In this document: in pieces, positions 1 through 64,000 of the stretch | Layout of the letters: each line of letters opens with the position of its first letter | Position numbering within the stretch: position 1 is the stretch's first letter | Origin: Firmicutes bacterium UBA5559 | GTDB taxonomy: Bacteria; Bacillota; Clostridia; Peptostreptococcales; Anaerovoracaceae | Direction: 5' to 3' | Length of the DNA stretch: 64,000 bases | NCBI GenBank assembly: GCA_002425705.1 | Contig: DIMT01000001.1 | Location: forward strand, 46,221 to 110,220 | Position numbers and translations under genes: made by a program | The notes under the pieces: generated by a model | Seen by the model: the letters and a program-made list of their open reading frames with translations, nothing else | The model's database searches: none | Told to the model about the DNA's origin: nothing

Positions 1-1
1 A

Positions 2-484
2 ATTGGAAAAATCGTCAATGCGGTGGGCCTCAAGGGAGAAGTCAAGGTTTATCATTATTCCGACTACAAGGAGCGGTTTGAGGAACTGGATCAATTATGG
101 ATCGGCGGCCGGAAGGTAGCCATCGAAGGAGTCCGCTACATGAAGGATATGGTGATCCTCAAGCTTGCCGGGGTATCGGACCGGAACGGAGCCGAAGCCC
201 TGAAGGAGCAGGAGGTATTCATCGATGAATCCATGCTCCGGGTACTGCCGGAAGACACCTACTATATAAAAGACCTGATCGGGATGGAAGTGACATCACA
301 GAAGGAAGGCCGGATTGGCCTCCTGACCGACGTGATTCAGAACTCCTCCCAGGATCTTTACGAGGTCACCACGACGGAAGGACGAAAAATATTCATTCCC
401 GCTGTAGAAGAATTTATTCGGGACATCGATTGTCAGAACCGTAAAATCACGGTAGAATTAATAGAGGGATTGCTGGAGCTATAA
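2..484 (+). CDS. rimM: 16S rRNA processing protein RimM (5' end cut by window edge)
   Basis: The frame is open from nt 2 (IGKIVNAVGLKGEVKVYHYSD...), matching the canonical RimM N-terminal GLKGEVKV motif. It is followed directly by trmD. Confidence 0.85.
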   Translation: MGKIVNAVGLKGEVKVYHYSDYKERFEELDQLWIGGRKVAIEGVRYMKDMVILKLAGVSDRNGAEALKEQEVFIDESMLRVLPEDTYYIKDLIGMEVTSQKEGRIGLLTDVIQNSSQDLYEVTTTEGRKIFIPAVEEFIRDIDCQNRKITVELIEGLLEL

Positions 485-494
485 GGAAAAAAAC

Positions 495-1241
495 ATGATC
501 ATACATGTCCTGACCCTTTTCCCTGGAATGTTTCCTCCGGTTCTGTCGGAAAGCATGCTGGGAAAGGCCAACGAAAAAGGAATACTCGAACTGGATATCA
601 TCGATATCCGGGACTTTACGTTGAATAAACACAAAAAAACCGATGACACCCCCTTTGGCGGCGGAGCGGGCATGGTGATGAACGCCGACCCCATCTTTCG
701 GGCCCTGGAAAACATCCATGTCCAGGAGAAACGGATCCTGTACATGTCCCCACGGGGAAAGCTGCTGGATCAGTCCATGATTGAAGAACTGGCGGAGCTG
801 GACGAACTGACCATTCTGTGCGGCCACTACGAGGGTGTGGATCAGCGTGTGCTGGATCACTGGAACATGGAGGAAGTTTCCATTGGAGACTATATCCTCA
901 CTGGCGGAGAACTGCCGGCTATGGTTCTGATCGATTCGGTGGCGAGGCTCATACCTGACGTGCTGGGAAGCCCCGAATCCTTGATGGAGGAGTCCATCTA
1001 TTCCGGCCTTCTGGAATATCCCCATTACACTAAGCCAAGAGAGTATCGGGGGATGGAGGTGCCAGAAGTATTGGTTTCCGGCAATCACCGGAAAATCCAC
1101 CTGTGGAAGCTGGAGCAGTCCCTGAAGCTGACCAGAGCCAGGCGCCCCGATCTGTTTGAACGATTTTTAGAGCGCCGGGATGAACTGGACAAGGAAGAAA
1201 AGAAACTTCTGCAGAAAATACTGGAGAGCCAAGATGAGTAA
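495..1241 (+). CDS. trmD: tRNA (guanine37-N1)-methyltransferase TrmD
   Basis: 248 aa with TrmD/SPOUT motifs (ILCGHYEGVDQRV, GDYILTGGELPAMVLIDSVARLIP, HYTKPREYRGMEVPEVLVSGNH). Confidence 0.95.
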   Translation: MIIHVLTLFPGMFPPVLSESMLGKANEKGILELDIIDIRDFTLNKHKKTDDTPFGGGAGMVMNADPIFRALENIHVQEKRILYMSPRGKLLDQSMIEELAELDELTILCGHYEGVDQRVLDHWNMEEVSIGDYILTGGELPAMVLIDSVARLIPDVLGSPESLMEESIYSGLLEYPHYTKPREYRGMEVPEVLVSGNHRKIHLWKLEQSLKLTRARRPDLFERFLERRDELDKEEKKLLQKILESQDE

Positions 1242-2208
1242 CGGAAAAAAACTGCTGATTCTGGTCATGATCCTGGCGGCCGGTCTTTTATACGGAGCCA
1301 TCTACCTGGTTCCCGGCGTTACCGGAGCCCTTCAGAAAACGGAAATCGTTCATTATGGGGAAATCAAGGTCAGCCAGGGGATGACTTTCTATATCGTTCG
1401 GAATGAAAAGGTCTACCTGTCGGAAAGGTCCGGGGACATCAATTACTATTATGAAGAAGGTGCCCAGGTCCGAAAGGGAACAAGAATTCTGGAGGTTACA
1501 TCACACCCGGGAGAGTCCGACGAAAGATCTTTTGAGGATCTTCTGGAGCGTCTGGGGGGAAGTGCTTTCCCTTCCACCAGCTTCAACACTGAAAATCACG
1601 GACTGGTCAGCTATTACATCGACGGGTATGAGGGAACCTTCACCCCAGAGGCTATACCTACCATCAAACGAGAAGATATCCCGGAAATGATCACCCCGGA
1701 AAACATTACCCGAAAAAGAGTGGTAGCAGGAGAGCCCCTGTACAAGATCTGCGATCACACCCGCTGGTACATTCTTGGCTGGGTGGAAAAGGGGGAGGTC
1801 TCCAAATTTAATGTAGGATCCAGCGTAACAGCGGAACTGCCAGGTGGAACGGTACGCGCCATTGTGGATCAGGTTCGGGCAGACGGAGACTGGTGGCAGA
1901 TCGTGCTTTCCACCAGCCGATATTATGAAGGCTTTACCAAACTGCGAGGGGGAGAAGCGACGATCATTACCGCCAATGCCACCGGTATCCTGGTGAGCAA
2001 TGACAGCATCACCACCGATGAAGAAGGGCGAATCGGTGTCTATGTCCGGAAAAAGGACGGAGACTTTACCTTTACGCCTATCAAGGTAATCAACACCGAC
2101 GGGATATGGTCGGCTGTGGAAGCCTCCTACTTCTATGATGAAGAGGGAAAGGAAGTCAATACCATCGACGTATACGATGAAGTCAGAAGAAATGTGGGGA
2201 ATGGATGA
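1234..2208 (+). CDS. Membrane-anchored protein with HlyD-like (barrel-sandwich) features, function unknown
   Basis: The ORF track gives 1180..2208. I chose ATG 1234 (MSNGKKLLILVMILAAGLLYGAIYL, an N-terminal TM anchor), which overlaps the trmD stop by 8 nt. The rest is beta-rich and I recognise no specific family. Confidence 0.45.
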   Translation: MSNGKKLLILVMILAAGLLYGAIYLVPGVTGALQKTEIVHYGEIKVSQGMTFYIVRNEKVYLSERSGDINYYYEEGAQVRKGTRILEVTSHPGESDERSFEDLLERLGGSAFPSTSFNTENHGLVSYYIDGYEGTFTPEAIPTIKREDIPEMITPENITRKRVVAGEPLYKICDHTRWYILGWVEKGEVSKFNVGSSVTAELPGGTVRAIVDQVRADGDWWQIVLSTSRYYEGFTKLRGGEATIITANATGILVSNDSITTDEEGRIGVYVRKKDGDFTFTPIKVINTDGIWSAVEASYFYDEEGKEVNTIDVYDEVRRNVGNG

Positions 2209-2903
2209 TGAGTATCAGCAACAATCTGAAACATATTCAGGAAGAAATCAGGATTGCGGCCTGTCAGGCGGGCAGAGATCCTTCCGAAATCACCCTGGTG
2301 GCCGTCAGTAAGACCTATGGTCCGGAAGCTATCAACGAAGCCATTTCCGCCGGTGCAATGGATATCGGGGAAAACAAAGTCCAGGAAATTCTGGATAAAT
2401 ATGAAAAAGTGTTGCCGGTCCGATGGCATATGATTGGACATTTACAGACAAATAAAGTAAAATATATTCTAGACAAAGTATCCATGGTCCACTCGGTGGA
2501 TTCTCTGAAACTGGCGAAGGAAATCAGCCGCCGCTGTCTGGCTGCCGAAAAGCGGATGGACATCCTGATCCAGATCAACGGAGGGATGGAAAACAATAAA
2601 TACGGCATTTCGTCGGAAGAAGTGCCGGAGCTGGCAAAAAAAATCCGGGAGGAGTGCCCCGGGGTCCGGATAAGGGGGTTGATGTGCGTCGTGCCCTATC
2701 TGGAAGACCCGGAGGAAGTTCGGCCTTTTTTCCGACAGGCAAAGGAAGTCTTTGATCGGTGCCGGGAAGTCATGGAAGACAAGGAAGGTTTCGACTGCCT
2801 GTCCATGGGCATGTCCCACGATTTTCATGTGGCGATCCAGGAGGGAGCTACCCATGTCCGGGTAGGCACTTCCATATTCGGTGCCAGGGATTATTCAATA
2901 TAA
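2205..2903 (+). CDS. yggS: YggS/YlmE-family PLP-binding (PLP homeostasis) protein
   Basis: 232 aa with LVAVSKT (PLP lysine context), HMIGHLQTNKVK and LSMGMSHDF. It sits upstream of sepF-yggT-divIVA, as in the ylm cluster. Confidence 0.85.
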   Translation: MMSISNNLKHIQEEIRIAACQAGRDPSEITLVAVSKTYGPEAINEAISAGAMDIGENKVQEILDKYEKVLPVRWHMIGHLQTNKVKYILDKVSMVHSVDSLKLAKEISRRCLAAEKRMDILIQINGGMENNKYGISSEEVPELAKKIREECPGVRIRGLMCVVPYLEDPEEVRPFFRQAKEVFDRCREVMEDKEGFDCLSMGMSHDFHVAIQEGATHVRVGTSIFGARDYSI

Positions 2904-2928
2904 TAACAGCAGGTTGAAGGAGGACAAG

Positions 2929-3414
2929 ATGGGAATATTCAACAAATTTAAAGATTTAGTAGGAATCGAAGAAATGGACGAGGAAATCACCGAGGAAGAA
3001 ATCCAGTCGGTTGCATCCAAAATGGATAAAAAGACGGAGACCACCAATTCCTTCACGGCTCCCAGGTCGGAGACCCTGGAATCCAGAAACACACCGATCC
3101 AGAAGCCTCTTTCCGCCAATACTTCCTCCTTGAAACTGATCGTCATTGAACCCAAAAGCTTCGACGAATGTTCCAAGCTGGTGGACAATCTGAAGAGCCG
3201 TAAGCCAGTAATCATCAATCTGGAAAAACTGGACACGGATGTCGCCCGCAAGATATTCGACTTTCTCAGTGGTGCCACCTACGCCCTGAATGGCAACGTT
3301 CAGAAGGTAGCCAACAATATATTCGTTTTTGCCCCCGAAAATGTCGGAATATCTTCCACCATCGATCACAAGGGGATCGAATTTGAAACTGGTGTGAAGA
3401 GTCCCTGGAGGTAG
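2929..3414 (+). CDS. sepF: Cell division protein SepF
   Basis: ATG 2929 lies 7 nt after GGAGGA. The C-terminal SepF core is present (LKLIVIEPKSFDECSKLVDNLKSRKPVIINLEKLD...ARKIFDFLSGATYAL). Confidence 0.9.
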   Translation: MGIFNKFKDLVGIEEMDEEITEEEIQSVASKMDKKTETTNSFTAPRSETLESRNTPIQKPLSANTSSLKLIVIEPKSFDECSKLVDNLKSRKPVIINLEKLDTDVARKIFDFLSGATYALNGNVQKVANNIFVFAPENVGISSTIDHKGIEFETGVKSPWR

Positions 3415-3417
3415 TGG

Positions 3418-3699
3418 ATGATTTCAATTTTAATCGTTGCTGTAAACGCATTTGCTGATGTATTGATCTATATGCTGCTGGGAAGAGCTATCCTCAGCTG
3501 GTTTGTCCGGGATGCAAGCAGTCCCCTTTTCGGTATTTATCAATTGCTGATCCGGTTGACGGAGCCCATGATGGCCCCCTGCCGCCGGCTGCTGGCCCGG
3601 TTTAATACGGGCATGTTCGATTTTTCCATTCTGATTGCTTTTCTGTTCATATCATTGGGCAGAAATGTGATTGTTGCCCTGCTGTATACTCTGATGTAA
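3418..3699 (+). CDS. yggT: YggT family membrane protein
   Basis: 93 aa with two hydrophobic spans and LLGRAILSWF. Its position between sepF and divIVA fits. Confidence 0.8.
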   Translation: MISILIVAVNAFADVLIYMLLGRAILSWFVRDASSPLFGIYQLLIRLTEPMMAPCRRLLARFNTGMFDFSILIAFLFISLGRNVIVALLYTLM

Positions 3700-3726
3700 C
3701 AGGAGTTGTCGGGAAAGGATAAAGAG

Positions 3727-4335
3727 ATGATTACACCCTTAGATATACAGAACAAGGAATTCTCCAAAGCAGTTCGAGGTTATAAGGAAGAGGATGTAGA
3801 CAGCTTTCTGGATTTGATTACCTTTGACCTGGAACGACTGATTACAGAAAATAATGCCCTGAAAACAGATGTTGGAAGGCTGACCAAGGAGTTGGAACGG
3901 TACCGGGGTTCTGAAGGAGTCGTTCTGGAAACCCTGGAAGCCGCCAAGGCCCTGATGGGAGACATCAGCCAAAGCGCCGAGCGACGAGCGGAAATCCTGC
4001 TGAAAAACGCAGAACTGGATGCTGAACTCATCACTCGGGAAGCGAAGGATTCGGTGGAGAGGCTGACGGAGGAAAGCCTTCTGTTAAAGAATCGTTTTCT
4101 GGCTTTCCAGACCAAATACAAATCCCTGCTGGAATCAGAGCTGGAGCGGTTTGACAGCTTGAGTCTGGAGCTGTTCCACGAATTCAGGCTGGACGAGCTG
4201 GAAATGGCAAAACCAGCCCACAAAATCCCGGGGACCAGCCAAAGACCTGCCCGGGATACACGACCGGCTGCTCCTTCAACGGATGAAGAGCTGGCCAAGA
4301 CCATGCTGAATATCAGGATAGGAGACGGGGAATGA
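3727..4335 (+). CDS. divIVA: DivIVA domain cell-division/polarity protein
   Basis: MITPLDIQNKEFSKAVRGYKEEDVDSFLD is the canonical DivIVA N-terminus, followed by coiled coil. The ORF-track start at 3706 is a TTG 7 codons upstream and remains possible. Confidence 0.85.
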   Translation: MITPLDIQNKEFSKAVRGYKEEDVDSFLDLITFDLERLITENNALKTDVGRLTKELERYRGSEGVVLETLEAAKALMGDISQSAERRAEILLKNAELDAELITREAKDSVERLTEESLLLKNRFLAFQTKYKSLLESELERFDSLSLELFHEFRLDELEMAKPAHKIPGTSQRPARDTRPAAPSTDEELAKTMLNIRIGDGE

Positions 4336-4345
4336 CCCGAACCAT

Positions 4346-4804
4346 ATGTTTTATATCATCATCTTATTAATCGTAATCGGGGACCAGCTGACAAAAGGGC
4401 TGATCCAGGAATCCATGGTGCTGAATCAGTCCATTCCCGTCTGGGACGGAATCTTCAGCATAACCTATATCCACAACACCGGCGCTGCATTTAGCATGCT
4501 GGCAGGGAAAACACCGGTGCTGGCCCTTTTCCAGGTTATCATCATCGGTGTGATTCTGGGATATTACATGCTTAAGGGAAGGAAGGCTCATCTATTGCTC
4601 CGAATTTCCCTGGCCATGATCGTGGCTGGCGGCATCGGAAATCTGATAGATCGGCTGACCCTGGGGTATGTGGTGGATTTCCTGGACTTTCATTTTTGGC
4701 CCATCTTCAACGTAGCAGATATCGGTGTTACGGCAGGCTGCGTGCTTCTGGCCGGTTATGTTTTTTTCATTGAAGGAAAAGAAAAAAGTGGAAGACAGAT
4801 TTGA
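4346..4804 (+). CDS. lspA: Lipoprotein signal peptidase II
   Basis: 152 aa, four TM spans, with NTGAAFSML, GNLIDRL..GYVVDF and FNVADIGVTAG motifs. Confidence 0.9.
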   Translation: MFYIIILLIVIGDQLTKGLIQESMVLNQSIPVWDGIFSITYIHNTGAAFSMLAGKTPVLALFQVIIIGVILGYYMLKGRKAHLLLRISLAMIVAGGIGNLIDRLTLGYVVDFLDFHFWPIFNVADIGVTAGCVLLAGYVFFIEGKEKSGRQI

Positions 4805-5717
4805 GATTATTATAGGTAAAGAACAGGAAGGAGCACGCTTGGATGTGGTCCTTTCCTTGTCTATGGAGGAGATTTCCAGGAGCCGGATTCAGAAGCTCAT
4901 CGAGGAGGGAATGGTGGAGATCAACGACCAGCCCTGCCTGGAAAAAAAGCATCCGGTTCGTGCTGGTGAACTAATAACCGTTCAGGTGCCGGCTCCCTCC
5001 CTTTTAGAAGTGGAAGCGGAGGATATCCCCTTGGAGATCCTTTATGAGGATCAGGACCTGATGGTCATCAACAAAGCCAGGGGCCTGGTGGTCCATCCCG
5101 GAGCCGGCAATGAAAAAGGTACATTGGTCAATGCCATCATGCACCACTGCGGCGACTCCCTTTCTTCCATCAATGGCATCATCCGCCCGGGTATCGTTCA
5201 CCGGATCGATAAAGATACCAGCGGTCTGCTGATGATCGCCAAAAATGACCGGGCCCACCAGAGCCTGGCTAAGCAACTGGCGGACCATTCCATCACCCGG
5301 GTCTATCACGCCATCGTCTATAACAACCTGAAAGAAGATTCGGGCACCATCGACCGGCCAATCGGCAGGGATCCAAAAAATCGCCTTCGTCAGGGCGTTA
5401 CCGATCCGGAACGGGGAAGGAGAGCGGTGACCCACTATCGGGTACTGGAACGACTGGGCCCCTTTACCTACATTGAAGCAACCCTGGAAACCGGCCGGAC
5501 CCATCAGATCCGGGTCCACATGGCCTATATCAATCATCCGCTGCTGGGGGATCCGGTTTACGGACCCAAGAGAAAATACCCGGGAGTGGAAGGGCAGATG
5601 CTCCATGCTAAAAAGCTGGGGTTCCGTCATCCGGTTACCGGCCTCTATATGGAGTTTGATTCAGAACTTCCGGAAGACTTCCAAAAGGTGCTCCGGAAAC
5701 TGAGAGAAAGGAAATAA
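4788..5717 (+). CDS. rluD: RluA/RluD-family 23S rRNA pseudouridine synthase
   Basis: GTG 4788 follows GAAGGAAAAG and overlaps the lspA end. An S4 domain is followed by HRIDKDTSGLLMIAKN and GRTHQIRVHMAYINHPLLGDPVYG. Confidence 0.9.
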   Translation: MEDRFEIIIGKEQEGARLDVVLSLSMEEISRSRIQKLIEEGMVEINDQPCLEKKHPVRAGELITVQVPAPSLLEVEAEDIPLEILYEDQDLMVINKARGLVVHPGAGNEKGTLVNAIMHHCGDSLSSINGIIRPGIVHRIDKDTSGLLMIAKNDRAHQSLAKQLADHSITRVYHAIVYNNLKEDSGTIDRPIGRDPKNRLRQGVTDPERGRRAVTHYRVLERLGPFTYIEATLETGRTHQIRVHMAYINHPLLGDPVYGPKRKYPGVEGQMLHAKKLGFRHPVTGLYMEFDSELPEDFQKVLRKLRERK

Positions 5718-5719
5718 CA

Positions 5720-6355
5720 ATGAACAAAGTCACTTTTAAACCGGGAACCATGCTGAATCCCCTGCCGGTGGTCATGGTCAGCTGCGGGAGCATGGAAGCC
5801 CCCAACATCGTTACCATTGCCTGGACCGGCATCATCAATTCCGAACCGCCCATTACCTATGTATCCATCCGGAAATCCCGATATTCCCATGAGCTTATTA
5901 CCCAGTCCGGAGAATTCGTCATCAACCTGACCACGGAAAAGCTGGCGGAAACCACCGATTTCTGCGGTGTTCGTTCCGGCAGGGAGCTTAATAAATTTCA
6001 GGAACGGGGGCTGACTCCCATTCCTTCGGATCACATCGGTGCTCCCATGATCCAGGAATCTCCGGTAAACCTGGAATGCCGGGTAATGGAAGTGAAAAGC
6101 TTCCCTTCCCACGACATGTTCATAGCAGAAATTCTGGCGGTTCATGCCGATGAAAGCCTGCTCAGCGATACGGGTAAGCTCCGGTTGGATAAAGCCGGAC
6201 TCCTGTGCTACAACCATGGGGAATATTACGGAATCCATCAGCGTCCTCTTGGCCGTTTCGGGTATTCCATCATGAAGCCCAAGACCAAGAAAAAACTGGA
6301 AGGGCAGAAGCGGTCGGCTATGCGGTCGAAAAAAGGAAAAACAGGAGGTCGATAA
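5720..6355 (+). CDS. Flavin reductase-like (FMN-binding split barrel) protein
   Basis: NPLPVVMVSCG...NIVTIAWTG and FVINL match the flavin_reduct pattern. The C-terminal tail is Lys-rich. Confidence 0.7.
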   Translation: MNKVTFKPGTMLNPLPVVMVSCGSMEAPNIVTIAWTGIINSEPPITYVSIRKSRYSHELITQSGEFVINLTTEKLAETTDFCGVRSGRELNKFQERGLTPIPSDHIGAPMIQESPVNLECRVMEVKSFPSHDMFIAEILAVHADESLLSDTGKLRLDKAGLLCYNHGEYYGIHQRPLGRFGYSIMKPKTKKKLEGQKRSAMRSKKGKTGGR

Positions 6356-6362
6356 CCTCCTG
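6329..6362 (-). terminator. Rho-independent terminator for the minus-strand small CxxC gene
   Basis: Stem CAGGAGGT/ACCTCCTG (6342..6362). On the minus strand it is followed by TTTTTCCTTTTTT. It lies inside the 3' end of the flavin reductase CDS. Confidence 0.6.
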
Positions 6363-6431
6363 CCTTCTTATATCTGAGTGCTGATTTCATGGAAACGATG
6401 GTCTGCCCGGGGATCGATGGGCGGAACCTGG

Positions 6432-6569
6432 TCACTTCAAATGGGTAACGGTTGGCTGGATGGGCTGCTGAAGCCGCCTTATATAAGTGAGACAGTCTTC
6501 ACAAACAGCACCTCCTTTGAAGGGGATGATCTGATAGGCATTGCTGCAAAGAGAGCAGGATGATTTCAT
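6432..6569 (-). CDS. Small zinc-ribbon-like protein (45 aa, CxxC-x14-CxxC), Gin/CsfB-like pattern
   Basis: Not in the ORF track because it is under 60 aa. My own translation is MKSSCSLCSNAYQIIPFKGGAVCEDCLTYIRRLQQPIQPTVTHLK. SD AAGGAAGGTG sits about 5 nt before the ATG, and a terminator with a T-run lies downstream. Confidence 0.55.
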   Translation of the reverse strand: MKSSCSLCSNAYQIIPFKGGAVCEDCLTYIRRLQQPIQPTVTHLK

Positions 6570-6736
6570 AATTCACCTTCCTTTTGTTCATGGTTCCTCA
6601 GATATAGTTTCGGATTTTGTGTGCTTATAGTCATTATAGCCGAAGATGAAACCTTGTTCCCGGTAACTTGACCGGCACATCCCAAAAACGTTATTTATTG
6701 TCGATTTTCAGTAATATTTTGTCGGGAGTGAAGAAA

Positions 6737-7588
6737 ATGTCAGGAGAAAAAAGCAAATTAACCGCCAGTCATTATCCGTTGCATCTTTCGGATGGTTCTC
6801 TGACCGGCTATTCCTGGGAGGAGGAGAATCCTACGGCGGTAGTCTGCATCATCCATGGGATTGGCGAGCATGCCGCCCGGTATGAACGGGTGGCTTCCCT
6901 CATGAGGAAAGAAGGGATTGCCGTCCTTTCCATGGATTTGCCTGGGCATGGCCTTTCCGGCGGAAAGAAGGGGCATTGCGCCCCCAGAGAACAGATTTTG
7001 TCTTTTGTGGATGAATTGATCCGGGAGGCAGGCCGGCGCTATCCAAACGTCCCCCTGGTTTTATACGGCCACAGTCTGGGGGGCAACATTGCTCTGGATT
7101 ACCGAAGAAGAGGGGAAATGAACCAGGTCCCGGAAGCCTACATTGTGACATCCCCCTGGATCCTCCTGAAAAAACCCGTACCGAAGCCGTTGCTCCGGGT
7201 ACTTGAGATGGGGGAAAGAATGATTTCCCAGGTTCCCGTCAGCGCCGGAATCAAGCCAGATAAACTAGGGAATAAAAGGAACTATGATTCCCAGCCGGGA
7301 AAGGAAATGCTCCACAATGTCATCACGGTTTCTACCGCCCTGGATGCCATCCGGTCCGGAGAAGAAATCCTGGAGACCGTGGACCAAGGGAAAAAACTCC
7401 TGCTGATGCACGGAACTGCCGACTATATCTGCGATATCGAGGGAAGCCGGAAATTCTGCCGAATCAGCCGGAACTGTGAGTTCGTGGAATGGCCCGGCTA
7501 CTTTCACGAGATCCACAACGGCAATGAAACGGAGGATGGAACGGAAGTGATCCGATATATGATTGATTGGATTAAAAAACAGGTCTAG
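6737..7588 (+). CDS. Alpha/beta hydrolase (lysophospholipase / monoacylglycerol lipase-like)
   Basis: ATG 6737 follows GGGAG. HGIGEHAARY and the nucleophile elbow GHSLGG are present, and the C-terminal FHEIHN carries the likely catalytic His. Confidence 0.8.
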   Translation: MSGEKSKLTASHYPLHLSDGSLTGYSWEEENPTAVVCIIHGIGEHAARYERVASLMRKEGIAVLSMDLPGHGLSGGKKGHCAPREQILSFVDELIREAGRRYPNVPLVLYGHSLGGNIALDYRRRGEMNQVPEAYIVTSPWILLKKPVPKPLLRVLEMGERMISQVPVSAGIKPDKLGNKRNYDSQPGKEMLHNVITVSTALDAIRSGEEILETVDQGKKLLLMHGTADYICDIEGSRKFCRISRNCEFVEWPGYFHEIHNGNETEDGTEVIRYMIDWIKKQV

Positions 7589-9333
7589 GGTAATAATGGA
7601 TTGGCATAGATCGTTCTGTTATCCGTAAAGATCACCATACCGGGTTTTGCCCCCTTTGGCTTTTTAACGAATTTGACTCGGGTGTAATCAATGGGTACAT
7701 TTTCCGAATTCTTCCCCTTGCTGTGGAAAGCGGCGATGGAGGCTGCCTGCCGGATCGATTCTTCCGACGGCTCCCGGCCTTCTGTAAAGAGGATCACGTG
7801 GGAACCGGCCAGGTCTTTGGCATGGAACCAGATGTCCTTTGGCCCCGCCGACTTGAAGGTCAACTGATCGTTGTCCGTGTTGTTCCGGCCTGCCAGGATC
7901 CGGAAGCCTTCTTCCGACTTATATTCATAGGGCTTGGTTTTGATTTTGGACGGTTTTCCGACCACCTTTCTTTTTTTCATGTAGCCGTTTTCCGCAAGTT
8001 CGGTTCGCAGCATTTCCACTTCATCGGGAGTGGAGGCCTTCTCCAGAAATTCTGCTACGGATTCCACATACAGAATATCGGTTTCCAGCTCTTCCAGCTG
8101 GACTTTCTTTTCTCTTACCGCCGTTTTTGCCTTGCCGTATTTTTTGAAATACTGCTGGGCATTTTTTGATGGAGAAAGCCGCTTGTCCAGGGGAATCTGC
8201 AATTCTTCTCCGTCGTAATAATTGACGACTTTAACAGAACTTTCGCCTGGGCGGACCAGGTGAAGGCTGGCGGTGAGCAGCTCCCCGAAAAGCCTGTATT
8301 TCTCAGAGTTTTCTGCCTCCAGCAGATCCTCGGAAAGTCGCTGCTTCTTCAGGTAAAGCTTTTGAAGGATGTTCTTCACGTTCTTTTCCAGGTCAGTGGC
8401 TTTCTGCTTTGCCCGGTTGGAGGAATCCCGATGGGCATAAAAATATTCCAGGGCCTCACTGAGGCTGTCAAAGGTCAATGTTGAAATTTCAGGAGAATCG
8501 GGCATCAGGGGGATGATGTGAAAGTCCAGAGGCTTTTCCCCGTTCAGCACATGCACCTGGGGGGCACCAGAGCCTTCTTCCATAGCCAGAATCAGATTGT
8601 GGAATCTTTCAAATAAAACCATTGCTGGGTTTTGGTTAAAATCGGGATCCGCCAGGGCCGATGCAGCAAGGGATTCGGCCAGGGACAGGCTGATTCCCTG
8701 AATGGCGGACATCAGCAGCCGGGGAAGGTTCTCCTCATTCAGCTGGAGATCACTGGTCATTCCAGTGACATCTGGCGTCAGGATTTTCTCCAGATCACTT
8801 TGGGACAGGCTGCGAAAAGGAACCTTGTCCTGCTCCGGAGGTATCTGGTACAGCTTGCCCGGCAGAATCTGGCGGTACCGGTTCACATCGATGGAAACCC
8901 GCTTGATGGAGTCGATGATTTTTTGAGAATCGTCGTCCACCAGAATGATGTTGCTGTGCTTGCCCATGATTTCGATGATCAGCCGTTTGTTGACGGAAAA
9001 TCCCAGCTCGTTTCTGGTTTCCACCCGGATTTCGATGATCCGTTCCGAATCCTTTTGCCGGACATCCAGGATCCGTCCACTCTGAAGATGTTTTCGGAGC
9101 AGCATGCAGAAGGCCAGGGGTGAGGAGGGATTCTCCGGAATTTCCCGGATAAAATGGATGCGGGGATGGCTGCTGTTGCAGGATGCATACAGTCGGTGGC
9201 CGGTTCCCTGTGCATGGATATGGAAGACCAGCTCGTCGTTTTCCGGTTGATAGATCTTTTCGATTTTTCCGCCCAGGATGCGGCATTTTATTTCTTCGGC
9301 GATGGCGCCGGTGATGACTCCGTCAAAACTCAT
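7585..9333 (-). CDS. rqcH: Ribosome quality control protein RqcH (NFACT / FbpA family)
   Basis: MSFDGVITGAIAEEIKCRILGGKIEKIYQPENDELVFHI is the NFACT-N signature, followed by coiled coil. The C-terminal NFACT-R motif is present (WFHAKDLAGSHVIL). Confidence 0.9.
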   Translation of the reverse strand: MSFDGVITGAIAEEIKCRILGGKIEKIYQPENDELVFHIHAQGTGHRLYASCNSSHPRIHFIREIPENPSSPLAFCMLLRKHLQSGRILDVRQKDSERIIEIRVETRNELGFSVNKRLIIEIMGKHSNIILVDDDSQKIIDSIKRVSIDVNRYRQILPGKLYQIPPEQDKVPFRSLSQSDLEKILTPDVTGMTSDLQLNEENLPRLLMSAIQGISLSLAESLAASALADPDFNQNPAMVLFERFHNLILAMEEGSGAPQVHVLNGEKPLDFHIIPLMPDSPEISTLTFDSLSEALEYFYAHRDSSNRAKQKATDLEKNVKNILQKLYLKKQRLSEDLLEAENSEKYRLFGELLTASLHLVRPGESSVKVVNYYDGEELQIPLDKRLSPSKNAQQYFKKYGKAKTAVREKKVQLEELETDILYVESVAEFLEKASTPDEVEMLRTELAENGYMKKRKVVGKPSKIKTKPYEYKSEEGFRILAGRNNTDNDQLTFKSAGPKDIWFHAKDLAGSHVILFTEGREPSEESIRQAASIAAFHSKGKNSENVPIDYTRVKFVKKPKGAKPGMVIFTDNRTIYANPLLP

Positions 9334-9432
9334 GTTTCGTTTCCTGTCTTTCTTTGTTTCCCTTTTCAATAGCGGACAATTGGGTTATAATCAATATATT
9401 ATCATAAAACCCGTTAAATGAGGAGAAACAAG

Positions 9433-10317
9433 ATGATAAAAAGTATGACCGGCTTCGGAAGAGGCGAATTCAGCGACGGCAAAAGGACCATCATAGCAGA
9501 GATCCGGGCCGTCAACCACCGTTACAGCGACATCACCGTCAAGATGCCCCGGCGCTATTCCTTTGCCGAGGATCGTATTAAAAATGCGGTCAAAGAAGTA
9601 GTGAGAAGGGGCAAGCTGGAAGTATCCATCATCGTGGAGAATATCACGGAGGATGATACCAACATCCGGCTCAACACCATGGTAGCCCGTCAGTATTTCG
9701 ACAATCTGAATCTTTTAAAGGAAGAATTCGGCCTGACCGGCGAAGTGACCCTGCCTTTCCTGGCTGGTCTCCCTGACGTTATGAAGGCGGTCCCCGATGT
9801 GGAAGATGAAGAAGAAATCACGAAATGCCTGGAAACATCGGTTCAGTCGGCAGCCCGGCATCTGGATGAAATGAGGATTGCCGAGGGAGAAAAACTGGCG
9901 GAGGATCTTCTGGCCAGAGGAAAGCATATCCGGGAGCTGGTGGACCGGATTGAGGATCGAGCTCCCCGGGTCGTGGAGGTTTACACGGAAAAGCTCAAAG
10001 CCCGTATCAAAGAACTGATCGGCAGCAGCGCTACTGTTCCGGAAGACCGAATCCTTTTGGAAGCAGCCATCTTTGCTGATAAATCCAATATCACCGAGGA
10101 ACTGGTCCGGCTGGACAGCCATATCCAGCAGCTCCATTCCATCATATCCAACAGCAGCCAGCCTGACGGTAAAAAACTGGATTTTCTGGTCCAGGAGATG
10201 AACCGGGAAGCCAACACTATTGGTTCCAAGGCCAATGACATGGAGATAACCAACGTAATGCTGGAAATCAAAAGCGAAATTGAAAAGATTCGGGAACAGG
10301 TTCAGAACATCGAATAA
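9433..10317 (+). CDS. yicC: YicC-family stress-induced protein
   Basis: ATG 9433 follows AGGAG. MIKSMTGFGRGE and the C-terminal FLVQEMNREANTIGSKAND motif are present. Confidence 0.9.
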   Translation: MIKSMTGFGRGEFSDGKRTIIAEIRAVNHRYSDITVKMPRRYSFAEDRIKNAVKEVVRRGKLEVSIIVENITEDDTNIRLNTMVARQYFDNLNLLKEEFGLTGEVTLPFLAGLPDVMKAVPDVEDEEEITKCLETSVQSAARHLDEMRIAEGEKLAEDLLARGKHIRELVDRIEDRAPRVVEVYTEKLKARIKELIGSSATVPEDRILLEAAIFADKSNITEELVRLDSHIQQLHSIISNSSQPDGKKLDFLVQEMNREANTIGSKANDMEITNVMLEIKSEIEKIREQVQNIE

Positions 10318-10348
10318 AACCTGCCCGGCAATTCATCCTGATTCCTTA

Positions 10349-10377
10349 TTGAACAGGCTGACAGATTGTGCTATAAT
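10349..10377 (+). promoter_or_regulatory. SigA-type promoter upstream of gmk
   Basis: TTGAAC (10349-54), 17 nt spacer, TATAAT (10372-77), with TG at the extended -10 position. Confidence 0.6.
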
Positions 10378-10413
10378 GTACATTCAACTGAAGAATAACA
10401 AAGGGGAATATAC

Positions 10414-11022
10414 ATGAAAAAAGGTCAGCTGTTTATCGTTTCCGGGCCCTCCGGCGCCGGGAAGGGGACCATATGCCAGAAGCTGGTCAGCGAAATGGAT
10501 GTTGAACTGTCGATTTCCATGACCACCAGAAATCCAAGGCCAGGGGAGGTAGACGGGGTCAACTATTATTTTGTGACCCGGGAAGAATTTGAGCAAGCCA
10601 TTCAGGAAGGGGACCTGCTGGAATACGCCGAGGTTTACGGCAACTTCTACGGGACGCCGAAGAAAAAAGTCCTGGATAAAATGGCCGAAGGCAAGGATGT
10701 GGTTCTGGAGATTGATATTCAGGGAGCCCTGAAGGTCCGAAAAGAATACCCCCAGGGCATTTACATCTTCATCCTGCCCCCCTCCATGACCGAGCTTCGG
10801 AAGCGAATCACCCGAAGGGGATCGGACAGTCCCGATTCCATCGAACTCAGGCTTGGAAAGACCCTTTCGGAAGTATCCTACATCGACAAATACAATTATT
10901 GTGTTATCAATGAAGACCTGGAAGAAGCAGTAGCAAGGGTGAAAGCCATTATCCTGGCGGAACATTCCAGAGTATCCGAGCAAATATACGAACTGATTAA
11001 GAATTATAAGGAGGAAGTCTGA
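10414..11022 (+). CDS. gmk: Guanylate kinase
   Basis: GPSGAGKGT P-loop, TTRNPRPGEVDGVNYYF, and YGNFYGTP. Confidence 0.95.
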   Translation: MKKGQLFIVSGPSGAGKGTICQKLVSEMDVELSISMTTRNPRPGEVDGVNYYFVTREEFEQAIQEGDLLEYAEVYGNFYGTPKKKVLDKMAEGKDVVLEIDIQGALKVRKEYPQGIYIFILPPSMTELRKRITRRGSDSPDSIELRLGKTLSEVSYIDKYNYCVINEDLEEAVARVKAIILAEHSRVSEQIYELIKNYKEEV

Positions 11023-11023
11023 T

Positions 11024-11215
11024 ATGCTGTATCCATCCATCAATGAGATCAGAAAAAAAGCCGACAGTCGCTATACCCTGGTAGTCCTGGCAGCGAAAAG
11101 AGCCCGGGATATTATCGAAGGGAAACCTAAGCTGACTACGGATCCGGTGGAAAAGCCCGTATCCATTGCTGCCCACGAAATCGCAGAAGATCTGATCACC
11201 TATAGCCGTCAGTAA
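11024..11215 (+). CDS. rpoZ: DNA-directed RNA polymerase subunit omega
   Basis: 63 aa, SRYTLVVLAAKRARDI, located immediately after gmk. Confidence 0.9.
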   Translation: MLYPSINEIRKKADSRYTLVVLAAKRARDIIEGKPKLTTDPVEKPVSIAAHEIAEDLITYSRQ

Positions 11216-11227
11216 ATGACACGGAAG

Positions 11228-11255
11228 CAGCGGAGCCACTCCGCTGTATTTTTTT
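11228..11255 (+). terminator. Rho-independent terminator after rpoZ
   Basis: CAGCGGAG-CCA-CTCCGCTG followed by TATTTTTTT. Confidence 0.8.
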
Positions 11256-11274
11256 GAAAGAAGGGAATCATTAT

Positions 11275-11991
11275 ATGGGAACCATGTACGACCGAACCTC
11301 CTGGCTGATTGGGGAAGAGGCCATGGAAAAACTGAAGATTTCCCGGGTCATCGTTTTCGGCCTGGGAGGGGTGGGAGGAATCTGTACGGAAGCCCTGGCC
11401 AGAGCCGGAGTCGGTTCCATCGATCTGGTGGATTTTGACCGGGTGGACATTACCAACCTGAACCGGCAGGTGATTGCTTTTCACAGTACTTTAGGAAAGC
11501 CAAAAACAGAGGCTATGGCGGCATGTATCCGGGATATCAACCCGGAAGCCCGGATACGGGAGTACGGACTTCGGGTGACCTGGGAGAACGTGGGGGAGCT
11601 GATCCAGCCGGATGTGGATTACGTGGTGGATGCCATCGATGACGTCCAGGGAAAGCTAGCCATCATCACCCGGGCCAGGGAACTGAATCTGCCGGTGATT
11701 TCTTCCATGGGAACCGGAAACAAGCTGCAGGGAGAAAAATTCACCATTTCACCCATCGAAAAAACCCATACCTGCCCTTTAGCTAAGCGGATCCGCAAAG
11801 AACTGAAGGAACGGGATATTCGAGGGATTAAGGTGGTTTATTCCCCGGAGGAGCCCTTTCGTGCAATAGAAGCTACTGAGGAAACCCGCTCTCCAGCCAG
11901 CATCTCTTTTATTCCCCCCATTGCCGGGTTGCTTTTAGCGGGTGAAATTGTAAGGGACCTCACTAAAATGGAAAGAAATGACATGCGATAA
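11275..11991 (+). CDS. tcdA: ThiF-family tRNA threonylcarbamoyladenosine dehydratase
   Basis: VIVFGLGGVGG Rossmann motif, DFDRVDITNLNRQ, and a size of about 238 aa. The ATG at 11254 is an alternative start. Confidence 0.75.
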   Translation: MGTMYDRTSWLIGEEAMEKLKISRVIVFGLGGVGGICTEALARAGVGSIDLVDFDRVDITNLNRQVIAFHSTLGKPKTEAMAACIRDINPEARIREYGLRVTWENVGELIQPDVDYVVDAIDDVQGKLAIITRARELNLPVISSMGTGNKLQGEKFTISPIEKTHTCPLAKRIRKELKERDIRGIKVVYSPEEPFRAIEATEETRSPASISFIPPIAGLLLAGEIVRDLTKMERNDMR

Positions 11992-12077
11992 GTTGGATTT
12001 GATAAACAATGCGTTTAGCCGGGTTGCCCTGCCTATTCTCCTCTCGGTACACTACCCTTTAAGGAGGTTGAAAATGC

Positions 12078-12455
12078 ATGGAGTTCATACCTGTAATCAA
12101 ATCGAAGGAAATCCATCGGATCCTGACCAAAGAGCTTCTTTATGTGGAGCAGTATCAACGAAAGATCCGGCTGGTCACCCGGGAAGTCACCCTGGAGACC
12201 TACGGCAGGATTCAGGAATTTATTCCCTATCTGGGAGATAATTTCATGAAGTGTCATCAGAGTCTGTATGTCAACATGGATCAGATCCGATCCATGAAGG
12301 ACCAGTCCATCCAACTTTTCGGCGGCATGGAAGTTCCCTTGAGCCGGGACAAATTCACCTCGGCCAAGCAGAGGTTCAGCCGTTACCTGACGGAGGGAAA
12401 AAAGTTGGCCATTGGTTTAATTTTTTCTTGCAATTTCACCGGCTTTATAGTATAG
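12078..12455 (+). CDS. Stand-alone LytTR DNA-binding domain protein
   Basis: 125 aa. ILYVEQYQRKIRLVT...FMKCHQSLYVNMDQIRSM...VPLSRDKF matches the LytTR pattern. There is no receiver domain. AAGGAGG sits 10 nt upstream. Confidence 0.75.
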   Translation: MEFIPVIKSKEIHRILTKELLYVEQYQRKIRLVTREVTLETYGRIQEFIPYLGDNFMKCHQSLYVNMDQIRSMKDQSIQLFGGMEVPLSRDKFTSAKQRFSRYLTEGKKLAIGLIFSCNFTGFIV

Positions 12456-12456
12456 T
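12428..12456 (+). promoter_or_regulatory. SigA-type promoter for rpsB-tsf
   Basis: TTGCAA, 17 nt spacer, TATAGT. It would give a leader of about 120 nt before rpsB. Confidence 0.5.
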
Positions 12457-12580
12457 TTTTGTTGGTCTACGAGAATGGACCAGAACGTATTAGTCACACC
12501 GGAATACTTGAGGATTGGTGCCCGAATCGGGTTGTTCTCACGGGAGGTCCGGTGGAAGCGTAAAACCAGGAGGTAGAAAA

Positions 12581-13357
12581 ATGGCAGTTATATCAATGAA
12601 ACAATTATTGGAAGCCGGTGTACATTTCGGCCACCAGACCAGAAGATGGAACCCAAAGATGGCTCCTTACATCTTCACTGAAAGAAACGGCATCTACATC
12701 ATCGACCTGCAGAAAACCGTCCGAAAAATCGATGAGGCCTATGACTTCATGAGAAAAGTCGGAGAAAGCGGAAAGCCGGTTCTGTTCGTAGGAACCAAGA
12801 AACAGGCACAGACTGCTATCGAGGATGAAGCAAAGCGATGCGGCATGTTCTTCGTCAACCAGAGATGGCTGGGCGGCATGCTGACCAACCACAAGACCAT
12901 TTCCGGAAGAATCAAGAGACTGAACGACATCAAGACCATGGAAGTGGATGGCACCTTTGCAAAACTTTCCAAGAAGGAAGTCCTGAAACTGAAGCTGGAA
13001 CTGGAAAGACTGGAAAAATTCCTGGGCGGTATCAAAGACATGAAGGGTATGCCCGGCGCACTGTTCGTCGTGGATCCTAAAAAGGAAAGAATCGCTGTGA
13101 AGGAAGCCAGAATCCTGGGCATTCCCATCGTTGGAATCGTGGACACCAACTGTGACCCCGATGATGTGGATTTTGTCATCCCAGCCAACGACGATGCCAT
13201 CCGTGCGGTAAAACTGATTGCCGGAAGAATGGCAGATGCCATCATCGAAGCAAACCAGGGCGAAAGCTATGATGAAGGCCCGACCGCTGAAGCAGAAATC
13301 GCAGCAGCTGAAGCAGAAGCTGCAGAAGCAGAAGTGGCAGAAGATACGGAAGCATAA
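12581..13357 (+). CDS. rpsB: 30S ribosomal protein S2
   Basis: ATG 12581 follows [33 protein letters not shown] is present, and the C-terminal tail is acidic and Ala-rich. Confidence 0.97.
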
Positions 13358-13414
13358 ATTTCAAGTGGCCCTGGCGGAAACGCCGGGCCCGAATTATTAT
13401 AGGAGGAATAGATT

Positions 13415-14329
13415 ATGGCAATTAGCGCATCAATGGTAAAAGAGCTGCGGGAAAGAACCGGAGCAGGAATGATGGACTGTAAAAAGGTCCTGGAAGAAAC
13501 CGATGGTGATATGGATAAGGCAATTGAAGTCCTTCGGGAAAAGGGACTTGCCAAAGCAGCCAAGAAAGCCGGCCGTGTAGCCGCTGAAGGTCTGGTTCGA
13601 ATTGCCTTCGCAGATGGCGGAAAAGCGGCAGCCATGGTTGAAGTCAACTCAGAAACCGACTTCGTAGCAAAAAATGAAGAGTTCGTTGGATTCGTAGAAA
13701 ACCTGGCCCTTCTGGCCCTGAATGCTGAAAGCGATGATGTTGCTTCCTTCATGAATCTGAACTATCAGGGTGAAGGCACTGTTCAGGAAGCCCTGAACGG
13801 AAAAATCGCCACCATCGGCGAAAACCTGTCCGTACGAAGAATCTATAAAGCTGAAGATCCGGCCATGGTGTACGTAGGATACACCCACGGAAACGGAAAG
13901 ATCGGTGTTGTCATCGGTCTGGAAACCGAAGCTTCCCTGGACCAGGTTCAGGTTTGCGGTAAAGACGTGGCTATGCAGGTGGCTTCCATGAATCCCAAGT
14001 TCGTGGACGAAACCGGTGTGGACCCGGCTTGGCTGGAAGAAGAAACTAAGATTGCCACACAGCTTCTGCTCAATGAAGGCAAGAAGCCGGAGATGCTGGA
14101 CCGGATCATCCCCGGAAAGATCAAGGCCATCCTGAAAGAAGTATGCCTGGTAGACCAGAAGTTCGTCAAGAACGGCGATGTCACCGTGAAAGAGTATGTG
14201 GACGGAATTGCCAAGGAAGTTGGCAAGCCGGTCAGAATCGCTTCCATGGTCCGATATGAAGTAGGCGAAGGCATTGAAAAGAAGGAAGAAAATTTTGCTG
14301 AAGAAGTAGCAAAACAGATGAACGCATAG
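13415..14329 (+). CDS. tsf: Translation elongation factor Ts
   Basis: MVKELRERTGAGMMDCKKVLEETDGDMDKAIEVLREKG (UBA-like N-terminus) and VNSETDFVAKNEEF. Confidence 0.97.
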   Translation: MAISASMVKELRERTGAGMMDCKKVLEETDGDMDKAIEVLREKGLAKAAKKAGRVAAEGLVRIAFADGGKAAAMVEVNSETDFVAKNEEFVGFVENLALLALNAESDDVASFMNLNYQGEGTVQEALNGKIATIGENLSVRRIYKAEDPAMVYVGYTHGNGKIGVVIGLETEASLDQVQVCGKDVAMQVASMNPKFVDETGVDPAWLEEETKIATQLLLNEGKKPEMLDRIIPGKIKAILKEVCLVDQKFVKNGDVTVKEYVDGIAKEVGKPVRIASMVRYEVGEGIEKKEENFAEEVAKQMNA

Positions 14330-14341
14330 TGAAATTATGAT

Positions 14342-14378
14342 ATAATAAAGGGACACTTGTTTAGTGTCCCTTTATTAT
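14342..14378 (+). terminator. Stem-loop terminator after tsf
   Basis: Perfect 15-bp stem ATAATAAAGGGACAC/GTGTCCCTTTATTAT with a 7-nt loop. Confidence 0.7.
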
Positions 14379-14399
14379 GAAATTCAATAGGGAGGGACT

Positions 14400-15104
14400 A
14401 TGAAACCAAAATATGAACGAATCATTCTGAAGATCAGCGGAGAGGCCCTGGCCGGAGATAATAAATTCGGTCTGGATGAAGAAATGCTGGGACGAGTTGC
14501 CAGGCAGGTGAAGGAAATCCACGACATCGGGGTGCAGGTCGCCATCGTAGTCGGAGGCGGGAACTTCTGGCGTGGCAGGACCAGTAAGAGCATGGACCGG
14601 GCAACAGCAGACTATATGGGTATGCTGGCTACGGTCATCAATGCCATGGCCCTTCAGGACTCCTTCGAAGCCATCGGGATCCCGACCCGGGTCCAGACGG
14701 CCATCGAGATGAAGGAAGTGGCAGAGCCCTACATCCGCCGAAGAGCCATCAGTCAGCTGAACAACAATGAAGTCGTTATTTTTGGTGCCGGAACCGGCAA
14801 TCCTTTCTTTTCCACCGATACTACCGCAGCACTGCGGGCAGCGGAAATCGAAGCGGATGTGATCCTGCTGGCTAAAAATGTTGACGCAGTCTATTCCGAT
14901 GATCCCCAGACCAATCCCGATGCGATCCGCTATACGGAACTGTCCCACCGGGAGGTGCTGGAAAAGGATCTGAAGGTCATGGACGCCACTGCAGCCAGCC
15001 TGTGCAGGGACAACAGCATTCCGATTCATGTCTTTGCCGTATCGGAGGAAGGCAATATCCTGAAAGCTATTATGGGCGAAAAAATCGGTACAATCATTAC
15101 GTAG
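14400..15104 (+). CDS. pyrH: UMP kinase
   Basis: [23 protein letters not shown], and [17 protein letters not shown]. Confidence 0.97.
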
Positions 15105-15116
15105 GAGGATTAGATC

Positions 15117-15674
15117 ATGAGTAAAGACGTTCAGGAAATTCTGGAACAAAAGATGCAGAAAACCATCGCCGTCCTTAAAGACGAACTTAATACCGTCCGG
15201 GCCGGCAGAGCCAATCCCGCATTGCTGGATCGGGTGGTGGTGGATTATTACGGAAGCCCGACACCATTGAAGAACTTATCCAACATCAGTGTTCCGGATC
15301 CCAGGACCCTGATGATCGCTCCCTTTGATCCGAAAACCATCAACGACATCGAAAAGGCCATCAATCTCCTTAATCTGGGCATCAATCCCACCAATGACGG
15401 AAAGATCATCCGGATGGTGGTACCCCAGCTGACGGAAGAACGGCGTAAAGAGCTGACCAAGGTGGTTAAAAAGTTTGGTGAAGATGCCAAGGTCGCTGTC
15501 CGGAACGAACGGCGGGATGCCAACGATGAGCTGAAAAAGCAGGAAAAGGCCGGAGAACTGACAGAGGATGATCTGAAAAAGGAAATGGAACTGGTCCAGA
15601 AAAAGACGGACAAGACCATCAAGGACATCGACGACATCATCGCAGCAAAAGATAAGGAAATCTTGGAAGTATAG
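15117..15674 (+). CDS. frr: Ribosome recycling factor
   Basis: 185 aa with LNTVRAGRANPALLD and LTEERRKELTKVVKK. Confidence 0.97.
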   Translation: MSKDVQEILEQKMQKTIAVLKDELNTVRAGRANPALLDRVVVDYYGSPTPLKNLSNISVPDPRTLMIAPFDPKTINDIEKAINLLNLGINPTNDGKIIRMVVPQLTEERRKELTKVVKKFGEDAKVAVRNERRDANDELKKQEKAGELTEDDLKKEMELVQKKTDKTIKDIDDIIAAKDKEILEV

Positions 15675-15722
15675 AGACCACAGGGATTGATCTCAAGTGG
15701 TTAACTGAAACAGTCAGGACAG

Positions 15723-15767
15723 GCGGATATGAGGTGTGGCTAGGACACAGCCATATCCGCTTTTTTT
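15723..15767 (+). terminator. Rho-independent terminator after frr
   Basis: GCGGATATG...CATATCCGC stem followed by TTTTTTT. Confidence 0.85.
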
Positions 15768-15777
15768 AAGGAGTTTT

Positions 15778-16515
15778 ATGAAGAATATCGATCTGAACCG
15801 GATCCCTTCCCATATCGCCATCGTCATGGATGGTAACGGCAGGTGGGCTCAGGCCCATGGAGTTCCAAGACTGGCTGGACACAACGCCGGTATGCTGGCC
15901 ATGAAAAACATCGTCCGGCGATGTGGCCAGTTGGGTGTTGGCCATTTAACCGTGTACGCTTTTTCCACAGAAAACTGGAAACGGTCAGCCGAAGAAGTCG
16001 GCGGCATCTTCCGGCTTCTGATTCTATATGTTGAAAGGGAGCTGGCCGAACTCCACAAGAACAATGTTCGGGTCAGCATTCTGGGGGATTATGAAAAGCT
16101 TCCCGCTGATGCAGTAAGCAGCCTGAAAAAAGCCCTGAAAAAGACGGCAGGCAACACAGGCCTCCACTTTTGCATTGCCCTGAATTACGGCAGCCGGGAT
16201 GAGATCACCCAGGCATGCCGCAGGCTGGCTGTAAAAGCAAAGGCAGGGCAATTGGATCCGGAGGATATCACCGCCGACCACATCAGCCGCCACCTCTTTA
16301 CCGGTGAAGAAATGGAAAGGGTTCCCGATCCCGATCTGGTGATCCGTACCAGCGGGGAGAAGAGGCTGTCTAATTTTCTCCTGTGGCAGAGTGCCTACAG
16401 TGAATTCGTCTTTGTGGACACCTTGTGGCCGGATTTTACCGTGGAAGAATTTGAAAAAGCTATTATCGAGTATCAAGGCCGGGAACGGCGCTTTGGGGGG
16501 AGAGAACAAAAATGA
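15778..16515 (+). CDS. uppS: Undecaprenyl diphosphate synthase (cis-prenyltransferase)
   Basis: ATG 15778 follows AAGGAG. HIAIVMDGNGRWA, FSTENWKR, and RTSGEKRLSNFLLWQSAYSEF are present. Confidence 0.95.
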   Translation: MKNIDLNRIPSHIAIVMDGNGRWAQAHGVPRLAGHNAGMLAMKNIVRRCGQLGVGHLTVYAFSTENWKRSAEEVGGIFRLLILYVERELAELHKNNVRVSILGDYEKLPADAVSSLKKALKKTAGNTGLHFCIALNYGSRDEITQACRRLAVKAKAGQLDPEDITADHISRHLFTGEEMERVPDPDLVIRTSGEKRLSNFLLWQSAYSEFVFVDTLWPDFTVEEFEKAIIEYQGRERRFGGREQK

Positions 16516-17300
16516 AAACGAGAATTTTATCGGGTATCATCATGCTTCCCCTGCTGGCCTTTGTCTTCGTCGGCGGCAAACTGCTCCTGGCCGGCTGTTT
16601 TCTGCTGAGCATCCTGGCACTCCGGGAGTTTTACAACGGGTTTTCCGGCCTCTCCATCACTCCGTCGGTACCCATCGGCATGGCTATGGCATTTTTGCTC
16701 TACACCGGGAATCTGCTGGGAATGAGCCAGGAGACCCATTGGGTCCTCTTCTGGTTCTTCTTGTCCGTCCTGCTTTCCCTACTGTATCTGTTTAAAATTG
16801 AGGAGCGGAAGCCGGAGGATATGCTGGCCACCATCGGCGGACTCTTTTATGTGGTCTTTTTCAGTTACCATATCATCCTGACGGAACAGACAGGCGAATA
16901 TCGCCTGCTGGTCTGGCTGATTTTCCTGACGGCCTTCGGAACAGACATTTTTGCCTACTTTACCGGTGTATTTCTCGGGAAGCACAAGCTCTGCCCGACC
17001 ATCAGCCCAAAGAAAACCATTGAAGGCTCGGTGGGAGGGATCCTGGGCAGTATGGCCTTATCGGGGGTTTTCGGTTATTTTGTGGTGCCGGAGCTGCTGA
17101 TCCACTGCCTGGTCATCGCTTTCCTGGGAGGGATCATTTCCCAGCTGGGAGACCTGACCGCTTCCATTTTCAAGCGTAAGATGGGGCTTAAGGATTATGG
17201 CAATCTGATTCCCGGCCATGGCGGTGTCCTGGACCGGATCGACAGCGTTCTCTTTACCGCTCCACTGGTTTACTATTACATTGAGTTCATTATCCGATAA
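16512..17300 (+). CDS. cdsA: Phosphatidate cytidylyltransferase
   Basis: Multi-TM protein with the signature SIFKRKMGLKDYGNLIPGHGGVLDRIDS. Confidence 0.95.
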   Translation: MKTRILSGIIMLPLLAFVFVGGKLLLAGCFLLSILALREFYNGFSGLSITPSVPIGMAMAFLLYTGNLLGMSQETHWVLFWFFLSVLLSLLYLFKIEERKPEDMLATIGGLFYVVFFSYHIILTEQTGEYRLLVWLIFLTAFGTDIFAYFTGVFLGKHKLCPTISPKKTIEGSVGGILGSMALSGVFGYFVVPELLIHCLVIAFLGGIISQLGDLTASIFKRKMGLKDYGNLIPGHGGVLDRIDSVLFTAPLVYYYIEFIIR

Positions 17301-17319
17301 GGATGCAATAGAGGTATTT

Positions 17320-18468
17320 ATGAAAACCATATCCATCTTAGGAAGCACCGGATCCATAGGCACCCAGGCTTTGGAAATCGTTTCCGCTAATCCGGATCGC
17401 TTTCGGATCAGTGCTTTGACTTGCGGCCGCAACATCAACCTGCTGTCCCATCAAATTAGGACCTTCTCCCCGGAAATCGCCGTGGCGGAAAGAGCAGAGG
17501 ATGCCCTGGAACTTCAGAAGATCCACCCCGGAACGGAAATCCTCTGGGGTGCTGAGGGATTAATTCGGGCTGCCGAGAGTCCCTGCGACCTTCTGCTCAA
17601 TTCCCTGGTGGGCATGATGGGTCTGGTTCCCACTTTCCACGCTATCTGTAAGGGAAAGGACATCGCCTTGGCCAATAAAGAAACCTTGGTGGCAGGGGGG
17701 CAGCTGATCATGGATGCGGTCCATAATGCAGGGGTCCGGCTTCTTCCTGTGGACAGTGAGCACAGCGCCATTTTTCAGTGCCTTCAGGGCAATTCCGGCA
17801 ATCCGGTCAAAAGGCTGATTCTGACTGCTTCCGGAGGGCCCTTTCGAGGCTGGACGAAAGAACAGCTCCGCCAGGTTACGTTAGAACAGGCTCTGGATCA
17901 CCCCAGATGGACCATGGGACCCAAGATCACGGTGGATTCGGCGACCTTGATGAACAAGGGGCTGGAAGTCATTGAAGCCCGATGGCTCTTTGATGTGGCG
18001 CCGGAGCAGATTCAAGTGGCCGTCCATCCCCAGAGCATTGTCCATTCCATGGTGGAATTCCGGGACAATTCTATTCTGGCCCAATTGGGTAATCCAGACA
18101 TGAGGGTGCCTATTGCCTATGCCTTTTCCTGGCCGGAACGGGTGCCCTTCCGGGAGTCGGGACTGGATCTTTTTGGCTCCGGAGCATGTCTGACTTTCGA
18201 AGAGGTGGATGAGCAAGCCTTCCCCTGCCTGGGTTATGCCAGAAAAGCCCTGGAATATGGAGACAGTTATGCTATTGCCTTGAACGGAGCCAATGAAGTC
18301 CTGGTAGATTTGTTTCTTCGGGGAAGGATTTCCTTTATGGATATTCCCGACAAACTGGGTATTATTATGGAAGAACATCGTCCGGTTTCCATCGACTGCA
18401 TCGACACGATTTTGCAGGTGGACCGGCAGATCAGAGAAGAGGCAGCCAGACTGGCTGCCGGGGTATAA
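17320..18468 (+). CDS. dxr: 1-deoxy-D-xylulose 5-phosphate reductoisomerase
   Basis: MKTISILGSTGSIGTQALEIV, LANKETLV, and PVDSEHSAIFQCL. Confidence 0.95.
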   Translation: MKTISILGSTGSIGTQALEIVSANPDRFRISALTCGRNINLLSHQIRTFSPEIAVAERAEDALELQKIHPGTEILWGAEGLIRAAESPCDLLLNSLVGMMGLVPTFHAICKGKDIALANKETLVAGGQLIMDAVHNAGVRLLPVDSEHSAIFQCLQGNSGNPVKRLILTASGGPFRGWTKEQLRQVTLEQALDHPRWTMGPKITVDSATLMNKGLEVIEARWLFDVAPEQIQVAVHPQSIVHSMVEFRDNSILAQLGNPDMRVPIAYAFSWPERVPFRESGLDLFGSGACLTFEEVDEQAFPCLGYARKALEYGDSYAIALNGANEVLVDLFLRGRISFMDIPDKLGIIMEEHRPVSIDCIDTILQVDRQIREEAARLAAGV

Positions 18469-18482
18469 CAGGGGAGAACTCT

Positions 18483-19475
18483 ATGACCATAGTCTATTCA
18501 ATCATTATATTTTGTATCCTGATTTTCGTCCACGAACTGGGCCATTTTGCCGTCGCCAAGGCTACCGGCATCAAGGTCAAGGAATTTGCCCTGGGCATGG
18601 GACCGGCCATCTTCAAGAAAACCAAAGGGGAAACCCTTTATTCCCTCCGGATCTTTCCTATTGGCGGTTTCTGTGCTATGGAAGGGGAGGATGAGGAATC
18701 GGAGGACGACCGGGCATTTAACAACAAGCCATTCCGGGTCAAGGCTCCGGTCTTAGTGGCCGGCTCTGCCATGAACCTGCTCCTGACGATTCTGATCCTT
18801 TCCATGGTGGTCTTTTCCTACGGATTGCCCTCCACCACCCTGGAACAGATTTCACCGGAGAGTCCGGCCGCTTCAGCAGGCCTGCAGCCGGGGGACCGGC
18901 TGGTTGCCATCAATGAACTGGAAATCAAAGACTGGGAACAGGTATCCGCTGCAGTTGCAACTTCGGAAGGAAATCCCATTCCGGTGGAAGTAATCCGGGA
19001 GGGCAGCCCTGTAACAGTCACCCTGACTCCCGTAGAGGAGGAGGGAAGGCTGATCATCGGCATATCCCCCGAATTTCACAAGAAACCGATCAAATCAATC
19101 CAATATGGGTTCCAGGCCACCTGGCAGATGGGAGCCATGATGCTGGATGTGATCGGGCAGCTATTCACCGGAGATGTATCAGCCAAGGAACTGATGGGCC
19201 CGATAGGCATCGTGGGAGCAGTTGGTGACAGCGCGGAACATGGCTTTGTTTATGTGGCCCAGCTGACGGCTCTGATCAGCCTGAACCTGGCCATCGTTAA
19301 CATGCTGCCCTTCCCGGCGCTGGACGGAGGAAGACTTTTACTGCTGGTGATCCGTAAGGTTACCGGAAAGGCCATTTCCGATGAAGTGGAAGGAAAAATC
19401 CATCTGGTGGGCTTTGCCTTGCTGATGGGGCTGATGATTTATGTCACTTATCAGGATGTGCTGAGGCTCTTCTAA
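18483..19475 (+). CDS. rseP: RIP site-2 zinc metalloprotease RseP/RasP (M50)
   Basis: HELGHF (HExxH) in TM1, a PDZ segment (GLQPGDRLVAINE), and C-terminal NMLPFPALDGG. Confidence 0.92.
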   Translation: MTIVYSIIIFCILIFVHELGHFAVAKATGIKVKEFALGMGPAIFKKTKGETLYSLRIFPIGGFCAMEGEDEESEDDRAFNNKPFRVKAPVLVAGSAMNLLLTILILSMVVFSYGLPSTTLEQISPESPAASAGLQPGDRLVAINELEIKDWEQVSAAVATSEGNPIPVEVIREGSPVTVTLTPVEEEGRLIIGISPEFHKKPIKSIQYGFQATWQMGAMMLDVIGQLFTGDVSAKELMGPIGIVGAVGDSAEHGFVYVAQLTALISLNLAIVNMLPFPALDGGRLLLLVIRKVTGKAISDEVEGKIHLVGFALLMGLMIYVTYQDVLRLF

Positions 19476-19490
19476 GAAAGCGGGTACCCC

Positions 19491-20561
19491 ATGACAAAGA
19501 AAGTTTACTGCGGAAACGTGGCCATCGGTGGCGGCGCTCCCGTATCCATACAGTCCATGACCAACACGGACACCAGAAACGTATCGGCCACCCTGGATCA
19601 GATCTCCAGGCTTCAGGAAGCCGGTTGTCAGATCGTCCGGCTGGCTGTTCCCGACCTGGAGGCGGCAGAAGCCTTCGGTCGGATCAAGAAAGCAGCAAAG
19701 GTTCCGCTGGTGGCAGATATCCATTTTGATTACCGTCTGGCCCTGGAATCCATCCGTCAGGGAGCAGACAAGATCCGCATCAATCCCGGCAACATCGGTG
19801 ACCGGGACCGGGTTCTTCAGGTAGTACGGGCGGCAGCGGAAAGGCAGATTCCCATCCGGATCGGGGTCAATTCCGGCTCCCTGGAAAAGGATCTTCTGGA
19901 AAAGTATCAGGGAGTTTCAGCCCAGGGACTGGCAGACAGCGCCCTTCGGAACGTCCGGATGGTGGAGGAGATGGGCTTTGATGATATCGTCGTCTCCCTG
20001 AAGGCTTCCAACGTCCGGCTCAATCAGGATGCCCACCAGCTGGTGGCAGCTTCCACCGACCATCCCCTTCACATCGGCATCACCGAATCGGGAACCGTCA
20101 CCTCCGGCCGGATCAAGTCGGCCATCGGCATCGGAGCACTCCTTTTAGCCGGCATCGGCGACACCATGCGGGTTTCTCTGACGGGAGATCCGGTCAGCGA
20201 AGTGCTGCTGGCCAAGGAAATCCTTCAGGTGGTCGGTCTCCGGGGGTCGGGTATCAATCTGGTTTCCTGTCCCACCTGCGGCAGGACTCAGGTAGATTTG
20301 GAGAAGATTGCCCGGGAGGTTGAAGAAAAATCCAAAAGAATTGCCCTGGACCGGGAGGAAAAAGGGCTGCCCAGCCTGACGGTGGCCGTCATGGGCTGTG
20401 CCGTCAACGGACCGGGGGAAGCCAGAAGCGCCGACGTGGGCGTAGCCTGCGGCACCGGCAAGGGAGTCCTCTTTAAAAGGGGAGAAATCATCAAAACCGT
20501 ATCGGAAGAAGACATCGTAGCAGAATTACTAAAGGCGGTAGAACACTATGAAGACCTATAA
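19491..20561 (+). CDS. ispG: 4-hydroxy-3-methylbut-2-enyl diphosphate synthase
   Basis: GGGAPVSIQSMTNT, VRLAVPD, CPTCGRT, and MGCAVNGPGEA. Confidence 0.95.
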   Translation: MTKKVYCGNVAIGGGAPVSIQSMTNTDTRNVSATLDQISRLQEAGCQIVRLAVPDLEAAEAFGRIKKAAKVPLVADIHFDYRLALESIRQGADKIRINPGNIGDRDRVLQVVRAAAERQIPIRIGVNSGSLEKDLLEKYQGVSAQGLADSALRNVRMVEEMGFDDIVVSLKASNVRLNQDAHQLVAASTDHPLHIGITESGTVTSGRIKSAIGIGALLLAGIGDTMRVSLTGDPVSEVLLAKEILQVVGLRGSGINLVSCPTCGRTQVDLEKIAREVEEKSKRIALDREEKGLPSLTVAVMGCAVNGPGEARSADVGVACGTGKGVLFKRGEIIKTVSEEDIVAELLKAVEHYEDL

Positions 20562-20976
20562 AGCCAGTCACATGATCAAATCTGAGGACCTGAACCATCA
20601 TCAGAACCTCTATGCCGGAAGGGCCATCGAATGGATGATGGAATCTTCCTTCATCGCAGCCGTGGGAGAACACAAGAACAAGCACGGCCTGCTCTATAAA
20701 AACACCCATCAGTTTAATTTTTTCAGCCCCGTGGATCCGGGGGAGATCATCACCTATGAGAGCACCGTGGTCCGGACCGGAAAAACCAGCTTTACCATCC
20801 ACATCGATGTGATTTCCGAAGAAACGGGAAGGAAAAAGGCGGAGGGCTATACCACCTTCGTCACCATCGATGAACAGAGCCGCCCGGAGGCCCATGGCAT
20901 CCGGCTGGACGAAACAGACAGAGAAGAGGAGCTGAAGTGGAGAAAAGAAGCGGATGCTTTTTTCTCCGGGAAATAG
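20548..20976 (+). CDS. Hotdog-fold acyl-CoA thioesterase
   Basis: 142 aa with LNHHQNLYAGRAIEWMMES...FNFFSPVDPGEIITYESTVVRTGKTSF, matching the acyl-CoA hydrolase pattern. Confidence 0.65.
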   Translation: MKTYKASHMIKSEDLNHHQNLYAGRAIEWMMESSFIAAVGEHKNKHGLLYKNTHQFNFFSPVDPGEIITYESTVVRTGKTSFTIHIDVISEETGRKKAEGYTTFVTIDEQSRPEAHGIRLDETDREEELKWRKEADAFFSGK

Positions 20977-20979
20977 AAC

Positions 20980-23900
20980 ATGAAAAATCTGATCGAAAGC
21001 AACATCCATTGGAATAAAATAGGCAGCCATCCCAAGGAATCCTATTCCTTTCATCTGGGGAAGGCAAAAATGTCAAAGGACGGTTCAGTTCTGACCCTGG
21101 CGGTGGAACTGAATTTTGTTGTGCCCTATGAGGACATCCTGCGGATCAAGGCCCTGATCATCAACCAGGTTCCGGATTTGGTCAAGGTGGATTTCCAGTT
21201 TCATTACCGGGAAATGATCCTGAGACCAGAGGAGATCCTCCGACACTACATCGAGTATATGATTGAAGAAGTCAACGGGGAATATGCCCCCCTGACCAAG
21301 ACCATCCTGCCGGAGGAATATGCTTTGGAGGGAGACAGCCTCACCATTTACGCCCTGGGAAACCTGGCGGTGGAACAGCTCAATCACCGGGTTTCACCCC
21401 TGTTCCGTCAGCTTTTGGAAGCCAACATGGGACTTTCTCTCCAGGTTCGGTTCGAAAACCACGATGATTCCTATTCCAAAGTTTCCAGTCAGAAAAAAGC
21501 CCTGACAGAAACCGAAGCCCGGGAAATGGCCCAGGTTCAGAAATCAGCGGTAGCTGCTCCGAAGAAATCGCCAGAACCCCAGGAAAAGAGTTGGGGGAAA
21601 AAACGATCCTCCAAGGAAGAACCGGCCTGCGGCAGCCAGATTATGGGGAAACCCTTTGCCGGAGACCCGGATCCCATGCAGAGCCTGAACACCGAATCAG
21701 GAACGGTGGTCATCGAAGGGATCTTGTTCCGAAAGGAATCCCGTACCATCCGCAGCGACAAGAAGCTGGTAACCCTGTTGGTCACCGACAAGACCACCTC
21801 CCTTTGCCTCAAGGCCTTTGTATCTCCCGGTAAATGGGAGGAGATCGACGAACTGCTCAACCCGGGGGACGGCATCCGGGTCCGGGGCATCGTGGAATGG
21901 GACACCTATGAAAATCAGTTGGTGGTTATGGTGAAGGACATTCAGAAGCACCAGAAGGAAGCCAAAACCGACAAGGCAGAGAAAAAACGGGTGGAGCTCC
22001 ATGCCCACACCAAGATGAGCGCCATGGACGGCCTCAATGAAGTGTCGGAGCTGATCCGGACCGCAGCAGCCTGGGGACATCCGGCGGTAGCCATCACCGA
22101 CCACGGGGTAGTACAAGCCTTTCCGGAAGCGCCCAAGGTGGTGAAAAAGAACAAGCTGGACATCAAGGTGATCTACGGTCTGGAAGGTTACCTGCTGGAC
22201 GACCGGGATAAGATCGGAGAAGACGGAACCATTGATTACAAGTCCTCCGGTACCTATCACGTCATCATTTTAGCCCAAAACCAGGAGGGGCTCCGAAACC
22301 TGTACAAGCTGGTTTCCATCTCCCACCTGGATTATTTCTATAAAAAGCCCAGGATTCCCAAATCTGTCCTCGCCGCCCACCGGGAAGGACTGATCATCGG
22401 CTCTGCCTGCGAGGCGGGGGAAGTATATCAGGCGGTTCGGAAGGGAAACCCGGATATTCAGGAAATCGTTGACTTTTATGACTACCTGGAAATCCAACCC
22501 ATCATCAACAATCAATTCCTCATCGACAACGGCTCGGTGAAGGATGAAGAGGAGCTTCGGGACATCAACCGGCGGATCGTCCGTCTGGCAGAGGATGCCG
22601 GAAAACTGGTTGCCGCTACCTGCGATTCCCATTACACCACCCCGGAGGAAGCTTTGTACCGGAAAATCCTCATGGCGGGGCAGGGATACAAGGACATCGA
22701 AGGGGACAAAGGACTGTACCTTCGGACCACCGACGAAATGCTGGAGGAGTTCAGTTATCTGGGCCGGGATGCTGCCTGGCAGGTGGTAGTAGAAAATACC
22801 AATCGGATCGCCGAAATGGTGGAGGACGTCAAACCCATTGCTTCCGGTAAGTTCCCTCCCAAGATCGACCGGGCCGAGGAAATCCTCCGGGAAACCTGCA
22901 TGAAGCGGGCCTGGGAGATGTACGGCAATCCCCTGCCCTATGACGTGGAAAACCGTCTGGAGCGGGAGCTCAATTCCATTATCAACAACGGCTATGCGGT
23001 GATGTACGTTTCCGCTGAGATGCTGGTGAAAAAATCTCTGGAGGACGGTTATCTGGTCGGTTCCCGGGGTTCCGTCGGTTCCTCCTTTGCCGCCACTATG
23101 GCCGGCATCACCGAGGTAAACCCCCTGCCTCCCCACTATATCTGCGGCGGATGCAAGCATTTTGAATGGGGAGACAACAACGAATACGACTGCGGAGTGG
23201 ATATGCCGGAAAAGCATTGCCCGGACTGCGGACTGCTGATGAAACGGGAAGGCTTTGACATCCCCTTTGAAGTTTTTTTAGGCTTCGAAGGAGACAAGGA
23301 GCCGGATATCGACTTGAACTTCGCCGGCGAATATCAGAGCACCGCCCACAAATACGTGGAAGAAATCTTCGGACGGGAAAATGTTTACCGGGCCGGGACC
23401 ATTGGCACCATTGCCAGCAAGACGGCCTATGGCTTTGTTCGCAAGTATTTTGAAGAGCGGGAGCAGAACATCAATAAGTGGGAAATCGAACGGCTGACCG
23501 AATGCTGCACCGGAGTCCGGCGTACCACAGGACAGCATCCCGGTGGAATCATCATTGTCCCCAGGGGTCACGAAATCTATGAATTCTGTCCGGTTCAGCG
23601 ACCGGCCAACGACATGAATACGGACATCATCACCACCCACTTTGACTATCATTCCATCGATGAAAACCTGCTGAAGCTGGATATTCTGGGCCACGACGTG
23701 CCCTCCATGATCCGCCAGCTCCAGGATATGACGGGAGTGGATCCCCTGACCTTGCCTTTAAATGACGATAAGGTCAAGGGCCTGTTCCTCGGCATCAGTT
23801 CCCTGGATATCCAGGAAGAAAACTATAAATATCGCCACGGCAGCTTTGGTATTCCTGAGTTTGGCACCAAGTTCGTTCGGCAGATGCTGGATGACACCAG

Positions 23901-24723
23901 ACCCAGCCGCTTCGGGGACCTGGTCCGGATTTCCGGATTTTCCCACGGTACCGATGTGTGGCTGAACAACGCCCAGGAATTTATCCGAAGCGGAGTAGCC
24001 ACCATGAAGGACGCCATCTCCACCCGGGATGACATTATGAATTATCTGATTCACAAGGGGCTGCCCAACAGCAACGCCTTCAAGATCATGGAAAACGTCC
24101 GGAAGGGGAAGGGCCTGAGCGAAAAGGACATGGAGCTGATGCGGGAGCACGACGTGCCGGAATGGTACATCGATTCCTGCAACAAGATCAAGTACATGTT
24201 TCCCCGGGCCCATGCGGTGGCCTACGTTATGATGTCCTACCGGATCGCTTATTACAAGGTCTATTATCCCAGGGAGTTTTATGCCACTACTTTCACCACG
24301 AAAGTAAATGACTTCGATGCAGAGACTATACTCAAGGGTCCCAAGGCGATTTTGGAAAAGATCGAGTCCATCGAGAACAAGGGGAAGAACGCCACGAAAA
24401 AAGAAGAAGACAGTGTGACGGTCATGGAACTGGCCTATGAAATGCTCTGCCGGGGGTACGACTTTAAGGAAGCATCTTTGGAGCATTCAGACCCGGTCAA
24501 ATTTAAAGTTCTGGAGGATAAGGTGCTGCTGCCCCTGATGGCGCTTACCGGAGTAGGGGAAACCGCAGCCCGGCTGATTGCCGAAGAGCACCGAAAACGG
24601 CCATTCCATTCGGTGGAAGAGATTCAAAAACGGGCACGGGCCAACAAAACCGCCATCGAGGCACTGAAGCAGCATGGTGTATTGACCGGATTGCCGGAAA
24701 CGGATCAGCTCTGTCTCTTTTAG
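20980..24723 (+). CDS. polC: DNA polymerase III alpha subunit, PolC type, apparently lacking the inserted 3'-5' exonuclease domain
   Basis: 1247 aa. It has the PolC N-domains, an OB fold, a PHP domain (VELHAHTKMSAMDG, ITDHGVVQAFPEA, GLEGYL, YHVIILAQNQEGLRNLYKLVS), the Zn finger CGGC...CPDC, and the polymerase core (GSRGSVGSSF, QHPGGIIIVP, KLDILGHD). See the findings for the missing exonuclease insert. Confidence 0.9.
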   Translation: MKNLIESNIHWNKIGSHPKESYSFHLGKAKMSKDGSVLTLAVELNFVVPYEDILRIKALIINQVPDLVKVDFQFHYREMILRPEEILRHYIEYMIEEVNGEYAPLTKTILPEEYALEGDSLTIYALGNLAVEQLNHRVSPLFRQLLEANMGLSLQVRFENHDDSYSKVSSQKKALTETEAREMAQVQKSAVAAPKKSPEPQEKSWGKKRSSKEEPACGSQIMGKPFAGDPDPMQSLNTESGTVVIEGILFRKESRTIRSDKKLVTLLVTDKTTSLCLKAFVSPGKWEEIDELLNPGDGIRVRGIVEWDTYENQLVVMVKDIQKHQKEAKTDKAEKKRVELHAHTKMSAMDGLNEVSELIRTAAAWGHPAVAITDHGVVQAFPEAPKVVKKNKLDIKVIYGLEGYLLDDRDKIGEDGTIDYKSSGTYHVIILAQNQEGLRNLYKLVSISHLDYFYKKPRIPKSVLAAHREGLIIGSACEAGEVYQAVRKGNPDIQEIVDFYDYLEIQPIINNQFLIDNGSVKDEEELRDINRRIVRLAEDAGKLVAATCDSHYTTPEEALYRKILMAGQGYKDIEGDKGLYLRTTDEMLEEFSYLGRDAAWQVVVENTNRIAEMVEDVKPIASGKFPPKIDRAEEILRETCMKRAWEMYGNPLPYDVENRLERELNSIINNGYAVMYVSAEMLVKKSLEDGYLVGSRGSVGSSFAATMAGITEVNPLPPHYICGGCKHFEWGDNNEYDCGVDMPEKHCPDCGLLMKREGFDIPFEVFLGFEGDKEPDIDLNFAGEYQSTAHKYVEEIFGRENVYRAGTIGTIASKTAYGFVRKYFEEREQNINKWEIERLTECCTGVRRTTGQHPGGIIIVPRGHEIYEFCPVQRPANDMNTDIITTHFDYHSIDENLLKLDILGHDVPSMIRQLQDMTGVDPLTLPLNDDKVKGLFLGISSLDIQEENYKYRHGSFGIPEFGTKFVRQMLDDTRPSRFGDLVRISGFSHGTDVWLNNAQEFIRSGVATMKDAISTRDDIMNYLIHKGLPNSNAFKIMENVRKGKGLSEKDMELMREHDVPEWYIDSCNKIKYMFPRAHAVAYVMMSYRIAYYKVYYPREFYATTFTTKVNDFDAETILKGPKAILEKIESIENKGKNATKKEEDSVTVMELAYEMLCRGYDFKEASLEHSDPVKFKVLEDKVLLPLMALTGVGETAARLIAEEHRKRPFHSVEEIQKRARANKTAIEALKQHGVLTGLPETDQLCLF

Positions 24724-24762
24724 TCCTATAATTCTCTTTTTGACACTTTTAATGTCTTTTAA

Positions 24763-24791
24763 TTGACATTTTTTGCTTTATTATCTACAAT
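24763..24791 (+). promoter_or_regulatory. SigA-type promoter of the SARP-like regulator gene
   Basis: TTGACA (24763-68), 17 nt spacer, TACAAT (24786-91). Confidence 0.6.
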
Positions 24792-24813
24792 GGGAGCAAG
24801 GGAGGGAATGCCC

Positions 24814-26049
24814 ATGCAAGAGGAATACAAAATCACCTTTTTTAAAGAATTTTCCCTGAGCCAGGGAGGCCATCTGATTTTAGAAGGCCCACTGAAAAGC
24901 AGTAAGGTTTTTCAACTGCTTCAGTATTTTCTTGCCCATCGTTCCAAATCCTTTACGAAAGAGCACCTGATCGAGCTCCTTTACGGGGATGAATTTGTGG
25001 ATAATCCCACCAATGCGCTGAAAATCATCGTTCACCGGCTCCGGAAGCAGATCCTGTCCCTGGGACTGCCGGAAATGGAATACATCGTCAACTACAATGG
25101 AAAATACGGATGGAATCCGGAAATCCCCTGTCAGGTCGACATTGAGATCTTTGAACATACCATGAAGCGGGCCCTCCATCCCAATGCACCGGAGGAGGAG
25201 TCCCTTAAGCTGATGCTGGAGGCCATCCACCTGTATCAGGGGCCTTTCCTGGGCAACAGCCTGACGGAAAGCTGGGTGATTCCCATGCGGGTCCGGTACG
25301 AGGAAGCCTATAAACACTTGATAGGTCGAGCCTGCCAGCTGATTCGGAAGAAGGAGGACTTCATCCTGCTTCACTATATCGCGTCCCATGGACTGGAAAT
25401 CTATCCGATGGATGAGGATTTCTCCCGGGAAAAGATATTTGCTTTGCATCAATTGGGCAAGACCAAGGAAGCCATCGGGGAGTATAACCGGATCGTGGAC
25501 CTGATTTTTAACGAATACGGCGTCAGCCCGTCGGATGAACTGCAGTCCCTTTACGATAAGGTAGCGGCAACGACCCAGAAAAGCGCCATCAATGTGGATG
25601 AAGTTAAAAATTTCCTGGAAGAAGGGGAAGATGATGATGGGGCTTATTTCACCAATTATCAAAACTTTGCAGACAGCTATCGTTTTTTAGTTAGAGGGCT
25701 GGAGCGAAGCGGTCTTTCCGCATTCCTGATGCTCTGCACCATGGTCAACAAACAAGGAAAGCTGCTGGATGAGGAACTCCAGCTGGCCCACGCTTCCGAT
25801 GCGCTGAAGACAGCCTCCAAGGCTTCTTTAAGAAGAGGAGACCTTTATACCCGGTACAGCCCTTCCCAGTATCTCTATCTGCTGATCGGCATCAACCAGG
25901 AAAACTGCAGCATCGTTTTTGACCGTATCGAAAAGCATTTCCGGAAGGAGTTCCGGGGAAATCAGGTCAACCTGAAATACAAGGTGGTTTCTGCAGCCGA
26001 CATTAAAAAGCTCTTTGGCGACAAAAGGGGCCAACAGGATGCAAAATAA
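24814..26049 (+). CDS. SARP-like transcriptional regulator: OmpR-type winged helix + BTAD + degenerate GGDEF-like C-terminal domain
   Basis: ATG 24814 lies 7 nt after AGGGAGGGA. The N-terminus (FLAHRSKSFTKEHLIELLYGDEFVDNPTNALKIIVHRLRKQI) is a Trans_reg_C-like wHTH. The middle (DIEIFEH...LYQGPFL...ALHQLGKTKEAIGEYNRIVDLIFNEYGVSPSDELQSLYDKV) matches BTAD. The C-terminal part (about 145 aa) follows the GGDEF fold pattern, with RRGD-LYTRY-SPSQY where RxxD-x5-GGDEF would be. Confidence 0.7.
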   Translation: MQEEYKITFFKEFSLSQGGHLILEGPLKSSKVFQLLQYFLAHRSKSFTKEHLIELLYGDEFVDNPTNALKIIVHRLRKQILSLGLPEMEYIVNYNGKYGWNPEIPCQVDIEIFEHTMKRALHPNAPEEESLKLMLEAIHLYQGPFLGNSLTESWVIPMRVRYEEAYKHLIGRACQLIRKKEDFILLHYIASHGLEIYPMDEDFSREKIFALHQLGKTKEAIGEYNRIVDLIFNEYGVSPSDELQSLYDKVAATTQKSAINVDEVKNFLEEGEDDDGAYFTNYQNFADSYRFLVRGLERSGLSAFLMLCTMVNKQGKLLDEELQLAHASDALKTASKASLRRGDLYTRYSPSQYLYLLIGINQENCSIVFDRIEKHFRKEFRGNQVNLKYKVVSAADIKKLFGDKRGQQDAK

Positions 26050-26083
26050 ACCGGATTCTGATTCAATATGACACAATTTCGAC

Positions 26084-26111
26084 AAAACGCCTCGAAAAGG
26101 GGCGTTTTTTT
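26084..26111 (+). terminator. Rho-independent terminator after the regulator gene
   Basis: AAAACGCCTC-GAAAA-GGGGCGTTTT stem followed by a T-run. Confidence 0.85.
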
Positions 26112-26129
26112 ATTGCGCAAAACCCGCAG

Positions 26130-26186
26130 GTTTCAACATGCTACTGGTTTTTTGAAACTGGCAGTGAAACTAAAACGGCATATGAT
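26130..26186 (+). promoter_or_regulatory. Candidate activator-dependent promoter of adhesin A (TGAAACT direct repeats plus -10)
   Basis: TGAAACT (26153-59), N5, TGAAACT (26165-71), N9, TATGAT (26181-86). An inverted copy GGTTTCA lies at 26130-36. The same geometry recurs at 29392..29425. Confidence 0.55.
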
Positions 26187-26265
26187 AGTTAAACAAAAGG
26201 GATGAGTTTCTCCCAGTCACGAAACAGAGACATACTTGATTTTATGAGAAGGAAGGAGAGGTATT

Positions 26266-28554
26266 ATGAGTAGTAAAAGAAAAAGCTGGATGAGGGTGGT
26301 GGCCTTCACCATAATGCTCACCCTGGTCTTGATGACCGGAGCCACTGGGCTGGTAGTAGCCGAAGAGGGAGGCTTCGAAGGACCGCCTCTGGAGGAGAAT
26401 GGAATTATCCAGTCGTCGGGGTCGGAAGATCCATCCGGTGATGACGGTTCTGGTAAAATGGATGAGGGATTGCCTGAGGGAGAAGGGCAAACAAGAACCA
26501 TGAGTTTTTTTAAACCGGAAAAACCACCCAAGCTAGAGATTAAATTAGAAAAGTGGGTTAATCCGGATAAGGTTTTCTTTCAAGATGACATGGTGACTTT
26601 TTTCTTCAAGGTTACAAATAAGAGTGAAAGAAGCCTTAGGAATGTGGTTCTTGTGGATGAAGATTTAGGCCTTGTAATTACGATTGGTGAATTAAGTAAA
26701 GAGAGGTGGCATGGATCGGTCTACACAACAGAGGTGGCTGTTAAGCTGGATCCTGACAAATGGGATGGGAATAAGTACATCAATGAGGCGTCAGTATCCG
26801 GCACAGCAAGGGTAGCGGACAATGATATTATTGTATCAGATTCAGCCTGGGCAAAAGTAGAATTGAAACCGATCATTGGATTCGCCAAAGAAGCGGATCG
26901 TGAAACTGTTTTCTTTAAGGACTCCACGGTAACCTATACCTTTACGGTAACAAATATGAGTAATAAGCCAATTGCGGATGTGATGATTATTGATCCTGCT
27001 ATTGGCCTTGAAATTGATGCAGGCTCATTGGGAATTCATGGAAAGGGCAAAACCTTCACTACAAAAGTAGCGGTTGATCTAAGTGAGAATTTATGGGACG
27101 GCAATTCATTTAACAATACTGCCACGGTTCAGGGAACCGTTCCCTGGGGCGAAGGGACCAGATCAGTCAGTGCCGATGCTTCGTATACCGTGAAGTATCA
27201 GGCTCCTTTGACCTTAGAAAAGACGGTTGATAAAAGCACAGTTAATTTCAAGGACGAAAAGGTAACTTATACATTCAAGGTTAAAAATAACCTTTGGTGG
27301 GATCTCCAAAATGTAAAGGTTTATGATGAAACCATCGATGCAATTCTGGATTTCGGCAAAGTACGAAAGGGACAATGGGAAACTAGGACATTTGCATTTG
27401 ATTTGACAAATGCAGAATGGGATGGGGATCAATTCATCAACACTGCAAGAGTGGAAGCTCCTTTTATGAGAGGAGATACACCGGTAACTCTTTCGGCAGT
27501 TGATACGGCTGCTGTAACTTACGTACCACCCATGACCCTGGAAAAATCAGTAGATCCTGGAACTGTATACTCACAAGATGGAATTGTAAACTATACCTTC
27601 AAAGTGTGGAATAATCTTTCGGACAATACGATTAAGAATGTAGTTCTGACGGATACTCTCTTGGATTTAACGGTGAATGCCGGGGACATCAAAGCAAAGA
27701 GTAAATGGAATAAAGGCTATTATACCACCACTGTTGCTATTGACTTGTCTTTAATCCCTGAAGATTCCTGGGATGGCAATCAATTGATTAATGAAGCTAC
27801 AGCCATGGGCTGTTACGAAAAAATCAAATGGGCTCCGAGAGGAAACGAGGGAGACTTCCAAACGATGAAACATTGGTCTCCTCCTACGGAATGCATCACG
27901 TTGACAGCAGTGGACACGGCTACCCTGATCTATGATCCGACCACATTGACGATTAAAAAAGATGTTCCCAACGTAACCGATTCTGCAGCAGCCTTTGATG
28001 TTCTGATTTCGTGGGAAGAAGAATGGGTCTATGATGAGGATTCAGGAGACAATGAAATCCCCCAATACCGTACCATGGTGATGAATACCACCACGAAGTC
28101 TATCCAGGGTGTAATTTCGGAATTGGAGCCCTTTGTCATGGATGCGGTTCCTGGAGTTTTGTACACAGTGGCAGAAACTACAAAAGCAGGCTATACCACA
28201 TCAGAAACCTCTTTGCAGATTACCCTGGAGCCAGGTGAAGATGGAGTGATCACCTTTGTGAACACCAAGGATGTCATAGAGGAAGAAAGCTCTGGCGGTG
28301 GCGGCACCAATCAAGGTGGCAGCAGTGGTGGCGGTGGAGATACGGATACCAATACCATAGCTACGGTTCCTGACGGTCAGGTACCCTTAGCCCAGGATCC
28401 TGTTACTGTTGAAACATTAGCCGATTTACCCATTCCGCTAGCTGATGTTCCTCAAACCGGAAACAATGCATTGCTGAATCTCTGGTGGATTTTGCTAGCT
28501 TTGTCCGGATTTGGAATCCTGGTTGTCGTAAATAGGAAACCGGAAAAAATTTAA
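26266..28554 (+). CDS. Sortase-anchored surface protein A (four DUF11/CARDB-like repeats, a Cna-B/prealbumin-like domain, and a VPQTG sorting signal)
   Basis: Signal peptide MSSKRKSWMRVVAFTIMLTLVLMTGATGLVVA. Four modules of about 105 aa each end in WDG(N/D)xxxNxAxV. A Gly-rich linker follows. The C-terminus is PIPLADVPQTG, then a hydrophobic span, then RKPEK. The gene is AT-rich compared with its flanks. Confidence 0.85.
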   Translation: MSSKRKSWMRVVAFTIMLTLVLMTGATGLVVAEEGGFEGPPLEENGIIQSSGSEDPSGDDGSGKMDEGLPEGEGQTRTMSFFKPEKPPKLEIKLEKWVNPDKVFFQDDMVTFFFKVTNKSERSLRNVVLVDEDLGLVITIGELSKERWHGSVYTTEVAVKLDPDKWDGNKYINEASVSGTARVADNDIIVSDSAWAKVELKPIIGFAKEADRETVFFKDSTVTYTFTVTNMSNKPIADVMIIDPAIGLEIDAGSLGIHGKGKTFTTKVAVDLSENLWDGNSFNNTATVQGTVPWGEGTRSVSADASYTVKYQAPLTLEKTVDKSTVNFKDEKVTYTFKVKNNLWWDLQNVKVYDETIDAILDFGKVRKGQWETRTFAFDLTNAEWDGDQFINTARVEAPFMRGDTPVTLSAVDTAAVTYVPPMTLEKSVDPGTVYSQDGIVNYTFKVWNNLSDNTIKNVVLTDTLLDLTVNAGDIKAKSKWNKGYYTTTVAIDLSLIPEDSWDGNQLINEATAMGCYEKIKWAPRGNEGDFQTMKHWSPPTECITLTAVDTATLIYDPTTLTIKKDVPNVTDSAAAFDVLISWEEEWVYDEDSGDNEIPQYRTMVMNTTTKSIQGVISELEPFVMDAVPGVLYTVAETTKAGYTTSETSLQITLEPGEDGVITFVNTKDVIEEESSGGGGTNQGGSSGGGGDTDTNTIATVPDGQVPLAQDPVTVETLADLPIPLADVPQTGNNALLNLWWILLALSGFGILVVVNRKPEKI

Positions 28555-28562
28555 AGACTAAG

Positions 28563-28584
28563 GGGGCTGCCATCCGGCGGCCCC
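28563..28584 (+). promoter_or_regulatory. GC-rich intercistronic stem-loop between adhesin A and its sortase
   Basis: GGGGCTGCC-ATCC-GGCGGCCCC, 9 bp with one G-U pair. The T-tail is weak (TGTTTC), so it looks like an attenuator or stability element rather than a full terminator. Confidence 0.5.
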
Positions 28585-28606
28585 TGTTTCAAAGGAGGTG
28601 GTTACG

Positions 28607-29356
28607 ATGAAGAGGATCTGGATGATCCGCCTGGGAATTGTGTTGATTCTTCTAGCCTGTATTCTCTTGCTTTATTCCTTGTTTGGACCGGGCAACAACG
28701 GGAAGGAAGAGTTCCAGACATCTTTGCAGGAAGAGGAGCTGCCAATATCGGCCGATGGGGAGCAGCCCCTCTACCCGGCTCCTTCTGTAACCATTGACTT
28801 TGATGGGTTACTGGCTATCAACGATGAGACAACCAGTTGGATCTGGATTCCCGATTCGCCTATCACTTACCCGGTGATGCAGGGGCTGGACAATCAGAAG
28901 TACCTGACCCGCTCCTATAAGGGGACTTATGACCGGAATGGCAGTGTATTCATGGATTACCGATGTCAGCCGGATTACAGCAGCAGCCACACCATTCTCT
29001 TTGGCCATAATATGCTGACGGAAGATATTTTCGGCACACTGGAGCGCTATAAGGACCTTGAATACCTCAACAGACATTCTCTGATCTATATCCTGAAACC
29101 GGAGGAATACCAAGTGTACGAAGTCTTCTCCATTCACGGGACGGATGCTACCGGAGAAACCTACCGGGTGAATTTTGAAACGCCAGACCACTTTCGGCAG
29201 TACCTGGAAGAAATGAAGGAGCTATCCATCCATCCTTTGGGGCCTGATCCGGAATCGAAAGACCAGATACTGACCCTTTCTACTTGTACTTCTCACGGAA
29301 ATAAGAACGATCGTTTCGTTGTCCAGGCCGTTTTGCAGGAAACTGTAAAACTTTAA
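28607..29356 (+). CDS. srtB: Class B sortase
   Basis: ATG 28607 lies 8 nt after AGGAGG. It has an N-terminal TM anchor, TILFGHNM (catalytic His), LTLSTCTSHG (catalytic Cys in TLSTC), and DRFVVQA (Arg). Confidence 0.85.
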   Translation: MKRIWMIRLGIVLILLACILLLYSLFGPGNNGKEEFQTSLQEEELPISADGEQPLYPAPSVTIDFDGLLAINDETTSWIWIPDSPITYPVMQGLDNQKYLTRSYKGTYDRNGSVFMDYRCQPDYSSSHTILFGHNMLTEDIFGTLERYKDLEYLNRHSLIYILKPEEYQVYEVFSIHGTDATGETYRVNFETPDHFRQYLEEMKELSIHPLGPDPESKDQILTLSTCTSHGNKNDRFVVQAVLQETVKL

Positions 29357-29391
29357 AATAGAGTTCAAAATGTTTCATAATTCTGAGATGC

Positions 29392-29425
29392 TGAAACCTG
29401 TATTGAAACCTGAAACCGTTATAGT
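29392..29425 (+). promoter_or_regulatory. Candidate activator-dependent promoter of the small-protein/adhesin B operon (TGAAACC repeats plus -10)
   Basis: TGAAACC (29392-98), N5, TGAAACC (29404-10), N9 containing a third TGAAACC (29411-17), then TATAGT (29420-25). Confidence 0.55.
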
Positions 29426-29487
29426 AAAAATAAGAAGAAAACAAGTTGTTTGAAATGAACGGAAATTCAACGAAGGAGGTGGTAAGT

Positions 29488-29991
29488 TTGCAGCCAAGCA
29501 ATATCCGGATGTTTTCCCGGAATATTATTTGTAACTGCGTCAACCAATGTGGACCTAATGGCATACAAGGAGAGCTGCACCACCTTTACTCCGAAGAACC
29601 GATCCGATACCGGGACGCATTTGAAATGCTGATCCAGATGGATAAGTTCTATGATAACCTGAATTTTCCGATGGCTTCCACCGAAACCCGATCTTTTATC
29701 AAAAGGAAGCCCAGTCAAAATAGGAAAGAGATGATAAAAATGGAGCAGGATGAAAAACTATTAAAGGTTAAGGGCAGCAAGGGCACATTCCTGATACAGG
29801 TACAATACCGACAGAACGCCACCTGGCAAGGCAAGGTGGTCTGGGCAGAAGAAAACAAGACACAATATTTCAGAAGCGCACTGGAACTAATGAAACTGAT
29901 TGATGGAGCTCTGAACAAGGGCAACGAGGAAGCGACAATAGAATTCGAAGAAAGTGATAATCCAAAAGATAAGAAATACGCTACCAGCTAA
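29488..29991 (+). CDS. Hypothetical cytoplasmic protein with internal duplication, unknown function
   Basis: The ORF track gives 29446..29991. The best SD is GAAGGAGGTG, which favours TTG 29488, with ATG 29509 as an alternative. There is no signal peptide. Two halves share the motif [YF]R[DS]A[FL]E[ML][LM]xx[MI]D (EPIRYRDAFEMLIQMD versus TQYFRSALELMKLID). Confidence 0.5.
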   Translation: MQPSNIRMFSRNIICNCVNQCGPNGIQGELHHLYSEEPIRYRDAFEMLIQMDKFYDNLNFPMASTETRSFIKRKPSQNRKEMIKMEQDEKLLKVKGSKGTFLIQVQYRQNATWQGKVVWAEENKTQYFRSALELMKLIDGALNKGNEEATIEFEESDNPKDKKYATS

Positions 29992-30031
29992 AAGGGAGGT
30001 TATCAAGAGCGTATGGGAAAGGAGAATGGAG

Positions 30032-31831
30032 ATGAACATTCAGACAAAGAGGTGGGCAAGGCCCCTGGCGCTTTTCATAGCGCTGACAATGGTGATGATG
30101 TACTCCTTTGGGGGAGTGGTGTTTGCATCAATTAATGATGTTAGAGTTCATTATCACGGACCAAGTGATGATGGAGTTGTAGTTGTAATTACGACTGTAT
30201 CATCAGAAGGTGCTATTGATCAAACCTTTACAGCAGAAGCTAAGAGACATAAAAAGAGTAGTCATTACGATGGAAAATTTTCTCCAAGCATTGACCAAGT
30301 TTTATCGAATGGCGATAAACTCATTGATGAAGGTGTAGTTACAAGAGCATACACAACAATAAATGGTATTTACACAGAATTAACAGTTGATCATAGTTCA
30401 GCTATCGGAAATAACTCGGCAAATATTAAGGTTGGACCACCACCAACTGCAAAAGTTTATAACCTAATGATAACCAAGACGGTAGACAAGCCAGTAGTTC
30501 CCCTTGATGGCGCTGTTAAGTTTACTATTACTGTTACAAATATCGGGAATACATTAGTGAGCGGCGTAGTTGTAACAGACGAAATTCCTGCAGGCTTATT
30601 GATAACGGCCACTTATTCAGCAGTTGGAACATTTGCAGGCGATGTCTGGACAATCGGTGATTTAGCGAGTGGTCAACAAGTAACATTAGAGATTGATGCC
30701 ATTACTACTGATGTAGATGAGATCACCAATACTGCCACTGTAAGTTTTGATGGTGATGATGTTGATGAGGATGATAACACAGCAAGTGCGACAGTAGATG
30801 TTTTAGTACCATATGACTTATCTCTTACAAAGTCAGTAAATCCTGGATCTGTAGGTATAAGTGAAGAAGCTCTTTTCACTATTAAAGTAGAGAACAAGGG
30901 ATTCTATGAAGCAACTAATGTTGTTGTCAAGGATGTATGGCCAGATGGGCTTGAATTTATCGGTGCAACATCCAGCGATGCTATACAGTTCAATGCTGAG
31001 GATATGACATGGACCCTTGGAAGTTTAGCTCCTGGAGCAACTAAAACAATTACTTTATCAGGTATTTCAGCAGTAGCCGATGATTATACGAATACTGCAT
31101 CTGTTACCTTTAGCGGAATCGACCAGAATCCAAATGATAACTCTGATACAGCAACGCTTAAAGTGCTTCTGGAAAGAGACCTTGGAATCACAAAGGTTGC
31201 AGCACCTACCAATATTCTGCTTAATGAAAGCACAGTATTTACAGTGACTATAACAAATAATGGTACTGAAACTATTAATAATATTTTCGTTGAAGATGTT
31301 ATGGAAGCTGGATTAAGTATTTCGGCAATCGGCTCAGATGATTTTAAAGATGGAATATGGGATGTCGGAACTCTGGAATCCGGAGAAAGCAAGATTTTAA
31401 CAATAGCCGCAATTGGAACAACAGTTGGTTCCCTTCAGAATCAGGTTGAGATTGTGACTCTGGGTGATGGCAATAACGAAGTAATTGAATATGTTCCATT
31501 TGAAGATGATAACCAGTCTAACAACTCTGAAAAAGCTACCGTAACAGTCTCCGCAGGAGGCGGTGGAGGTGGCGGCGGCGGTGGAACCGGTGGAGGCGGT
31601 GGTGGTGGAACCACTATCCAGGAAACTACTCCTCCATTAACCAATATCCCCGACGGAGAAACTCCGTTAGTAGAAGCCCCGGAAGTAATGCTTGAAGAGC
31701 AGCCCATTCCGCTGGCAGACGTTCCCCAGACTGGTGACAACACCAACATCTGGTTGCTGCTGGCCCTGATGATGGGATCCGGAGCAGGAATCGTCCTCCT
31801 GGGAAGGCGAAAAGAAACAGTTGAAAAGTAA
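30032..31831 (+). CDS. Sortase-anchored surface protein B (three DUF11 repeats, a poly-Gly linker, and a VPQTG sorting signal)
   Basis: ATG 30032 lies 7 nt after GGAG. Signal peptide MNIQTKRWARPLALFIALTMVMMYSFGGVVFA. The canonical DUF11 repeat pattern is present (L.ITKTVDKP...F.ITVTN.G...V.V.D..P.GL......G...WT.G.L..G....L......NTA.V). The linker is G10-T-G7. The C-terminus is PIPLADVPQTG, then a hydrophobic span, then RRKE. Confidence 0.85.
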   Translation: MNIQTKRWARPLALFIALTMVMMYSFGGVVFASINDVRVHYHGPSDDGVVVVITTVSSEGAIDQTFTAEAKRHKKSSHYDGKFSPSIDQVLSNGDKLIDEGVVTRAYTTINGIYTELTVDHSSAIGNNSANIKVGPPPTAKVYNLMITKTVDKPVVPLDGAVKFTITVTNIGNTLVSGVVVTDEIPAGLLITATYSAVGTFAGDVWTIGDLASGQQVTLEIDAITTDVDEITNTATVSFDGDDVDEDDNTASATVDVLVPYDLSLTKSVNPGSVGISEEALFTIKVENKGFYEATNVVVKDVWPDGLEFIGATSSDAIQFNAEDMTWTLGSLAPGATKTITLSGISAVADDYTNTASVTFSGIDQNPNDNSDTATLKVLLERDLGITKVAAPTNILLNESTVFTVTITNNGTETINNIFVEDVMEAGLSISAIGSDDFKDGIWDVGTLESGESKILTIAAIGTTVGSLQNQVEIVTLGDGNNEVIEYVPFEDDNQSNNSEKATVTVSAGGGGGGGGGGTGGGGGGGTTIQETTPPLTNIPDGETPLVEAPEVMLEEQPIPLADVPQTGDNTNIWLLLALMMGSGAGIVLLGRRKETVEK

Positions 31832-31858
31832 GTACGGTAAAGTATAATTAAAGATGTG

Positions 31859-31890
31859 TAAGGGTTACCTTCGGGTAACCCTTATTTATT
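31859..31890 (+). terminator. Rho-independent terminator/attenuator between adhesin B and sortase 2
   Basis: 11-bp stem TAAGGGTTACC/GGTAACCCTTA with a TTCG loop, followed by TTTATT. Confidence 0.75.
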
Positions 31891-31962
31891 AGAAATTGTG
31901 TCATTTGGCCTACATTGCCAAAAGACCGCCAACTGACAGACCTGCTTACAGAGGTGGTATTT

Positions 31963-32727
31963 GTGAAAAAAATTATTTTAATCGTATTAATTTGCGTATT
32001 TATCGGCTCCGGCCTGATGCTGGCGGGAACGCTGCTGGAGTACAAACAGGGGCAGGATCTTTATGAGGCTGCTGCGGAGCAGGTTATTCGTCCGGAGAAG
32101 CCTGAGGCCGAAGAGGAGCCGGATGGCCCGGCTGCTCCAGTTCCCCCTGCCATTAATTTTGAGTTGTTATCGTCCATCAGCCCCGATTCGGTGGGTTGGA
32201 TCTGGATACCCGATTCGGAGATCAGTTACCCCTTGGTGCAGGGCCGGGACAATCAGTTTTATTTGACCCGGACCTATGATGGGGGGCACAACAAGCTGGG
32301 AAGCATCTTTCTGGATTACCGGATTCCGGGGGACTTTAGCGGCAGAAACACCATCATCTACGGGCACAACATGAAAAGCGATGCCATGTTCGGCACCCTG
32401 GAAAAATTCCGGGATCAGACTTTTACCGATGCCCGGCCCCAGTTCTATATCCTCCGGGAGGAGGGGGTCTATCGATATCAGATTTTTTCCGCTTATGTCA
32501 CCGATGCCTTGAGCGATACCTACACCTACCAGTTTGGGAATGATGCCGCTTATGGCAAGTATCTGGAAAAGATTACAAATCTGTCAGACATTACACCGCC
32601 TCAATCCGATATCACACCGCCGAAAGGCCCGGACATTGGCACCCCGATCGTCACCCTGTCCACCTGTACCAGTACCGGAAGGCAGCTGGATCGGTTCGTG
32701 GTTCACGGTTTTCTGATTTCGGAGTAG
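31963..32727 (+). CDS. srtB: Class B sortase (second copy)
   Basis: GTG 31963 follows GAGGTGG. It has a TM anchor, TIIYGHNM, VTLSTCTSTG, and DRFVVHG. It is a paralog of the gene at 28607..29356. Confidence 0.85.
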   Translation: MKKIILIVLICVFIGSGLMLAGTLLEYKQGQDLYEAAAEQVIRPEKPEAEEEPDGPAAPVPPAINFELLSSISPDSVGWIWIPDSEISYPLVQGRDNQFYLTRTYDGGHNKLGSIFLDYRIPGDFSGRNTIIYGHNMKSDAMFGTLEKFRDQTFTDARPQFYILREEGVYRYQIFSAYVTDALSDTYTYQFGNDAAYGKYLEKITNLSDITPPQSDITPPKGPDIGTPIVTLSTCTSTGRQLDRFVVHGFLISE

Positions 32728-32790
32728 CAAAGATTTTAATTTTGTGCTATGATAAAGGACAAAAGTGAAAAAATCATACAGGAGGAAAGC

Positions 32791-34101
32791 ATGCAGGAAA
32801 ACAGGATATGGAGTCCGGAAGAAACCCTGGACAGGGAGCAGTTCCGGGACATACAAAGCAAACGATTGAAAGAAATGGTTCAGCGGGTCTATGATTCCGT
32901 GCCCCATTACAAAAAGAAATTTGACACGATGGGTCTGTCTCCGGCGGATATTCAGTCTGTGGATGACCTGTCCAAACTTCCCTTTACCACCAAGCTCGAC
33001 TTTCGGGACAATTACCCCTACGGGTTGTTTGCTGTACCCCAGAAGCAGGTGGTGAGAATCCATGCTTCCTCCGGAACCACCGGAAAGCCGACAGTAGTTG
33101 GTTATACAAAAAACGATATGGAAATGTGGAAGGAAATGATCGCCAGGCTGGTCACCATGGCCGGCGTCACCGATGAAGATGTGGCACAGATTTCCTTCGG
33201 ATACGGATTATTTACAGGGGCCTTCGGTCTCCACCAGGGCCTGGAGCACGTGGGAGCCACAGTGATTCCCATGTCCAGCGGCAATACTCGTAAACAGATC
33301 ATGGTCATGCAAGACTTCGGCACCACGGCTCTGATCAGCACCCCTTCCTATGCCCTCCATATGGCGGAAATCGCCAAAGAAATGGGCATCGACCCGAAGA
33401 AGGACCTGAAACTGAAGTGGGGACTATTTGGGGGCGAAGGATCCACCGAAGCCATGCGCCGGGAAATCAATGAAGCCTGGGGTTTGTTTGCCACGGAAAA
33501 TTATGGCATGAGCGAGCTGATCGGGCCGGGAGTTTCCGGTGAATGCCTGGCCCTCAAAGGGATGCACATCAACGAGGACCATTTCTTTCCGGAAATCATC
33601 GACCCGGAAACCGGTGAAGTGCTGCCGCCGGGATCCGTGGGAGAGTTGGTCATTACGACTCTTTCCAAAGAAGCCCTGCCCATCATCCGGTACCGGACCA
33701 GCGACATTACCTCTTTGCATTATGAAAAATGTGATTGCGGCAGGACTACCGTCCGAATGGCAAAAATTTCCGGCCGTTCCAACGATATGCTGATTCTGGG
33801 GGGAGTTAATGTATTCCCCTCCCAAATCGAAGAAGTCCTGTTCAACGTGGACGGTATCGGGCCCCATTATCAGATTAAGGTTTACAAGAAAGGCCATCTG
33901 GATCGGATTGAAGTGGACGTGGAACTGGTCAACGCCGATCTGCTGGATTCCTTCAGCCAGATCGAAAACCTGAACCAGACCATCCGGCAGCGACTCCGAA
34001 CCGTGCTGGGCATCGATGCGAAAGTCAATATCATGCAGCCAAGGACCCTGCAGCGTTTCGAAGGGAAAGCCAAGCGGGTCATCGATCTGAGGGAGGAATA
34101 A
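32791..34101 (+). CDS. paaK: Phenylacetate-CoA ligase family (aryl-acetate-CoA ligase), copy 1
   Basis: ATG 32791 follows GGAGG. HASSGTTGKPTVVGYT (AMP-binding P-loop), YGMSELIGPGV, RYRTSD, and GRSNDMLILGGVNVFPSQIE are present. Confidence 0.85.
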   Translation: MQENRIWSPEETLDREQFRDIQSKRLKEMVQRVYDSVPHYKKKFDTMGLSPADIQSVDDLSKLPFTTKLDFRDNYPYGLFAVPQKQVVRIHASSGTTGKPTVVGYTKNDMEMWKEMIARLVTMAGVTDEDVAQISFGYGLFTGAFGLHQGLEHVGATVIPMSSGNTRKQIMVMQDFGTTALISTPSYALHMAEIAKEMGIDPKKDLKLKWGLFGGEGSTEAMRREINEAWGLFATENYGMSELIGPGVSGECLALKGMHINEDHFFPEIIDPETGEVLPPGSVGELVITTLSKEALPIIRYRTSDITSLHYEKCDCGRTTVRMAKISGRSNDMLILGGVNVFPSQIEEVLFNVDGIGPHYQIKVYKKGHLDRIEVDVELVNADLLDSFSQIENLNQTIRQRLRTVLGIDAKVNIMQPRTLQRFEGKAKRVIDLREE

Positions 34102-34103
34102 AA

Positions 34104-34520
34104 ATGGGAATCAAACAATTATCGATTTTTATTGCCAATGAAGCAGGGACCCTGGCCGATGTTACCCGGATCTTCCGGGAACATGAAATCGACATACGGG
34201 CCATCTCCGTTTCCGATACCGTGGATTACGGAATCCTGCGGGTGGTGGTCAGCGAGCCGGAACGGGCCGTGGAAGAACTGGCTAAAGAGGGAATCGTATC
34301 CAAACTCAGCGAGGTCCTGGCCGTAGATCCGGAAGACCGACGGGGCAGCTTGAATGACATCTTCACGCTGCTGGGAGACAACGGCATCAACATCGACTAT
34401 ATCTATTCTTTTCTGGTTCGGGAGGACGGGGCCCAGCTTTTTGTCATAAAAGTGACAGATCAGCAGAAGGCCCAGGAACTGTTGATGGCAAATGGTGTGC
34501 GAATCATAAAAAATATCTGA
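34104..34520 (+). CDS. ACT domain-containing protein (tandem ACT), copy 1
   Basis: 138 aa. LSIFIANEAGTLADVTRIFREHEIDIRAISV plus a second ACT-like half. It lies 3 nt after paaK copy 1. Confidence 0.75.
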   Translation: MGIKQLSIFIANEAGTLADVTRIFREHEIDIRAISVSDTVDYGILRVVVSEPERAVEELAKEGIVSKLSEVLAVDPEDRRGSLNDIFTLLGDNGINIDYIYSFLVREDGAQLFVIKVTDQQKAQELLMANGVRIIKNI

Positions 34521-34527
34521 TTTTTTG

Positions 34528-34556
34528 TTGACAATAACAAAAAATACCGGTAGAAT
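34528..34556 (+). promoter_or_regulatory. Consensus SigA promoter driving the T-box leader
   Basis: TTGACA (34528-33), 17 nt spacer, TAGAAT (34551-56). Confidence 0.8.
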
Positions 34557-34569
34557 AGGAATAACTTCA

Positions 34570-34812
34570 TAGCAAAAGCGATGACAGGGTAAAGTAAGAT
34601 GATCCGGCGGATTACAGAGAATCGGCAGTGCTGAGAGCCGACAGAAGCAGACATCCCAAGTTCCCCCTTGAGCTGACCGGCTGAACCGATAGTAGGCCGT
34701 TCCGGGTTCTCCCGTCACAGAGATAAGGATTCATGGAGTCCTGAGTGGCCGTAAGGCAATAAGAGTGGTACCGCGGGCTTCCCGTCTCTTAGGAGATTGG
34801 AAGCCTTTTTTT
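34570..34812 (+). promoter_or_regulatory. T-box riboswitch leader (probable Phe/UUC specifier) with terminator
   Basis: K-turn AGCGATGA (34577-84) pairs with TGAGCT (34669-74). AGTA is at 34593-96 and the AG bulge AGAGA at 34616-20. The distal loop is AGTGCTGAGA. The T-box sequence AGAGTGGTACCGCG is at 34762-75. The terminator is GGCTTCC...GGAAGCC plus T7 (34776-34812). Confidence 0.85.
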
Positions 34813-34862
34813 GTTCGGGAACCGGCGTGGCCGGAAATTGTTGGAATAAAGGAGAATGAACC

Positions 34863-36161
34863 ATGATTTGGAATGAGCCGAAAGAATGTATGAGCAGGGA
34901 TGAGCGGACGGCAGAGCAGAGCCAGCGTCTGAAAGAGACAGTGAACCGGGTCTATCATAATGTGGCCTTTTATCGGAAAAAGATGCAGGAACTGGGCCTG
35001 GAACCGGGAGACATCAAAGGCATCGAAGACATCCATAAGCTGCCCTTTACTACCAAGAATGATCTGCGGGAAAACTACCCCTTCGGATTGTTTGCTGTGC
35101 CCAAAAGCGAAATCGTCCGGGTCCACGCCTCCTCCGGCACCACCGGAAAGCCCATCGTGGTAGGATACACCCGAAAAGACATCGACCTGTTCTCTGAAGT
35201 AGTAGCCAGAGCCTATTGCTGCGCTGGTGCTACCAAAGACGACATCGTCCAGATCGCCTATGGCTATGGCCTATTCACCGGTGGCCTGGGGATGCATTAC
35301 GGTGCAGAAAAGCTGGGGGCAGCAGTGGTTCCCATCTCTGGAGGCAATACGGAAAAGCAGCTGGCCCTGATGCAGGATTTCGGCAGTACGATTCTGGCCT
35401 GCACCCCCTCCTATGCGGCCTTCCTTTCAGAAGCCATCGAAGAAGCGGGAATCGATAAAAACCAGCTTCAGCTGAAAGCCGGTATCTTCGGGGCAGAACC
35501 CTGGAGCAACGAGATGAGGGCCAAGATCGAAGAGGGCTTAGGCATCACCGCCTATGACATCTACGGACTCAGTGAGATCATCGGACCGGGCGTCTCCTGC
35601 AGCTGTTATGTTCAGGAGGGACTCCACGTGGCGGAGGATCATTTCTATCCAGAGATCCTGGATCCGGAAACCCTGAAGGCAGTCACCCCGGGCACCACCG
35701 GCGAACTGGTCTTCACCACCATTACCAAGGAAGGCATGCCCCTGCTCCGGTACCGGACCCGGGATCTGGCCAGCCTCAATTACGATGCCTGCGCTTGCGG
35801 GCGGACCAATGTGCGGATGTCCAAGATTCAGGGACGTTCCGACGATATGCTCATTATTCGGGGGGTCAATGTATTCCCCTCCCAGGTGGAAAGCGCTCTC
35901 CTGGAAATCGAAGAAGCCAAACCCCATTACATGCTGATCGTAGACCGGGTGGGAACCATGGACACCCTGGAGATTCAGGTTGAAATCGATGATAGATATT
36001 TCAGCGATGAAATGGTAGAATTAAATAAAGTGCGGCAGAAAATCAAACACAAGGTGGAAAGTATTCTGGGAATCAGCGTCAACATCAACCTGGTGGAGCA
36101 CAAAACCATTGCAAGAAGCGAAGGAAAAGCCAAGAGAGTCATCGATAGGCGAAAGATATAG
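34863..36161 (+). CDS. paaK: Phenylacetate-CoA ligase family, copy 2 (T-box controlled)
   Basis: 432 aa with HASSGTTGKPIVVGYT, YGLSEIIGPGV, RYRTRD, and GRSDDMLIIRGVNVFPSQVE. By eye it is about half identical to copy 1. Confidence 0.85.
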   Translation: MIWNEPKECMSRDERTAEQSQRLKETVNRVYHNVAFYRKKMQELGLEPGDIKGIEDIHKLPFTTKNDLRENYPFGLFAVPKSEIVRVHASSGTTGKPIVVGYTRKDIDLFSEVVARAYCCAGATKDDIVQIAYGYGLFTGGLGMHYGAEKLGAAVVPISGGNTEKQLALMQDFGSTILACTPSYAAFLSEAIEEAGIDKNQLQLKAGIFGAEPWSNEMRAKIEEGLGITAYDIYGLSEIIGPGVSCSCYVQEGLHVAEDHFYPEILDPETLKAVTPGTTGELVFTTITKEGMPLLRYRTRDLASLNYDACACGRTNVRMSKIQGRSDDMLIIRGVNVFPSQVESALLEIEEAKPHYMLIVDRVGTMDTLEIQVEIDDRYFSDEMVELNKVRQKIKHKVESILGISVNINLVEHKTIARSEGKAKRVIDRRKI

Positions 36162-36176
36162 GGGAGGACGAAACCT

Positions 36177-36575
36177 ATGATAATCAAGCAACTGACGGTT
36201 TTTTTACAGAACGACATCGGCAGGCTGGAAGAACTGACCAGAATTTTAGGCGAGAATGATATCAACATATCCGCCCTCAGCGTGGCAGAAACCGAAACCT
36301 ACGGTATCATGCGGATGATTGTCAGCGACATCGACAAGGCCATGGATGTCCTCAAAGATGCCGAATTCACGGTCAAAACCACCGATGTCCTTTCCCTCCA
36401 GTGCCCCGATATCCCGGGAGCCCTCCATCGAGCACTCCTGGTTCTCAGTGGTGCCGGGATCAGCATCCGGTACATGTACGGCTATTCCGATGCCGGAATC
36501 GCCCGACTTATCCTCAAGATCTCAGACCCGGAAAAAGGCCGGGAATTGTTGGAAAATCACTTGCAATCCTGCTAA
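36177..36575 (+). CDS. ACT domain-containing protein, copy 2
   Basis: 132 aa. LTVFLQNDIGRLEELTRILGENDINISALSV plus a second ACT-like half. Confidence 0.75.
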   Translation: MIIKQLTVFLQNDIGRLEELTRILGENDINISALSVAETETYGIMRMIVSDIDKAMDVLKDAEFTVKTTDVLSLQCPDIPGALHRALLVLSGAGISIRYMYGYSDAGIARLILKISDPEKGRELLENHLQSC

Positions 36576-36617
36576 AACTGTGGTATTGTATAGAGGAAGT
36601 TAATTTTCGGAAAGCAA

Positions 36618-36649
36618 AAAGAGTGGGCAAGCCCACTCTTTCACTTTTG
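36618..36649 (+). terminator. Rho-independent terminator after the paaK2-ACT2 operon
   Basis: AAAGAGTGGG-CAAG-CCCACTCTTT stem followed by CACTTTTG. Confidence 0.75.
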
Positions 36650-36704
36650 TTAGCAGGAAATTAATTAAATAAGTATTTAAAAATTGGTTTAAGCAGGTGT
36701 TAAA

Positions 36705-37187
36705 ATGGCAAAGAAAAAGATCACGGAAGTGGTAGAAGAGCTGCTTTCCAGCTATTTGGAAGAGCAGGGCATGGAGCTCTACAATGTGGAGTTCGTCAAG
36801 GAAGCAAAGGACTGGTTCCTTCGGGTATTCATCGATAAATTATCCGGAGAGGCAGAGGAACAATATATCAGTACCGATGACTGCGAAGGGGTCAGTCGAT
36901 ATCTGAGCGAAAAGCTGGATGAAGTGGACCCCATCGAACAGAATTATTACCTGGAGGTTTCCTCCCCCGGACTGGACCGAACCCTTCTCCGGGAAAAAGA
37001 CTTCCTTCGATTCGCCGGACATCCGGTGGAGGTCAGCCTTTACAAAGGGATTGACGGAAAGAAGCACTATACCGGGGAACTGGTAGGTTGGCAGGACGGA
37101 AACCTGGTCCTGATCGGAGAAAAGGGCGAGACCCTTTCCTTCCCGGAAGAGGCAGTGGCAAAAACCAAATTATTGGTGATATTTTAG
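36705..37187 (+). CDS. rimP: Ribosome maturation factor RimP
   Basis: 160 aa with LEVSSPGLDRTL. It is located before nusA. Confidence 0.9.
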   Translation: MAKKKITEVVEELLSSYLEEQGMELYNVEFVKEAKDWFLRVFIDKLSGEAEEQYISTDDCEGVSRYLSEKLDEVDPIEQNYYLEVSSPGLDRTLLREKDFLRFAGHPVEVSLYKGIDGKKHYTGELVGWQDGNLVLIGEKGETLSFPEEAVAKTKLLVIF

Positions 37188-37206
37188 AGGAGGAATTAGT
37201 CGGAAA

Positions 37207-38349
37207 ATGAATAAAGAGTTTATCAAAGCAATTGAGGAGCTGGAAAAGGAAAAACAGATTTCCAAGGATATCCTGATTGAAGCCATCGAACTGGCCCTGG
37301 TCTCCGCTTATAAAAAGAATTATGGCACCGCTCAGAACGTCCGGGTCGTCATCGACCGGGAACAGGGAGACATCGATGTCTTCATGAAGCGGGACGTGGT
37401 GGAAGAGGTGGAGGACGATCTGATGGAAATTTCCATCGAGGATGCCCTGGAAATAGACCCCCGTTACAAGGTGGGAGACGCTATCGAGTATCAGGTCACA
37501 CCCCGGGATTTCGGCCGTATTGCTGCCCAGACTGCGAAGCAGGTAGTCGTCCAGCGGATTCGGGAAGCGGAACGGGGCATGATCTTCGACGACTATATCA
37601 CCCGTCAGGGAGAACTGATTACCGGAGTGGTTCAGCGAATCAGCAACGAGACTGTCTTCATCAACATGGGACGGGCAGAAGGTATTCTGGCGGCAACCGA
37701 ACAGGTTCCCGGCGAAACCTACACCGTCAACAACCGGCTGAAGGTCTTCATCATGGATGTGAAAAAGACCACCAAAGGCCCTCAGGTCTATTTGTCCAGG
37801 TCCCATCCGGGTCTGGTCAAGCGGCTCTTCGAACTGGAGGTTCCGGAAATTCAGGATGGAACCGTTGAAATCAGAAGCATCTCCCGGGAAGCGGGCTCCA
37901 GAACCAAGATTGCGGTACTGGCCAGAGATGAAAACGTGGATCCGGTAGGAGCCTGCGTCGGTCCCAGAGGTACTCGGGTGCAGGCCGTGGTGGATGAAAT
38001 CTTCGGAGAAAAGATCGACATCATCACCTGGAGCGATGATCCGGAAAAGCTGATCAGCAGCGCTCTTTCCCCGGCCAAGGTTGAAAAAGTCATCATCGGC
38101 GGTGATGATAAATCGGCGGTGGTGGTGGTCCCCGACTATCAGCTTTCCCTGGCCATCGGCAAGGAAGGTCAGAACGTCCGGCTGGCAGCCAAGCTCTGCA
38201 ACTGGAAGATCGACATCAAGAGCCACACCCAGTACTACGACAATGAAGCCCTTCTGCAGCAGGAATACGACGACGAAGAGTACCCGGAAGAGTACGACGA
38301 ATCTCTCGAATCGGAAATCGTAGAAATGACTGAAGAAGCAGAAGAATAG
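37207..38349 (+). CDS. nusA: Transcription termination/antitermination factor NusA
   Basis: NusA N-domain, S1 (GELITGVVQR), and KH1/KH2 (ACVGPRGTRVQAV, LAIGKEGQNVRLAAKL). The C-terminal tail is acidic. Confidence 0.97.
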   Translation: MNKEFIKAIEELEKEKQISKDILIEAIELALVSAYKKNYGTAQNVRVVIDREQGDIDVFMKRDVVEEVEDDLMEISIEDALEIDPRYKVGDAIEYQVTPRDFGRIAAQTAKQVVVQRIREAERGMIFDDYITRQGELITGVVQRISNETVFINMGRAEGILAATEQVPGETYTVNNRLKVFIMDVKKTTKGPQVYLSRSHPGLVKRLFELEVPEIQDGTVEIRSISREAGSRTKIAVLARDENVDPVGACVGPRGTRVQAVVDEIFGEKIDIITWSDDPEKLISSALSPAKVEKVIIGGDDKSAVVVVPDYQLSLAIGKEGQNVRLAAKLCNWKIDIKSHTQYYDNEALLQQEYDDEEYPEEYDESLESEIVEMTEEAEE

Positions 38350-38370
38350 AGAAGAATAGGAGCGATACCA

Positions 38371-38658
38371 TTGAAAACAAAAGCCAGACCGATGCGTCGC
38401 TGTGTGGGATGCATGGAATCAAAGGAAAAAAATCAGCTGATCCGGGTGGCCGGATACGAAGGCCAGGTAACCATTGATCCCACCGGAAAAGCGAAAGGCC
38501 GGGGAGTTTATCTTTGTCCCGACCTCCAATGTTTTGAAAAAGCTCAGAAAAAGAAAGCCATCGGCAGGAATCTGGAGATGGAACTGACGGGAGAACAGGT
38601 TACAAAGCTATTTGAAGACCTGAAACAATATATCAACAACACAGAAGCGAAAGAATAA
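38371..38658 (+). CDS. ylxR: YlxR/RnpM family RNA-binding protein (DUF448)
   Basis: RRCVGCMESKEKNQLIRV...GRGVYLCP. Confidence 0.9.
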   Translation: MKTKARPMRRCVGCMESKEKNQLIRVAGYEGQVTIDPTGKAKGRGVYLCPDLQCFEKAQKKKAIGRNLEMELTGEQVTKLFEDLKQYINNTEAKE

Positions 38659-38670
38659 AAAGCGAGACTT

Positions 38671-38997
38671 ATGAGAAGCAAATTGGAAAGTTACCTGGGA
38701 TTTGCCAAGAAATCCAGAAATCTGATCAGCGGCACCAACACCTGTCTTCACGGGATGAACCAGGGAAAGGTCCGGCTGCTGATCCTGGCCGAGGATCTGG
38801 CAGAAAACACCATGGAAAAACTGAAGAAGGCAGCGGAGGATAGAGAGATCGATTACCGGATCATCGGAACCATGGCTGATCTGTCCCGGATATTGGGATA
38901 TGAAGAGCGGGGTGTATTCGGAATCACCGATAAAAATTTTGCAGATGTAATCAGTAAGGAGATTGACGACAAGTCAGTACGTACAGAAGGGAGGTAG
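38671..38997 (+). CDS. ylxQ: L7Ae-family ribosomal-like protein YlxQ
   Basis: 108 aa with [13 protein letters not shown] and [11 protein letters not shown]. It is located between ylxR and infB. Confidence 0.85.
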
Positions 38998-39001
38998 TTC
39001 A

Positions 39002-41881
39002 ATGACTATAAAAATCCATGAATTAGCCAAAGAATTAAACATGAATAGCAAGGATCTGGTTGAAAAAGTCCATTCCATGGGCATAGAAGCAAAGAGTCAT
39101 ATGAGCGTACTATCTGAAATAGAGGCAACCGCCGTGAAAAACACCGTTTTACGAAACAGGGCGGCAGCCGAAACAAAAATCGTTAAGGTGGCACCGAAAA
39201 AGGTGGAAAAAAACCCGGACGAAGAGGAACCGAAGATCGTGGTCAAGGCTGCGGTAATTCCGCCTCAGCCCCAGCACCATAAAAATACAAGGCCCCAGCA
39301 GTCCCGGGAGGATCGGCCCGTAGCCCGTCCCCCTATGGGCAAGCCAGTGATTTCCAAGGAACTGGATCAGCGGTCTCCCAAGCCCCCCATGGGCAAGCCG
39401 GTAGTACCCCAGGATCTGGAAAGCCGAACGGTTCCCAAACCGGCTCACTCTGCGCCCAAACCGGTTGAAGCATCAGCACAGGCAGCTCCTGCTGTTCCTG
39501 GGGAAGGTGCAAGACCAGCAGCAGAAGCGCCAAGACCGGTGGCAGATGCACCCCGTCCGGATCAGAGAACGGGGGACCGGCCTGCACCAAGACCGGATCA
39601 AAGGCCGGGAGATCGTCCCGCACCAAGACCGGATCAAAGGCCCGGCGACCGGCCTGCACCAAGGCCGGATCAGAGAACCGGAGATCGTCCCGCACCCCGT
39701 CCGGATCAAAGGCCCGGCGACCGGCCGGCCAGACCGGGTGACCGGCCACAGCGTCCGGGTGACCGGCCCACCGGCAGCAGACCTGGCGACCGGCCTCAGA
39801 GACCGGGAGATCGCCCCACTGGTGGCAGACCCGGAGATAGGCCCACCGGCGGCAGACCTGGAGATCGTCCCACTGGAGGACGCCCGGGAGAACGACCTGC
39901 TGGCGGAAAACCGGCTGGAGTCCCTCCAGCAGCCAAACCGGTCACGGCAGATAAACGAACTGAAAAAGAGAAAGAACGGGATAAATTCGCCAAACTGGAA
40001 AGTGGCAAAGGCAAGAAGGCACCCTTCGTACAAAAGTCACTGGAAAAGGCAGCCAAGCCCAAGAAACATCAGTCAAAGCCAAAGCAGATAGAGGAAGAAA
40101 CAACGATAAATATGGAAGAATTACCAGTAGGAACAAAGGTGATCAACGTACCCATCACCGTAGCAGGCTTTTGCGAGCAGGCTGAAATTTCAACATCCAG
40201 CGTTATCATGAAGTTGATGAAGCTGGGCATCATGGCCAATATCAACCAGACTATCGACGAGGATACGGTTATGATCCTGGCAGAAGAACTGGGCATCGAC
40301 GTAGTAGTCGGTCGAGTCTTTGAATGCGAAGTAGAAGAAGGCATCGAATGTTTCGAAGATAAGCTTGAAGACCTGAAACCCAGATCCCCCATCATTACGG
40401 TTATGGGACACGTTGACCACGGAAAGACCTCCTTGCTGGATGCCATCCGTAAGACCAACGTTACCGCTTCCGAATCCGGCGGCATTACCCAGCACATTGG
40501 TGCTTCAGAAGTCACCATCAACGGCAACAAGATCGTGTTCCTGGACACACCGGGACATGAAGCCTTTACGGCTATGCGTGCCCGAGGGGCCCATGTGACG
40601 GACATCGCCGTATTGGTGGTCGCAGCCGATGACAGCGTCAAGCCTCAGACTATTGAATCCATCAGCCACGCCCGAGCGGCAGGAGTGCCTATCATCGTGG
40701 CCATGAATAAAATCGACAAGCCGGCAGCGGATCCGGACAAGGTGAAAAAAGACCTGGCCGACCACGGACTTCTGGTGGAAGAGTGGGGCGGAGATATCAT
40801 CTGTGTACCCGTATCCGCCAAGACCGGTGACGGAATCACCAACTTGCTGGAAATGATCCTGCTCCAGGCAGAAATGATGCAGCTTCAGGCCAATCCTAAC
40901 CGACTGGCTTCCGGAACGGTCATCGAAGCCCGGGTAGACAAGAGCAAAGGAACCGTGGCAACCCTGCTGGTACTCAACGGGACTCTCCTGTCCGGCCAGA
41001 GCGTGGTAGCCGGAACCAGCAGTGGTAAGATTCGTCTCATGACCAACTTCAAGGGGGATACCATCCGAAAAGCCGGACCGGCTACAGCCGTGGAAATCCT
41101 TGGATTGGCCGAAGTTCCGGAAGCCGGAGACGTCTTCAATGCGGTCAAGGAAGACCGAATGGCCAGAGAAATCGCTGAAAATAGAAGAAACAAGCTGCGG
41201 GAAGAAGTATTCGCCAAGAATGCCAGCAGCACCCTGGAACAGCTGTTCAGTCAGCTCCAGGAAGGGGAAGTCAAGGAACTGAACTTGATCATCAAGGGAG
41301 ACGTACAGGGTTCCGTGGGAGCGCTGGAAGCATCCCTGGAAAAACTGAAAAATGAAAATGTACGGGTGAAGATCATCCATTCCGGCGTCGGTACGGTTAC
41401 CGAATCCGACGTCATGCTGGCCGGAACCTCCGGAGCCATCATCATCGGCTTCAACGTAAGGCCCAGCACTGCGGTAAGCCAGATGGCCGAGCGGGAGGGC
41501 GTGGAAATCCGATTATACCGGGTCATCTACAACGTCATTGAAGAAATCGAAGCCGCCATGAAGGGCATGCTGGACCCCATCTACAAAGAAGTGGTCCTGG
41601 GCAAGGCTGAAGTTCGGGAAACCTTCAAGGTTCCCGGAGCCGGAACCATTGCCGGTGCTTATATCATCGAGGGAAAAGTCCTTCGAAACGCCGAAATCCG
41701 ATTGGTTCGGGATGGTATCGTCATCCACGAAGGAAAGATTTCATCCCTGAAGCGATTCAAGGATGATGCCAAGGAAGTCCTCAAGGGATTTGAATGCGGC
41801 ATCGGCATCGAAAGCTACAACGACCTCAAGGAAGGCGATATCATCGAATGCTTCCATATGGTGGAAACAGAAAGAAAATAA
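39002..41881 (+). CDS. infB: Translation initiation factor IF-2
   Basis: ATG 39002 follows [30 protein letters not shown]-domain motifs [12 protein letters not shown] / DTPGHEAF / NKID, and the C2 domain are present. The N-terminal region is Pro/Arg-rich and repetitive. Confidence 0.97.
39557..39907 (+). repeat. In-frame tandem repeats in the IF-2 N-terminal region
   Basis: About 4.8 copies of a 36-nt unit encoding PDQR(T/P)GDRPAPR, followed by about 7 shorter RPGDRP(Q/TGG) units. Confidence 0.9.
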
Positions 41882-41896
41882 AGGTGGTGTCAACAA

Positions 41897-42346
41897 ATGG
41901 GTAAAGGATACAGACAGGGACGTTTGGGGGAAGAAATCCGGAAGATCATCAGTGAGCTTTTACTGAGAGAGCTGAAGGATCCCAGGCTGTCCGGGCTGGT
42001 GAGCATATCCGCTGTGGAGGTGACCTCTGACGGCAGCTATGCCACCGCCTATATTACCCTGCTGGGAAACCGGCCGGGTGAAGAAGCGTCCAATCAGGAA
42101 AAGGAAGATGCCTTGGAAGCTTTTAAAAGCGCCAAGGGGCTGATTCGGAGAGAAATCGGCCATCAGATCAAGCTGCGTCATGTGCCGGAGTTGATCTTTA
42201 AACTGGACACTTCTATGGAATACGGAAGACACATTGACAAGATCATCCATGATTTGGGCATACAGCCGGACCGTCCGGCAAAAGAGGAGACTGAGGATCA
42301 GGATTTAAATCTGGAATCAGACGAGGATGAGGGCGAGGATGACTAA
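41897..42346 (+). CDS. rbfA: Ribosome-binding factor A
   Basis: RLGEEIRKIISELL..LKDPRL and LRHVPELIFKLD. The C-terminal tail is acidic. Confidence 0.92.
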   Translation: MGKGYRQGRLGEEIRKIISELLLRELKDPRLSGLVSISAVEVTSDGSYATAYITLLGNRPGEEASNQEKEDALEAFKSAKGLIRREIGHQIKLRHVPELIFKLDTSMEYGRHIDKIIHDLGIQPDRPAKEETEDQDLNLESDEDEGEDD

Positions 42347-43328
42347 AAACGAATTAAAGCCGGAAATGGAAAAAATGGTTCGGGAAATTCTTAAGGCGGA
42401 AACCATCCTCCTGTTTCCTCATATCCATATGGATGGGGACTGTCTTGGCTCCTCTGCAGCTTTCTGCCGAGGACTGAGAAGCCTGGGCAAAATCTGCTGG
42501 GTGGTCATCGAGGACGAAATCCCGGCTAATCTGGAATTCCTCAACGGGGATATCTGCACCCAGGATCTGGAGTTAATTCAGGAGCCGGATATTTGTATGG
42601 CAGTAGATTGTGCAGAGATTCAGCGGTTCATCAACCGAAAGGACCTGTTCCTCAAGGGTAAGCTGACCATGTGCATCGACCATCATTCCACGGCGGTTCC
42701 TTTTACGACCTACAATTACATCGACCCTACGGCAGCAGCTACCGGGGAACTGGTCTATAAATTTCTGCTGGCCCTTGGAGTCACCCTGGACAAAGCTATG
42801 GGGGAAGCCCTTTATGCGGCCATCACCACGGATACCGGTAACTTCCAGTATTCCAATACTACCCGGGAGACCCATGAGATTGTTGCCAACCTTTATGATC
42901 TGGGCATCGAACATTCCAAGGTCAGCGTGGAAATCTATCAGAATATCCGGCTGGAAAAACTGCTCATGTTCAACCGATCCCTGGAATCCCTGCAGATGTA
43001 TGCCGACGGACGGATTGCCATTGTCAGCCTGAAACAGCAGGACCTGGATGATACGGGGGCTACGGTGGACGAAGCGGAGGGAATCGTAGAAGCGATTCGC
43101 AGCATCGGCAGCGTGGAAATCGCCGTGATTCTGAAAGAACTGAAGGATAAGAAGGTCAAAGTCAGCCTTCGGGCAAAAAACAACTTCAATGTGGCAAAGT
43201 TTGCAGCCCGATTCGGGGGCGGCGGCCATGTGAAGGCAGCTGGTTTTATCATGCATGAACCGATTGAACACTGCGGAGAAATTATTTCCCACGAGCTGAT
43301 GACCGAGCTGTTTCAGGAGACCTTATAG
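42339..43328 (+). CDS. nrnA: DHH/DHHA1 phosphoesterase NrnA (oligoribonuclease / pAp phosphatase)
   Basis: HIHMDGDCLGSS, MAVDCA, IDHH, TDTGNFQYSNT, and GGGHVKAAG. The alternative start at 42327 is 4 codons upstream. Confidence 0.85.
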   Translation: MTKNELKPEMEKMVREILKAETILLFPHIHMDGDCLGSSAAFCRGLRSLGKICWVVIEDEIPANLEFLNGDICTQDLELIQEPDICMAVDCAEIQRFINRKDLFLKGKLTMCIDHHSTAVPFTTYNYIDPTAAATGELVYKFLLALGVTLDKAMGEALYAAITTDTGNFQYSNTTRETHEIVANLYDLGIEHSKVSVEIYQNIRLEKLLMFNRSLESLQMYADGRIAIVSLKQQDLDDTGATVDEAEGIVEAIRSIGSVEIAVILKELKDKKVKVSLRAKNNFNVAKFAARFGGGGHVKAAGFIMHEPIEHCGEIISHELMTELFQETL

Positions 43329-43330
43329 CC

Positions 43331-44332
43331 ATGATCAACCGTGGAATCATCAACCTGAATAAACCGGAGGGCATGACCTCCCATGACTGCGTCAATCGGC
43401 TGAGGCGGCTGACCGGCGTTCGGCGGATCGGACATACGGGAACTCTGGATCCCATGGCTACCGGCGTCCTGCCTCTTTGCATCGGGACCTCCGCCCGGAT
43501 CTCCGAGTATCTGGATATGGACTTTAAAAAATACCGGTGCACTATGGTCCTGGGTCTGGAGACCGACACCCTGGATATCTGGGGAAAGGTCCTGTCCGAC
43601 ACCCGGGAGCAGCTCCTTTTAGATAAGGAAACGCTTTCCGGAGTCACGCTGGAAAAACTTCAAGAGATTAGCCGGGTATTTACTGGAAGGATCCGTCAGG
43701 TTCCCCCAAAATATTCGGCCCTGAAGGTCAACGGGAAGAAATTATATGAATACGCCCGGGCGGGGCAGGAAGTGGAGATCAAATCCAGGGAAATTACCAT
43801 AAAAGATATTACGGTAAACTCATGGGATTCTCATACTTTGACGGCAGCCTTTGACGTGACTTGCTCCAAGGGAACCTATGTACGGACCCTGTGCGTGGAT
43901 ATGGCAGAAAAACTTGGCTTTACCGCCGCCATGTCCTCCCTGATCCGTCTGGAAAGCGGAGCCTTCACCCTGGAAAATGCAGTCACTTTAGAGGAGCTGG
44001 CAGAAGCTGGGGACGATTTTACCCGGTATATCCTGCCCACGGATTTTCCCCTGATTCATTTTGGGGAATTCCTCATTCGGGACGACCGTGCTGTCTGGTT
44101 CATCACCGGCGGCCACATCAGCTTCCAGGAGGGAGAAATCCTTCAGGAACCGGAATACAAGGACAAGGAACCCCCCTTTCCCATACGGGAAGAATACCAG
44201 AAGGCCTATCGGATGATGGCTATGGTAAAGGGCAGGAAAAAGTTCCTGGGGGTGGCTTTTTATAACGATAAATACAAAAAATTAGTAGCGGACAAGATTT
44301 TTTTAAGGGGGCTTGAGGATGAGGATTTTTAA
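43331..44332 (+). CDS. truB: tRNA pseudouridine(55) synthase TruB
   Basis: GIINLNKPEGMTSHD, GHTGTLDPMATGVLPLCIG, and PPKYSALKVNGKKLYEYAR. Confidence 0.95.
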   Translation: MINRGIINLNKPEGMTSHDCVNRLRRLTGVRRIGHTGTLDPMATGVLPLCIGTSARISEYLDMDFKKYRCTMVLGLETDTLDIWGKVLSDTREQLLLDKETLSGVTLEKLQEISRVFTGRIRQVPPKYSALKVNGKKLYEYARAGQEVEIKSREITIKDITVNSWDSHTLTAAFDVTCSKGTYVRTLCVDMAEKLGFTAAMSSLIRLESGAFTLENAVTLEELAEAGDDFTRYILPTDFPLIHFGEFLIRDDRAVWFITGGHISFQEGEILQEPEYKDKEPPFPIREEYQKAYRMMAMVKGRKKFLGVAFYNDKYKKLVADKIFLRGLEDEDF

Positions 44333-45260
44333 ATCCTTGGATGAAATAGAAGATATCGAACCATCGGTGATTGCCTTCGGAAACTTTGACGGGGTCCACC
44401 TGGGCCACCAGGAAATCATCAAAAAATCAGTGCAGAGCGCAGCGGTTTCCAACCTGAAAAGCAGCGTTTTCACCTTCTCCACCCACCCGAAGAATCTGAT
44501 CACCGGAAAAAACACGGTCAAAAATATCCTCTATCCGGAGGAAAAGGCCGCCATCATAGAAAAATTAGGTGTAGATTACTTTTTTTCTATTCCCTTCGAT
44601 GAGGAAATCATGAACATGGACCCCATGGATTTCATTGATAATCTGTTGGTGGCCCGTCTGAAAATGAAAGAAGCTTATTGCGGCTTCAACTTCCGCTTTG
44701 GTCATAAAGGAAAGGGCAACCCTCAGCTCCTGATTAAGGAAGGGGAACGGTGTGGCTTCGGCCTTCACGTTCTGGCTCCCTATAAGGTGGAGGGAAATCT
44801 GGTTAGCAGCAGCCTGATTCGGAAATTGATAGCAGAAGGCCAGGTGGACGAATGTGCCAAATACCTGGGTCGTTATTACTCCATCGGCGGCGAAGTCCAG
44901 GTTGGCAACCGGATCGGCCGGACCATCGGATTCCCCACCTCTAATATCCACGTGGATGAGACCATGGTGAGCCCGGCTAACGGAGTGTATGTTACCAACT
45001 GCATCTACAATGGAGTCCGATATCCCAGCATTACCAATGCAGGGGTCAAACCCACCATTGGCCATTATGGAAAAAATGTGGAAACCCACATCTTCAATTT
45101 TGATAAAGAGCTGTATGGCAAGACCATCCGGGTGGAGTTCCTGAAAAAGATCCGGGATGAGGTCAAATTCCACGATGTGGATGCCCTGAAGGAGCAGATT
45201 CGCAAGGATTGCATCTATGCCAGAGAATATCATATTCTCCAGGGTGGCCTGAAGAAATAG
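44319..45260 (+). CDS. ribF: Bifunctional riboflavin kinase / FAD synthetase
   Basis: ATG 44319 follows GGGGG and overlaps the truB end. FGNFDGVHLGHQ, GxRIGRTIGFPTSN, and ETHIFNFDKELYG are present. Confidence 0.95.
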   Translation: MRIFKSLDEIEDIEPSVIAFGNFDGVHLGHQEIIKKSVQSAAVSNLKSSVFTFSTHPKNLITGKNTVKNILYPEEKAAIIEKLGVDYFFSIPFDEEIMNMDPMDFIDNLLVARLKMKEAYCGFNFRFGHKGKGNPQLLIKEGERCGFGLHVLAPYKVEGNLVSSSLIRKLIAEGQVDECAKYLGRYYSIGGEVQVGNRIGRTIGFPTSNIHVDETMVSPANGVYVTNCIYNGVRYPSITNAGVKPTIGHYGKNVETHIFNFDKELYGKTIRVEFLKKIRDEVKFHDVDALKEQIRKDCIYAREYHILQGGLKK

Positions 45261-45289
45261 TGGACAAAATACAGGACTTGTGGTAGTAT
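45261..45289 (+). promoter_or_regulatory. SigA-type promoter upstream of rpsO
   Basis: TGGACA, 17 nt spacer, TAGTAT, with TGn at the extended -10 position. Confidence 0.5.
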
Positions 45290-45379
45290 AAGTTGTTAAA
45301 TTAATTATACCTGTCACTGAGTATGTTGAGACTCCGACAAATACCCGGGACAGGTGGATGAATGAAAAGGAGAATACCC

Positions 45380-45646
45380 ATGATTACACAGGAAAAGAAA
45401 ACGGAAATTATCAAGCAGTACCAGCTGAAAGAAGGAGATACCGGATCTCCCGAGGTTCAGGTAGCCATTCTGACTTTCAGAATCAATGACCTGAATGAGC
45501 ACTTAAAGATTCACAAGAAAGATCATCACTCCAGAAGAGGTCTGCTGAAGATGGTCGGTCAGAGAAGAAACCTTCTTAATTACCTAAAAAATAAGGATAT
45601 CGACAGATACAGAAATCTTATTGCAGACTTAGGATTAAGAAAGTAA
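45380..45646 (+). CDS. rpsO: 30S ribosomal protein S15
   Basis: 88 aa with [40 protein letters not shown]. Confidence 0.97.
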
Positions 45647-45660
45647 TACTAAGAAATTCA

Positions 45661-45690
45661 AGCGGGGGATTTTCACCCCGCTTTTATTTA
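45661..45690 (+). terminator. Rho-independent terminator after rpsO
   Basis: AGCGGGG...CCCCGCT stem followed by TTTATTTAT. Confidence 0.8.
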
Positions 45691-45738
45691 TATTTTTATT
45701 GAAGAAGAGAAAGAAAAATTAACAGGAGGTAGTTGTTA

Positions 45739-47838
45739 ATGAGATTCGAAGATTACAGAACGTTCCGCACCGCCGTGGGAGGCAGACTCCTTCAGCTGGA
45801 AATCGGAAAGGTGTGCGAGATGGCCAACGGCCAGGTCATGGTCAAGTACGGCGATACCGTCGTCAACGTCACGGCCACTGCATCCGCTCAGCCAAGACAG
45901 GATATTGATTTTTTCCCGCTGAGCGTGGACTATGAGGAAAGAATGTATGCTGCCGGTAAGATTCCGGGAGGTTTTATAAAAAGAGAAGGACGGCCCAGCG
46001 AAAAGGCGATTCTTAGCTCTCGTCTGATCGACCGGCCCATCCGGCCCCTGTTCCCCAAAGGATATTACAACGATGTTCAGGTAGTGGCCACCGTTATGTG
46101 CGTGGATCCGGACTGTGCGCCGGAAATCGCCGCTATGATCGGTTCTTCCGTTGCCCTGTCCATCTCCGACATCCCCTTTGACGGACCCACCGCTTCCGTG
46201 CTGGTAGGCTTGGTTGACGGCCAGTTCGTGGTCAATCCCACCCTGGCTCAGCGGGAGGTCAGCGACCTGCACCTGGTGGTATCCGGAACCAAGGAAGCCA
46301 TCATGATGGTAGAAGCCGGCGCCAACGAGATCAAAGAAGACGTGATGCTGGAAGCCATTATGTTTGCCCATGAGGAAATCAAATCCCTGATTGAATTCAT
46401 CGATGAAATCATCAAGGAAGTGGGCAAGCCTAAGACAGAAGTTACGCTTTACAAGGTATCCGACGAAATTGACCAGGCTGTCCGGGATTATGCAACGGAC
46501 AAGATGAGAGCAGCCATCCAGACCTACGACAAGATGGAACGGCTGGAAAACATGGACAAGGTTGAAGTGGAAGTCAAAGCCTATTTCGCAGAGATTTTCC
46601 CGGATAATAAAAAAGACATCGCCGCCGTATTATACAGCATAACCAAAGAGCAGGTCAGAAGCCTGATTCTGGATGACGGCATCCGTCCGGACAATCGTAA
46701 GTCCGACGAAATCCGGCCCATCTGGTGTGAAACCGGCGTCCTGCCCAGAGCCCACGGAACCGGCCTGTTCAAGCGTGGACAGACTCAGGTCCTTTCCGTC
46801 ACCACTCTGGCGCCCGTTGGCGAATCCCAGACCATCGACGGCATCGGCGAAGAAGTCAGCAAGCGATATATGCACCACTATAACTTCCCTCCCTATTCCG
46901 TAGGAGAAGCAAGACCTATGAGAAGCCCGGGACGTCGGGAAATCGGTCACGGAGCCCTGGCTGAAAGAGCCCTGATTCCCGTACTGCCCAGCGTGGAAGA
47001 ATTCCCCTATGCCATTCGTGTGGTTTCTGAAGTCCTTTCCTCCAATGGAAGTACCTCTCAGGCCTCTGTCTGCGGAAGCACCATGTCCCTGATGGACGCC
47101 GGTGTACCCATCAAGGCACCGGTAGCCGGTATCGCCATGGGTCTGATCGAACGGGTTGAGCCGGACGGCAGCAGCAAGATCTCCATCCTGTCCGACATTC
47201 AGGGTATGGAAGACTTCTTAGGCGACATGGACTTTAAGGTAGCCGGAACCAAGGAAGGCATCACCGCCATCCAGATGGATATCAAGGTTCACGGCCTTTC
47301 CAGAAAGATCCTGGAAGACGCTCTGGCCCAGGCCCACGAAGGCCGAATCCACATCATGAATCAGATGCTGGATGAAATCGCTGAGCCTCGTCCGGAACTG
47401 TCCTCCTACGCTCCGAGAATCATCACCATGATGATCGATCCGGACAAGATCCGTACCGTCATTGGACCGGGAGGCAAAACTATCAATAGGATCATCGCTG
47501 AAACCGGCGTCAAGATCGACATCGAAGACAGCGGCCTGATCTACATCGCATCCCCCGACATGGAATCGGCTCAGAAGGGCGTAAAAGCCATCGAAGATCT
47601 GGTTCGGGACGTTGAAGTCGGCGAAACCTACGACGGAACCGTAACCCGGCTCATGTCCTTCGGTGCCTTCATCGAGATCCTGCCGGGTAAGGAAGGCCTG
47701 CTCCACATCTCCAAGATGGCCAAGCACCGGGTAGAAAAAGTCGAAGACGAAATGAACGTCGGCGACAAGGTCCGGGTCAAGGTCACCGAGATCGACAGCC
47801 AGAACCGAATCAACCTGTCCAGGAAGGACATGGAGTAA
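45739..47838 (+). CDS. pnp: Polyribonucleotide nucleotidyltransferase (PNPase)
   Basis: ATG 45739 lies 9 nt after AGGAGG. It has two RNase PH domains ([42 protein letters not shown]), a KH domain (IGPGGKTI), and an S1 domain ([15 protein letters not shown]). Confidence 0.97.
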
Positions 47839-47984
47839 CCAACTTTAAGAACAGTTCTGCCAGTTGGTTTGCTTATAAATAACTCTATAAATACAAACCC
47901 CAGTAATTCCAAGGGTTTCCCGGATTTGCTGGGGATTTTTTGTGTCTAAAACCTGTCAACTGGCAGAACTGTTCTTAAAGTTGG
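47839..47984. repeat. 146-bp element bounded by a perfect 28-bp inverted repeat, enclosing the pnp/MFS bidirectional terminator
   Basis: Arm 1 CCAACTTTAAGAACAGTTCTGCCAGTTG (47839-66) is the exact reverse complement of arm 2 (47957-84). The inner hairpin CCCCAG...CTGGGG has T-runs on both strands. Arm 2 supplies the last codons and stop of the MFS gene. Confidence 0.85.
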
Positions 47985-49138
47985 TATTTTTTAAGGGCGG
48001 TCAGGGCGGCCAGGCAGAAGAGGGCCAGCAGGATGTAGGAGATCCGGATGCCGAACCAGGCAGCGGAAAAGCTCATCAGGATGGGGAAGACGGCGCCGCC
48101 GATGCCGGAGGCTACGTTCAGTAAGCCGGTGGTCGCACCGGAGTTCTCGGGGGATTCTTCCGTACCCAGGCCGATGAGAGTGGGCCAGATGGGTCCCAGA
48201 GTGAAGCCTAACAAGAGGCAGCAGACCAGTGCGAACCAGGGATTGGGGGAGAAGGATAAGGCCGTGAACAAAACGGCGTTGATTAAAAATAATGCGGGAA
48301 CCAACTTTCTTCGGAACCGGTAGAGTATTCCGGTGGCGATTCTGGCGGGAATCATGGCAATCCAGATACCGGAAATGGCAAAAGCCGTCAGGTGGTCCGT
48401 CTGAAAAATATCAGAAAACAGAAGAGCCATAAAGAAGGCCAGTCCGCTTTCCACCCCCACATAGATAAAGATGGCGATTACCAGATAACTGATCCGGGTG
48501 CTACGGATCAGGGCTCGGTACCCCATGGGTTTGTGCTCCGGCAGCTTCTCCACCATGGGGAAGTGGGTGAACATCAGCGGGATGATCAAGAGAAGGTATC
48601 CGCAGGCAGCGACAATGAAAATGAATTTCCAGGTGAAGCCCAGACTGGTGATGGCCCAGGAAGTGACGATAGGGCTGATAACCGCCCCGCTGCTGAAGAA
48701 TACTTGAGCCAGATTGATGTAGCGGCTGGATTTCCCGGGAAATGCATCGGACAAAGCGGAGGAAGAACAGGTCTGAGAAACGCTGTAGCCCATGCCCAGG
48801 ATGAAGACCCCAACGAAAAAGGCATAGAGCTCCGGAATCAGGAGCAGCAGGAAGCAGCCGAAAACGAACAGGGTAATGGCCATAAGGGAAGAATACTTCT
48901 TGGATACCCGATTGATGAAATCCCCGAAGACGATAGGTCCCAAGATGGAACCGCCGTATTGGAGGGACACCAGGATCCCCATGGTTTCCGTGCTGAGGTT
49001 ATAGGTATCGGAAATCATCAATAAGGCCAGCTGGAATCCGCCGGATTCAAAGCCCAGAAAAAAGGGCAGGCCGAAGGCCACTGGCAAAATGAGATTTTTT
49101 GTAGTTTTTATCGGAATTCGGGTCAGCGTTTTTTTCAT
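47975..49138 (-). CDS. MFS transporter
   Basis: 387 aa with about 12 hydrophobic spans and Gly-rich MFS-like loops. Substrate unknown. Confidence 0.75.
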   Translation of the reverse strand: MKKTLTRIPIKTTKNLILPVAFGLPFFLGFESGGFQLALLMISDTYNLSTETMGILVSLQYGGSILGPIVFGDFINRVSKKYSSLMAITLFVFGCFLLLLIPELYAFFVGVFILGMGYSVSQTCSSSALSDAFPGKSSRYINLAQVFFSSGAVISPIVTSWAITSLGFTWKFIFIVAACGYLLLIIPLMFTHFPMVEKLPEHKPMGYRALIRSTRISYLVIAIFIYVGVESGLAFFMALLFSDIFQTDHLTAFAISGIWIAMIPARIATGILYRFRRKLVPALFLINAVLFTALSFSPNPWFALVCCLLLGFTLGPIWPTLIGLGTEESPENSGATTGLLNVASGIGGAVFPILMSFSAAWFGIRISYILLALFCLAALTALKKYQL

Positions 49139-49277
49139 TTTTTGCTTCCTTTTGTTGAAAAATCGGGGACAACTCTTTCTATTATCCGATGGAGAGGGGT
49201 AAAAGTCAACGGGAAGCAGTTGATATTGGATAAAATATAATTAATTTGCATAAATATACTTATTTTTCGTATAAATC

Positions 49278-49305
49278 TTGACAAATATTAATGAGTATGT
49301 ATAAT
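49278..49305 (+). promoter_or_regulatory. SigA-type promoter of the argCJBD operon
   Basis: TTGACA (49278-83), 16 nt spacer, TATAAT (49300-05), within an AT-rich region. Confidence 0.7.
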
Positions 49306-49347
49306 TATAGAATATATTACACATTCGACAAGGGAAAGGATTTAGCG

Positions 49348-50286
49348 ATGGCAAAGGTGTTTATCGATGGACAGGAAGGGACCACCGGACTGAAAATCGT
49401 GGAGAGATTAATGGACAGACCGGATATGGATATCCTTTTTATCGATCCGGAGAATAGAAAAGATCCGGAGGCCCGGCTGAAGAAAATCAAGGAAGCAGAT
49501 ATTACCTTTCTCTGCCTCCCCGATGCCGCTTCCCGGGAAATTGCCGCTCTGGCCCCCGAAGAATCCCGCATTCTGGATACTTCCACGGCTCATCGTACTC
49601 ATTCGGACTGGGTTTACGGATTCCCGGAACTGGCACCGGATCAGCGCCGGAAGATTCGGGAAAGCAGCCGAGTAGCCGTGCCGGGTTGCCATGCCAGCGG
49701 GTTTATTGCCCTGGTTAAGCCTTTGGTCGAGAGGGGAATCATCAGCGACGAACTGGTTCTCTCCTGTACTTCCCTGACCGGCTACAGCGGCGGCGGGAAA
49801 AAGATGATCGCCGAATACGAGCAGGACACGGACGGTAAGCTCCGGGCTCCCAGAATGTACGGCCTGTCCCAGGAACACAAGCATTTGCCGGAAATGATGA
49901 GCATCTGCGGTCTGAAAAAAGCCCCGCTTTTTTTCCCCGTTGTGAGCAGCTATTATTCGGGGATGGTGACCACCATTTCAATGTCAGGGCAAGCCTCAAG
50001 GGTTGCCATTAATCCGGAAATATTAAAAGAAATCTATAGAGAATTCTACCCGGGACAGCCCATGATTCGGCTAATCGAAAATCTGCCGGAGCAGGAAGGG
50101 GCTATGATGGCCGGAGACCGGCTTTCCGGGCGGGACGATATGGAAATCCTGGTAACAGGGAATCCAGACAGAATGGCCATCAGTGCCAGCTTTGACAATC
50201 TTGGAAAAGGAGCCTCCGGAGCCGCCATTCAATGCATGAACATCATGCTGGGGCTGGAAGAGACTCTTGGTTTAGTGAAAGGATGA
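49348..50286 (+). CDS. argC: N-acetyl-gamma-glutamyl-phosphate reductase (short type)
   Basis: MAKVFIDGQEGTTGLKI, VAVPGCHASG (catalytic Cys), and SGGGKK. Confidence 0.92.
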   Translation: MAKVFIDGQEGTTGLKIVERLMDRPDMDILFIDPENRKDPEARLKKIKEADITFLCLPDAASREIAALAPEESRILDTSTAHRTHSDWVYGFPELAPDQRRKIRESSRVAVPGCHASGFIALVKPLVERGIISDELVLSCTSLTGYSGGGKKMIAEYEQDTDGKLRAPRMYGLSQEHKHLPEMMSICGLKKAPLFFPVVSSYYSGMVTTISMSGQASRVAINPEILKEIYREFYPGQPMIRLIENLPEQEGAMMAGDRLSGRDDMEILVTGNPDRMAISASFDNLGKGASGAAIQCMNIMLGLEETLGLVKG

Positions 50287-50290
50287 CATC

Positions 50291-51538
50291 ATGGATACAA
50301 TTGCAAATATGAAGACGAATAAAATAACAAAGGTAAAAGGCGGAATTTGTGCACCGGTTGGCTTTCAGGCAGCCGGCATCCACTGCGGAATCCGAAAGAA
50401 TAAAAAGAAAAAGGACCTGGCCCTGATCGTCAGCGACCAGATGTGCCAGGTGGCAGCGGTTTATACCACCAATAAAATCAAAGGGGCTCCCATCTATGTC
50501 ACCAAAGAGCACATCCAGGACGGGACGGCAAAAGCCATCATCTGCAACAGCGGAAATGCCAATACCTGTGCACCCAACGGCATCGAAGTGGCAGAGGCCA
50601 CCTGCAAGCTGACGGCGGACGCCCTGGGTCTGAAAGCTTCCGACATCATCGTCAGTTCCACCGGCGTCATCGGAGAAGAACTGTTTCTGGAACCATTTCA
50701 GGAAGGAATCCCAAAACTGGCAGCCGAACTTAGTTACGAAGGATCCGATTCGGCGGCAAAAGCCATCATGACTACGGATACAGTAAAAAAAGAGCTGGCC
50801 CTGGAGTTCTCCCTGGGAGGGAAAACCTGCCGAATGGGCGGAATCGCCAAGGGCAGTGGGATGATCAATCCCAACATGGCCACCATGCTCTGTTTCCTCA
50901 CCACCGACGTGGCCATCAGCCATGAAATGCTGCAAAAGGCCCTGTCGGAAGATATTCAGGACACCTTCAACCAGATCAGCATCGACGGAGACACCTCCAC
51001 CAATGATACGGTAGCCATCCTGGCCAACGGCATGGCAGGCAATCCCATAATTACCCAGGAGGGAGAAGACTATCAGATCTTTTGCAAGGCCCTCAATGAA
51101 ATGAACCATCAGCTCTCCAAGAACATCGCCCGGGATGGTGAAGGAGCCACCAAGCTCATCGAATGCATCGTCAAAGGAGCGCCGGATAAGGAAACGGCAA
51201 GGATCATCTCCAAAGCCGTCATTGAGTCCAACCTGCTGAAAGCCGCCATGTTTGGGGAAGACGGCAACTGGGGACGAATCCTCTGTGCCATGGGCTACGC
51301 CAAAACCGACTTTGACATCGGCAAAACGGAGCTATTCATCGAATCCATGCTGGGAAGCGCCCAGGTCTGCAAGGATGCTACCTACTTCAAGCACAGCGAC
51401 AAGAAGGTGAGCCATATCCTGTCAGCGGCGGAGGTCAAACTGGTCATCGATATTCACCAGGGGGATGCGGAGGCTACTGCCTATGGGTGTGACCTGACCT
51501 ACGACTATGTTAAAATCAACGGATCCTATCGTTCATAA
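50291..51538 (+). CDS. argJ: Bifunctional ornithine acetyltransferase / N-acetylglutamate synthase
   Basis: GFQAAGIHCGIRK, the autoprocessing site MATMLCFLTTD, and DGDTSTNDT. Confidence 0.95.
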   Translation: MDTIANMKTNKITKVKGGICAPVGFQAAGIHCGIRKNKKKKDLALIVSDQMCQVAAVYTTNKIKGAPIYVTKEHIQDGTAKAIICNSGNANTCAPNGIEVAEATCKLTADALGLKASDIIVSSTGVIGEELFLEPFQEGIPKLAAELSYEGSDSAAKAIMTTDTVKKELALEFSLGGKTCRMGGIAKGSGMINPNMATMLCFLTTDVAISHEMLQKALSEDIQDTFNQISIDGDTSTNDTVAILANGMAGNPIITQEGEDYQIFCKALNEMNHQLSKNIARDGEGATKLIECIVKGAPDKETARIISKAVIESNLLKAAMFGEDGNWGRILCAMGYAKTDFDIGKTELFIESMLGSAQVCKDATYFKHSDKKVSHILSAAEVKLVIDIHQGDAEATAYGCDLTYDYVKINGSYRS

Positions 51539-51551
51539 AGGAGATTCATTC

Positions 51552-52415
51552 ATGAAAATCGGCAAGGACATCAGTGCCCAGATATTAATCGAAGCCCTGC
51601 CCTATATTCAGAAATTCAATAACAAAATCATCGTCATCAAATACGGGGGCAACGCCATGGTCGATGAGCGGCTTAAAATGGCTGTAATGCGGGATATGGT
51701 CCTGCTCAACATCGTCGGCATCAAAGTGGTCCTGGTCCACGGAGGCGGCCCGGAAATCGATCAGATGATGAAAAAGCTTTCCCTGGAGTCCCGGTTCATC
51801 AACGGCCTAAGATACACCGACGATGATACCGCTGAAGTGGTCCAGATGGTCTTGGCCGGCAAGGTCAATAAACAGCTGGTTTCCCTGATCCAACAAAACG
51901 GCGGTAAGGGAATCGGACTCTGCGGCACCGACGGGGACATCCTTCAGGTGCAAAAACTGGAAGCGGAGGAAGATCTGGGATTTGTGGGCAACATTACGGG
52001 AGTCAACACCCAGCCCATCACCATGGCCCTGGATAACGGCTATATTCCCATCATTGCCACCGTGGGAACCGATGAAAAGGGTCAGATCTACAACATTAAC
52101 GCCGACACCGCCGCTGCTGAGATCGCCGGGGCCCTGAAGGCGGAAAAACTGATCACCATGACGGACATCGTGGGATTGCTTCGGGAAAAGAGCGACGAAG
52201 AATCCCTCATCACCAACGTGGACATCTTTGAGATCCCCCAGCTGATCGAAGAAGGCATCATCATGGGAGGCATGATTCCCAAGGTGGAAAGCTGTGTGGA
52301 AGCCATCCTTCAGGGGGTCCGGGAAGCGGTCATCATCGACGGCCGTATGGAACACGCCATACTCATCGAGCTGTTTTCCAATGAAGGAATCGGCACCCTA
52401 TTCTATAAAAACTAA
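51552..52415 (+). CDS. argB: Acetylglutamate kinase
   Basis: ATG 51552 follows AAAGGAG. ALPYIQKFNNKIIVIKYGGNAM, LVHGGGPEI, and INADTAAAEIA are present. Confidence 0.95.
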   Translation: MKIGKDISAQILIEALPYIQKFNNKIIVIKYGGNAMVDERLKMAVMRDMVLLNIVGIKVVLVHGGGPEIDQMMKKLSLESRFINGLRYTDDDTAEVVQMVLAGKVNKQLVSLIQQNGGKGIGLCGTDGDILQVQKLEAEEDLGFVGNITGVNTQPITMALDNGYIPIIATVGTDEKGQIYNINADTAAAEIAGALKAEKLITMTDIVGLLREKSDEESLITNVDIFEIPQLIEEGIIMGGMIPKVESCVEAILQGVREAVIIDGRMEHAILIELFSNEGIGTLFYKN

Positions 52416-52468
52416 TTCTATAAAAACTAATGCATCATAAAAAACGGACAGCAGAGAAAGGAAGAACC

Positions 52469-53644
52469 ATGGACTGCCAGACATTAAAAGAACTGGATGC
52501 CCGGTACATTGCCGGCACCTACAAGCGGAGCGACCTTTGCCTGGAACGGGGAGAGGGGGCTACCGGATATACTTTTGAAGGCCGGGAGGTGATTGATTTT
52601 TCTTCCGGGATCGGGGTCAATTCCCTGGGGTATTCCGAGCCGGGATGGGTGGCTGCTATCACCCGCCAGGCGGTGAAACTTCAGCACACCTCCAACTTGT
52701 ATTACACCCAGCCAGCGGTGGAGCTGGCGGAGCTTCTGATTGAAAAAACCGGCATGAGCAAGGTCTTTTTTGCCAATTCCGGGGCGGAAGCCAACGAAGG
52801 AGCCATCAAAACTGCCCGAAAATACAGCAGCGACAAATACGGAGAGGGTCGTCACGGCATCCTATCCCTGCTCCATTCCTTCCACGGTCGTACCATGGCT
52901 ACCATCACCGCCACGGGGCAGGAACAATACCACAAGCATTTCCATCCCTTTGCCCAGGGCTTTGTCTACGGGGAAGCGGGGAATATGGAAGACATCAAGC
53001 CGAAGCTGACCAAGAACATCTGCGCCGTCCTCATCGAACTGATTCAGGGAGAAGGGGGCGTCAATACGCTGGATAAAGCCTTTGTTCAGGAACTGGCCGC
53101 CATCTGCCTGAAGAAGGACATCCTGCTGATTGTGGATGAGGTCCAGACGGGAATCGGCAGGACCGGAACCTTTTTCGCCTACCAGCAGTACGGAATCCAG
53201 CCGGACCTGGTCACATCCGCAAAAGGATTGGGGGGAGGCCTACCCATCGGGGCCATTCTTTTCTCAGAAAAAACAGCAGAAGTACTGGGATTCGGGGATC
53301 ATGGAACCACCTTTGGCGGGAATCCGGTAGTTTGCGCCGGGGGAGCCTACATCGTCAAAACCATGGATGAAGAATTTCTCAGCCAGGTGACAGCCAAGGG
53401 CCATCGGATCCGGGAAGCCCTGAAAGGTGTGCCGGGAATCAAGGAAGTCAGCGGTCTGGGGATGATGCTGGGCTTTCTCCACGAAACCAGAACCGCGTCA
53501 GAAATCGCCGAAGCTTGCTTAAAAGAGGGACTGATCGTCCTGACGGCAAAGGATAAAGTGAGACTGCTTCCTCCCCTGAACATCACCGGCAATGAGCTGG
53601 AAAAGGGCCTTTTCATCCTAAAAAAAGTGTTAATCCAGCAGTGA
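52469..53644 (+). CDS. argD: Acetylornithine aminotransferase
   Basis: Class-III aminotransferase: FFANSGAEANEGAIK, DEVQTGIGRTG, and TSAKGLGGGLPIGA (PLP Lys). Confidence 0.92.
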   Translation: MDCQTLKELDARYIAGTYKRSDLCLERGEGATGYTFEGREVIDFSSGIGVNSLGYSEPGWVAAITRQAVKLQHTSNLYYTQPAVELAELLIEKTGMSKVFFANSGAEANEGAIKTARKYSSDKYGEGRHGILSLLHSFHGRTMATITATGQEQYHKHFHPFAQGFVYGEAGNMEDIKPKLTKNICAVLIELIQGEGGVNTLDKAFVQELAAICLKKDILLIVDEVQTGIGRTGTFFAYQQYGIQPDLVTSAKGLGGGLPIGAILFSEKTAEVLGFGDHGTTFGGNPVVCAGGAYIVKTMDEEFLSQVTAKGHRIREALKGVPGIKEVSGLGMMLGFLHETRTASEIAEACLKEGLIVLTAKDKVRLLPPLNITGNELEKGLFILKKVLIQQ

Positions 53645-53686
53645 CTTATGATATAATAGAACGGTCACTGTAATGAGGGTTAATAC

Positions 53687-54244
53687 ATGGAGGTACGAAA
53701 CCATCTGGATTTGACGGATTTCATCCGCATGCACGATCTGGAATTAAAATTCTATGATAAAAGCCATATAACACCTTACGAAGAAGCGTACAGGTGGTTT
53801 TTGGCGTTTCCCTGGAGCAACTGCTCCATTTATGACGGGGACCGGCTGGCCGGATTCCTGGATTTGTTTCCCGTTTCTCCCATGGTCTATGAGAAAATCC
53901 GGGAAGGAACCTTCAACGATGCGGAACTGAAAGCGGAGGACATCATCGACATCAAAAATCCGCCGGCCCAACCGGTGGGTCTGTTCCTTTCCTGCATCGT
54001 GGTGGATGAAGAATACCGAAAATCAGGGATCCTGAAAAGGCTGCTCCGGCATCAGACGGAATTTTACCGGGGACTGGAAGGCAGCGGTCTGAAGGTAGAC
54101 CGGATCATCACCGACAACGTGACCCGATCCGGGGAACTGTTCTCCGAAAAGATGGGCTTCACCCGCGTTGGGGAGAGCGACCATGATTCGGTGATTTATG
54201 AGATGGATTTTAAGGAATTTGAAATGAAGGTCAACAATTTATGA
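53687..54244 (+). CDS. GNAT-like N-acetyltransferase (putative)
   Basis: 185 aa. VVDEEYRKSGILKRLLRH and GFTRVGE resemble GNAT motif A/B. Substrate unknown. Confidence 0.5.
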   Translation: MEVRNHLDLTDFIRMHDLELKFYDKSHITPYEEAYRWFLAFPWSNCSIYDGDRLAGFLDLFPVSPMVYEKIREGTFNDAELKAEDIIDIKNPPAQPVGLFLSCIVVDEEYRKSGILKRLLRHQTEFYRGLEGSGLKVDRIITDNVTRSGELFSEKMGFTRVGESDHDSVIYEMDFKEFEMKVNNL

Positions 54245-54588
54245 TCGGTGCCGTAAAAGTAAAGGAAATCAATCTGGAGCGGGGAAATCCCACCGTGGAA
54301 ACCGCCATGAAGCGGCTGGTCAACGAGCTTTCCACTGCCAAGGGAGCCGGATACCGGGCTGTCGTTCTGGTCCACGGGTATGGATCCTCCGGAGTAGGGG
54401 GAGCCATCAAGACCGCCACCAGGAGCAAGCTGAAGGAAAACAGTCTGCGGGGCATCGTTCGGGACTCGGTAGGTGGAGAAGACTGGATGAACCGGAAGAA
54501 AGAATTCCTGGCCGTCTGCAGCCAGCTTCGGGATTACGACCGATACGTGGGAGGCAATCAGGGTCTCACAGTGATTTTACTCCGGTAA
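54241..54588 (+). CDS. Smr domain-containing protein
   Basis: 115 aa. The order INLERGNPTVETAMKRLVNEL...AVVLVHGYGSSGV...GGNQGLTVILL matches the Smr domain. It overlaps the upstream gene by 4 nt. Confidence 0.6.
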   Translation: MIGAVKVKEINLERGNPTVETAMKRLVNELSTAKGAGYRAVVLVHGYGSSGVGGAIKTATRSKLKENSLRGIVRDSVGGEDWMNRKKEFLAVCSQLRDYDRYVGGNQGLTVILLR

Positions 54589-54648
54589 GGATGCCGGATT
54601 CCGCAAAAGCTGAATGAACCGATGAAAAAAACGGATAGGAGAGAAAGA

Positions 54649-56574
54649 ATGACTGAAACAAGGAAATTACAGCCAATCGCTGAAAACATAATCAACCGGA
54701 TCAAAGCCAATCCCTGGTGGGTCCTTCTTTTTGTCGCAGTAGCCGTTAAGTTTACGGTCTTTTATAAGCTGGTGCAGGTCACAGCCAATTTTCCCGTGGT
54801 GCTGCTGTTATCCTGTCTGATCACCTTCCTGATTCTCACCGGATTCCGGAATCGGTGGATGGCCTTTGCCGTCTATTTCGTCCTATCCTTTATTCTGTTT
54901 GCTGACATCACCTATTTCAGCTTCTTCAACCGATACCTGTCCCTGCAGATGCTGGGGGCGGCAGAAGTAATCGGAGACATCGGAGAAAGCATCAAAGCGG
55001 TGATGAAGCCGGTCAATTTTATGATGTTCCTGGATGTGATCCTGATGGGCATTCTTCTTGGAACAAAGAAGATTCCTTATAAAAAAAAACAGCAGAGCCT
55101 TCCTAAGGGAAAAAGATTTTTTCCTGGTGCCGCAGCAATACTCGTCCTGATCCTCATAGTCACCAACGTCACCGATTCCCGTTTGCTGACCTCCCTGTCC
55201 AACCAGGAATTCTACTCCTTCCGGCTCAAGGATACGGCTTCTGCGGTTTTCGGTGCCAGGGCCGATGCGGAAGTGGCTTTATCCTTTCCATATGAAAAGC
55301 AGAAGGATGGGCCTCTATTCGGCATTGCCGAGGGGCGGAATGTGATCGTGATACAGATAGAATCCCTCCAGAACTTTGTGATCGGCCGGGAATACAACGG
55401 CCAGGAGATCACGCCCTACCTGAACCGGCTGATCGAATCCAACACCATCTATTTTAACAATTTCTATCAACAGACCGGCAGTGGAAATACATCCGATGCG
55501 GAATTTGCTATAAACAATTCGATTTTGGGAACCCTGACCAGCTATACAAACAAGATTTATCCCAACAATACCTATCGGGGACTTCCTGTTCTTTTAAAAG
55601 AAAGGGGTTATTCCACGGCTGTTTACCATGCCCACGAATCCAGAGGTTTCTGGAATCGGGAGGCGTTTTACCCTGCCGGGGGATTCGATACTTTCTACGG
55701 CGGGATCATCAACGACACTCAGAATCGGCCTAATGGCAATTTCATGATGACCGAGTGGATGGGCTGGGGTCTGACGGATACGGAATTTTATAAACAGGTG
55801 ATTCCTTACATGAAAGAGGAAAAGGCCCCCTTCTATTCCTTCATCATCACCCTGTCCAACCATCATCCTTACGTGATGCTGGACCATTACAATTACATCG
55901 AGCTGTTGCCGGAGCATAAGGATACCCTGGCAGGCAATTACCTGAACAGCGCCGCCTATACCGACTATGCCATCGGCCAGCTGCTTGAGGACCTGAGGTT
56001 GGAAGGTCTCTATGAAAATTCCATATTTGTCTTGTATGGCGACCATTCCGGGTTGGTCAAGGAAGCGGAGACGGACCGGGTGATGAAGGACATTTTAGGG
56101 AAGGATTATGACTTCGAAGAAGTAATGCGGGTTCCCCTGATCATCCATTTGCCGGAGCAGGGCCTCCATGTACCGGAAAGCAACGGGAATTTTAAACAGA
56201 CGGTTTCCATTGCCGGCGGCCAGCTGGATTTTCTGCCCACTATGGCTTACTTGATGGGATTCCCGGAACTGGACACCATTTATCTGGGTCAGAACCTGCT
56301 GACTGCCAAAACCGGATTTGTAGCCCAGCACACCTTTATGGTCAAAGGCTCCTTCTTTCTGGATGAAATCGCCTATGAAATGTCCCGGGACGGCATTTTT
56401 GACAATGGACGGGCCTGGAATACCAAGACAGGAGAACCCGTCTCGCTGGAAGGCCTGGAACCCTATTATCGCCGTTCGGTCAGTATTTCTGAGACATCCC
56501 AGTATCTGCTGGATCAGGATGTCATCCGACAGGTATACGTGGAGGGAAAGAGTTTGGATGAGGTGCTGCCATGA
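54649..56574 (+). CDS. LTA synthase family protein (polytopic N-domain plus extracellular sulfatase domain)
   Basis: ATG 54649 follows AGGAGAG. About 5 TM spans precede the sulfatase core (VIQIESLQNF, GSGNTSDAEFAINNS, LSNHHPY, LYGDH). Confidence 0.85.
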   Translation: MTETRKLQPIAENIINRIKANPWWVLLFVAVAVKFTVFYKLVQVTANFPVVLLLSCLITFLILTGFRNRWMAFAVYFVLSFILFADITYFSFFNRYLSLQMLGAAEVIGDIGESIKAVMKPVNFMMFLDVILMGILLGTKKIPYKKKQQSLPKGKRFFPGAAAILVLILIVTNVTDSRLLTSLSNQEFYSFRLKDTASAVFGARADAEVALSFPYEKQKDGPLFGIAEGRNVIVIQIESLQNFVIGREYNGQEITPYLNRLIESNTIYFNNFYQQTGSGNTSDAEFAINNSILGTLTSYTNKIYPNNTYRGLPVLLKERGYSTAVYHAHESRGFWNREAFYPAGGFDTFYGGIINDTQNRPNGNFMMTEWMGWGLTDTEFYKQVIPYMKEEKAPFYSFIITLSNHHPYVMLDHYNYIELLPEHKDTLAGNYLNSAAYTDYAIGQLLEDLRLEGLYENSIFVLYGDHSGLVKEAETDRVMKDILGKDYDFEEVMRVPLIIHLPEQGLHVPESNGNFKQTVSIAGGQLDFLPTMAYLMGFPELDTIYLGQNLLTAKTGFVAQHTFMVKGSFFLDEIAYEMSRDGIFDNGRAWNTKTGEPVSLEGLEPYYRRSVSISETSQYLLDQDVIRQVYVEGKSLDEVLP

Positions 56575-58565
56575 GGGAACTGCCCCGGGAACTGAAAAGT
56601 TTTCTGGCCCGTTTCTTTGCCTGGATCCTGATTGTCCTGATGGTGCTGAATCCGATGAACAGCTCCTTCTTAGCCGGAATAGGAAAGCAGGATATCTTTC
56701 TCCATCACCTTCGGGATCTGGTCCATTTCCTGGATCAGGAAGAGGAATCGGAGATTCCCTTGATCCAGCCCGATACCAGAGGCTGGAAAGAACACCCTCT
56801 TTTTGGCCTGGCCAAAGGGCGGAATCTGATCATGATTCAGTTGGAATCGGTCCAGGGATTCACCATCGACATGGAATACAAGGGAGAGCCGGTGACCCCT
56901 TTCCTCAGTCAGCTGACCCGAAATGAGGAAACTCTCTATTTTGAAAATTTCTTCCATCAATTGGGGAGCGGCAATACCTCCGATGCGGAATTTGCCGCCA
57001 ATAACGGGCTGTTGGGGTCCCTGGACAGCTATACCTACCAGCTATACCAGGATAACTATTTCAAGGGCCTGCCGGTCTTGCTTAAAGAGGAGGGCTACAG
57101 CACCTCCGTATTTCATGGATTCCGGAAGGATTTCTGGAATCGGGAAAACATTTATCCGGCCCTGGGCTTTGACCGGTTCGTTGGGGGAGAGGACTTTATC
57201 AGCGATGAGATTGCCGGTTTGGGAAGCCAGCGGATTACCGGTGTCAGCGACCGGGAATTTTTCCGTCAGTCGGCTGATGTGATGGCGGAACTGCCCCAGC
57301 CCTTTTACAGTTTTTTGATCACTCTCAGCAACCACTATCCTTTTCTAACACCTGAAGGGTTTAACAACCTGAACATACAGCCGGAAGACAAGACGATCTG
57401 CACCGATTACCTGAACCTGGTTCGATATACCGACGATTCGGTGGAAGCCTTTTTTCAGGAACTGAAAGAACAGGATCTTTACGACAACGCCATCATCGTT
57501 CTCTATGGAGATCATTTTGGCATGCCCAAATCCGACCCGGATATTGCTGCCCGCATGGGTGAGCTGCTGGGTCGGGAGTACGGATACCTGGATTTGATGC
57601 GGGTACCCTTCTTGATTCATATGCCAGGTGTGGAAGTCGGGGAAACCCTTTCCATTGCCGGGGGACAGCTGGATATTCTGCCAACGCTGGCATTTTTACT
57701 TGGAATGGAAGAACCGGAAACCCTGTACCTGGGACAGAATCTGCTGGCCGCAAGCCACGGTTTTGTACCGTTCCAGGTCCAACTGCTCAAGGGATCCTTT
57801 GTCAATGACCAGGTGCTCCTGGAAGCCTCCCGGGACGGCATTTTCGAAAACAGCCGGGCCTACGATTTGGTAACGGGAGAAGAAATCGGAGATGTGAGCC
57901 CCTGGCAGGAGGATTATATCCGAGCCGCAGAGCTGGTGGACCTGTCCCGGCTCTATCTGGAAAAGGACATCCTGAGGCTGGCCCTGGAACAGAGCATGAG
58001 CCAGGGGGAAATCACCCAGTACCTGTCCGGTACCGGGACCCTGCCAAAACGGCCTTTATACCAATATGTGGAGACTTCAGATAAAGAAGGGCTGGACCGG
58101 ATCGTCCAAACCCTGAAGAAGGACCCGTCGGCTTCTGTTCTGCTTTCCTCGGATCAGACGGAAATCCTGCTGAAGGAATTTACCAGCCGATATTCCGGCA
58201 GAAGCGGGGAACCGGGAGCTATCCAGTCGGTGGATGAAGAACAGAACCGGCAGTTCCTCTCCTATAAGGAGCGGATTTTACCTGCCACGGGAGATATGAA
58301 GGTTTATGCCAAGCTGGAATATTCCGGCTATCCTAGCCTGGCCTTTGAGCTCCATCCGGAAGATTACTCCCGGGAGGAGCTGGTTCGGTTCCTGGGACAG
58401 AAAAAACCAGCTATGCTGGTGGTCCGGGGAGAAGATCTGACCCAGTATTCGGGGCTGTTGCAAAACCTGAGGATTCCCTTTTTAGTGAAAAATATTGCTG
58501 GCGAAGGCCAGCGGGCTCTGGCAGCCATGCTGGGAGCTTACGGAACCGTTATTGATGAAGATTGA
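56571..58565 (+). CDS. LTA synthase-like sulfatase with a single TM anchor and an extra C-terminal domain
   Basis: It overlaps the upstream gene by 4 nt (ATGA). It has one TM span, then MIQLESVQGF, GSGNTSDAEFAANNG, LSNHYPF, LYGDH, and a further unassigned stretch of about 190 aa. Confidence 0.8.
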   Translation: MRELPRELKSFLARFFAWILIVLMVLNPMNSSFLAGIGKQDIFLHHLRDLVHFLDQEEESEIPLIQPDTRGWKEHPLFGLAKGRNLIMIQLESVQGFTIDMEYKGEPVTPFLSQLTRNEETLYFENFFHQLGSGNTSDAEFAANNGLLGSLDSYTYQLYQDNYFKGLPVLLKEEGYSTSVFHGFRKDFWNRENIYPALGFDRFVGGEDFISDEIAGLGSQRITGVSDREFFRQSADVMAELPQPFYSFLITLSNHYPFLTPEGFNNLNIQPEDKTICTDYLNLVRYTDDSVEAFFQELKEQDLYDNAIIVLYGDHFGMPKSDPDIAARMGELLGREYGYLDLMRVPFLIHMPGVEVGETLSIAGGQLDILPTLAFLLGMEEPETLYLGQNLLAASHGFVPFQVQLLKGSFVNDQVLLEASRDGIFENSRAYDLVTGEEIGDVSPWQEDYIRAAELVDLSRLYLEKDILRLALEQSMSQGEITQYLSGTGTLPKRPLYQYVETSDKEGLDRIVQTLKKDPSASVLLSSDQTEILLKEFTSRYSGRSGEPGAIQSVDEEQNRQFLSYKERILPATGDMKVYAKLEYSGYPSLAFELHPEDYSREELVRFLGQKKPAMLVVRGEDLTQYSGLLQNLRIPFLVKNIAGEGQRALAAMLGAYGTVIDED

Positions 58566-58580
58566 GACGAGAGGTGACCT

Positions 58581-59942
58581 ATGACGGGAGATTATCCGAT
58601 TTTACTGTTGGTTCTTGCTTTGGCAGCCGGGATCCTATCTGTGATCCTGCTGTTTCTGATTCTGGCCAAGCTGAATCGGAGCAACCCGGGGGCGGAAACC
58701 CAGAAAATCCTGGACCTGCTGCGTCAGGTGGAAATCGAAAGCGAAAAAGAGGTCCGGGAAGCCCGGCAGGAGCTGATGAATGAGCTGCGGGCTACCCGTC
58801 AGGAGCTGATGCAGACCACCCAGAGCAACATTCGGTCTATGGCCGAAATCCTTTCCGAAAGCCAGAAAAATTCATCGGAGGCCCAGGACATGCGGCTGGC
58901 GGAACTGAACCGCCAGATCGAAACCATGACCTCCCAGAACGAAAAGAAGCTGGAAGGGATCCGGACCACCATGGAGCAGAAGATCAATTCTCTGCAGGAA
59001 GACAACAGCCGTCAGCTGGATCTGATGCGGAACACCGTGGACGAAAAGCTGCAAAAAACTCTGGAGGAGCGGATCGGCCAGTCCTTCAAGCTGGTCAGCG
59101 ACCGGCTGGAGCAGGTTTACAAAGGCCTTGGGGAAATGCAGACCCTGGCCAACGGGGTTGGGGACTTGAAAAAGGTCCTGTCCAACGTGAAGACCCGGGG
59201 AATCCTGGGAGAAATCCAGCTGGGAGCCATTCTGGATCAGATTCTTTCCAAAGAACAATACGAAGAAAACATTACCACCAAGGGCTCGGGCTCCGAGCGG
59301 GTGGAATTTGCCATCAAACTGCCGGGGGATGAGGACGGGGTGGTTTACCTGCCCATCGATGCTAAGTTCCCGGGGGATTCCTATGCCAAATTAGTGGATG
59401 CCTACGAAGGGGGCCGGCCGGAGGAAATCGACGAAGCGGTCAAGGGCCTGGAAAAGGCGCTGAAGAAAGCGGCCAAGGACATCCACGACAAATACATCGA
59501 TCCGCCCCATACCACCGACTTCGGCATCATGTTCCTCCCCTTTGAAGGTCTCTATGCAGAAGCCGTCCGGCGGGGCATGGTGGAAACCCTTCAGCGGGAA
59601 TACAAGATCAACATAGCCGGGCCCACCACCATGGCCGCCCTGCTCAACAGCCTTCAGATGGGCTTCAAGACCCTGGCCATTCAGAAGCATTCCAGCCAGG
59701 TATGGGATATCCTGGGGGCCGTCAAGACGGAGTTTGATAAATTTGGCAACGTTTTGGCAGCGACTCAGCAGCGGATCACCCAGGCCAACGCGGAGCTGGA
59801 TAAGCTGATCGGTGTCCGCACCAGAAGCATTCAGCGAAAACTGAGCAACGTGGTCCGGATCGGAGAAAGTGAGAGCACTATCCTGCTGGGACTGGATGCT
59901 CCGGAGGATTCCCTGCCCCTTTTAGAGAATGAGGAAGAGTAA
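58581..59942 (+). CDS. rmuC: DNA recombination protein RmuC
   Basis: An N-terminal TM span and a long coiled coil precede the RmuC core (KTRGILGEIQLGAILDQIL, VYLPIDAKFP, FGIMFLPFEGLYAE). Confidence 0.9.
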   Translation: MTGDYPILLLVLALAAGILSVILLFLILAKLNRSNPGAETQKILDLLRQVEIESEKEVREARQELMNELRATRQELMQTTQSNIRSMAEILSESQKNSSEAQDMRLAELNRQIETMTSQNEKKLEGIRTTMEQKINSLQEDNSRQLDLMRNTVDEKLQKTLEERIGQSFKLVSDRLEQVYKGLGEMQTLANGVGDLKKVLSNVKTRGILGEIQLGAILDQILSKEQYEENITTKGSGSERVEFAIKLPGDEDGVVYLPIDAKFPGDSYAKLVDAYEGGRPEEIDEAVKGLEKALKKAAKDIHDKYIDPPHTTDFGIMFLPFEGLYAEAVRRGMVETLQREYKINIAGPTTMAALLNSLQMGFKTLAIQKHSSQVWDILGAVKTEFDKFGNVLAATQQRITQANAELDKLIGVRTRSIQRKLSNVVRIGESESTILLGLDAPEDSLPLLENEEE

Positions 59943-59948
59943 ACTTTT

Positions 59949-60647
59949 ATGAGAATATTTGCTATCGGAGATCTGCATCTGTCCCTTTCTGAGGGGACCC
60001 AGAAGCCCATGGACATTTTTGGTCCTGACTGGGTGAATCACGCAGAACGAACCAGGAAAAGTTGGATGGAAACCGTCCGGGAGCAAGATCTGGTCATTCT
60101 GGCGGGGGATCACAGCTGGGCCCTGAAGCTGGAGGAAGCCCGGGAGGACCTGGAGTGGATCAGCAGCCTGCCGGGTAAAAAGGTTCTGGTCAAGGGGAAC
60201 CACGATCTTTGGTGGTCCTCCATCAACAAGCTGTCCGGCCAGTACCCGGACCTGTTCTTTATCCAGAACAACTGCTATATGGAAGGGAAACTGGCCATTT
60301 GCGGCACCCGGGGATGGATTTGTCCCGGGGACCGGGATTATACCGCCCATGACGACAAGATCTACAAAAGGGAAATCATGCGGCTGAAAGCCTCCTTGGA
60401 TGCAGCAGTGGCTGCCGGAGCAGAAGAAATCATCGGAGCGCTCCACTTCCCTCCCACCAACGATAAACAGCAGAGTTCGGGATTTACTGAATGTTTTTCC
60501 CAATATGGGGTAAAAATGGTAGTATACGGTCATCTTCACGGAAAGGATGCCTACACCAAAGGAATCGAGAGCAACCTGAACGGTACGGAATACCGGCTGG
60601 TATCCCTGGACAAGCTTCAGTGCCGGCCTCTTCTGATCCGGGAGTAG
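59949..60647 (+). CDS. Calcineurin-like metallophosphoesterase
   Basis: MRIFAIGDLHL, LAGDHSW, VKGNHDLWW, and VYGHLHG. Confidence 0.8.
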   Translation: MRIFAIGDLHLSLSEGTQKPMDIFGPDWVNHAERTRKSWMETVREQDLVILAGDHSWALKLEEAREDLEWISSLPGKKVLVKGNHDLWWSSINKLSGQYPDLFFIQNNCYMEGKLAICGTRGWICPGDRDYTAHDDKIYKREIMRLKASLDAAVAAGAEEIIGALHFPPTNDKQQSSGFTECFSQYGVKMVVYGHLHGKDAYTKGIESNLNGTEYRLVSLDKLQCRPLLIRE

Positions 60648-60663
60648 GAGAAAGGACAGAACT

Positions 60664-61851
60664 ATGAGCGGAACTGCAATACAGAGGGTCATCCTCATCG
60701 TCCTGGACAGCCTGGGAATCGGCCAGCTGCCCGACGCGGAAAAATACGGAGACAAGGGAGCCGATACGTTTTCCCACATTCTTCGGTCCAAGCCCGATTT
60801 AGCCATACCAGGTCTGCTGGATTTAGGCTTTGGCAACATTGAAGGACTGGCTGGAGGCAAGCTTGCCCGGCCCTCGGTCCGGGGAGCCTTTGGCCGGCTG
60901 GGAGAGCGTTCCACCGGCAAGGATACCATCACCGGTCACTGGGAAATCGCCGGACTATTGACAGAAACCCCCTTTAAGACCTACCCGGATGGATTTCCCC
61001 GGGAGTTCATGGATGCCTATGAAAAGGCCATCGGCATCGGCACCATTGGAAATGTGGCTGCTTCCGGCACGGTCATCATCGAGGAATTGGGAGAGGAACA
61101 CGAAAAAACTGGGAAGCCCATCGTCTATACCTCAGCGGACAGCGTCTTTCAGATCGCAGTCAACATCGACGTGGTGCCCTTGGAAACCTTATACAAATAT
61201 TGTGAAATCGCCCGGGAAATGCTGGTGGGCGAATTTGCCTGCGGCCGTGTCATCGCCCGGCCTTACCGGATCACAGGCGGACAGCGGCAGCGGACCTCAG
61301 ACCGGAAGGATTACGCCGTTTCTCCTCCAGCCAAAACCATGCTGAACCTCCTGTCGGAGGCTGGAAGGGAAGTGGTGGCTGTTGGCAAGATCAGCGATAT
61401 TTTCAACGACAGCGGTATCACCGACTCGGTCCATACGGAAAGCAACATGGACGGGGTGGATAAGACTCTGGAAGCCATGAAAAAAGACTTCACCGGCCTG
61501 ATTTTCACCAATCTGGTGGACTTTGATTCCAAATTCGGCCATCGCCGGGATGCTACCGGATACGGCCATGCCATCGAAGAATTTGACCACCGGCTGCCGG
61601 AAATCCTGGCGGCCATGAAGGAGTCGGATGTGCTGATGCTCTGCGCCGACCACGGCAACGATCCTGCTCACAGCGGATGGGACCACACCCGGGAATACGT
61701 TCCCCTGGTCATTTTCGGACAGCCCATTAAGGCCGGTGCCGACTTGGGAACCCGGGAAAGCTTCGCCGATATCGGAGCCACTATTACAGAAATATTCCAG
61801 TCCGGAAAAACCCAGATCGGGGAAAGCTTTCTGGCAGAGATCAGAAACTAA
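60664..61851 (+). CDS. deoB: Phosphopentomutase
   Basis: RVILIVLDSLGIGQLPDAEKYGD, TGHWEIAG, TSADSVFQIA, and DHGNDP. Confidence 0.95.
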   Translation: MSGTAIQRVILIVLDSLGIGQLPDAEKYGDKGADTFSHILRSKPDLAIPGLLDLGFGNIEGLAGGKLARPSVRGAFGRLGERSTGKDTITGHWEIAGLLTETPFKTYPDGFPREFMDAYEKAIGIGTIGNVAASGTVIIEELGEEHEKTGKPIVYTSADSVFQIAVNIDVVPLETLYKYCEIAREMLVGEFACGRVIARPYRITGGQRQRTSDRKDYAVSPPAKTMLNLLSEAGREVVAVGKISDIFNDSGITDSVHTESNMDGVDKTLEAMKKDFTGLIFTNLVDFDSKFGHRRDATGYGHAIEEFDHRLPEILAAMKESDVLMLCADHGNDPAHSGWDHTREYVPLVIFGQPIKAGADLGTRESFADIGATITEIFQSGKTQIGESFLAEIRN

Positions 61852-61884
61852 CCCATCGATATGCAGAAAGGGAGGTTGAGTCCA

Positions 61885-63189
61885 ATGAATATGGTAGACA
61901 TCATCCTGAAAAAACGGGAGGGGGAGAAGCTCTCACCTCAAGAAATACAGCACTTTATCAATGGCTATACCAAGGGAGATATTCCCGATTATCAGGCTTC
62001 GGCTCTGCTGATGGCTATCTATTTCCAGGGTATGGATAAAGAGGAAACCTATCAGCTGACCAAGGCCATGAAGGAATCGGGGGATGTGGTGGACCTTTCT
62101 GCCATCAGCGGCATCAAGGTGGATAAGCACAGCACCGGCGGAGTAGGGGACAAAACCACCCTGGTGGTGGGCCCTCTGGCGGCTGCCTGCGGTGTTCCCG
62201 TGGCCAAGATGAGCGGCCGGGGACTGGGATTTACCGGCGGTACCGTGGATAAAATGGAATCCATCCCTGGATTCCGAACCACGTTGGAAGAAGAAGAGTT
62301 CATGGAGCTTGTCAACCGGGTTGGCTTGTCGGTCATCGGTCAGACGGCTCATATCGCCCCGGCGGATAAAAAACTCTATGCCCTGCGGGACGTGACGGCT
62401 ACGGTGGATAATCTGAGCCTGATTACTGCCAGCATCATGAGCAAGAAGCTGGCCTCTGGCAGCGATGCCATCGTCCTGGATGTCAAGTGCGGCAATGGGG
62501 CTTTTATGGAAAATCTGGAAGAAGCGGTGGAGCTGGCAAAGGGCATGGTGGACATCGGCAATGCCGACGGCAAGAAGACCATCGCCGTCATCACCGATAT
62601 GAATCAGCCTCTGGGCCATGCAGTGGGAAACAGCAACGAGGTCATCGAAGCCATCGAAACCCTGAAAGGGAAGGGCCCGGTCGACATCACCCAGCTGGCC
62701 CTGACCTTGTCCGGCATCATGATTTATGCCGGTGGCCACGCGGAAACCATGGAAGAGGGAATGGAAAAGGCGAAAGAGGCCCTTCACAGCGGCCGGGCTT
62801 TGGAAAAACTGGCCAGCTTCATTGAAGGCCAGGGGGGAGACCCCGCCGTTGTAGAAGACTACAGTCTATTTCCCCAGCCCACCACCTATCAAAAGGTCCT
62901 GGCCCAGGAATCGGGATATGTCACTGAAATCCAGGCCCGTTCCATCGGCCTGGCCTCTCAGCACAGCGGCGCCGGCCGGGAAAAAAAGGAAGATCCCATT
63001 GACCTGTCCGCCGGCATCATCCTGCGTAAAAAGGTGGGGGACGTGGTAGCTAAAGGCGACGTGCTGGCAGAAGTATCCGGCCGGGACTCCCTGAAAGTCC
63101 GATTAGCAGCCGAAGAAGCCGCCAAGGCTTTCACCATCGGCCCGGCAGCACCGGAACTGGGACCGATAATTATCAGGATTATTGACTAA
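61885..63189 (+). CDS. pdp: Pyrimidine-nucleoside (thymidine) phosphorylase
   Basis: ATG 61885 lies 9 nt after GGAGG. IILKKREGEKLS, DKHSTGGVGDKTTL, and SGRGLGFTGGTVDK are present. Confidence 0.93.
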   Translation: MNMVDIILKKREGEKLSPQEIQHFINGYTKGDIPDYQASALLMAIYFQGMDKEETYQLTKAMKESGDVVDLSAISGIKVDKHSTGGVGDKTTLVVGPLAAACGVPVAKMSGRGLGFTGGTVDKMESIPGFRTTLEEEEFMELVNRVGLSVIGQTAHIAPADKKLYALRDVTATVDNLSLITASIMSKKLASGSDAIVLDVKCGNGAFMENLEEAVELAKGMVDIGNADGKKTIAVITDMNQPLGHAVGNSNEVIEAIETLKGKGPVDITQLALTLSGIMIYAGGHAETMEEGMEKAKEALHSGRALEKLASFIEGQGGDPAVVEDYSLFPQPTTYQKVLAQESGYVTEIQARSIGLASQHSGAGREKKEDPIDLSAGIILRKKVGDVVAKGDVLAEVSGRDSLKVRLAAEEAAKAFTIGPAAPELGPIIIRIID

Positions 63190-63250
63190 TATAGAAAAAT
63201 AAGGCATGGGAATATCGACTTGACATAAGAGAACCTGCTTTATGACGAAG

Positions 63251-63276
63251 AAAAACTCCGAGTTTCGGAGTTTTTT
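63251..63276. terminator. Bidirectional rho-independent terminator between pdp and the toxin gene
   Basis: AAAAA-CTCCGA-GTT-TCGGAG-TTTTTT, with an A-run upstream and a T-run downstream. Confidence 0.85.
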
Positions 63277-63302
63277 CAGCTTCTGCATAAGGGTTCGATT
63301 GA

Positions 63303-63566
63303 TTAATAGATGGCACTTCGGTGCCCTGTTTCAATTATGATAATAATAACGTTGTAGTCATCAATGTTTGCGAGAATTCTGTAATCACCGACTCGGTAAG
63401 ACCATTCGCCTTGATGATTTCCCTTCAGTGCCTTCCCATATGATTTTGGATCATTGCAATCAACTAATTTTTCTTCAATATAGGAAAGTATTAATGCAGC
63501 GATTTTTCGATCCATTTTTTTTAATTGCCGCACTGCATGACTAGTGTATTCAACTTGGTACTTCAT
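63303..63566 (-). CDS. relE: RelE/ParE-family type II toxin
   Basis: 87 aa. The KYQVEYTSHAVRQLKKMD....I...I..L...P...GK.L.G...G.W.YRVGDYRI...I.D....I.I...GHR pattern is present. It overlaps the upstream antitoxin gene by 4 nt. Confidence 0.85.
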   Translation of the reverse strand: MKYQVEYTSHAVRQLKKMDRKIAALILSYIEEKLVDCNDPKSYGKALKGNHQGEWSYRVGDYRILANIDDYNVIIIIIETGHRSAIY

Positions 63567-63781
63567 AGGCCAAGCTCACGTTTTACTTCATCATGGGTTA
63601 GCCGCGGTTTGTCTTTTTCTTCTTCCCAAACCTTATTGAATAGAGCAAGGTTGTACTCTTCTTCAATTTTTTCGATGGCGGCCTCCCTAATAAATGTTGA
63701 TAAATCAACATTGTGGAGTTCGGCATATTTGCGGATCAAAATGTCATCTTTTTCGCTAAGCCGCAAGGATATGGTACTCAT
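63563..63781 (-). CDS. Ribbon-helix-helix type II antitoxin (RelB/DUF6290-like)
   Basis: 72 aa. MSTISLRLSEKDDILIRKYAELHNVDLSTFIREAAIEKIEEEYN looks like an RHH N-terminus. It sits upstream of and is translationally coupled to the toxin. Confidence 0.75.
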   Translation of the reverse strand: MSTISLRLSEKDDILIRKYAELHNVDLSTFIREAAIEKIEEEYNLALFNKVWEEEKDKPRLTHDEVKRELGL

Positions 63782-63825
63782 AATAACTCCTTTCTATTCT
63801 ATGCTAAGGTATAGCAGACAGACGT

Positions 63826-63844
63826 GTAATACAATGTATTACAA
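63826..63844. promoter_or_regulatory. Palindromic candidate operator upstream of the TA operon
   Basis: TGTAATAC-AAT-GTATTACA (8-bp perfect arms), 45 nt upstream of the antitoxin start. A flanking inverted pair TATGCTA (63801-07) / TAGCATA (63852-58) is also present. Confidence 0.45.
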
Positions 63845-64000
63845 TAATCGTAGCATATGTTTTGAAAAGAGTCAACGTCATATTGTAGATTTATTTCTAA
63901 TCTATCCAATGCTGTATTCACAATTAAGAAGAAAAGAGTGAAGGGGGTGTTGTACAAGGGTTATCTTAATGTTAGCCGCTGCAATCCCGTAAGTCAATGG

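Follow-up and report, generated by a model that had tools for sequence, protein, structure and literature searches.

Direct-repeat promoters ahead of two adhesin–sortase operons in a Clostridia genome, with a SARP-type neighbour as their probable activator

How are the two adhesin–sortase operons in this stretch of DNA (64 kb, hereafter the window) from an uncultured, anaerobic member of the Clostridia switched on, and which protein reads the heptamer repeats that precede them? Each operon is preceded by an intergenic site in which direct repeats of TGAAACY stand ahead of a -10 hexamer. Our preferred reading, to which we give a probability of about three in four, is that the sites at 26153–26186 and 29392–29425 form the cores of two sigma-A promoters (P1 and P2) that depend on an activator, their SARP-type neighbour. 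Coordinates are those of the window, and features lie on the plus strand unless stated otherwise.

Site 1 consists of two TGAAACT repeats (26153–26159 and 26165–26171) and the -10 hexamer TATGAT (26181–26186). Site 2 has TGAAACC at 29392–29398 and 29404–29410, a third TGAAACC abutting the second (29411–29417) and the -10 hexamer TATAGT (29420–29425). The sequence-only reading of this DNA had described site 1 as TGAAACT, 5 nt, TGAAACT, 9 nt, TATGAT, which our analysis reproduces, and had reported identical spacing at 29392..29425. This also holds: at each site 12 nt separate the starts of the two repeats and 16 nt the start of repeat 2 from that of the -10, so that a TAnnnT -10 begins 28 nt after the first repeat. 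Inverted copies of the heptamer lie further upstream on the minus strand. The copy at site 1 (GGTTTCA on the plus strand) is 17 nt upstream of repeat 1; it had been noticed earlier at 26130–36 and is indeed present, at 26129–26135, one base further left. The copy at site 2 reads TGTTTCA on the plus strand (29371–29377), and its GTTTCA is separated from repeat 1 by 14 nt.

A good -35 is lacking at both sites, as had been said of site 1, and so is a TGn extension. A promoter scan found no hexamer above 4/6 matches at 16–18 nt from the -10; the best at site 1 is a weak -35-like CTGGCA (4/6 matches) at 17 nt. The repeats themselves were rejected as -35 elements because repeat 2 is 9–10 nt and repeat 1 is 21–23 nt from the -10, both outside 16–18 nt. 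Another candidate from the scan at site 2, TTGAAA-17-AAAAAT, was rejected as a promoter; neither site 1 nor the relatives preserve it.

Could the similarity of the two sites be chance, or a functionless relic of a duplicated adhesin–sortase cassette? The operons are paralogous, each encoding an adhesin of the CLIPPER type and a sortase of class B. However, the intergenic regions are unrelated outside the motif, the two sortases are only 37% and the two adhesins only about 25% identical, and with paralogues so divergent the similarity of the sites is no leftover of recent duplication. In the 64-kb window the composite pattern TGAAACY-N5-TGAAACY-N9-TAnnnT has two matches with up to 2 mismatches (shuffle mean 0.04), a count reached in none of 100 shuffles. 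Both matches are intergenic, and the scatter of the motif pair over many unrelated non-promoter positions that the sequence-only reading had considered is not seen. The repeat pair alone has 3 matches with up to 1 mismatch (0.15 expected), and single TGAAACY heptamers are not enriched in the window (26 vs 19.6 expected). The layout is also kept in relatives whose regulators are only 44% identical. We regard chance or relic as the least probable of the readings considered here.

The gene upstream of site 1 (24814–26049) encodes a 411-aa protein with a predicted winged helix, a BTAD and a C-terminal degenerate GGDEF-like domain. Its start was set at 24814 because of the RBS GGGAGGG and a 411-aa homologue (P0001). 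The gene has a near-consensus sigma-A promoter, TTGACA-17-TACAAT (24763–24791, 11/12 matches), within which there are no TGAAAC repeats, and an intrinsic terminator (26084–26116) with a 10-bp stem followed by a T-run. The N-terminus of the protein matches the OmpR-type winged helix (Pfam PF00486, Trans_reg_C, E 2.2e-9) and is directly followed by the BTAD (PF03704, E 1.8e-14), giving a SARP domain of approximately residues 1–260. A PDB profile search matched AfsR (E 1e-11 over residues 34–254), EmbR and PhoB-family structures, with 5dcm and 5dcl among the OmpR/PhoB type. Foldseek with an AF2 model (pLDDT 87) found AfsR 8k60 (E 4.8e-12, TM 0.69–0.71), and the model superposes on AfsR and EmbR. 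By profile match and predicted fold, then, the regulator carries a SARP domain. The winged helix sits at the N-terminus and no Response_reg (receiver) domain was matched in the protein. The earlier suggestion of an OmpR/SARP-type winged-helix regulator is thus borne out by the adjacent gene, for which AfsR and EmbR are the best PDB matches. The regulators of the closest species representatives are 46% identical.

RNA contigs place a transcript start directly downstream of the site 1 hexamer. Contigs of adhesin A mRNA have 5' ends at 26191–26206 (26191 in run X25, 26195 in X26, 26204 in X30 and X34, 26205 in X24, 26206 in X27 and X31), that is, 5–20 nt after TATGAT. The transcription start is likely at about 26191–26193, as judged from assembled contig ends rather than raw reads. 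The sequence-only reading had allowed for a start incompatible with TATGAT; the contigs begin a short way downstream of that hexamer and so do not contradict it. Given these 5' ends, the repeats span approximately -40 to -20 (repeat 1 about -40 to -32, repeat 2 about -28 to -20) and do lie over the -35 position, as proposed earlier. For the regulator mRNA, contig 5' ends lie at 24800, 24803, 24806 and 24811 and 3' ends at 26022–26074, and 26075–26190 is free of contigs in 9 of 11 RNA runs. At site 2, RNA depth climbs across the -10 from 0–8 to 36–56, and one contig begins at 29444 with no RNA upstream. Some P2 contig ends (29396 and 29422) are upstream of the predicted start; branches in the assembly graph or read-through from P1 probably account for these. 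Runs labelled ‘METAGENOMIC RNA-Seq’ (X5, X11, X14, X15 and X19) were rejected as a source of transcription starts: their depth is flat over genes and the regions between them alike, which is how DNA behaves, and gives no information on starts.

Since the repeats overlap the region that RNA polymerase must occupy, they might instead be an operator, with the SARP-like protein or the small partner protein of the second operon (described below) sitting over -40 to -20 and repressing an otherwise constitutive promoter. The 4/6 CTGGCA at 17 nt would supply a -35 at site 1, and the inverted upstream copies could support looping. Yet environmental RNA shows good transcription from both promoters, at depths of 12–56, even though neither has a good -35 or a TGn, and the weak hexamer at site 1 is not kept in relatives. 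The BTAD/SARP fold belongs to activators, and the position of the repeats equals that of the activating afs box, which spans -40 to -19 (PMC10936776). We judge repression unlikely, and activation remains the preferred reading.

The layout recurs in relatives, here given by locus number. The arrangement 7-5-7-9-TAnnnT directly follows the regulator gene in L001, L002, L081, L082, L083, L207/208, L209 and L204–206. Their regulators are 44–96% identical, every such relative has the layout, and substitutions among them are confined to the spacers. Repeat 1 of site 1 is invariant, and TAnnnT is kept at the same register in 9/9 lineages. Near-identical strains vary at 14 positions between -45 and +44 of site 1, none of them in a repeat, the -10 or the inverted copy. 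This copy is also unchanged in the close relatives L199 and L204, though neighbouring bases vary, and the 14-nt spacing from GTTTCA to repeat 1 of site 2 is found in L081, L082 and L207. The third abutting repeat is kept in L081, L082 and L207/208 and missing from site 1, L083, L209, L001 and L002. Most relatives have a repeat period of 12 bp; only L003 and L005 have 11 bp. Between heptamer and -10 there are 9 nt in the window and 10 nt in other clades, including L003 and L005. The data suggest a tighter constraint on the spacing between first repeat and -10 (28–29 nt) than on the period (11 or 12 bp).

A scan of metagenome contigs for GTTTCA-N14-17-TGAAACY-N5-TGAAACY gave at least 120 matches, most of them chance or coding repeats. 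Among the matches listed, four have a -10 in register, and three of these are this locus in close relatives; the scan yielded strain variants and provides no independent association test.

A link between the repeats and the neighbouring gene comes from 80 more distant loci. The heptamer core GAAAC pairs with regulators of recognition-helix class NALKII.H, G[AT]GAC with GTLKNL.Y, GTAAT with NNLRVT.H, GAAAG with SLNNT.F, and GTAAC with NTFRVT.H or NSLRAVIF. In 45 loci the core follows the recognition helix, with no cross-class exceptions. The variable helix position aligns with AfsR T88 in the PDB profile alignment, and T88 is a base-contacting residue (PMC10936776). Predicting the motif from the helix class, we found the expected motif in approximately 20 further loci, with 0–1 mismatches in two hexamers. 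These have a 12-nt period and the -10 at 17 nt after the second repeat, and at 18 nt in no case. Sites of the predicted type within 6 kb downstream of the regulator number 42 in sense and 3 in antisense orientation, compared to 6 and 0 in upstream regions. The pair of regulator and operator recurs in at least 38 of the 80 loci and in many genera, including cultured Blautia producta DSM 2950 and Christensenella. In B. producta DSM 2950 (L015) the predicted site, TGTAATG-N5-CGTAATG at position 11833, precedes the pilus operon. The co-variation of helix and heptamer is confounded with phylogeny.

A different protein may of course bind the repeats, either an OmpR/PhoB-type response regulator encoded elsewhere or the small partner protein, leaving the SARP-like gene a mere neighbour. 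OmpR/PhoB response regulators, too, typically use direct repeats with a period of 11–12 bp, and the small protein is linked to the sites as tightly as the regulator is. Against this stands the heptamer core, which tracks the recognition helix of this regulator without cross-class exceptions, and the enrichment of sites, which is confined to the sense strand downstream of this regulator gene. The small protein has no detectable DNA-binding fold. At L013 the regulator is followed by a two-component pair of the LytTR type, whose binding sites have an architecture unlike these repeats. We give another binding protein a low probability; judged on sequence evidence, the repeats are most probably bound by the product of 24814–26049.

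TGAAAC is also identical to the -35 consensus of Bacillus subtilis SigW, whose promoters read TGAAAC-N16-CGTA, so the repeats could be the -35 of an alternative ECF-type sigma factor. Yet at neither site does a CGT-type -10 stand 16–17 nt after either repeat. What is conserved downstream is TAnnnT, at 9 and 21 nt from the two repeat ends. The TGAAAC element is directly duplicated, and in relatives it becomes GTAAT, GAGAC or GAAAG together with the regulator helix. No sigma gene was found among the genes scanned beside the sites (20980–36161). An ECF promoter is therefore very improbable.

We propose the following mechanism for the sigma-A promoters. Two SARP-domain protomers (winged helix and BTAD) would bind head to tail, one per repeat; at site 1, repeat 1 would take the upstream and repeat 2 the downstream protomer. 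They would substitute for -35 recognition by touching core RNA polymerase and sigma region 4, as in the solved AfsR structures. P1 would drive adhesin A and its sortase, and P2 the small partner protein, adhesin B and the second sortase. Binding, activation, ligand and the role of the small protein are all inferred. A simple two-protomer model leaves the third abutting repeat and the inverted copies unaccounted for.

The closest solved parallel is AfsR on the afs box of the afsS promoter in Streptomyces coelicolor (8hvr, 8k60 and 8jke; PMC10936776, PMC11301090). The two systems share the winged helix and BTAD, a box that starts near -40 and runs into the spacer (about -40 to -20 here), a poor or displaced -35, a 3' repeat close to the -10 and an extra C-terminal signal domain (putative here). 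Both have two direct repeats, and the side-by-side dimer seen on the afs box is only predicted here. In classical SARP promoters the repeats are 11 bp (or 22 bp) apart and the 3' repeat is 8 bp from the -10 (PMC10936776). Neither value is matched: both window sites have a period of 12 bp and a gap of 9 nt, the latter depending on how the repeat unit is delimited. AfsR itself has a period of 11 and a gap of 8. Further differences from AfsR are the repeat sequence (TGAAACY vs CGTT(T/C)ATCG), the C-terminal module (degenerate GGDEF vs NOD and TPR), the Clostridia host with adhesin/sortase operons rather than an antibiotic regulator as target, and the conserved small partner gene.

Other relatives are less close. 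The small SARPs ActII-ORF4 and DnrI (PMC10972967) are pathway-specific activators encoded beside their targets, as predicted here, but they have 4-nt spacers (an 11-bp unit) rather than 5-nt spacers and no sensor domain, and the third copy of site 2, with its 7-bp step, falls off the period. EmbR of Mycobacterium tuberculosis (2fez) likewise combines a SARP domain with a C-terminal signal-receiving module, in that case FHA. PimR, a SARP-LAL of Streptomyces natalensis (PMC3367932, PMC5930380), has a C-terminal guanylate-cyclase-like region, the fold class of GGDEF, and accepts non-canonical 10-bp repeat units (PMC10972967). Both differ in sensor module, phylum and target genes. Among SARP-type regulators outside actinomycetes, GSU1771 of Geobacter sulfurreducens is known for effects of its loss on biofilm formation and on the expression of electron-transfer and biofilm genes; it has an N-terminal receiver and is reported to act mainly in a repressor-like way, and the text consulted gives it no repeat-type promoter (PMC10599522).

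A more general parallel lies in PhoB and OmpR. PhoB/OmpR protomers bind the pho box head to tail, each unit having 7 conserved and 4 spacer bases; the repeats replace the -35, and sigma region 4 is contacted. The winged helix and the direct repeats in place of the -35 are shared, whereas the regulator here lacks a receiver and has a BTAD and a GGDEF-like domain instead.

The C-terminal domain is the likely signal input, which is the weakest step of the proposal. It matches the Thermotoga maritima diguanylate cyclase 4urg (profile E 5e-4, Foldseek TM 0.61), many other GGDEF structures match the regulator model at E below 1e-3 in Foldseek, and PF00990 is recorded on some homologues. RRGD-LYTRY-SPSQY of the regulator aligns to RRSD-VVARY-GGDEF of the I-site region of a solved cyclase. 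SPSQY thus replaces GGDEF, and the RxxD (RRGD) five residues upstream is kept. R342 and D345 are invariant in 36/36 sequences, and GGDEF occurs in 0/36. With the catalytic motif lost and the RxxD inhibitory site kept, the ligand, as far as these motifs indicate, is perhaps c-di-GMP. c-di-GMP-I riboswitches lie downstream in six related loci (L001, L003, L004, L005, L010 and L065); the two leaders here were searched and showed no riboswitch or known RNA, and no c-di-GMP feature was found in the window.

In the first operon, adhesin A (26266–28554) has a signal peptide, CLIPPER_2/CLIPPER (DUF7507/DUF11) domains, named as in PMC12617251, and a doubled LPXTG anchor. It is followed by class B sortase 1 (28598–29356; Pfam Sortase, TIGR03064 E 1e-45). 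Site 2 would drive the small partner gene first and adhesin B after it. The small protein (29488–29991, 167 aa) has a TTG start after the RBS AAGGAGG. It has two beta-beta-beta-alpha units in an AF2 model (pLDDT 77), with no Pfam or NCBIfam match and no PDB fold match below E 0.5. Its homologue is encoded downstream of the regulator on the same strand in 66/80 loci, mostly directly after it, and it is likely a cofactor or feedback element. Adhesin B (30026–31831) has three CLIPPER/DUF11 domains and an LPXTG anchor, and class B sortase 2 is encoded at 31915–32727.

Sortase-dependent adhesins and pili decide the attachment of anaerobic Firmicutes in biofilms and the gut. To our knowledge, little has been reported on how they are switched on, except for the c-di-GMP riboswitches of Clostridioides, and we know of SARP-type activation solved structurally only in Streptomyces, on antibiotic genes. 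The regulator family occurs widely among Clostridia of gut and sludge; our literature searches (BTAD/sortase; SARP/c-di-GMP/GGDEF; SARP/sortase/pili) found no description of it. Our results suggest that SARP-type activation extends to Clostridia with a different sensor module. The departures from classical SARPs are the Clostridia host, the proposed adhesin/pilus targets, the 12-bp period, the degenerate GGDEF with its invariant RxxD as a possible c-di-GMP sensor, and a conserved small partner with no fold match. A testable pair of regulator and operator is now available, also in cultured species, and the pairing of helix class with heptamer core is a table for specificity-swap experiments. 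A wider proposal is more tentative, and we think it possible rather than probable: that a SARP domain joined to a catalytically dead GGDEF sensing c-di-GMP through RxxD, with a dedicated two-domain partner of new fold, forms a family that, in Oscillospiraceae, Christensenellaceae and Lachnospiraceae (Blautia, Coprococcus, Eubacterium ramulus), is the local master switch of sortase-anchored adhesins and pili. If so, pairing helix class with heptamer could give the family's DNA-recognition code directly.

Both adhesin genes vary among strains. Some strains can do without adhesin A: its gene is deleted in some through a joint of 26199 to 28594 and is missing from contig L204. The centre of the adhesin B gene is hypervariable, with 30126–31571 replaced by unlike sequence in every run compared.

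Two promoters with a common repeat architecture lie in a stretch from PolC to sortase 2. On the + strand, this stretch comprises PolC (20980-24723), the near-consensus promoter of the regulator (TTGACA-17-TACAAT, 24763-91), the regulator gene (24814-26049), a strong intrinsic terminator after it (26084-26116), adhesin A (26266-28554), class B sortase 1 (28598-29356), a 167-aa ORF encoding the small partner protein (29488-29991), adhesin B (30026-31831) and class B sortase 2 (31915-32727). Both adhesins have a doubled LPXTG anchor and DUF11/DUF7507 domains, now called CLIPPER and CLIPPER_2, which hold intramolecular isopeptide bonds (PMC12617251). Site 1, before adhesin A, reads TGAAACT (26153-59), 5 nt, TGAAACT (26165-71), 9 nt, TATGAT (26181-86); site 2, before the small partner gene, reads TGAAACC (29392-98), 5 nt, TGAAACC (29404-10), 9 nt, TATAGT (29420-25), also on the + strand. 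Direct reading bears out the layout and identical spacing that the sequence-only reading had claimed. The inverted copy GGTTTCA that it noted at site 1 is present, one base to the left of where it was placed (26129-35). Site 2 has an inverted copy of its own (TGTTTCA, 29371-77), and a third TGAAACC (29411-17) takes up most of its 9-nt gap. Neither promoter has a usable -35, as had been claimed for site 1, and neither has a TGn extension.

The composite pattern, allowing up to 2 mismatches, is far above chance: the 64 kb hold two matches where 0.04 would be expected, a number reached in none of 100 shuffles. Single heptamers are not enriched in the window. The likeness of the two sites is not a relic of duplication, since the downstream paralogues are old, at 37% identity for the sortases and about 25% for the adhesins. 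Beyond the motif, the intergenic DNA of one site shows no alignment to that of the other.

Transcript data came from assembled contigs of public sequencing runs (X numbers). In RNA-labelled runs, adhesin A contigs start at 26191 (X25), 26195 (X26), 26204 (X30, X34), 26205 (X24) and 26206 (X27, X31). Regulator contigs stop at 26022-26074, and 26075-26190 is without any contig in nine of 11 RNA runs, whereas DNA-like runs are uninterrupted there. Since TATGAT ends at 26186, these contig ends fit a transcription start at about 26191-26193; all starts (26191-26206) follow the -10, so incompatibility with it, raised earlier as a way to refute the promoter, was not found. The X25 contig has 16 untemplated A residues ahead of 26191, a possible library artefact; alternatively, the genomic AAA at 26191-93 may blur the boundary. 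At site 2, an X27 contig begins at 29444 with zero depth upstream, and depth steps from 0 to 36.6 in X34, from 1.5 to 41 in X24 and from 4-8 to 39-56 in X30 and X31. Contig ends at 29396 and 29422 are probably blurred by read-through from the site 1 promoter and by assembly-graph branches. Regulator mRNA contigs start at 24800-24811, which fits that gene's own -10 (24786-91).

The proposed OmpR/SARP-type winged-helix activator is matched by the adjacent gene, whose product has Trans_reg_C and BTAD domains in Pfam and resembles AfsR by profile and fold. A profile of 17 homologues matches the AfsR SARP domain (8hvr, E 1e-11), EmbR (2fez) and, over regulator residues 298-388, the GGDEF diguanylate cyclase 4urg (E 5e-4). 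The AlphaFold model (pLDDT 87) matches AfsR in a transcription initiation complex (8k60, E 4.8e-12, TM 0.69-0.71), as well as EmbR and many GGDEF structures. In alignment, RRGD-LYTRY-SPSQY of the regulator falls on RRSD-VVARY-GGDEF in the T. maritima cyclase. All 36 homologues keep the R and D of RxxD, and GG(D/E)EF is found in 0/36. On these matches, with RxxD kept and GG(D/E)EF absent, the protein is a fusion of a SARP domain and a catalytically dead GGDEF domain that retains its inhibitory site. In metagenome contig L199 (2924-4159, - strand), the regulator gene (95% identical) is broken into ORFs of 212 and 184 aa, by a frameshift, as a pseudogene or through assembly error.

We compared contigs syntenic for PolC, regulator, small ORF, CLIPPER adhesin and sortase (L081, L082, L083, L207/208, L209, L204-206; regulators 50-96% identical) and added two Oscillospiraceae MAG contigs (L001, L002; 44-46%). 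All have TGAAACY-N5-TGAAACY-N9-TAnnnT directly 3' of the regulator gene, in DNA that is otherwise unalignable. The repeats, -10 and inverted copy contain none of the 14 positions that vary among the near-identical strains (L199, L204) over -45 to +44 of site 1 (hypergeometric probability estimated at <0.01). The comparison is evidence for the repeats as a putative functional cis-element. Because the site usually precedes the small ORF in relatives, the site 2 arrangement is the ancestral one, and site 1 with its adhesin A and sortase is an additional cassette. Some strains are without adhesin A altogether. In one X15 contig a junction with 3 nt of overlap connects 26199 with 28594, removing the whole gene, and in L204 (regulator 96% identical) site 1 likewise directly precedes the sortase gene, which it would drive directly in this form. 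The adhesin A leader of L199 departs from the window at around 26203, about 50 nt past the point where repeat 1 begins. Site 2, L081, L082 and L207 share a third abutting repeat and an inverted GTTTCA at a fixed spacing of 14 nt (17 nt in site 1). The two features occur together in one sub-clade, and a two-protomer model needs neither.

Homologues 31-46% identical are encoded at 80 loci of GTDB species representatives (Oscillospiraceae, Christensenella, Blautia, Lachnospiraceae, Eubacterium ramulus, Coprococcus comes). Among these loci the same layout recurs 3' of the regulator with other heptamers. The repeat period is 12 nt (11 nt in L003 and L005), and the first repeat lies 28-29 nt from the -10. 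Heptamer core and recognition helix class correspond one-to-one in 45 loci: GAAAC with NALKII.H; G[AT]GAC / TAGAC with [GNH][TV]LKN..Y; GTAAT with N[NS]LRV[TA].[HYF]; GAAAG with [SG]SLNNT.F; and GTAAC with NTFRVT.H, NSLRAVIF or NSLKSLIH. When the profiles are aligned, the helix position that varies most corresponds to AfsR T88 and the invariant Arg to AfsR R92, both of which touch bases in the cryo-EM structure (PMC10936776). The motif predicted from helix class was found in about 20 further loci, mostly just 3' of the small ORF; in these the two hexamers carry 0-1 mismatches, the period is 12 nt and the -10 lies 17 nt past the second repeat. A class-free scan for [NGWRAN] pairs plus TAnnnT gave 42 sense and 3 antisense sites downstream (within 6 kb of the regulator), against 6 and 0 upstream.

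Counted from a start near 26191-26193, the two repeats would lie at roughly -40 to -32 and -28 to -20, in agreement with the claim that they sit over the -35 position. The afs box of AfsR occupies the same promoter position, -40 to -19; a pair of SARP protomers bound there side by side holds sigma region 4 and touches the beta flap, beta' zinc-binding domain and alpha C-terminal domain (PMC10936776). Good expression without a usable -35 or TGn extension argues for activation of both promoters, not repression. The window sites probably function as SARP-type, class-II-like activator promoters. The regulator agrees with characterised SARPs in the SARP domain tests but differs in phylum, target genes, sensor domain and partner protein, and the sites miss both the canonical period (11 bp) and the canonical gap (8 bp) by one base. 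Our literature search found no description of a clostridial SARP-GGDEF regulator family.

Since the regulator's own promoter is strong and repeat-free, control would probably be post-translational, via the GGDEF-like domain or the small partner protein. Two observations make a c-di-GMP input plausible: RxxD is invariant, and c-di-GMP-I riboswitches, detected with Rfam and our own covariance model, lie 3' of the regulator/small-ORF pair in L001, L003, L004, L005, L010 and L065; none was found in the window's own leaders. The aptamers (L003 1689-1774 and 6485-6574; L001 6319-6402 and 6462-6545), tandem in L001 and L010, stand between this pair and downstream surface-protein genes. One in L003 is immediately 3' of a repeat-type promoter, which implies double control by promoter and leader.

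In 19/63 loci the 8 kb downstream of the regulator include a sortase or LPXTG protein, versus 0/66 upstream. At locus L015 of Blautia producta DSM 2950, the predicted site is followed by a tip pilin (VWA/SpaA), a backbone pilin and a pair of sortases. Large surface proteins of the VWA, Cna_B, SpaA or Listeria-Bacteroides-repeat type are downstream in L003, L004, L005, L010 and L048. Genes downstream in L013, L036 and L065 are unrelated, so the surface-protein link is frequent, not universal.

The small partner protein (about 150-190 aa) has a same-strand homologue downstream of the regulator in 66/80 loci, mostly directly after it, and on this linkage is regarded as a putative cofactor or feedback element. 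Two motifs in it are invariant, FP.AST..R.F and YRQNATWQG...FRS.LEL. It belongs to no Pfam or NCBIfam family, and a PDB fold search gave no match; two beta-beta-beta-alpha units with a disordered linker between them are predicted. L082 and L083 have it in 70-73-aa versions only. Past a second repeat-type site in L003, a mini-gene (6233-6420) encodes just its C-terminal half, reading ...NATWQGEVVW...FRSALELLKLIDSAL.

In every DNA and RNA run compared, about 1345 unlike bases replace the centre of adhesin B (30126-31571), a hypervariable surface-protein segment between conserved ends. Further downstream, a full-length T-box leader (34572-34792, + strand; RF00230, 106.5 bits) precedes an AMP-binding / phenylacetate-CoA-ligase-like gene (34863-36161); just ahead of the leader are a paralogue of this ligase (32749-34101) and an ACT-domain protein (34104-34520).

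What the first reader, a model, noticed from the sequence alone, without database searches (positions are those of the whole stretch)
34528..34862. T-box leader with probable Phe (UUC) specifier controlling an aryl-acetate-CoA ligase/ACT operon
All hallmark T-box elements are visible: K-turn, AGUA, AG bulge, distal loop, AGAGUGGUACCGCG, and an overlapping terminator. The specifier-loop 3' side is 34656..34664 (CCAAGUUCC). By my hand fold, it lies between the helices GAUG/CAUC and AGGG/CCCU. Alignment to the glyQS layout puts the codon at UUC (34661-63), which is Phe. The antiterminator bulge UGGU fits a discriminator A. T-boxes normally induce aminoacyl-tRNA synthetase, biosynthesis or uptake genes when the tRNA is uncharged. 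A PaaK-type ligase fits that logic only if it feeds the reductive carboxylation route known from rumen and gut anaerobes: phenylacetate to phenylacetyl-CoA to phenylpyruvate to Phe. The sequence therefore suggests Phe-starvation-induced scavenging of phenylacetate for Phe synthesis. One caveat: the residue after the codon is C, not the usual purine, and the C5 run allows register slippage (alternatives GUU or UCC).
Basis: partly seen in the sequence, partly recalled or inferred. Interest (0 to 1): 0.6.

Follow-up and report, generated by a model that had tools for sequence, protein, structure and literature searches.

The report
Phenylalanine T-box controlling phenylacetate-CoA ligase operon
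A standard tRNA-sensing RNA switch (T-box) that reads the phenylalanine codon UUC sits in front of a phenylacetate-CoA-ligase-like gene and a small ACT-domain gene, which suggests that this anaerobe rebuilds phenylalanine from scavenged phenylacetate when phenylalanine runs short; no enzyme activity has been measured.

Summary
Window 34572-34792 (+) matches Rfam T-box RF00230 at 106.5 bits (cut-off 93). It has its own promoter (34528-34556) and a terminator (34775-34812) that overlaps the antiterminator.

The specifier is UUC (34661-34663, Phe). The same model layout gives the correct amino acid for the six other T-boxes of this genome. In 16 orthologous leaders AAGUUC is invariant. The next base varies (C x13, A x2, G x1), which settles the register doubt. 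tRNA-Phe(GAA) has discriminator A, matching the UGGU bulge.

The switch controls a two-gene operon: a PaaK-family ligase (34863-36161) and an ACT-pair protein (36177-36575). This ligase clade is distinct from the iorAB-linked paralogs.

The metabolic reading (phenylacetate to phenylacetyl-CoA to phenylpyruvate to Phe on Phe starvation) is inferred, not shown. No canonical indolepyruvate oxidoreductase was found in this 84%-complete assembly, but five other 2-oxoacid:ferredoxin oxidoreductase loci are present. The essential pheS is also missing, and in five relatives pheS lies 11-13 kb from iorA. An assembly gap is therefore likely.

The RNA is an ordinary T-box; the target gene is the unusual part. 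This scan noted the same arrangement in at least 37 other genomes. I found no paper describing it.

The parts
34528..34556 (+). sigma-70-type promoter of the leader: -35 TTGACA (34528-33), 17-nt spacer, -10 TAGAAT (34551-56)
   Evidence: consensus scan, 11 of 12 matches; lies 15 nt upstream of the start of the Rfam match
34572..34792 (+). T-box leader (Stem I, Stem II, IIA/B, Stem III, antiterminator)
   Evidence: RF00230, 106.5 bits, above the cut-off of 93, full-length match; covariation in 16 orthologous leaders
34578..34673 (+). Stem I, with K-turn, specifier loop, AG bulge and distal loop
   Evidence: model alignment; upper helices covary: 14 of 16 pairs change on both sides
34661..34663 (+). 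specifier codon UUC (Phe), followed by C 34664 where a purine is usual
   Evidence: positions 5-7 of the 8 unpaired 3' loop bases in the Rfam layout; the same layout is correct for 6 other T-boxes of the genome; UUC is invariant in 16 orthologous leaders while the next base varies (C/A/G)
34760..34791 (+). antiterminator, with the 7-nt bulge UGGUACC (UGGU at 34766-69)
   Evidence: fold at -10.1 kcal/mol; the fourth bulge base, U, pairs with discriminator A of tRNA-Phe
34775..34812 (+). intrinsic terminator (hairpin 34775-34806 plus U-run); its 5' arm overlaps the 3' half of the antiterminator
   Evidence: fold at -22.4 kcal/mol, z -3.79, 0 of 200 shuffles as stable
34863..36161 (+). PaaK-family AMP-forming arylacetate-CoA ligase, 432 aa
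   Evidence: PF00501 + PF14535; TIGR02155 at 598.3 bits, below the equivalog cut-off of 646.3; PDB 2Y27 PaaK1, E 7.9e-140; member of a separate clade, support 100/99
36177..36575 (+). stand-alone ACT-pair protein, 132 aa, second gene of the operon
   Evidence: PF19571 ACT_8, E 6.5e-23; PDB 2F06, E 1.4e-32; follows the ligase in at least 22 of the 26 relatives' ligase genes extracted
36618..36651 (+). terminator-like hairpin plus T-run that ends the two-gene operon, before rimP
   Evidence: rimP-nusA-infB follow
32749..34520 (+). context: an upstream diverged paaK paralog (32749-34101; 51% identical) and its ACT-pair protein (34104-34520; 36% identical), with no T-box
   Evidence: long branch next to the 'paaK before iorAB' clade

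Best explanation
This is a class-I transcriptional T-box riboswitch specific for tRNA-Phe. Transcription starts at the promoter at 34528-34556.

When tRNA-Phe(GAA) is charged, the leader folds into the terminator (34775-34812) and transcription stops. When tRNA-Phe is uncharged, its anticodon pairs with UUC (34661-63) in the specifier loop. Its free ACCA end pairs with UGGU (34766-69), which stabilises the antiterminator. RNA polymerase then reads into a two-gene operon: a PaaK-family AMP-forming ligase and an ACT-pair protein.

The ligase most likely converts phenylacetate to phenylacetyl-CoA. A ferredoxin-dependent 2-oxoacid oxidoreductase (IOR or a VOR/POR-type enzyme) would then reductively carboxylate it to phenylpyruvate, and a transaminase would make Phe. 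The operon would thus be a Phe-starvation-induced salvage route.

Shown: the RNA, its structure, the specifier, the matching tRNA, the operon layout and its conservation. Inferred: the ligase's substrate, the direction of flux, and the role of the ACT protein (perhaps an amino-acid-sensing partner of the ligase).
For: RNA:
- RF00230 at 106.5 bits, full length.
- Canonical structure 92.5% paired; 25 pairs change on both sides; 0 of 500 shuffles reach this.
- Terminator and antiterminator alternative. Promoter.

Specifier:
- The Rfam layout puts UUC in the codon slot.
- The same layout reads GUU before valS, AUC before ileS, AAC before an asparagine synthetase-like gene, CUC before a leuA-like gene, and UGG before a trpB-like gene and before a TrpXYZ-like transporter.
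- AAGUUC is invariant in 16 orthologous leaders, and the next base is C, A or G. A 17th leader, from an Aminipila MAG, also reads GAAGUUCC.
- TBDB reports that UUU makes up about 1% of Phe specifiers in Bacillales, and that the codon ends one base before the helix.
- tRNA-Phe(GAA) is present with discriminator A.

Operon:
- paaK followed by ACT in at least 22 of the 26 relatives' ligase genes extracted.
- A terminator follows the ACT gene.

Function:
- PaaK family by Pfam, NCBIfam and PDB.
- The T-box clade is a distinct, well-supported ligase clade.
- iorA is present in all 15 T-box-bearing relatives, and five OFOR loci are present in this genome.
- PMC13285125 shows that the IOR-linked AMP-forming ligase of Bacteroides is an arylacetate-CoA ligase. 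It argues for an anabolic role and notes phenylpyruvate activity of VOR.
- Aryl acids feed aromatic amino acid synthesis through IOR in M. maripaludis. Phe is made from phenylacetate in rumen bacteria (Allison 1965, cited).
- Contigs from RNA libraries of three studies bridge the leader and paaK. DNA carry-over is not excluded.
Against: - No enzyme activity, labelling or regulation was measured.
- The ligase scores below NCBIfam's PaaK equivalog cut-off (598 against 646 bits), so phenylacetate specificity is not established.
- No canonical IOR alpha was found in this genome or in one congener that is 93% complete.
- The base after the codon is C rather than the usual purine, in this leader and in 12 of its 15 aligned relatives. 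This could weaken tRNA binding.
- T-box presence is patchy within the ligase clade. 13 of 29 orthologs lack it, including the closest one at 88% identity. The regulation is therefore dispensable.
- The IOR co-occurrence is weak evidence, because 143 of 200 family genomes carry IOR anyway.
Confidence: 0.7

Rival explanations
1. The T-box is Phe-specific, but the ligase serves Phe supply in another way. It could activate a different aromatic or aliphatic acid (4-hydroxyphenylacetate, indoleacetate, phenylpropionate or phenyllactate). It could also make phenylacetyl-CoA for a purpose other than reductive carboxylation.
For: - The ligase is below the PaaK equivalog cut-off.
- The Bacteroides and C. 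difficile ligases assayed in PMC13285125 accept PA, HPA and IA.
- Three ligase clades exist in this family, and none has a measured specificity.
Against: - A Phe-only specifier is conserved in all 17 leaders.
- Only phenylacetate gives Phe by one carboxylation and one transamination.
- The closest solved structures are phenylacetate-CoA ligases.
Confidence: 0.15
2. The operon is catabolic or energy-yielding. The ligase would run in reverse (phenylacetyl-CoA + AMP + PPi to ATP) during Phe fermentation, or would detoxify phenylacetate.
For: - The family is made up of amino-acid-fermenting anaerobes with IOR clusters.
- Arylacetates are end products of the oxidative Stickland branch (PMC13285125).
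Against: - Inducing Phe breakdown when tRNA-Phe is uncharged would be counter-productive.
- AMP-forming ligases favour CoA-ester synthesis, and the catabolic clusters described use Pta/kinase or ADP-forming ligases (PMC13285125).
Confidence: 0.05
3. The leader is a decaying or constitutive T-box. The pyrimidine after the codon weakens tRNA binding, so the element acts mainly as a plain terminator or attenuator.
For: - C at 34664 where the Rfam consensus and the six other T-boxes of this genome have a purine.
- Several relatives have lost the T-box, and one (L111) keeps only a 3' remnant.
Against: - All other conserved motifs are intact, at 106.5 bits.
- C at this position is conserved in 13 of 16 leaders across many genera, alongside compensatory changes in the helices. 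This indicates purifying selection on a working RNA.
- No sequence variant falls in the leader between 34409 and 34928 in four environmental runs, while the flanking genes vary.
Confidence: 0.05
4. The specifier is not Phe: register slippage in the C-run would make it GUU (Val) or UCC (Ser).
Against: - In relatives the run is interrupted (UUCACCCU, UUCGCCCU), which fixes the helix as CCCU/AGGG and the codon as UUC.
- The Val T-box of this genome already sits before valS.
- tRNA-Ser has discriminator G, which does not fit UGGU as well.
Confidence: 0.02

Closest known systems
Class-I transcriptional T-box leaders (Rfam RF00230; B. subtilis tyrS and glyQS type)
   Same: Full architecture: K-turn, specifier loop with S-turn, AG bulge, distal loop, Stem II, IIA/B, Stem III, a UGGN bulge in the antiterminator, and a competing intrinsic terminator. 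The codon sits one base before the helix, and the third codon base is C (the 'C-rule').
   Different: - The base after the codon is C, not a purine.
- The regulated genes are neither an aminoacyl-tRNA synthetase, a classical biosynthetic gene nor a transporter. They are a PaaK-type CoA ligase and an ACT protein.
- In this lineage pheS itself has no T-box.
Phenylacetate-CoA ligase PaaK (B. cenocepacia PaaK1/PaaK2, PDB 2Y27/2Y4N/2Y4O; TIGR02155)
   Same: Same family and length. E 7.9e-140 to PaaK1. AMP-binding and AMP-binding_C_2 domains.
   Different: - Below the equivalog cut-off.
- No aerobic paa catabolic genes are adjacent.
- It is paired with an ACT protein and placed under a starvation signal, which implies an anabolic rather than a degradative role.
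IOR-linked arylacetate-CoA ligases of anaerobes (Bacteroides thetaiotaomicron, PDB 4R1L; paaK-iorAB-paaK-ACT clusters; M. maripaludis aryl-acid route)
   Same: Same ligase family (E 3.4e-117 to 4R1L). Same paaK-ACT pairing. Same proposed chemistry: arylacetate to aryl-CoA to arylpyruvate to amino acid (PMC13285125).
   Different: - The T-box-regulated genes form their own clade, sister to the 'after iorAB' ligases.
- They are not adjacent to iorAB.
- The IOR-linked clusters of 13 relatives carry no T-box.
ACT-pair protein PDB 2F06 (B. thetaiotaomicron, 'conserved hypothetical protein') and AHAS small subunits
   Same: ACT_8 pair fold family, E 1.4e-32 to 2F06. Weak similarity to the ACT domain of AHAS regulatory subunits.
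   Different: No ligand or partner is known. A role as a regulatory partner of the ligase rests only on conserved adjacency and a weak complex prediction.

Membership tests
T-box leader (RF00230) | Covariance-model score at or above the curated gathering score | tested here: met
   106.5 bits against 93; model positions 1-219 of 219
T-box leader (RF00230) | Stem I with K-turn, specifier loop (S-turn), AG bulge and distal loop; Stem II, IIA/B and III | tested here: met
   Model alignment. Canonical pairs 92.5% kept in 16 leaders, with 25 pairs changed on both sides.
T-box leader (RF00230) | Conserved T-box sequence that forms an antiterminator with a UGGN bulge, mutually exclusive with an intrinsic terminator | tested here: met
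   AGAGUGGUACCGCGGG at 34762-77. Antiterminator -10.1 kcal/mol against terminator -22.4 kcal/mol, sharing 34775-34791.
T-box leader (RF00230) | Specifier codon matches a tRNA of the genome whose discriminator pairs with the N of UGGN | tested here: met
   UUC against tRNA-Phe GAA at G000:C6:6752-6827; discriminator A against U 34769
T-box leader (RF00230) | Conserved purine immediately 3' of the specifier | tested here: not met
   C at 34664. Among the 16 aligned leaders it is C in 13, A in 2 and G in 1. The six other T-boxes of the genome have A or G. This is a frequent feature of the family, not an absolute one.
T-box leader (RF00230) | Read-through that depends on uncharged cognate tRNA | not testable with these tools
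   Needs an in vitro transcription assay or a reporter assay.
Phenylacetate-CoA ligase PaaK (TIGR02155 equivalog) | Score above the curated equivalog cut-off | tested here: not met
   598.3 bits against a cut-off of 646.3. It is a family member, but not certified as an equivalog.
Phenylacetate-CoA ligase PaaK (TIGR02155 equivalog) | ANL adenylate-forming fold with the PaaK-type C-terminal domain | tested here: met
   PF00501 + PF14535; PDB 2Y27, E 7.9e-140 over residues 5-431
Phenylacetate-CoA ligase PaaK (TIGR02155 equivalog) | Activity and specificity for phenylacetate | not testable with these tools
   Needs an enzyme assay. Pocket residues were not compared.
Arylacetate reductive-carboxylation route to aromatic amino acids | Arylpyruvate-forming ferredoxin oxidoreductase (IOR or a VOR/POR-type enzyme) in the same genome | tested here: inconclusive
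   - No IOR alpha above the cut-off in G000, which is 84% complete.
- Five other OFOR loci are present, including a VorB-type and a four-subunit type.
- IOR is present in 15 of 15 T-box-bearing relatives.
- pheS is also unassembled, and it lies 11-13 kb from iorA in 5 of 5 relatives.
Arylacetate reductive-carboxylation route to aromatic amino acids | Aromatic aminotransferase that converts phenylpyruvate to Phe | not tested
   Not searched.
ACT-pair protein (PF19571) | Two tandem ACT domains above the Pfam cut-off | tested here: met
   ACT_8 at 81.5 bits against 23.5; ACT with 2 stretches

The most novel reading that the evidence does not exclude
The T-box-regulated paaK-ACT pair would be a dedicated, two-tier-controlled phenylacetate-to-phenylalanine salvage module. 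The T-box senses tRNA-Phe charging. The ACT-pair protein would be a Phe-binding regulatory subunit that docks on the ligase and shuts it off when free Phe returns.

This would make the clade the first arylacetate-CoA ligases with an assigned anabolic role and an allosteric partner, and it would mark the iorAB-linked paralogs as specialised for other aryl acids.

Support for the docking is weak. The complex prediction gave ipSAE 0.42 against a best control of 0.00, with partner pLDDT at least 83 and the runs agreeing in at least 90% of contacts. In the tool's calibration 58 of 80 solved complexes and 2 of 110 mismatched pairs reached the mark. At scores of 0.60 or under, only 7 of those solved complexes and both mismatches did.
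Probability: 0.3. Interest if true: 0.6.

Novelty: new member of a known kind. Interest (0 to 1): 0.45.

Why it matters
PaaK-like ligases and IOR genes of anaerobes are routinely annotated as degradative, and gut-microbiome work treats them as sources of phenylacetate. A recent biochemical paper (PMC13285125) could only suggest that the AMP-forming ligases might work in the synthetic direction.

A Phe-specific T-box is a built-in physiological label. It says the cell wants this ligase exactly when tRNA-Phe is uncharged. That is regulatory evidence for the anabolic direction, and it assigns phenylacetate as the likely substrate of one ligase clade.

The evidence points to an easy experiment: Phe limitation, labelled phenylacetate, and a tRNA-dependent antitermination assay. 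It would also improve annotation and metabolic models of digester, sediment and gut Clostridia. The RNA mechanism itself is textbook.

Tried and rejected
1. Comparison with a pheS T-box. pheS is not in the G000 assembly; the only hit is 29.8 bits, probably pylS. Five relatives have pheS but no T-box within 1.5 kb. The six other T-boxes of the genome were used as calibration instead.

2. RNAalifold on the 16 leaders paired invariant segments wrongly, for example AGGG with the 3' end and AGUUC with GAGCU. I counted the canonical structure instead.

3. A single-sequence fold of Stem I is no better than shuffles (z +1.46). This is expected for a stem built from non-canonical motifs and is not evidence against it.

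4. The simple terminator scan missed the T-box terminator because the hairpin is interrupted and its loop exceeds 8 nt. The fold shows the terminator.

5. RNA-library contigs. One run (X19) covers the leader up to 34772 and then nothing until 36038. A part without cover cannot be interpreted, and only one study stops there. Contigs show neither expression level nor transcript ends.

6. T-boxes in front of the iorAB-linked paaK paralogs of 13 relatives: none found by Rfam or by motif.

7. T-boxes among the 80 best paaK loci from all phyla: only the Aminipila MAG has one.

8. Canonical IOR, chorismate synthase and DAHP synthase were not found in G000. This is not taken as absence. The assembly is 84% complete, chorismate synthase is present in 184 of 200 family genomes including both congeners, and the essential pheS is missing too.

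9. Literature. No paper in the held library links a T-box to a phenylacetate-CoA ligase. The two main T-box regulon surveys (Vitreschak 2008; Gutierrez-Preciado 2009) are not held, so prior mention cannot be excluded.

10. Substrate-pocket comparison with PaaK1: the review I read gives no residue list, so this was not attempted.

Full report
**What is there**

Rfam's covariance model for T-box leaders (RF00230) matches window 34572-34792 on the + strand. The match covers the whole model at 106.5 bits (gathering score 93, E 1.6e-22). It is the only Rfam family found in the 64-kb window.

- The K-turn (GCGAUGA / UGAGC).
- The AGUA S-turn.
- The AG bulge (ACAGAGAA).
- The distal loop.
- Stem II with its GAA/AGUA motif, Stem IIA/B and Stem III.
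- The T-box sequence AGAGUGGUACCGCGGG.

A sigma-70-type promoter, TTGACA-17-TAGAAT (11 of 12 matches), lies at 34528-34556, 15 nt before the match.

The 3' end folds in two ways. One is an antiterminator (34760-34791, -10.1 kcal/mol) with the seven-base bulge UGGUACC. The other is a stronger terminator hairpin (34775-34806) followed by a U-run (-22.4 kcal/mol for the region, z -3.8, 0 of 200 shuffles as stable). The two share bases, so they exclude each other. The leader is therefore a transcriptional T-box.

**The specifier**

In the Rfam alignment the 3' side of the specifier loop is eight unpaired bases, CAAGUUCC (34657-34664). It lies between the helix GAUG/CAUC and the helix AGGG/CCCU. 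The codon occupies positions 5-7, which is UUC (34661-63). Position 8, normally a purine, is C.

I calibrated this layout on the six other T-boxes of the same genome. It reads:
- GUU before valS.
- AUC before ileS.
- AAC before an asparagine-synthetase-like gene.
- CUC before a leuA-like gene.
- UGG before a trpB-like gene.
- UGG before a TrpXYZ-like ABC transporter.

In all six the next base is A or G.

Relatives settle this. I searched 200 genomes of the same family. Earlier notes of this scan call the organism Anaerovoracaceae, and my nearest public hits are a Family XIII MAG and an Aminipila MAG.

The search separated an orthologous ligase group (66-88% identical) from paralogs (at most 58% identical). 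Of the 29 best orthologs, 15 carry a T-box just upstream, at 110-136 bits. The Aminipila MAG carries one as well.

In the alignment of 16 leaders, AAGUUC is invariant. The following base is C in 13, A in 2 and G in 1. CCCU and its partner AGGG are invariant. UUCACCCU and UUCGCCCU leave only one register, so the codon is UUC (Phe).

The genome encodes tRNA-Phe(GAA) with discriminator A, which pairs with the U of UGGU. TBDB reports the same codon placement, and it reports that UUU makes up only about 1% of Phe specifiers in Bacillales.

**Is the fold real?**

I counted the canonical T-box structure on the 16 leaders. 92.5% of cells are paired, against 40-44% when the 3' partners are slid by one to three columns. 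25 of 46 pairs change on both sides. None of 500 column shuffles reaches the observed values on any measure.

The helices that bound the specifier loop from above covary strongly. The AGGG/CCCU helix never varies, so it neither supports nor contradicts the structure.

**What it controls**

Fifty nucleotides after the U-run, behind an AAAGGAG ribosome-binding site, starts a 432-aa protein (34863-36161).
- It has AMP-binding and AMP-binding_C_2 domains.
- It scores 598 bits on NCBIfam's PaaK model, below the equivalog cut-off of 646.
- It matches the solved phenylacetate-CoA ligases of Burkholderia cenocepacia at E 7.9e-140 and the Bacteroides thetaiotaomicron ligase at E 3.4e-117.

Fifteen bases later comes a 132-aa protein made of two ACT domains (PF19571). 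Its nearest structure is 2F06, an uncharacterised B. thetaiotaomicron protein.

A hairpin with a T-run follows at 36618-36651, and then rimP-nusA-infB begins. The unit is therefore a two-gene operon. At least 22 of the 26 orthologous ligase genes I extracted are followed by an ACT gene.

Directly upstream (32749-34520) lies a second, diverged ligase-ACT pair. It is 51% and 36% identical and has no T-box.

**Where the ligase sits in its family**

A maximum-likelihood tree of 54 ligases from this bacterial family gives three well-supported clades:
- Ligases encoded just before iorAB.
- Ligases encoded just after iorAB and before an ACT gene.
- A clade of 27 sequences (support 100/99) that holds the focal protein and every T-box-regulated gene.

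The third clade is sister to the second. Inside it the T-box is patchy (at least seven changes) and occurs in the deepest branch as well. This fits an ancestral T-box with repeated loss. The closest ortholog (88% identical) has none, and one relative keeps only a 3' remnant.

The iorAB-linked clusters of 13 relatives have no T-box. In five relatives pheS has none either. The paaK-ACT leader is thus the only Phe T-box I saw in this lineage.

**How it most likely works**

The RNA part follows established T-box mechanics and is well supported. The metabolic part is inference.

A T-box turns genes on when its tRNA is uncharged. The product should therefore raise the supply of that amino acid. An AMP-forming ligase makes CoA esters essentially irreversibly. 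Phenylacetyl-CoA is one reductive carboxylation and one transamination away from Phe.

This route is documented:
- In rumen bacteria (Allison 1965, cited in PMC7356843).
- In Methanococcus maripaludis through IOR (Porat et al., cited in PMC4162585).

A 2026 paper assayed the IOR-linked AMP-forming ligase of Bacteroides as an arylacetate-CoA ligase and suggested an anabolic role. It also recalls that VOR enzymes act on phenylpyruvate (PMC13285125).

**The missing oxidoreductase**

This genome (1.94 Mb, 39 contigs, 84% complete) has five OFOR loci: a VorB-type three-subunit enzyme, a four-subunit enzyme 33 kb downstream, a further locus on contig C16 (where weak matches hint at a second gene set), a two-subunit OAFO type, and PFOR. 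No IOR alpha was found above the cut-off.

I do not read that as absence. The essential pheS is also missing from the assembly. In five of five relatives pheS and iorA lie 11-13 kb apart. One unassembled segment probably holds both.

IOR is present in all 15 T-box-bearing relatives, but also in 143 of 200 family genomes overall, so this co-occurrence is weak evidence. Chorismate synthase and DAHP synthase were likewise not found here. Chorismate synthase is present in 184 of 200 family genomes, including both congeners. The route is best seen as salvage alongside de novo synthesis.

**Other evidence**

Near-identical DNA occurs in bioreactor, biofilm, sediment, fuel-cell, soil and sludge metagenomes from 14 studies. 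Contigs from RNA libraries of three studies span the leader and run into the ligase gene. This is compatible with read-through transcripts, but DNA carry-over cannot be excluded and contigs carry no information on level.

No sequence variant falls in the leader in those runs, while the flanking genes vary.

A complex prediction of ligase with ACT protein gave weak support. The ipSAE was 0.42 against a best control of 0.00, with partner pLDDT at least 83 and the runs agreeing in at least 90% of contacts. In the tool's calibration such low passes are more often wrong than right unless the pairing was already likely.

**Comparison with what is known, and novelty**

The RNA is a regular member of RF00230. 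It has one deviation, a pyrimidine after the codon, which is conserved in most of this clade.

The unusual part is the target. I found no paper in the held library that links a T-box to a phenylacetate-CoA ligase. The two classical regulon surveys are not held, so I cannot exclude an earlier table entry.

This scan has noted the same arrangement on other DNA at least 37 times, once with iorAB inside the T-box operon. I did not test those notes.

**Verdict**

The T-box and its Phe specificity are near certain. The phenylacetate-salvage function is likely, at about 0.65-0.7, but unmeasured.

Noticed in passing
L116:2989-3105 (+), L109:2908-3030 (+), L118:1271-1408 (-); not in the window: In 9 of the 16 aligned leader loci (15 relatives plus the focal window), the 250-680 nt between the T-box terminator and paaK hold a conserved 38-45-aa ORF on the opposite strand. 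It has its own AAGGAGG site, Cys-rich ends and a hydrophobic core (GGIDDSLLFFFLLLVI..). T-box read-through would be antisense to it. It has no Pfam match and was not found in G000. It may be a small membrane peptide or a type-I-toxin-like gene.
   Followed up: partly
G000:C28:5848-5921 (-) and C28:2912-3316 (-); outside the window: ARAGORN calls a tRNA with anticodon CUA (tRNA-Pyl). About 2.5 kb away is a weak pheS-like class-II synthetase hit (29.8 bits). Together they look like pylT and pylS, which would mean pyrrolysine decoding in this organism.
   Followed up: no
G000:C6:110683-110933 (463 nt past the window's end) and L014:683-6983: A Trp (UGG) T-box controls an ABC transporter (PF04392 binding protein, permease, ATPase; TrpXYZ-like). 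A four-subunit 2-oxoacid:ferredoxin oxidoreductase (gamma-delta-alpha-beta) follows directly.
   Followed up: partly
window 32749-34520: A second ligase-ACT pair sits directly upstream without a T-box. The ligase is a long branch next to the 'paaK before iorAB' clade, yet it is followed by an ACT gene like the other clade. In the closest relative (L099) the same paralog pair is followed by the ortholog with no T-box between them.
   Followed up: partly
L111, last 120 nt before paaK: A relative keeps only the 3' part of the T-box (AGAGUCGGUGCCACGGG... plus a terminator) and has no Stem I. This looks like a decayed leader.
   Followed up: no
L118:1-106 (-) and L119:4165-4267 (+): An azaaromatic (yjdF) riboswitch aptamer (RF01764, 84-88 bits) lies about 0.9 kb upstream of the T-box leader in two relatives.
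   Followed up: no
G000 as a whole: pheS, iorA, chorismate synthase and DAHP synthase are all unassembled in this 84%-complete MAG. In relatives pheS and iorA are 11-13 kb apart, so pathway-absence calls for this genome are unsafe.
   Followed up: partly
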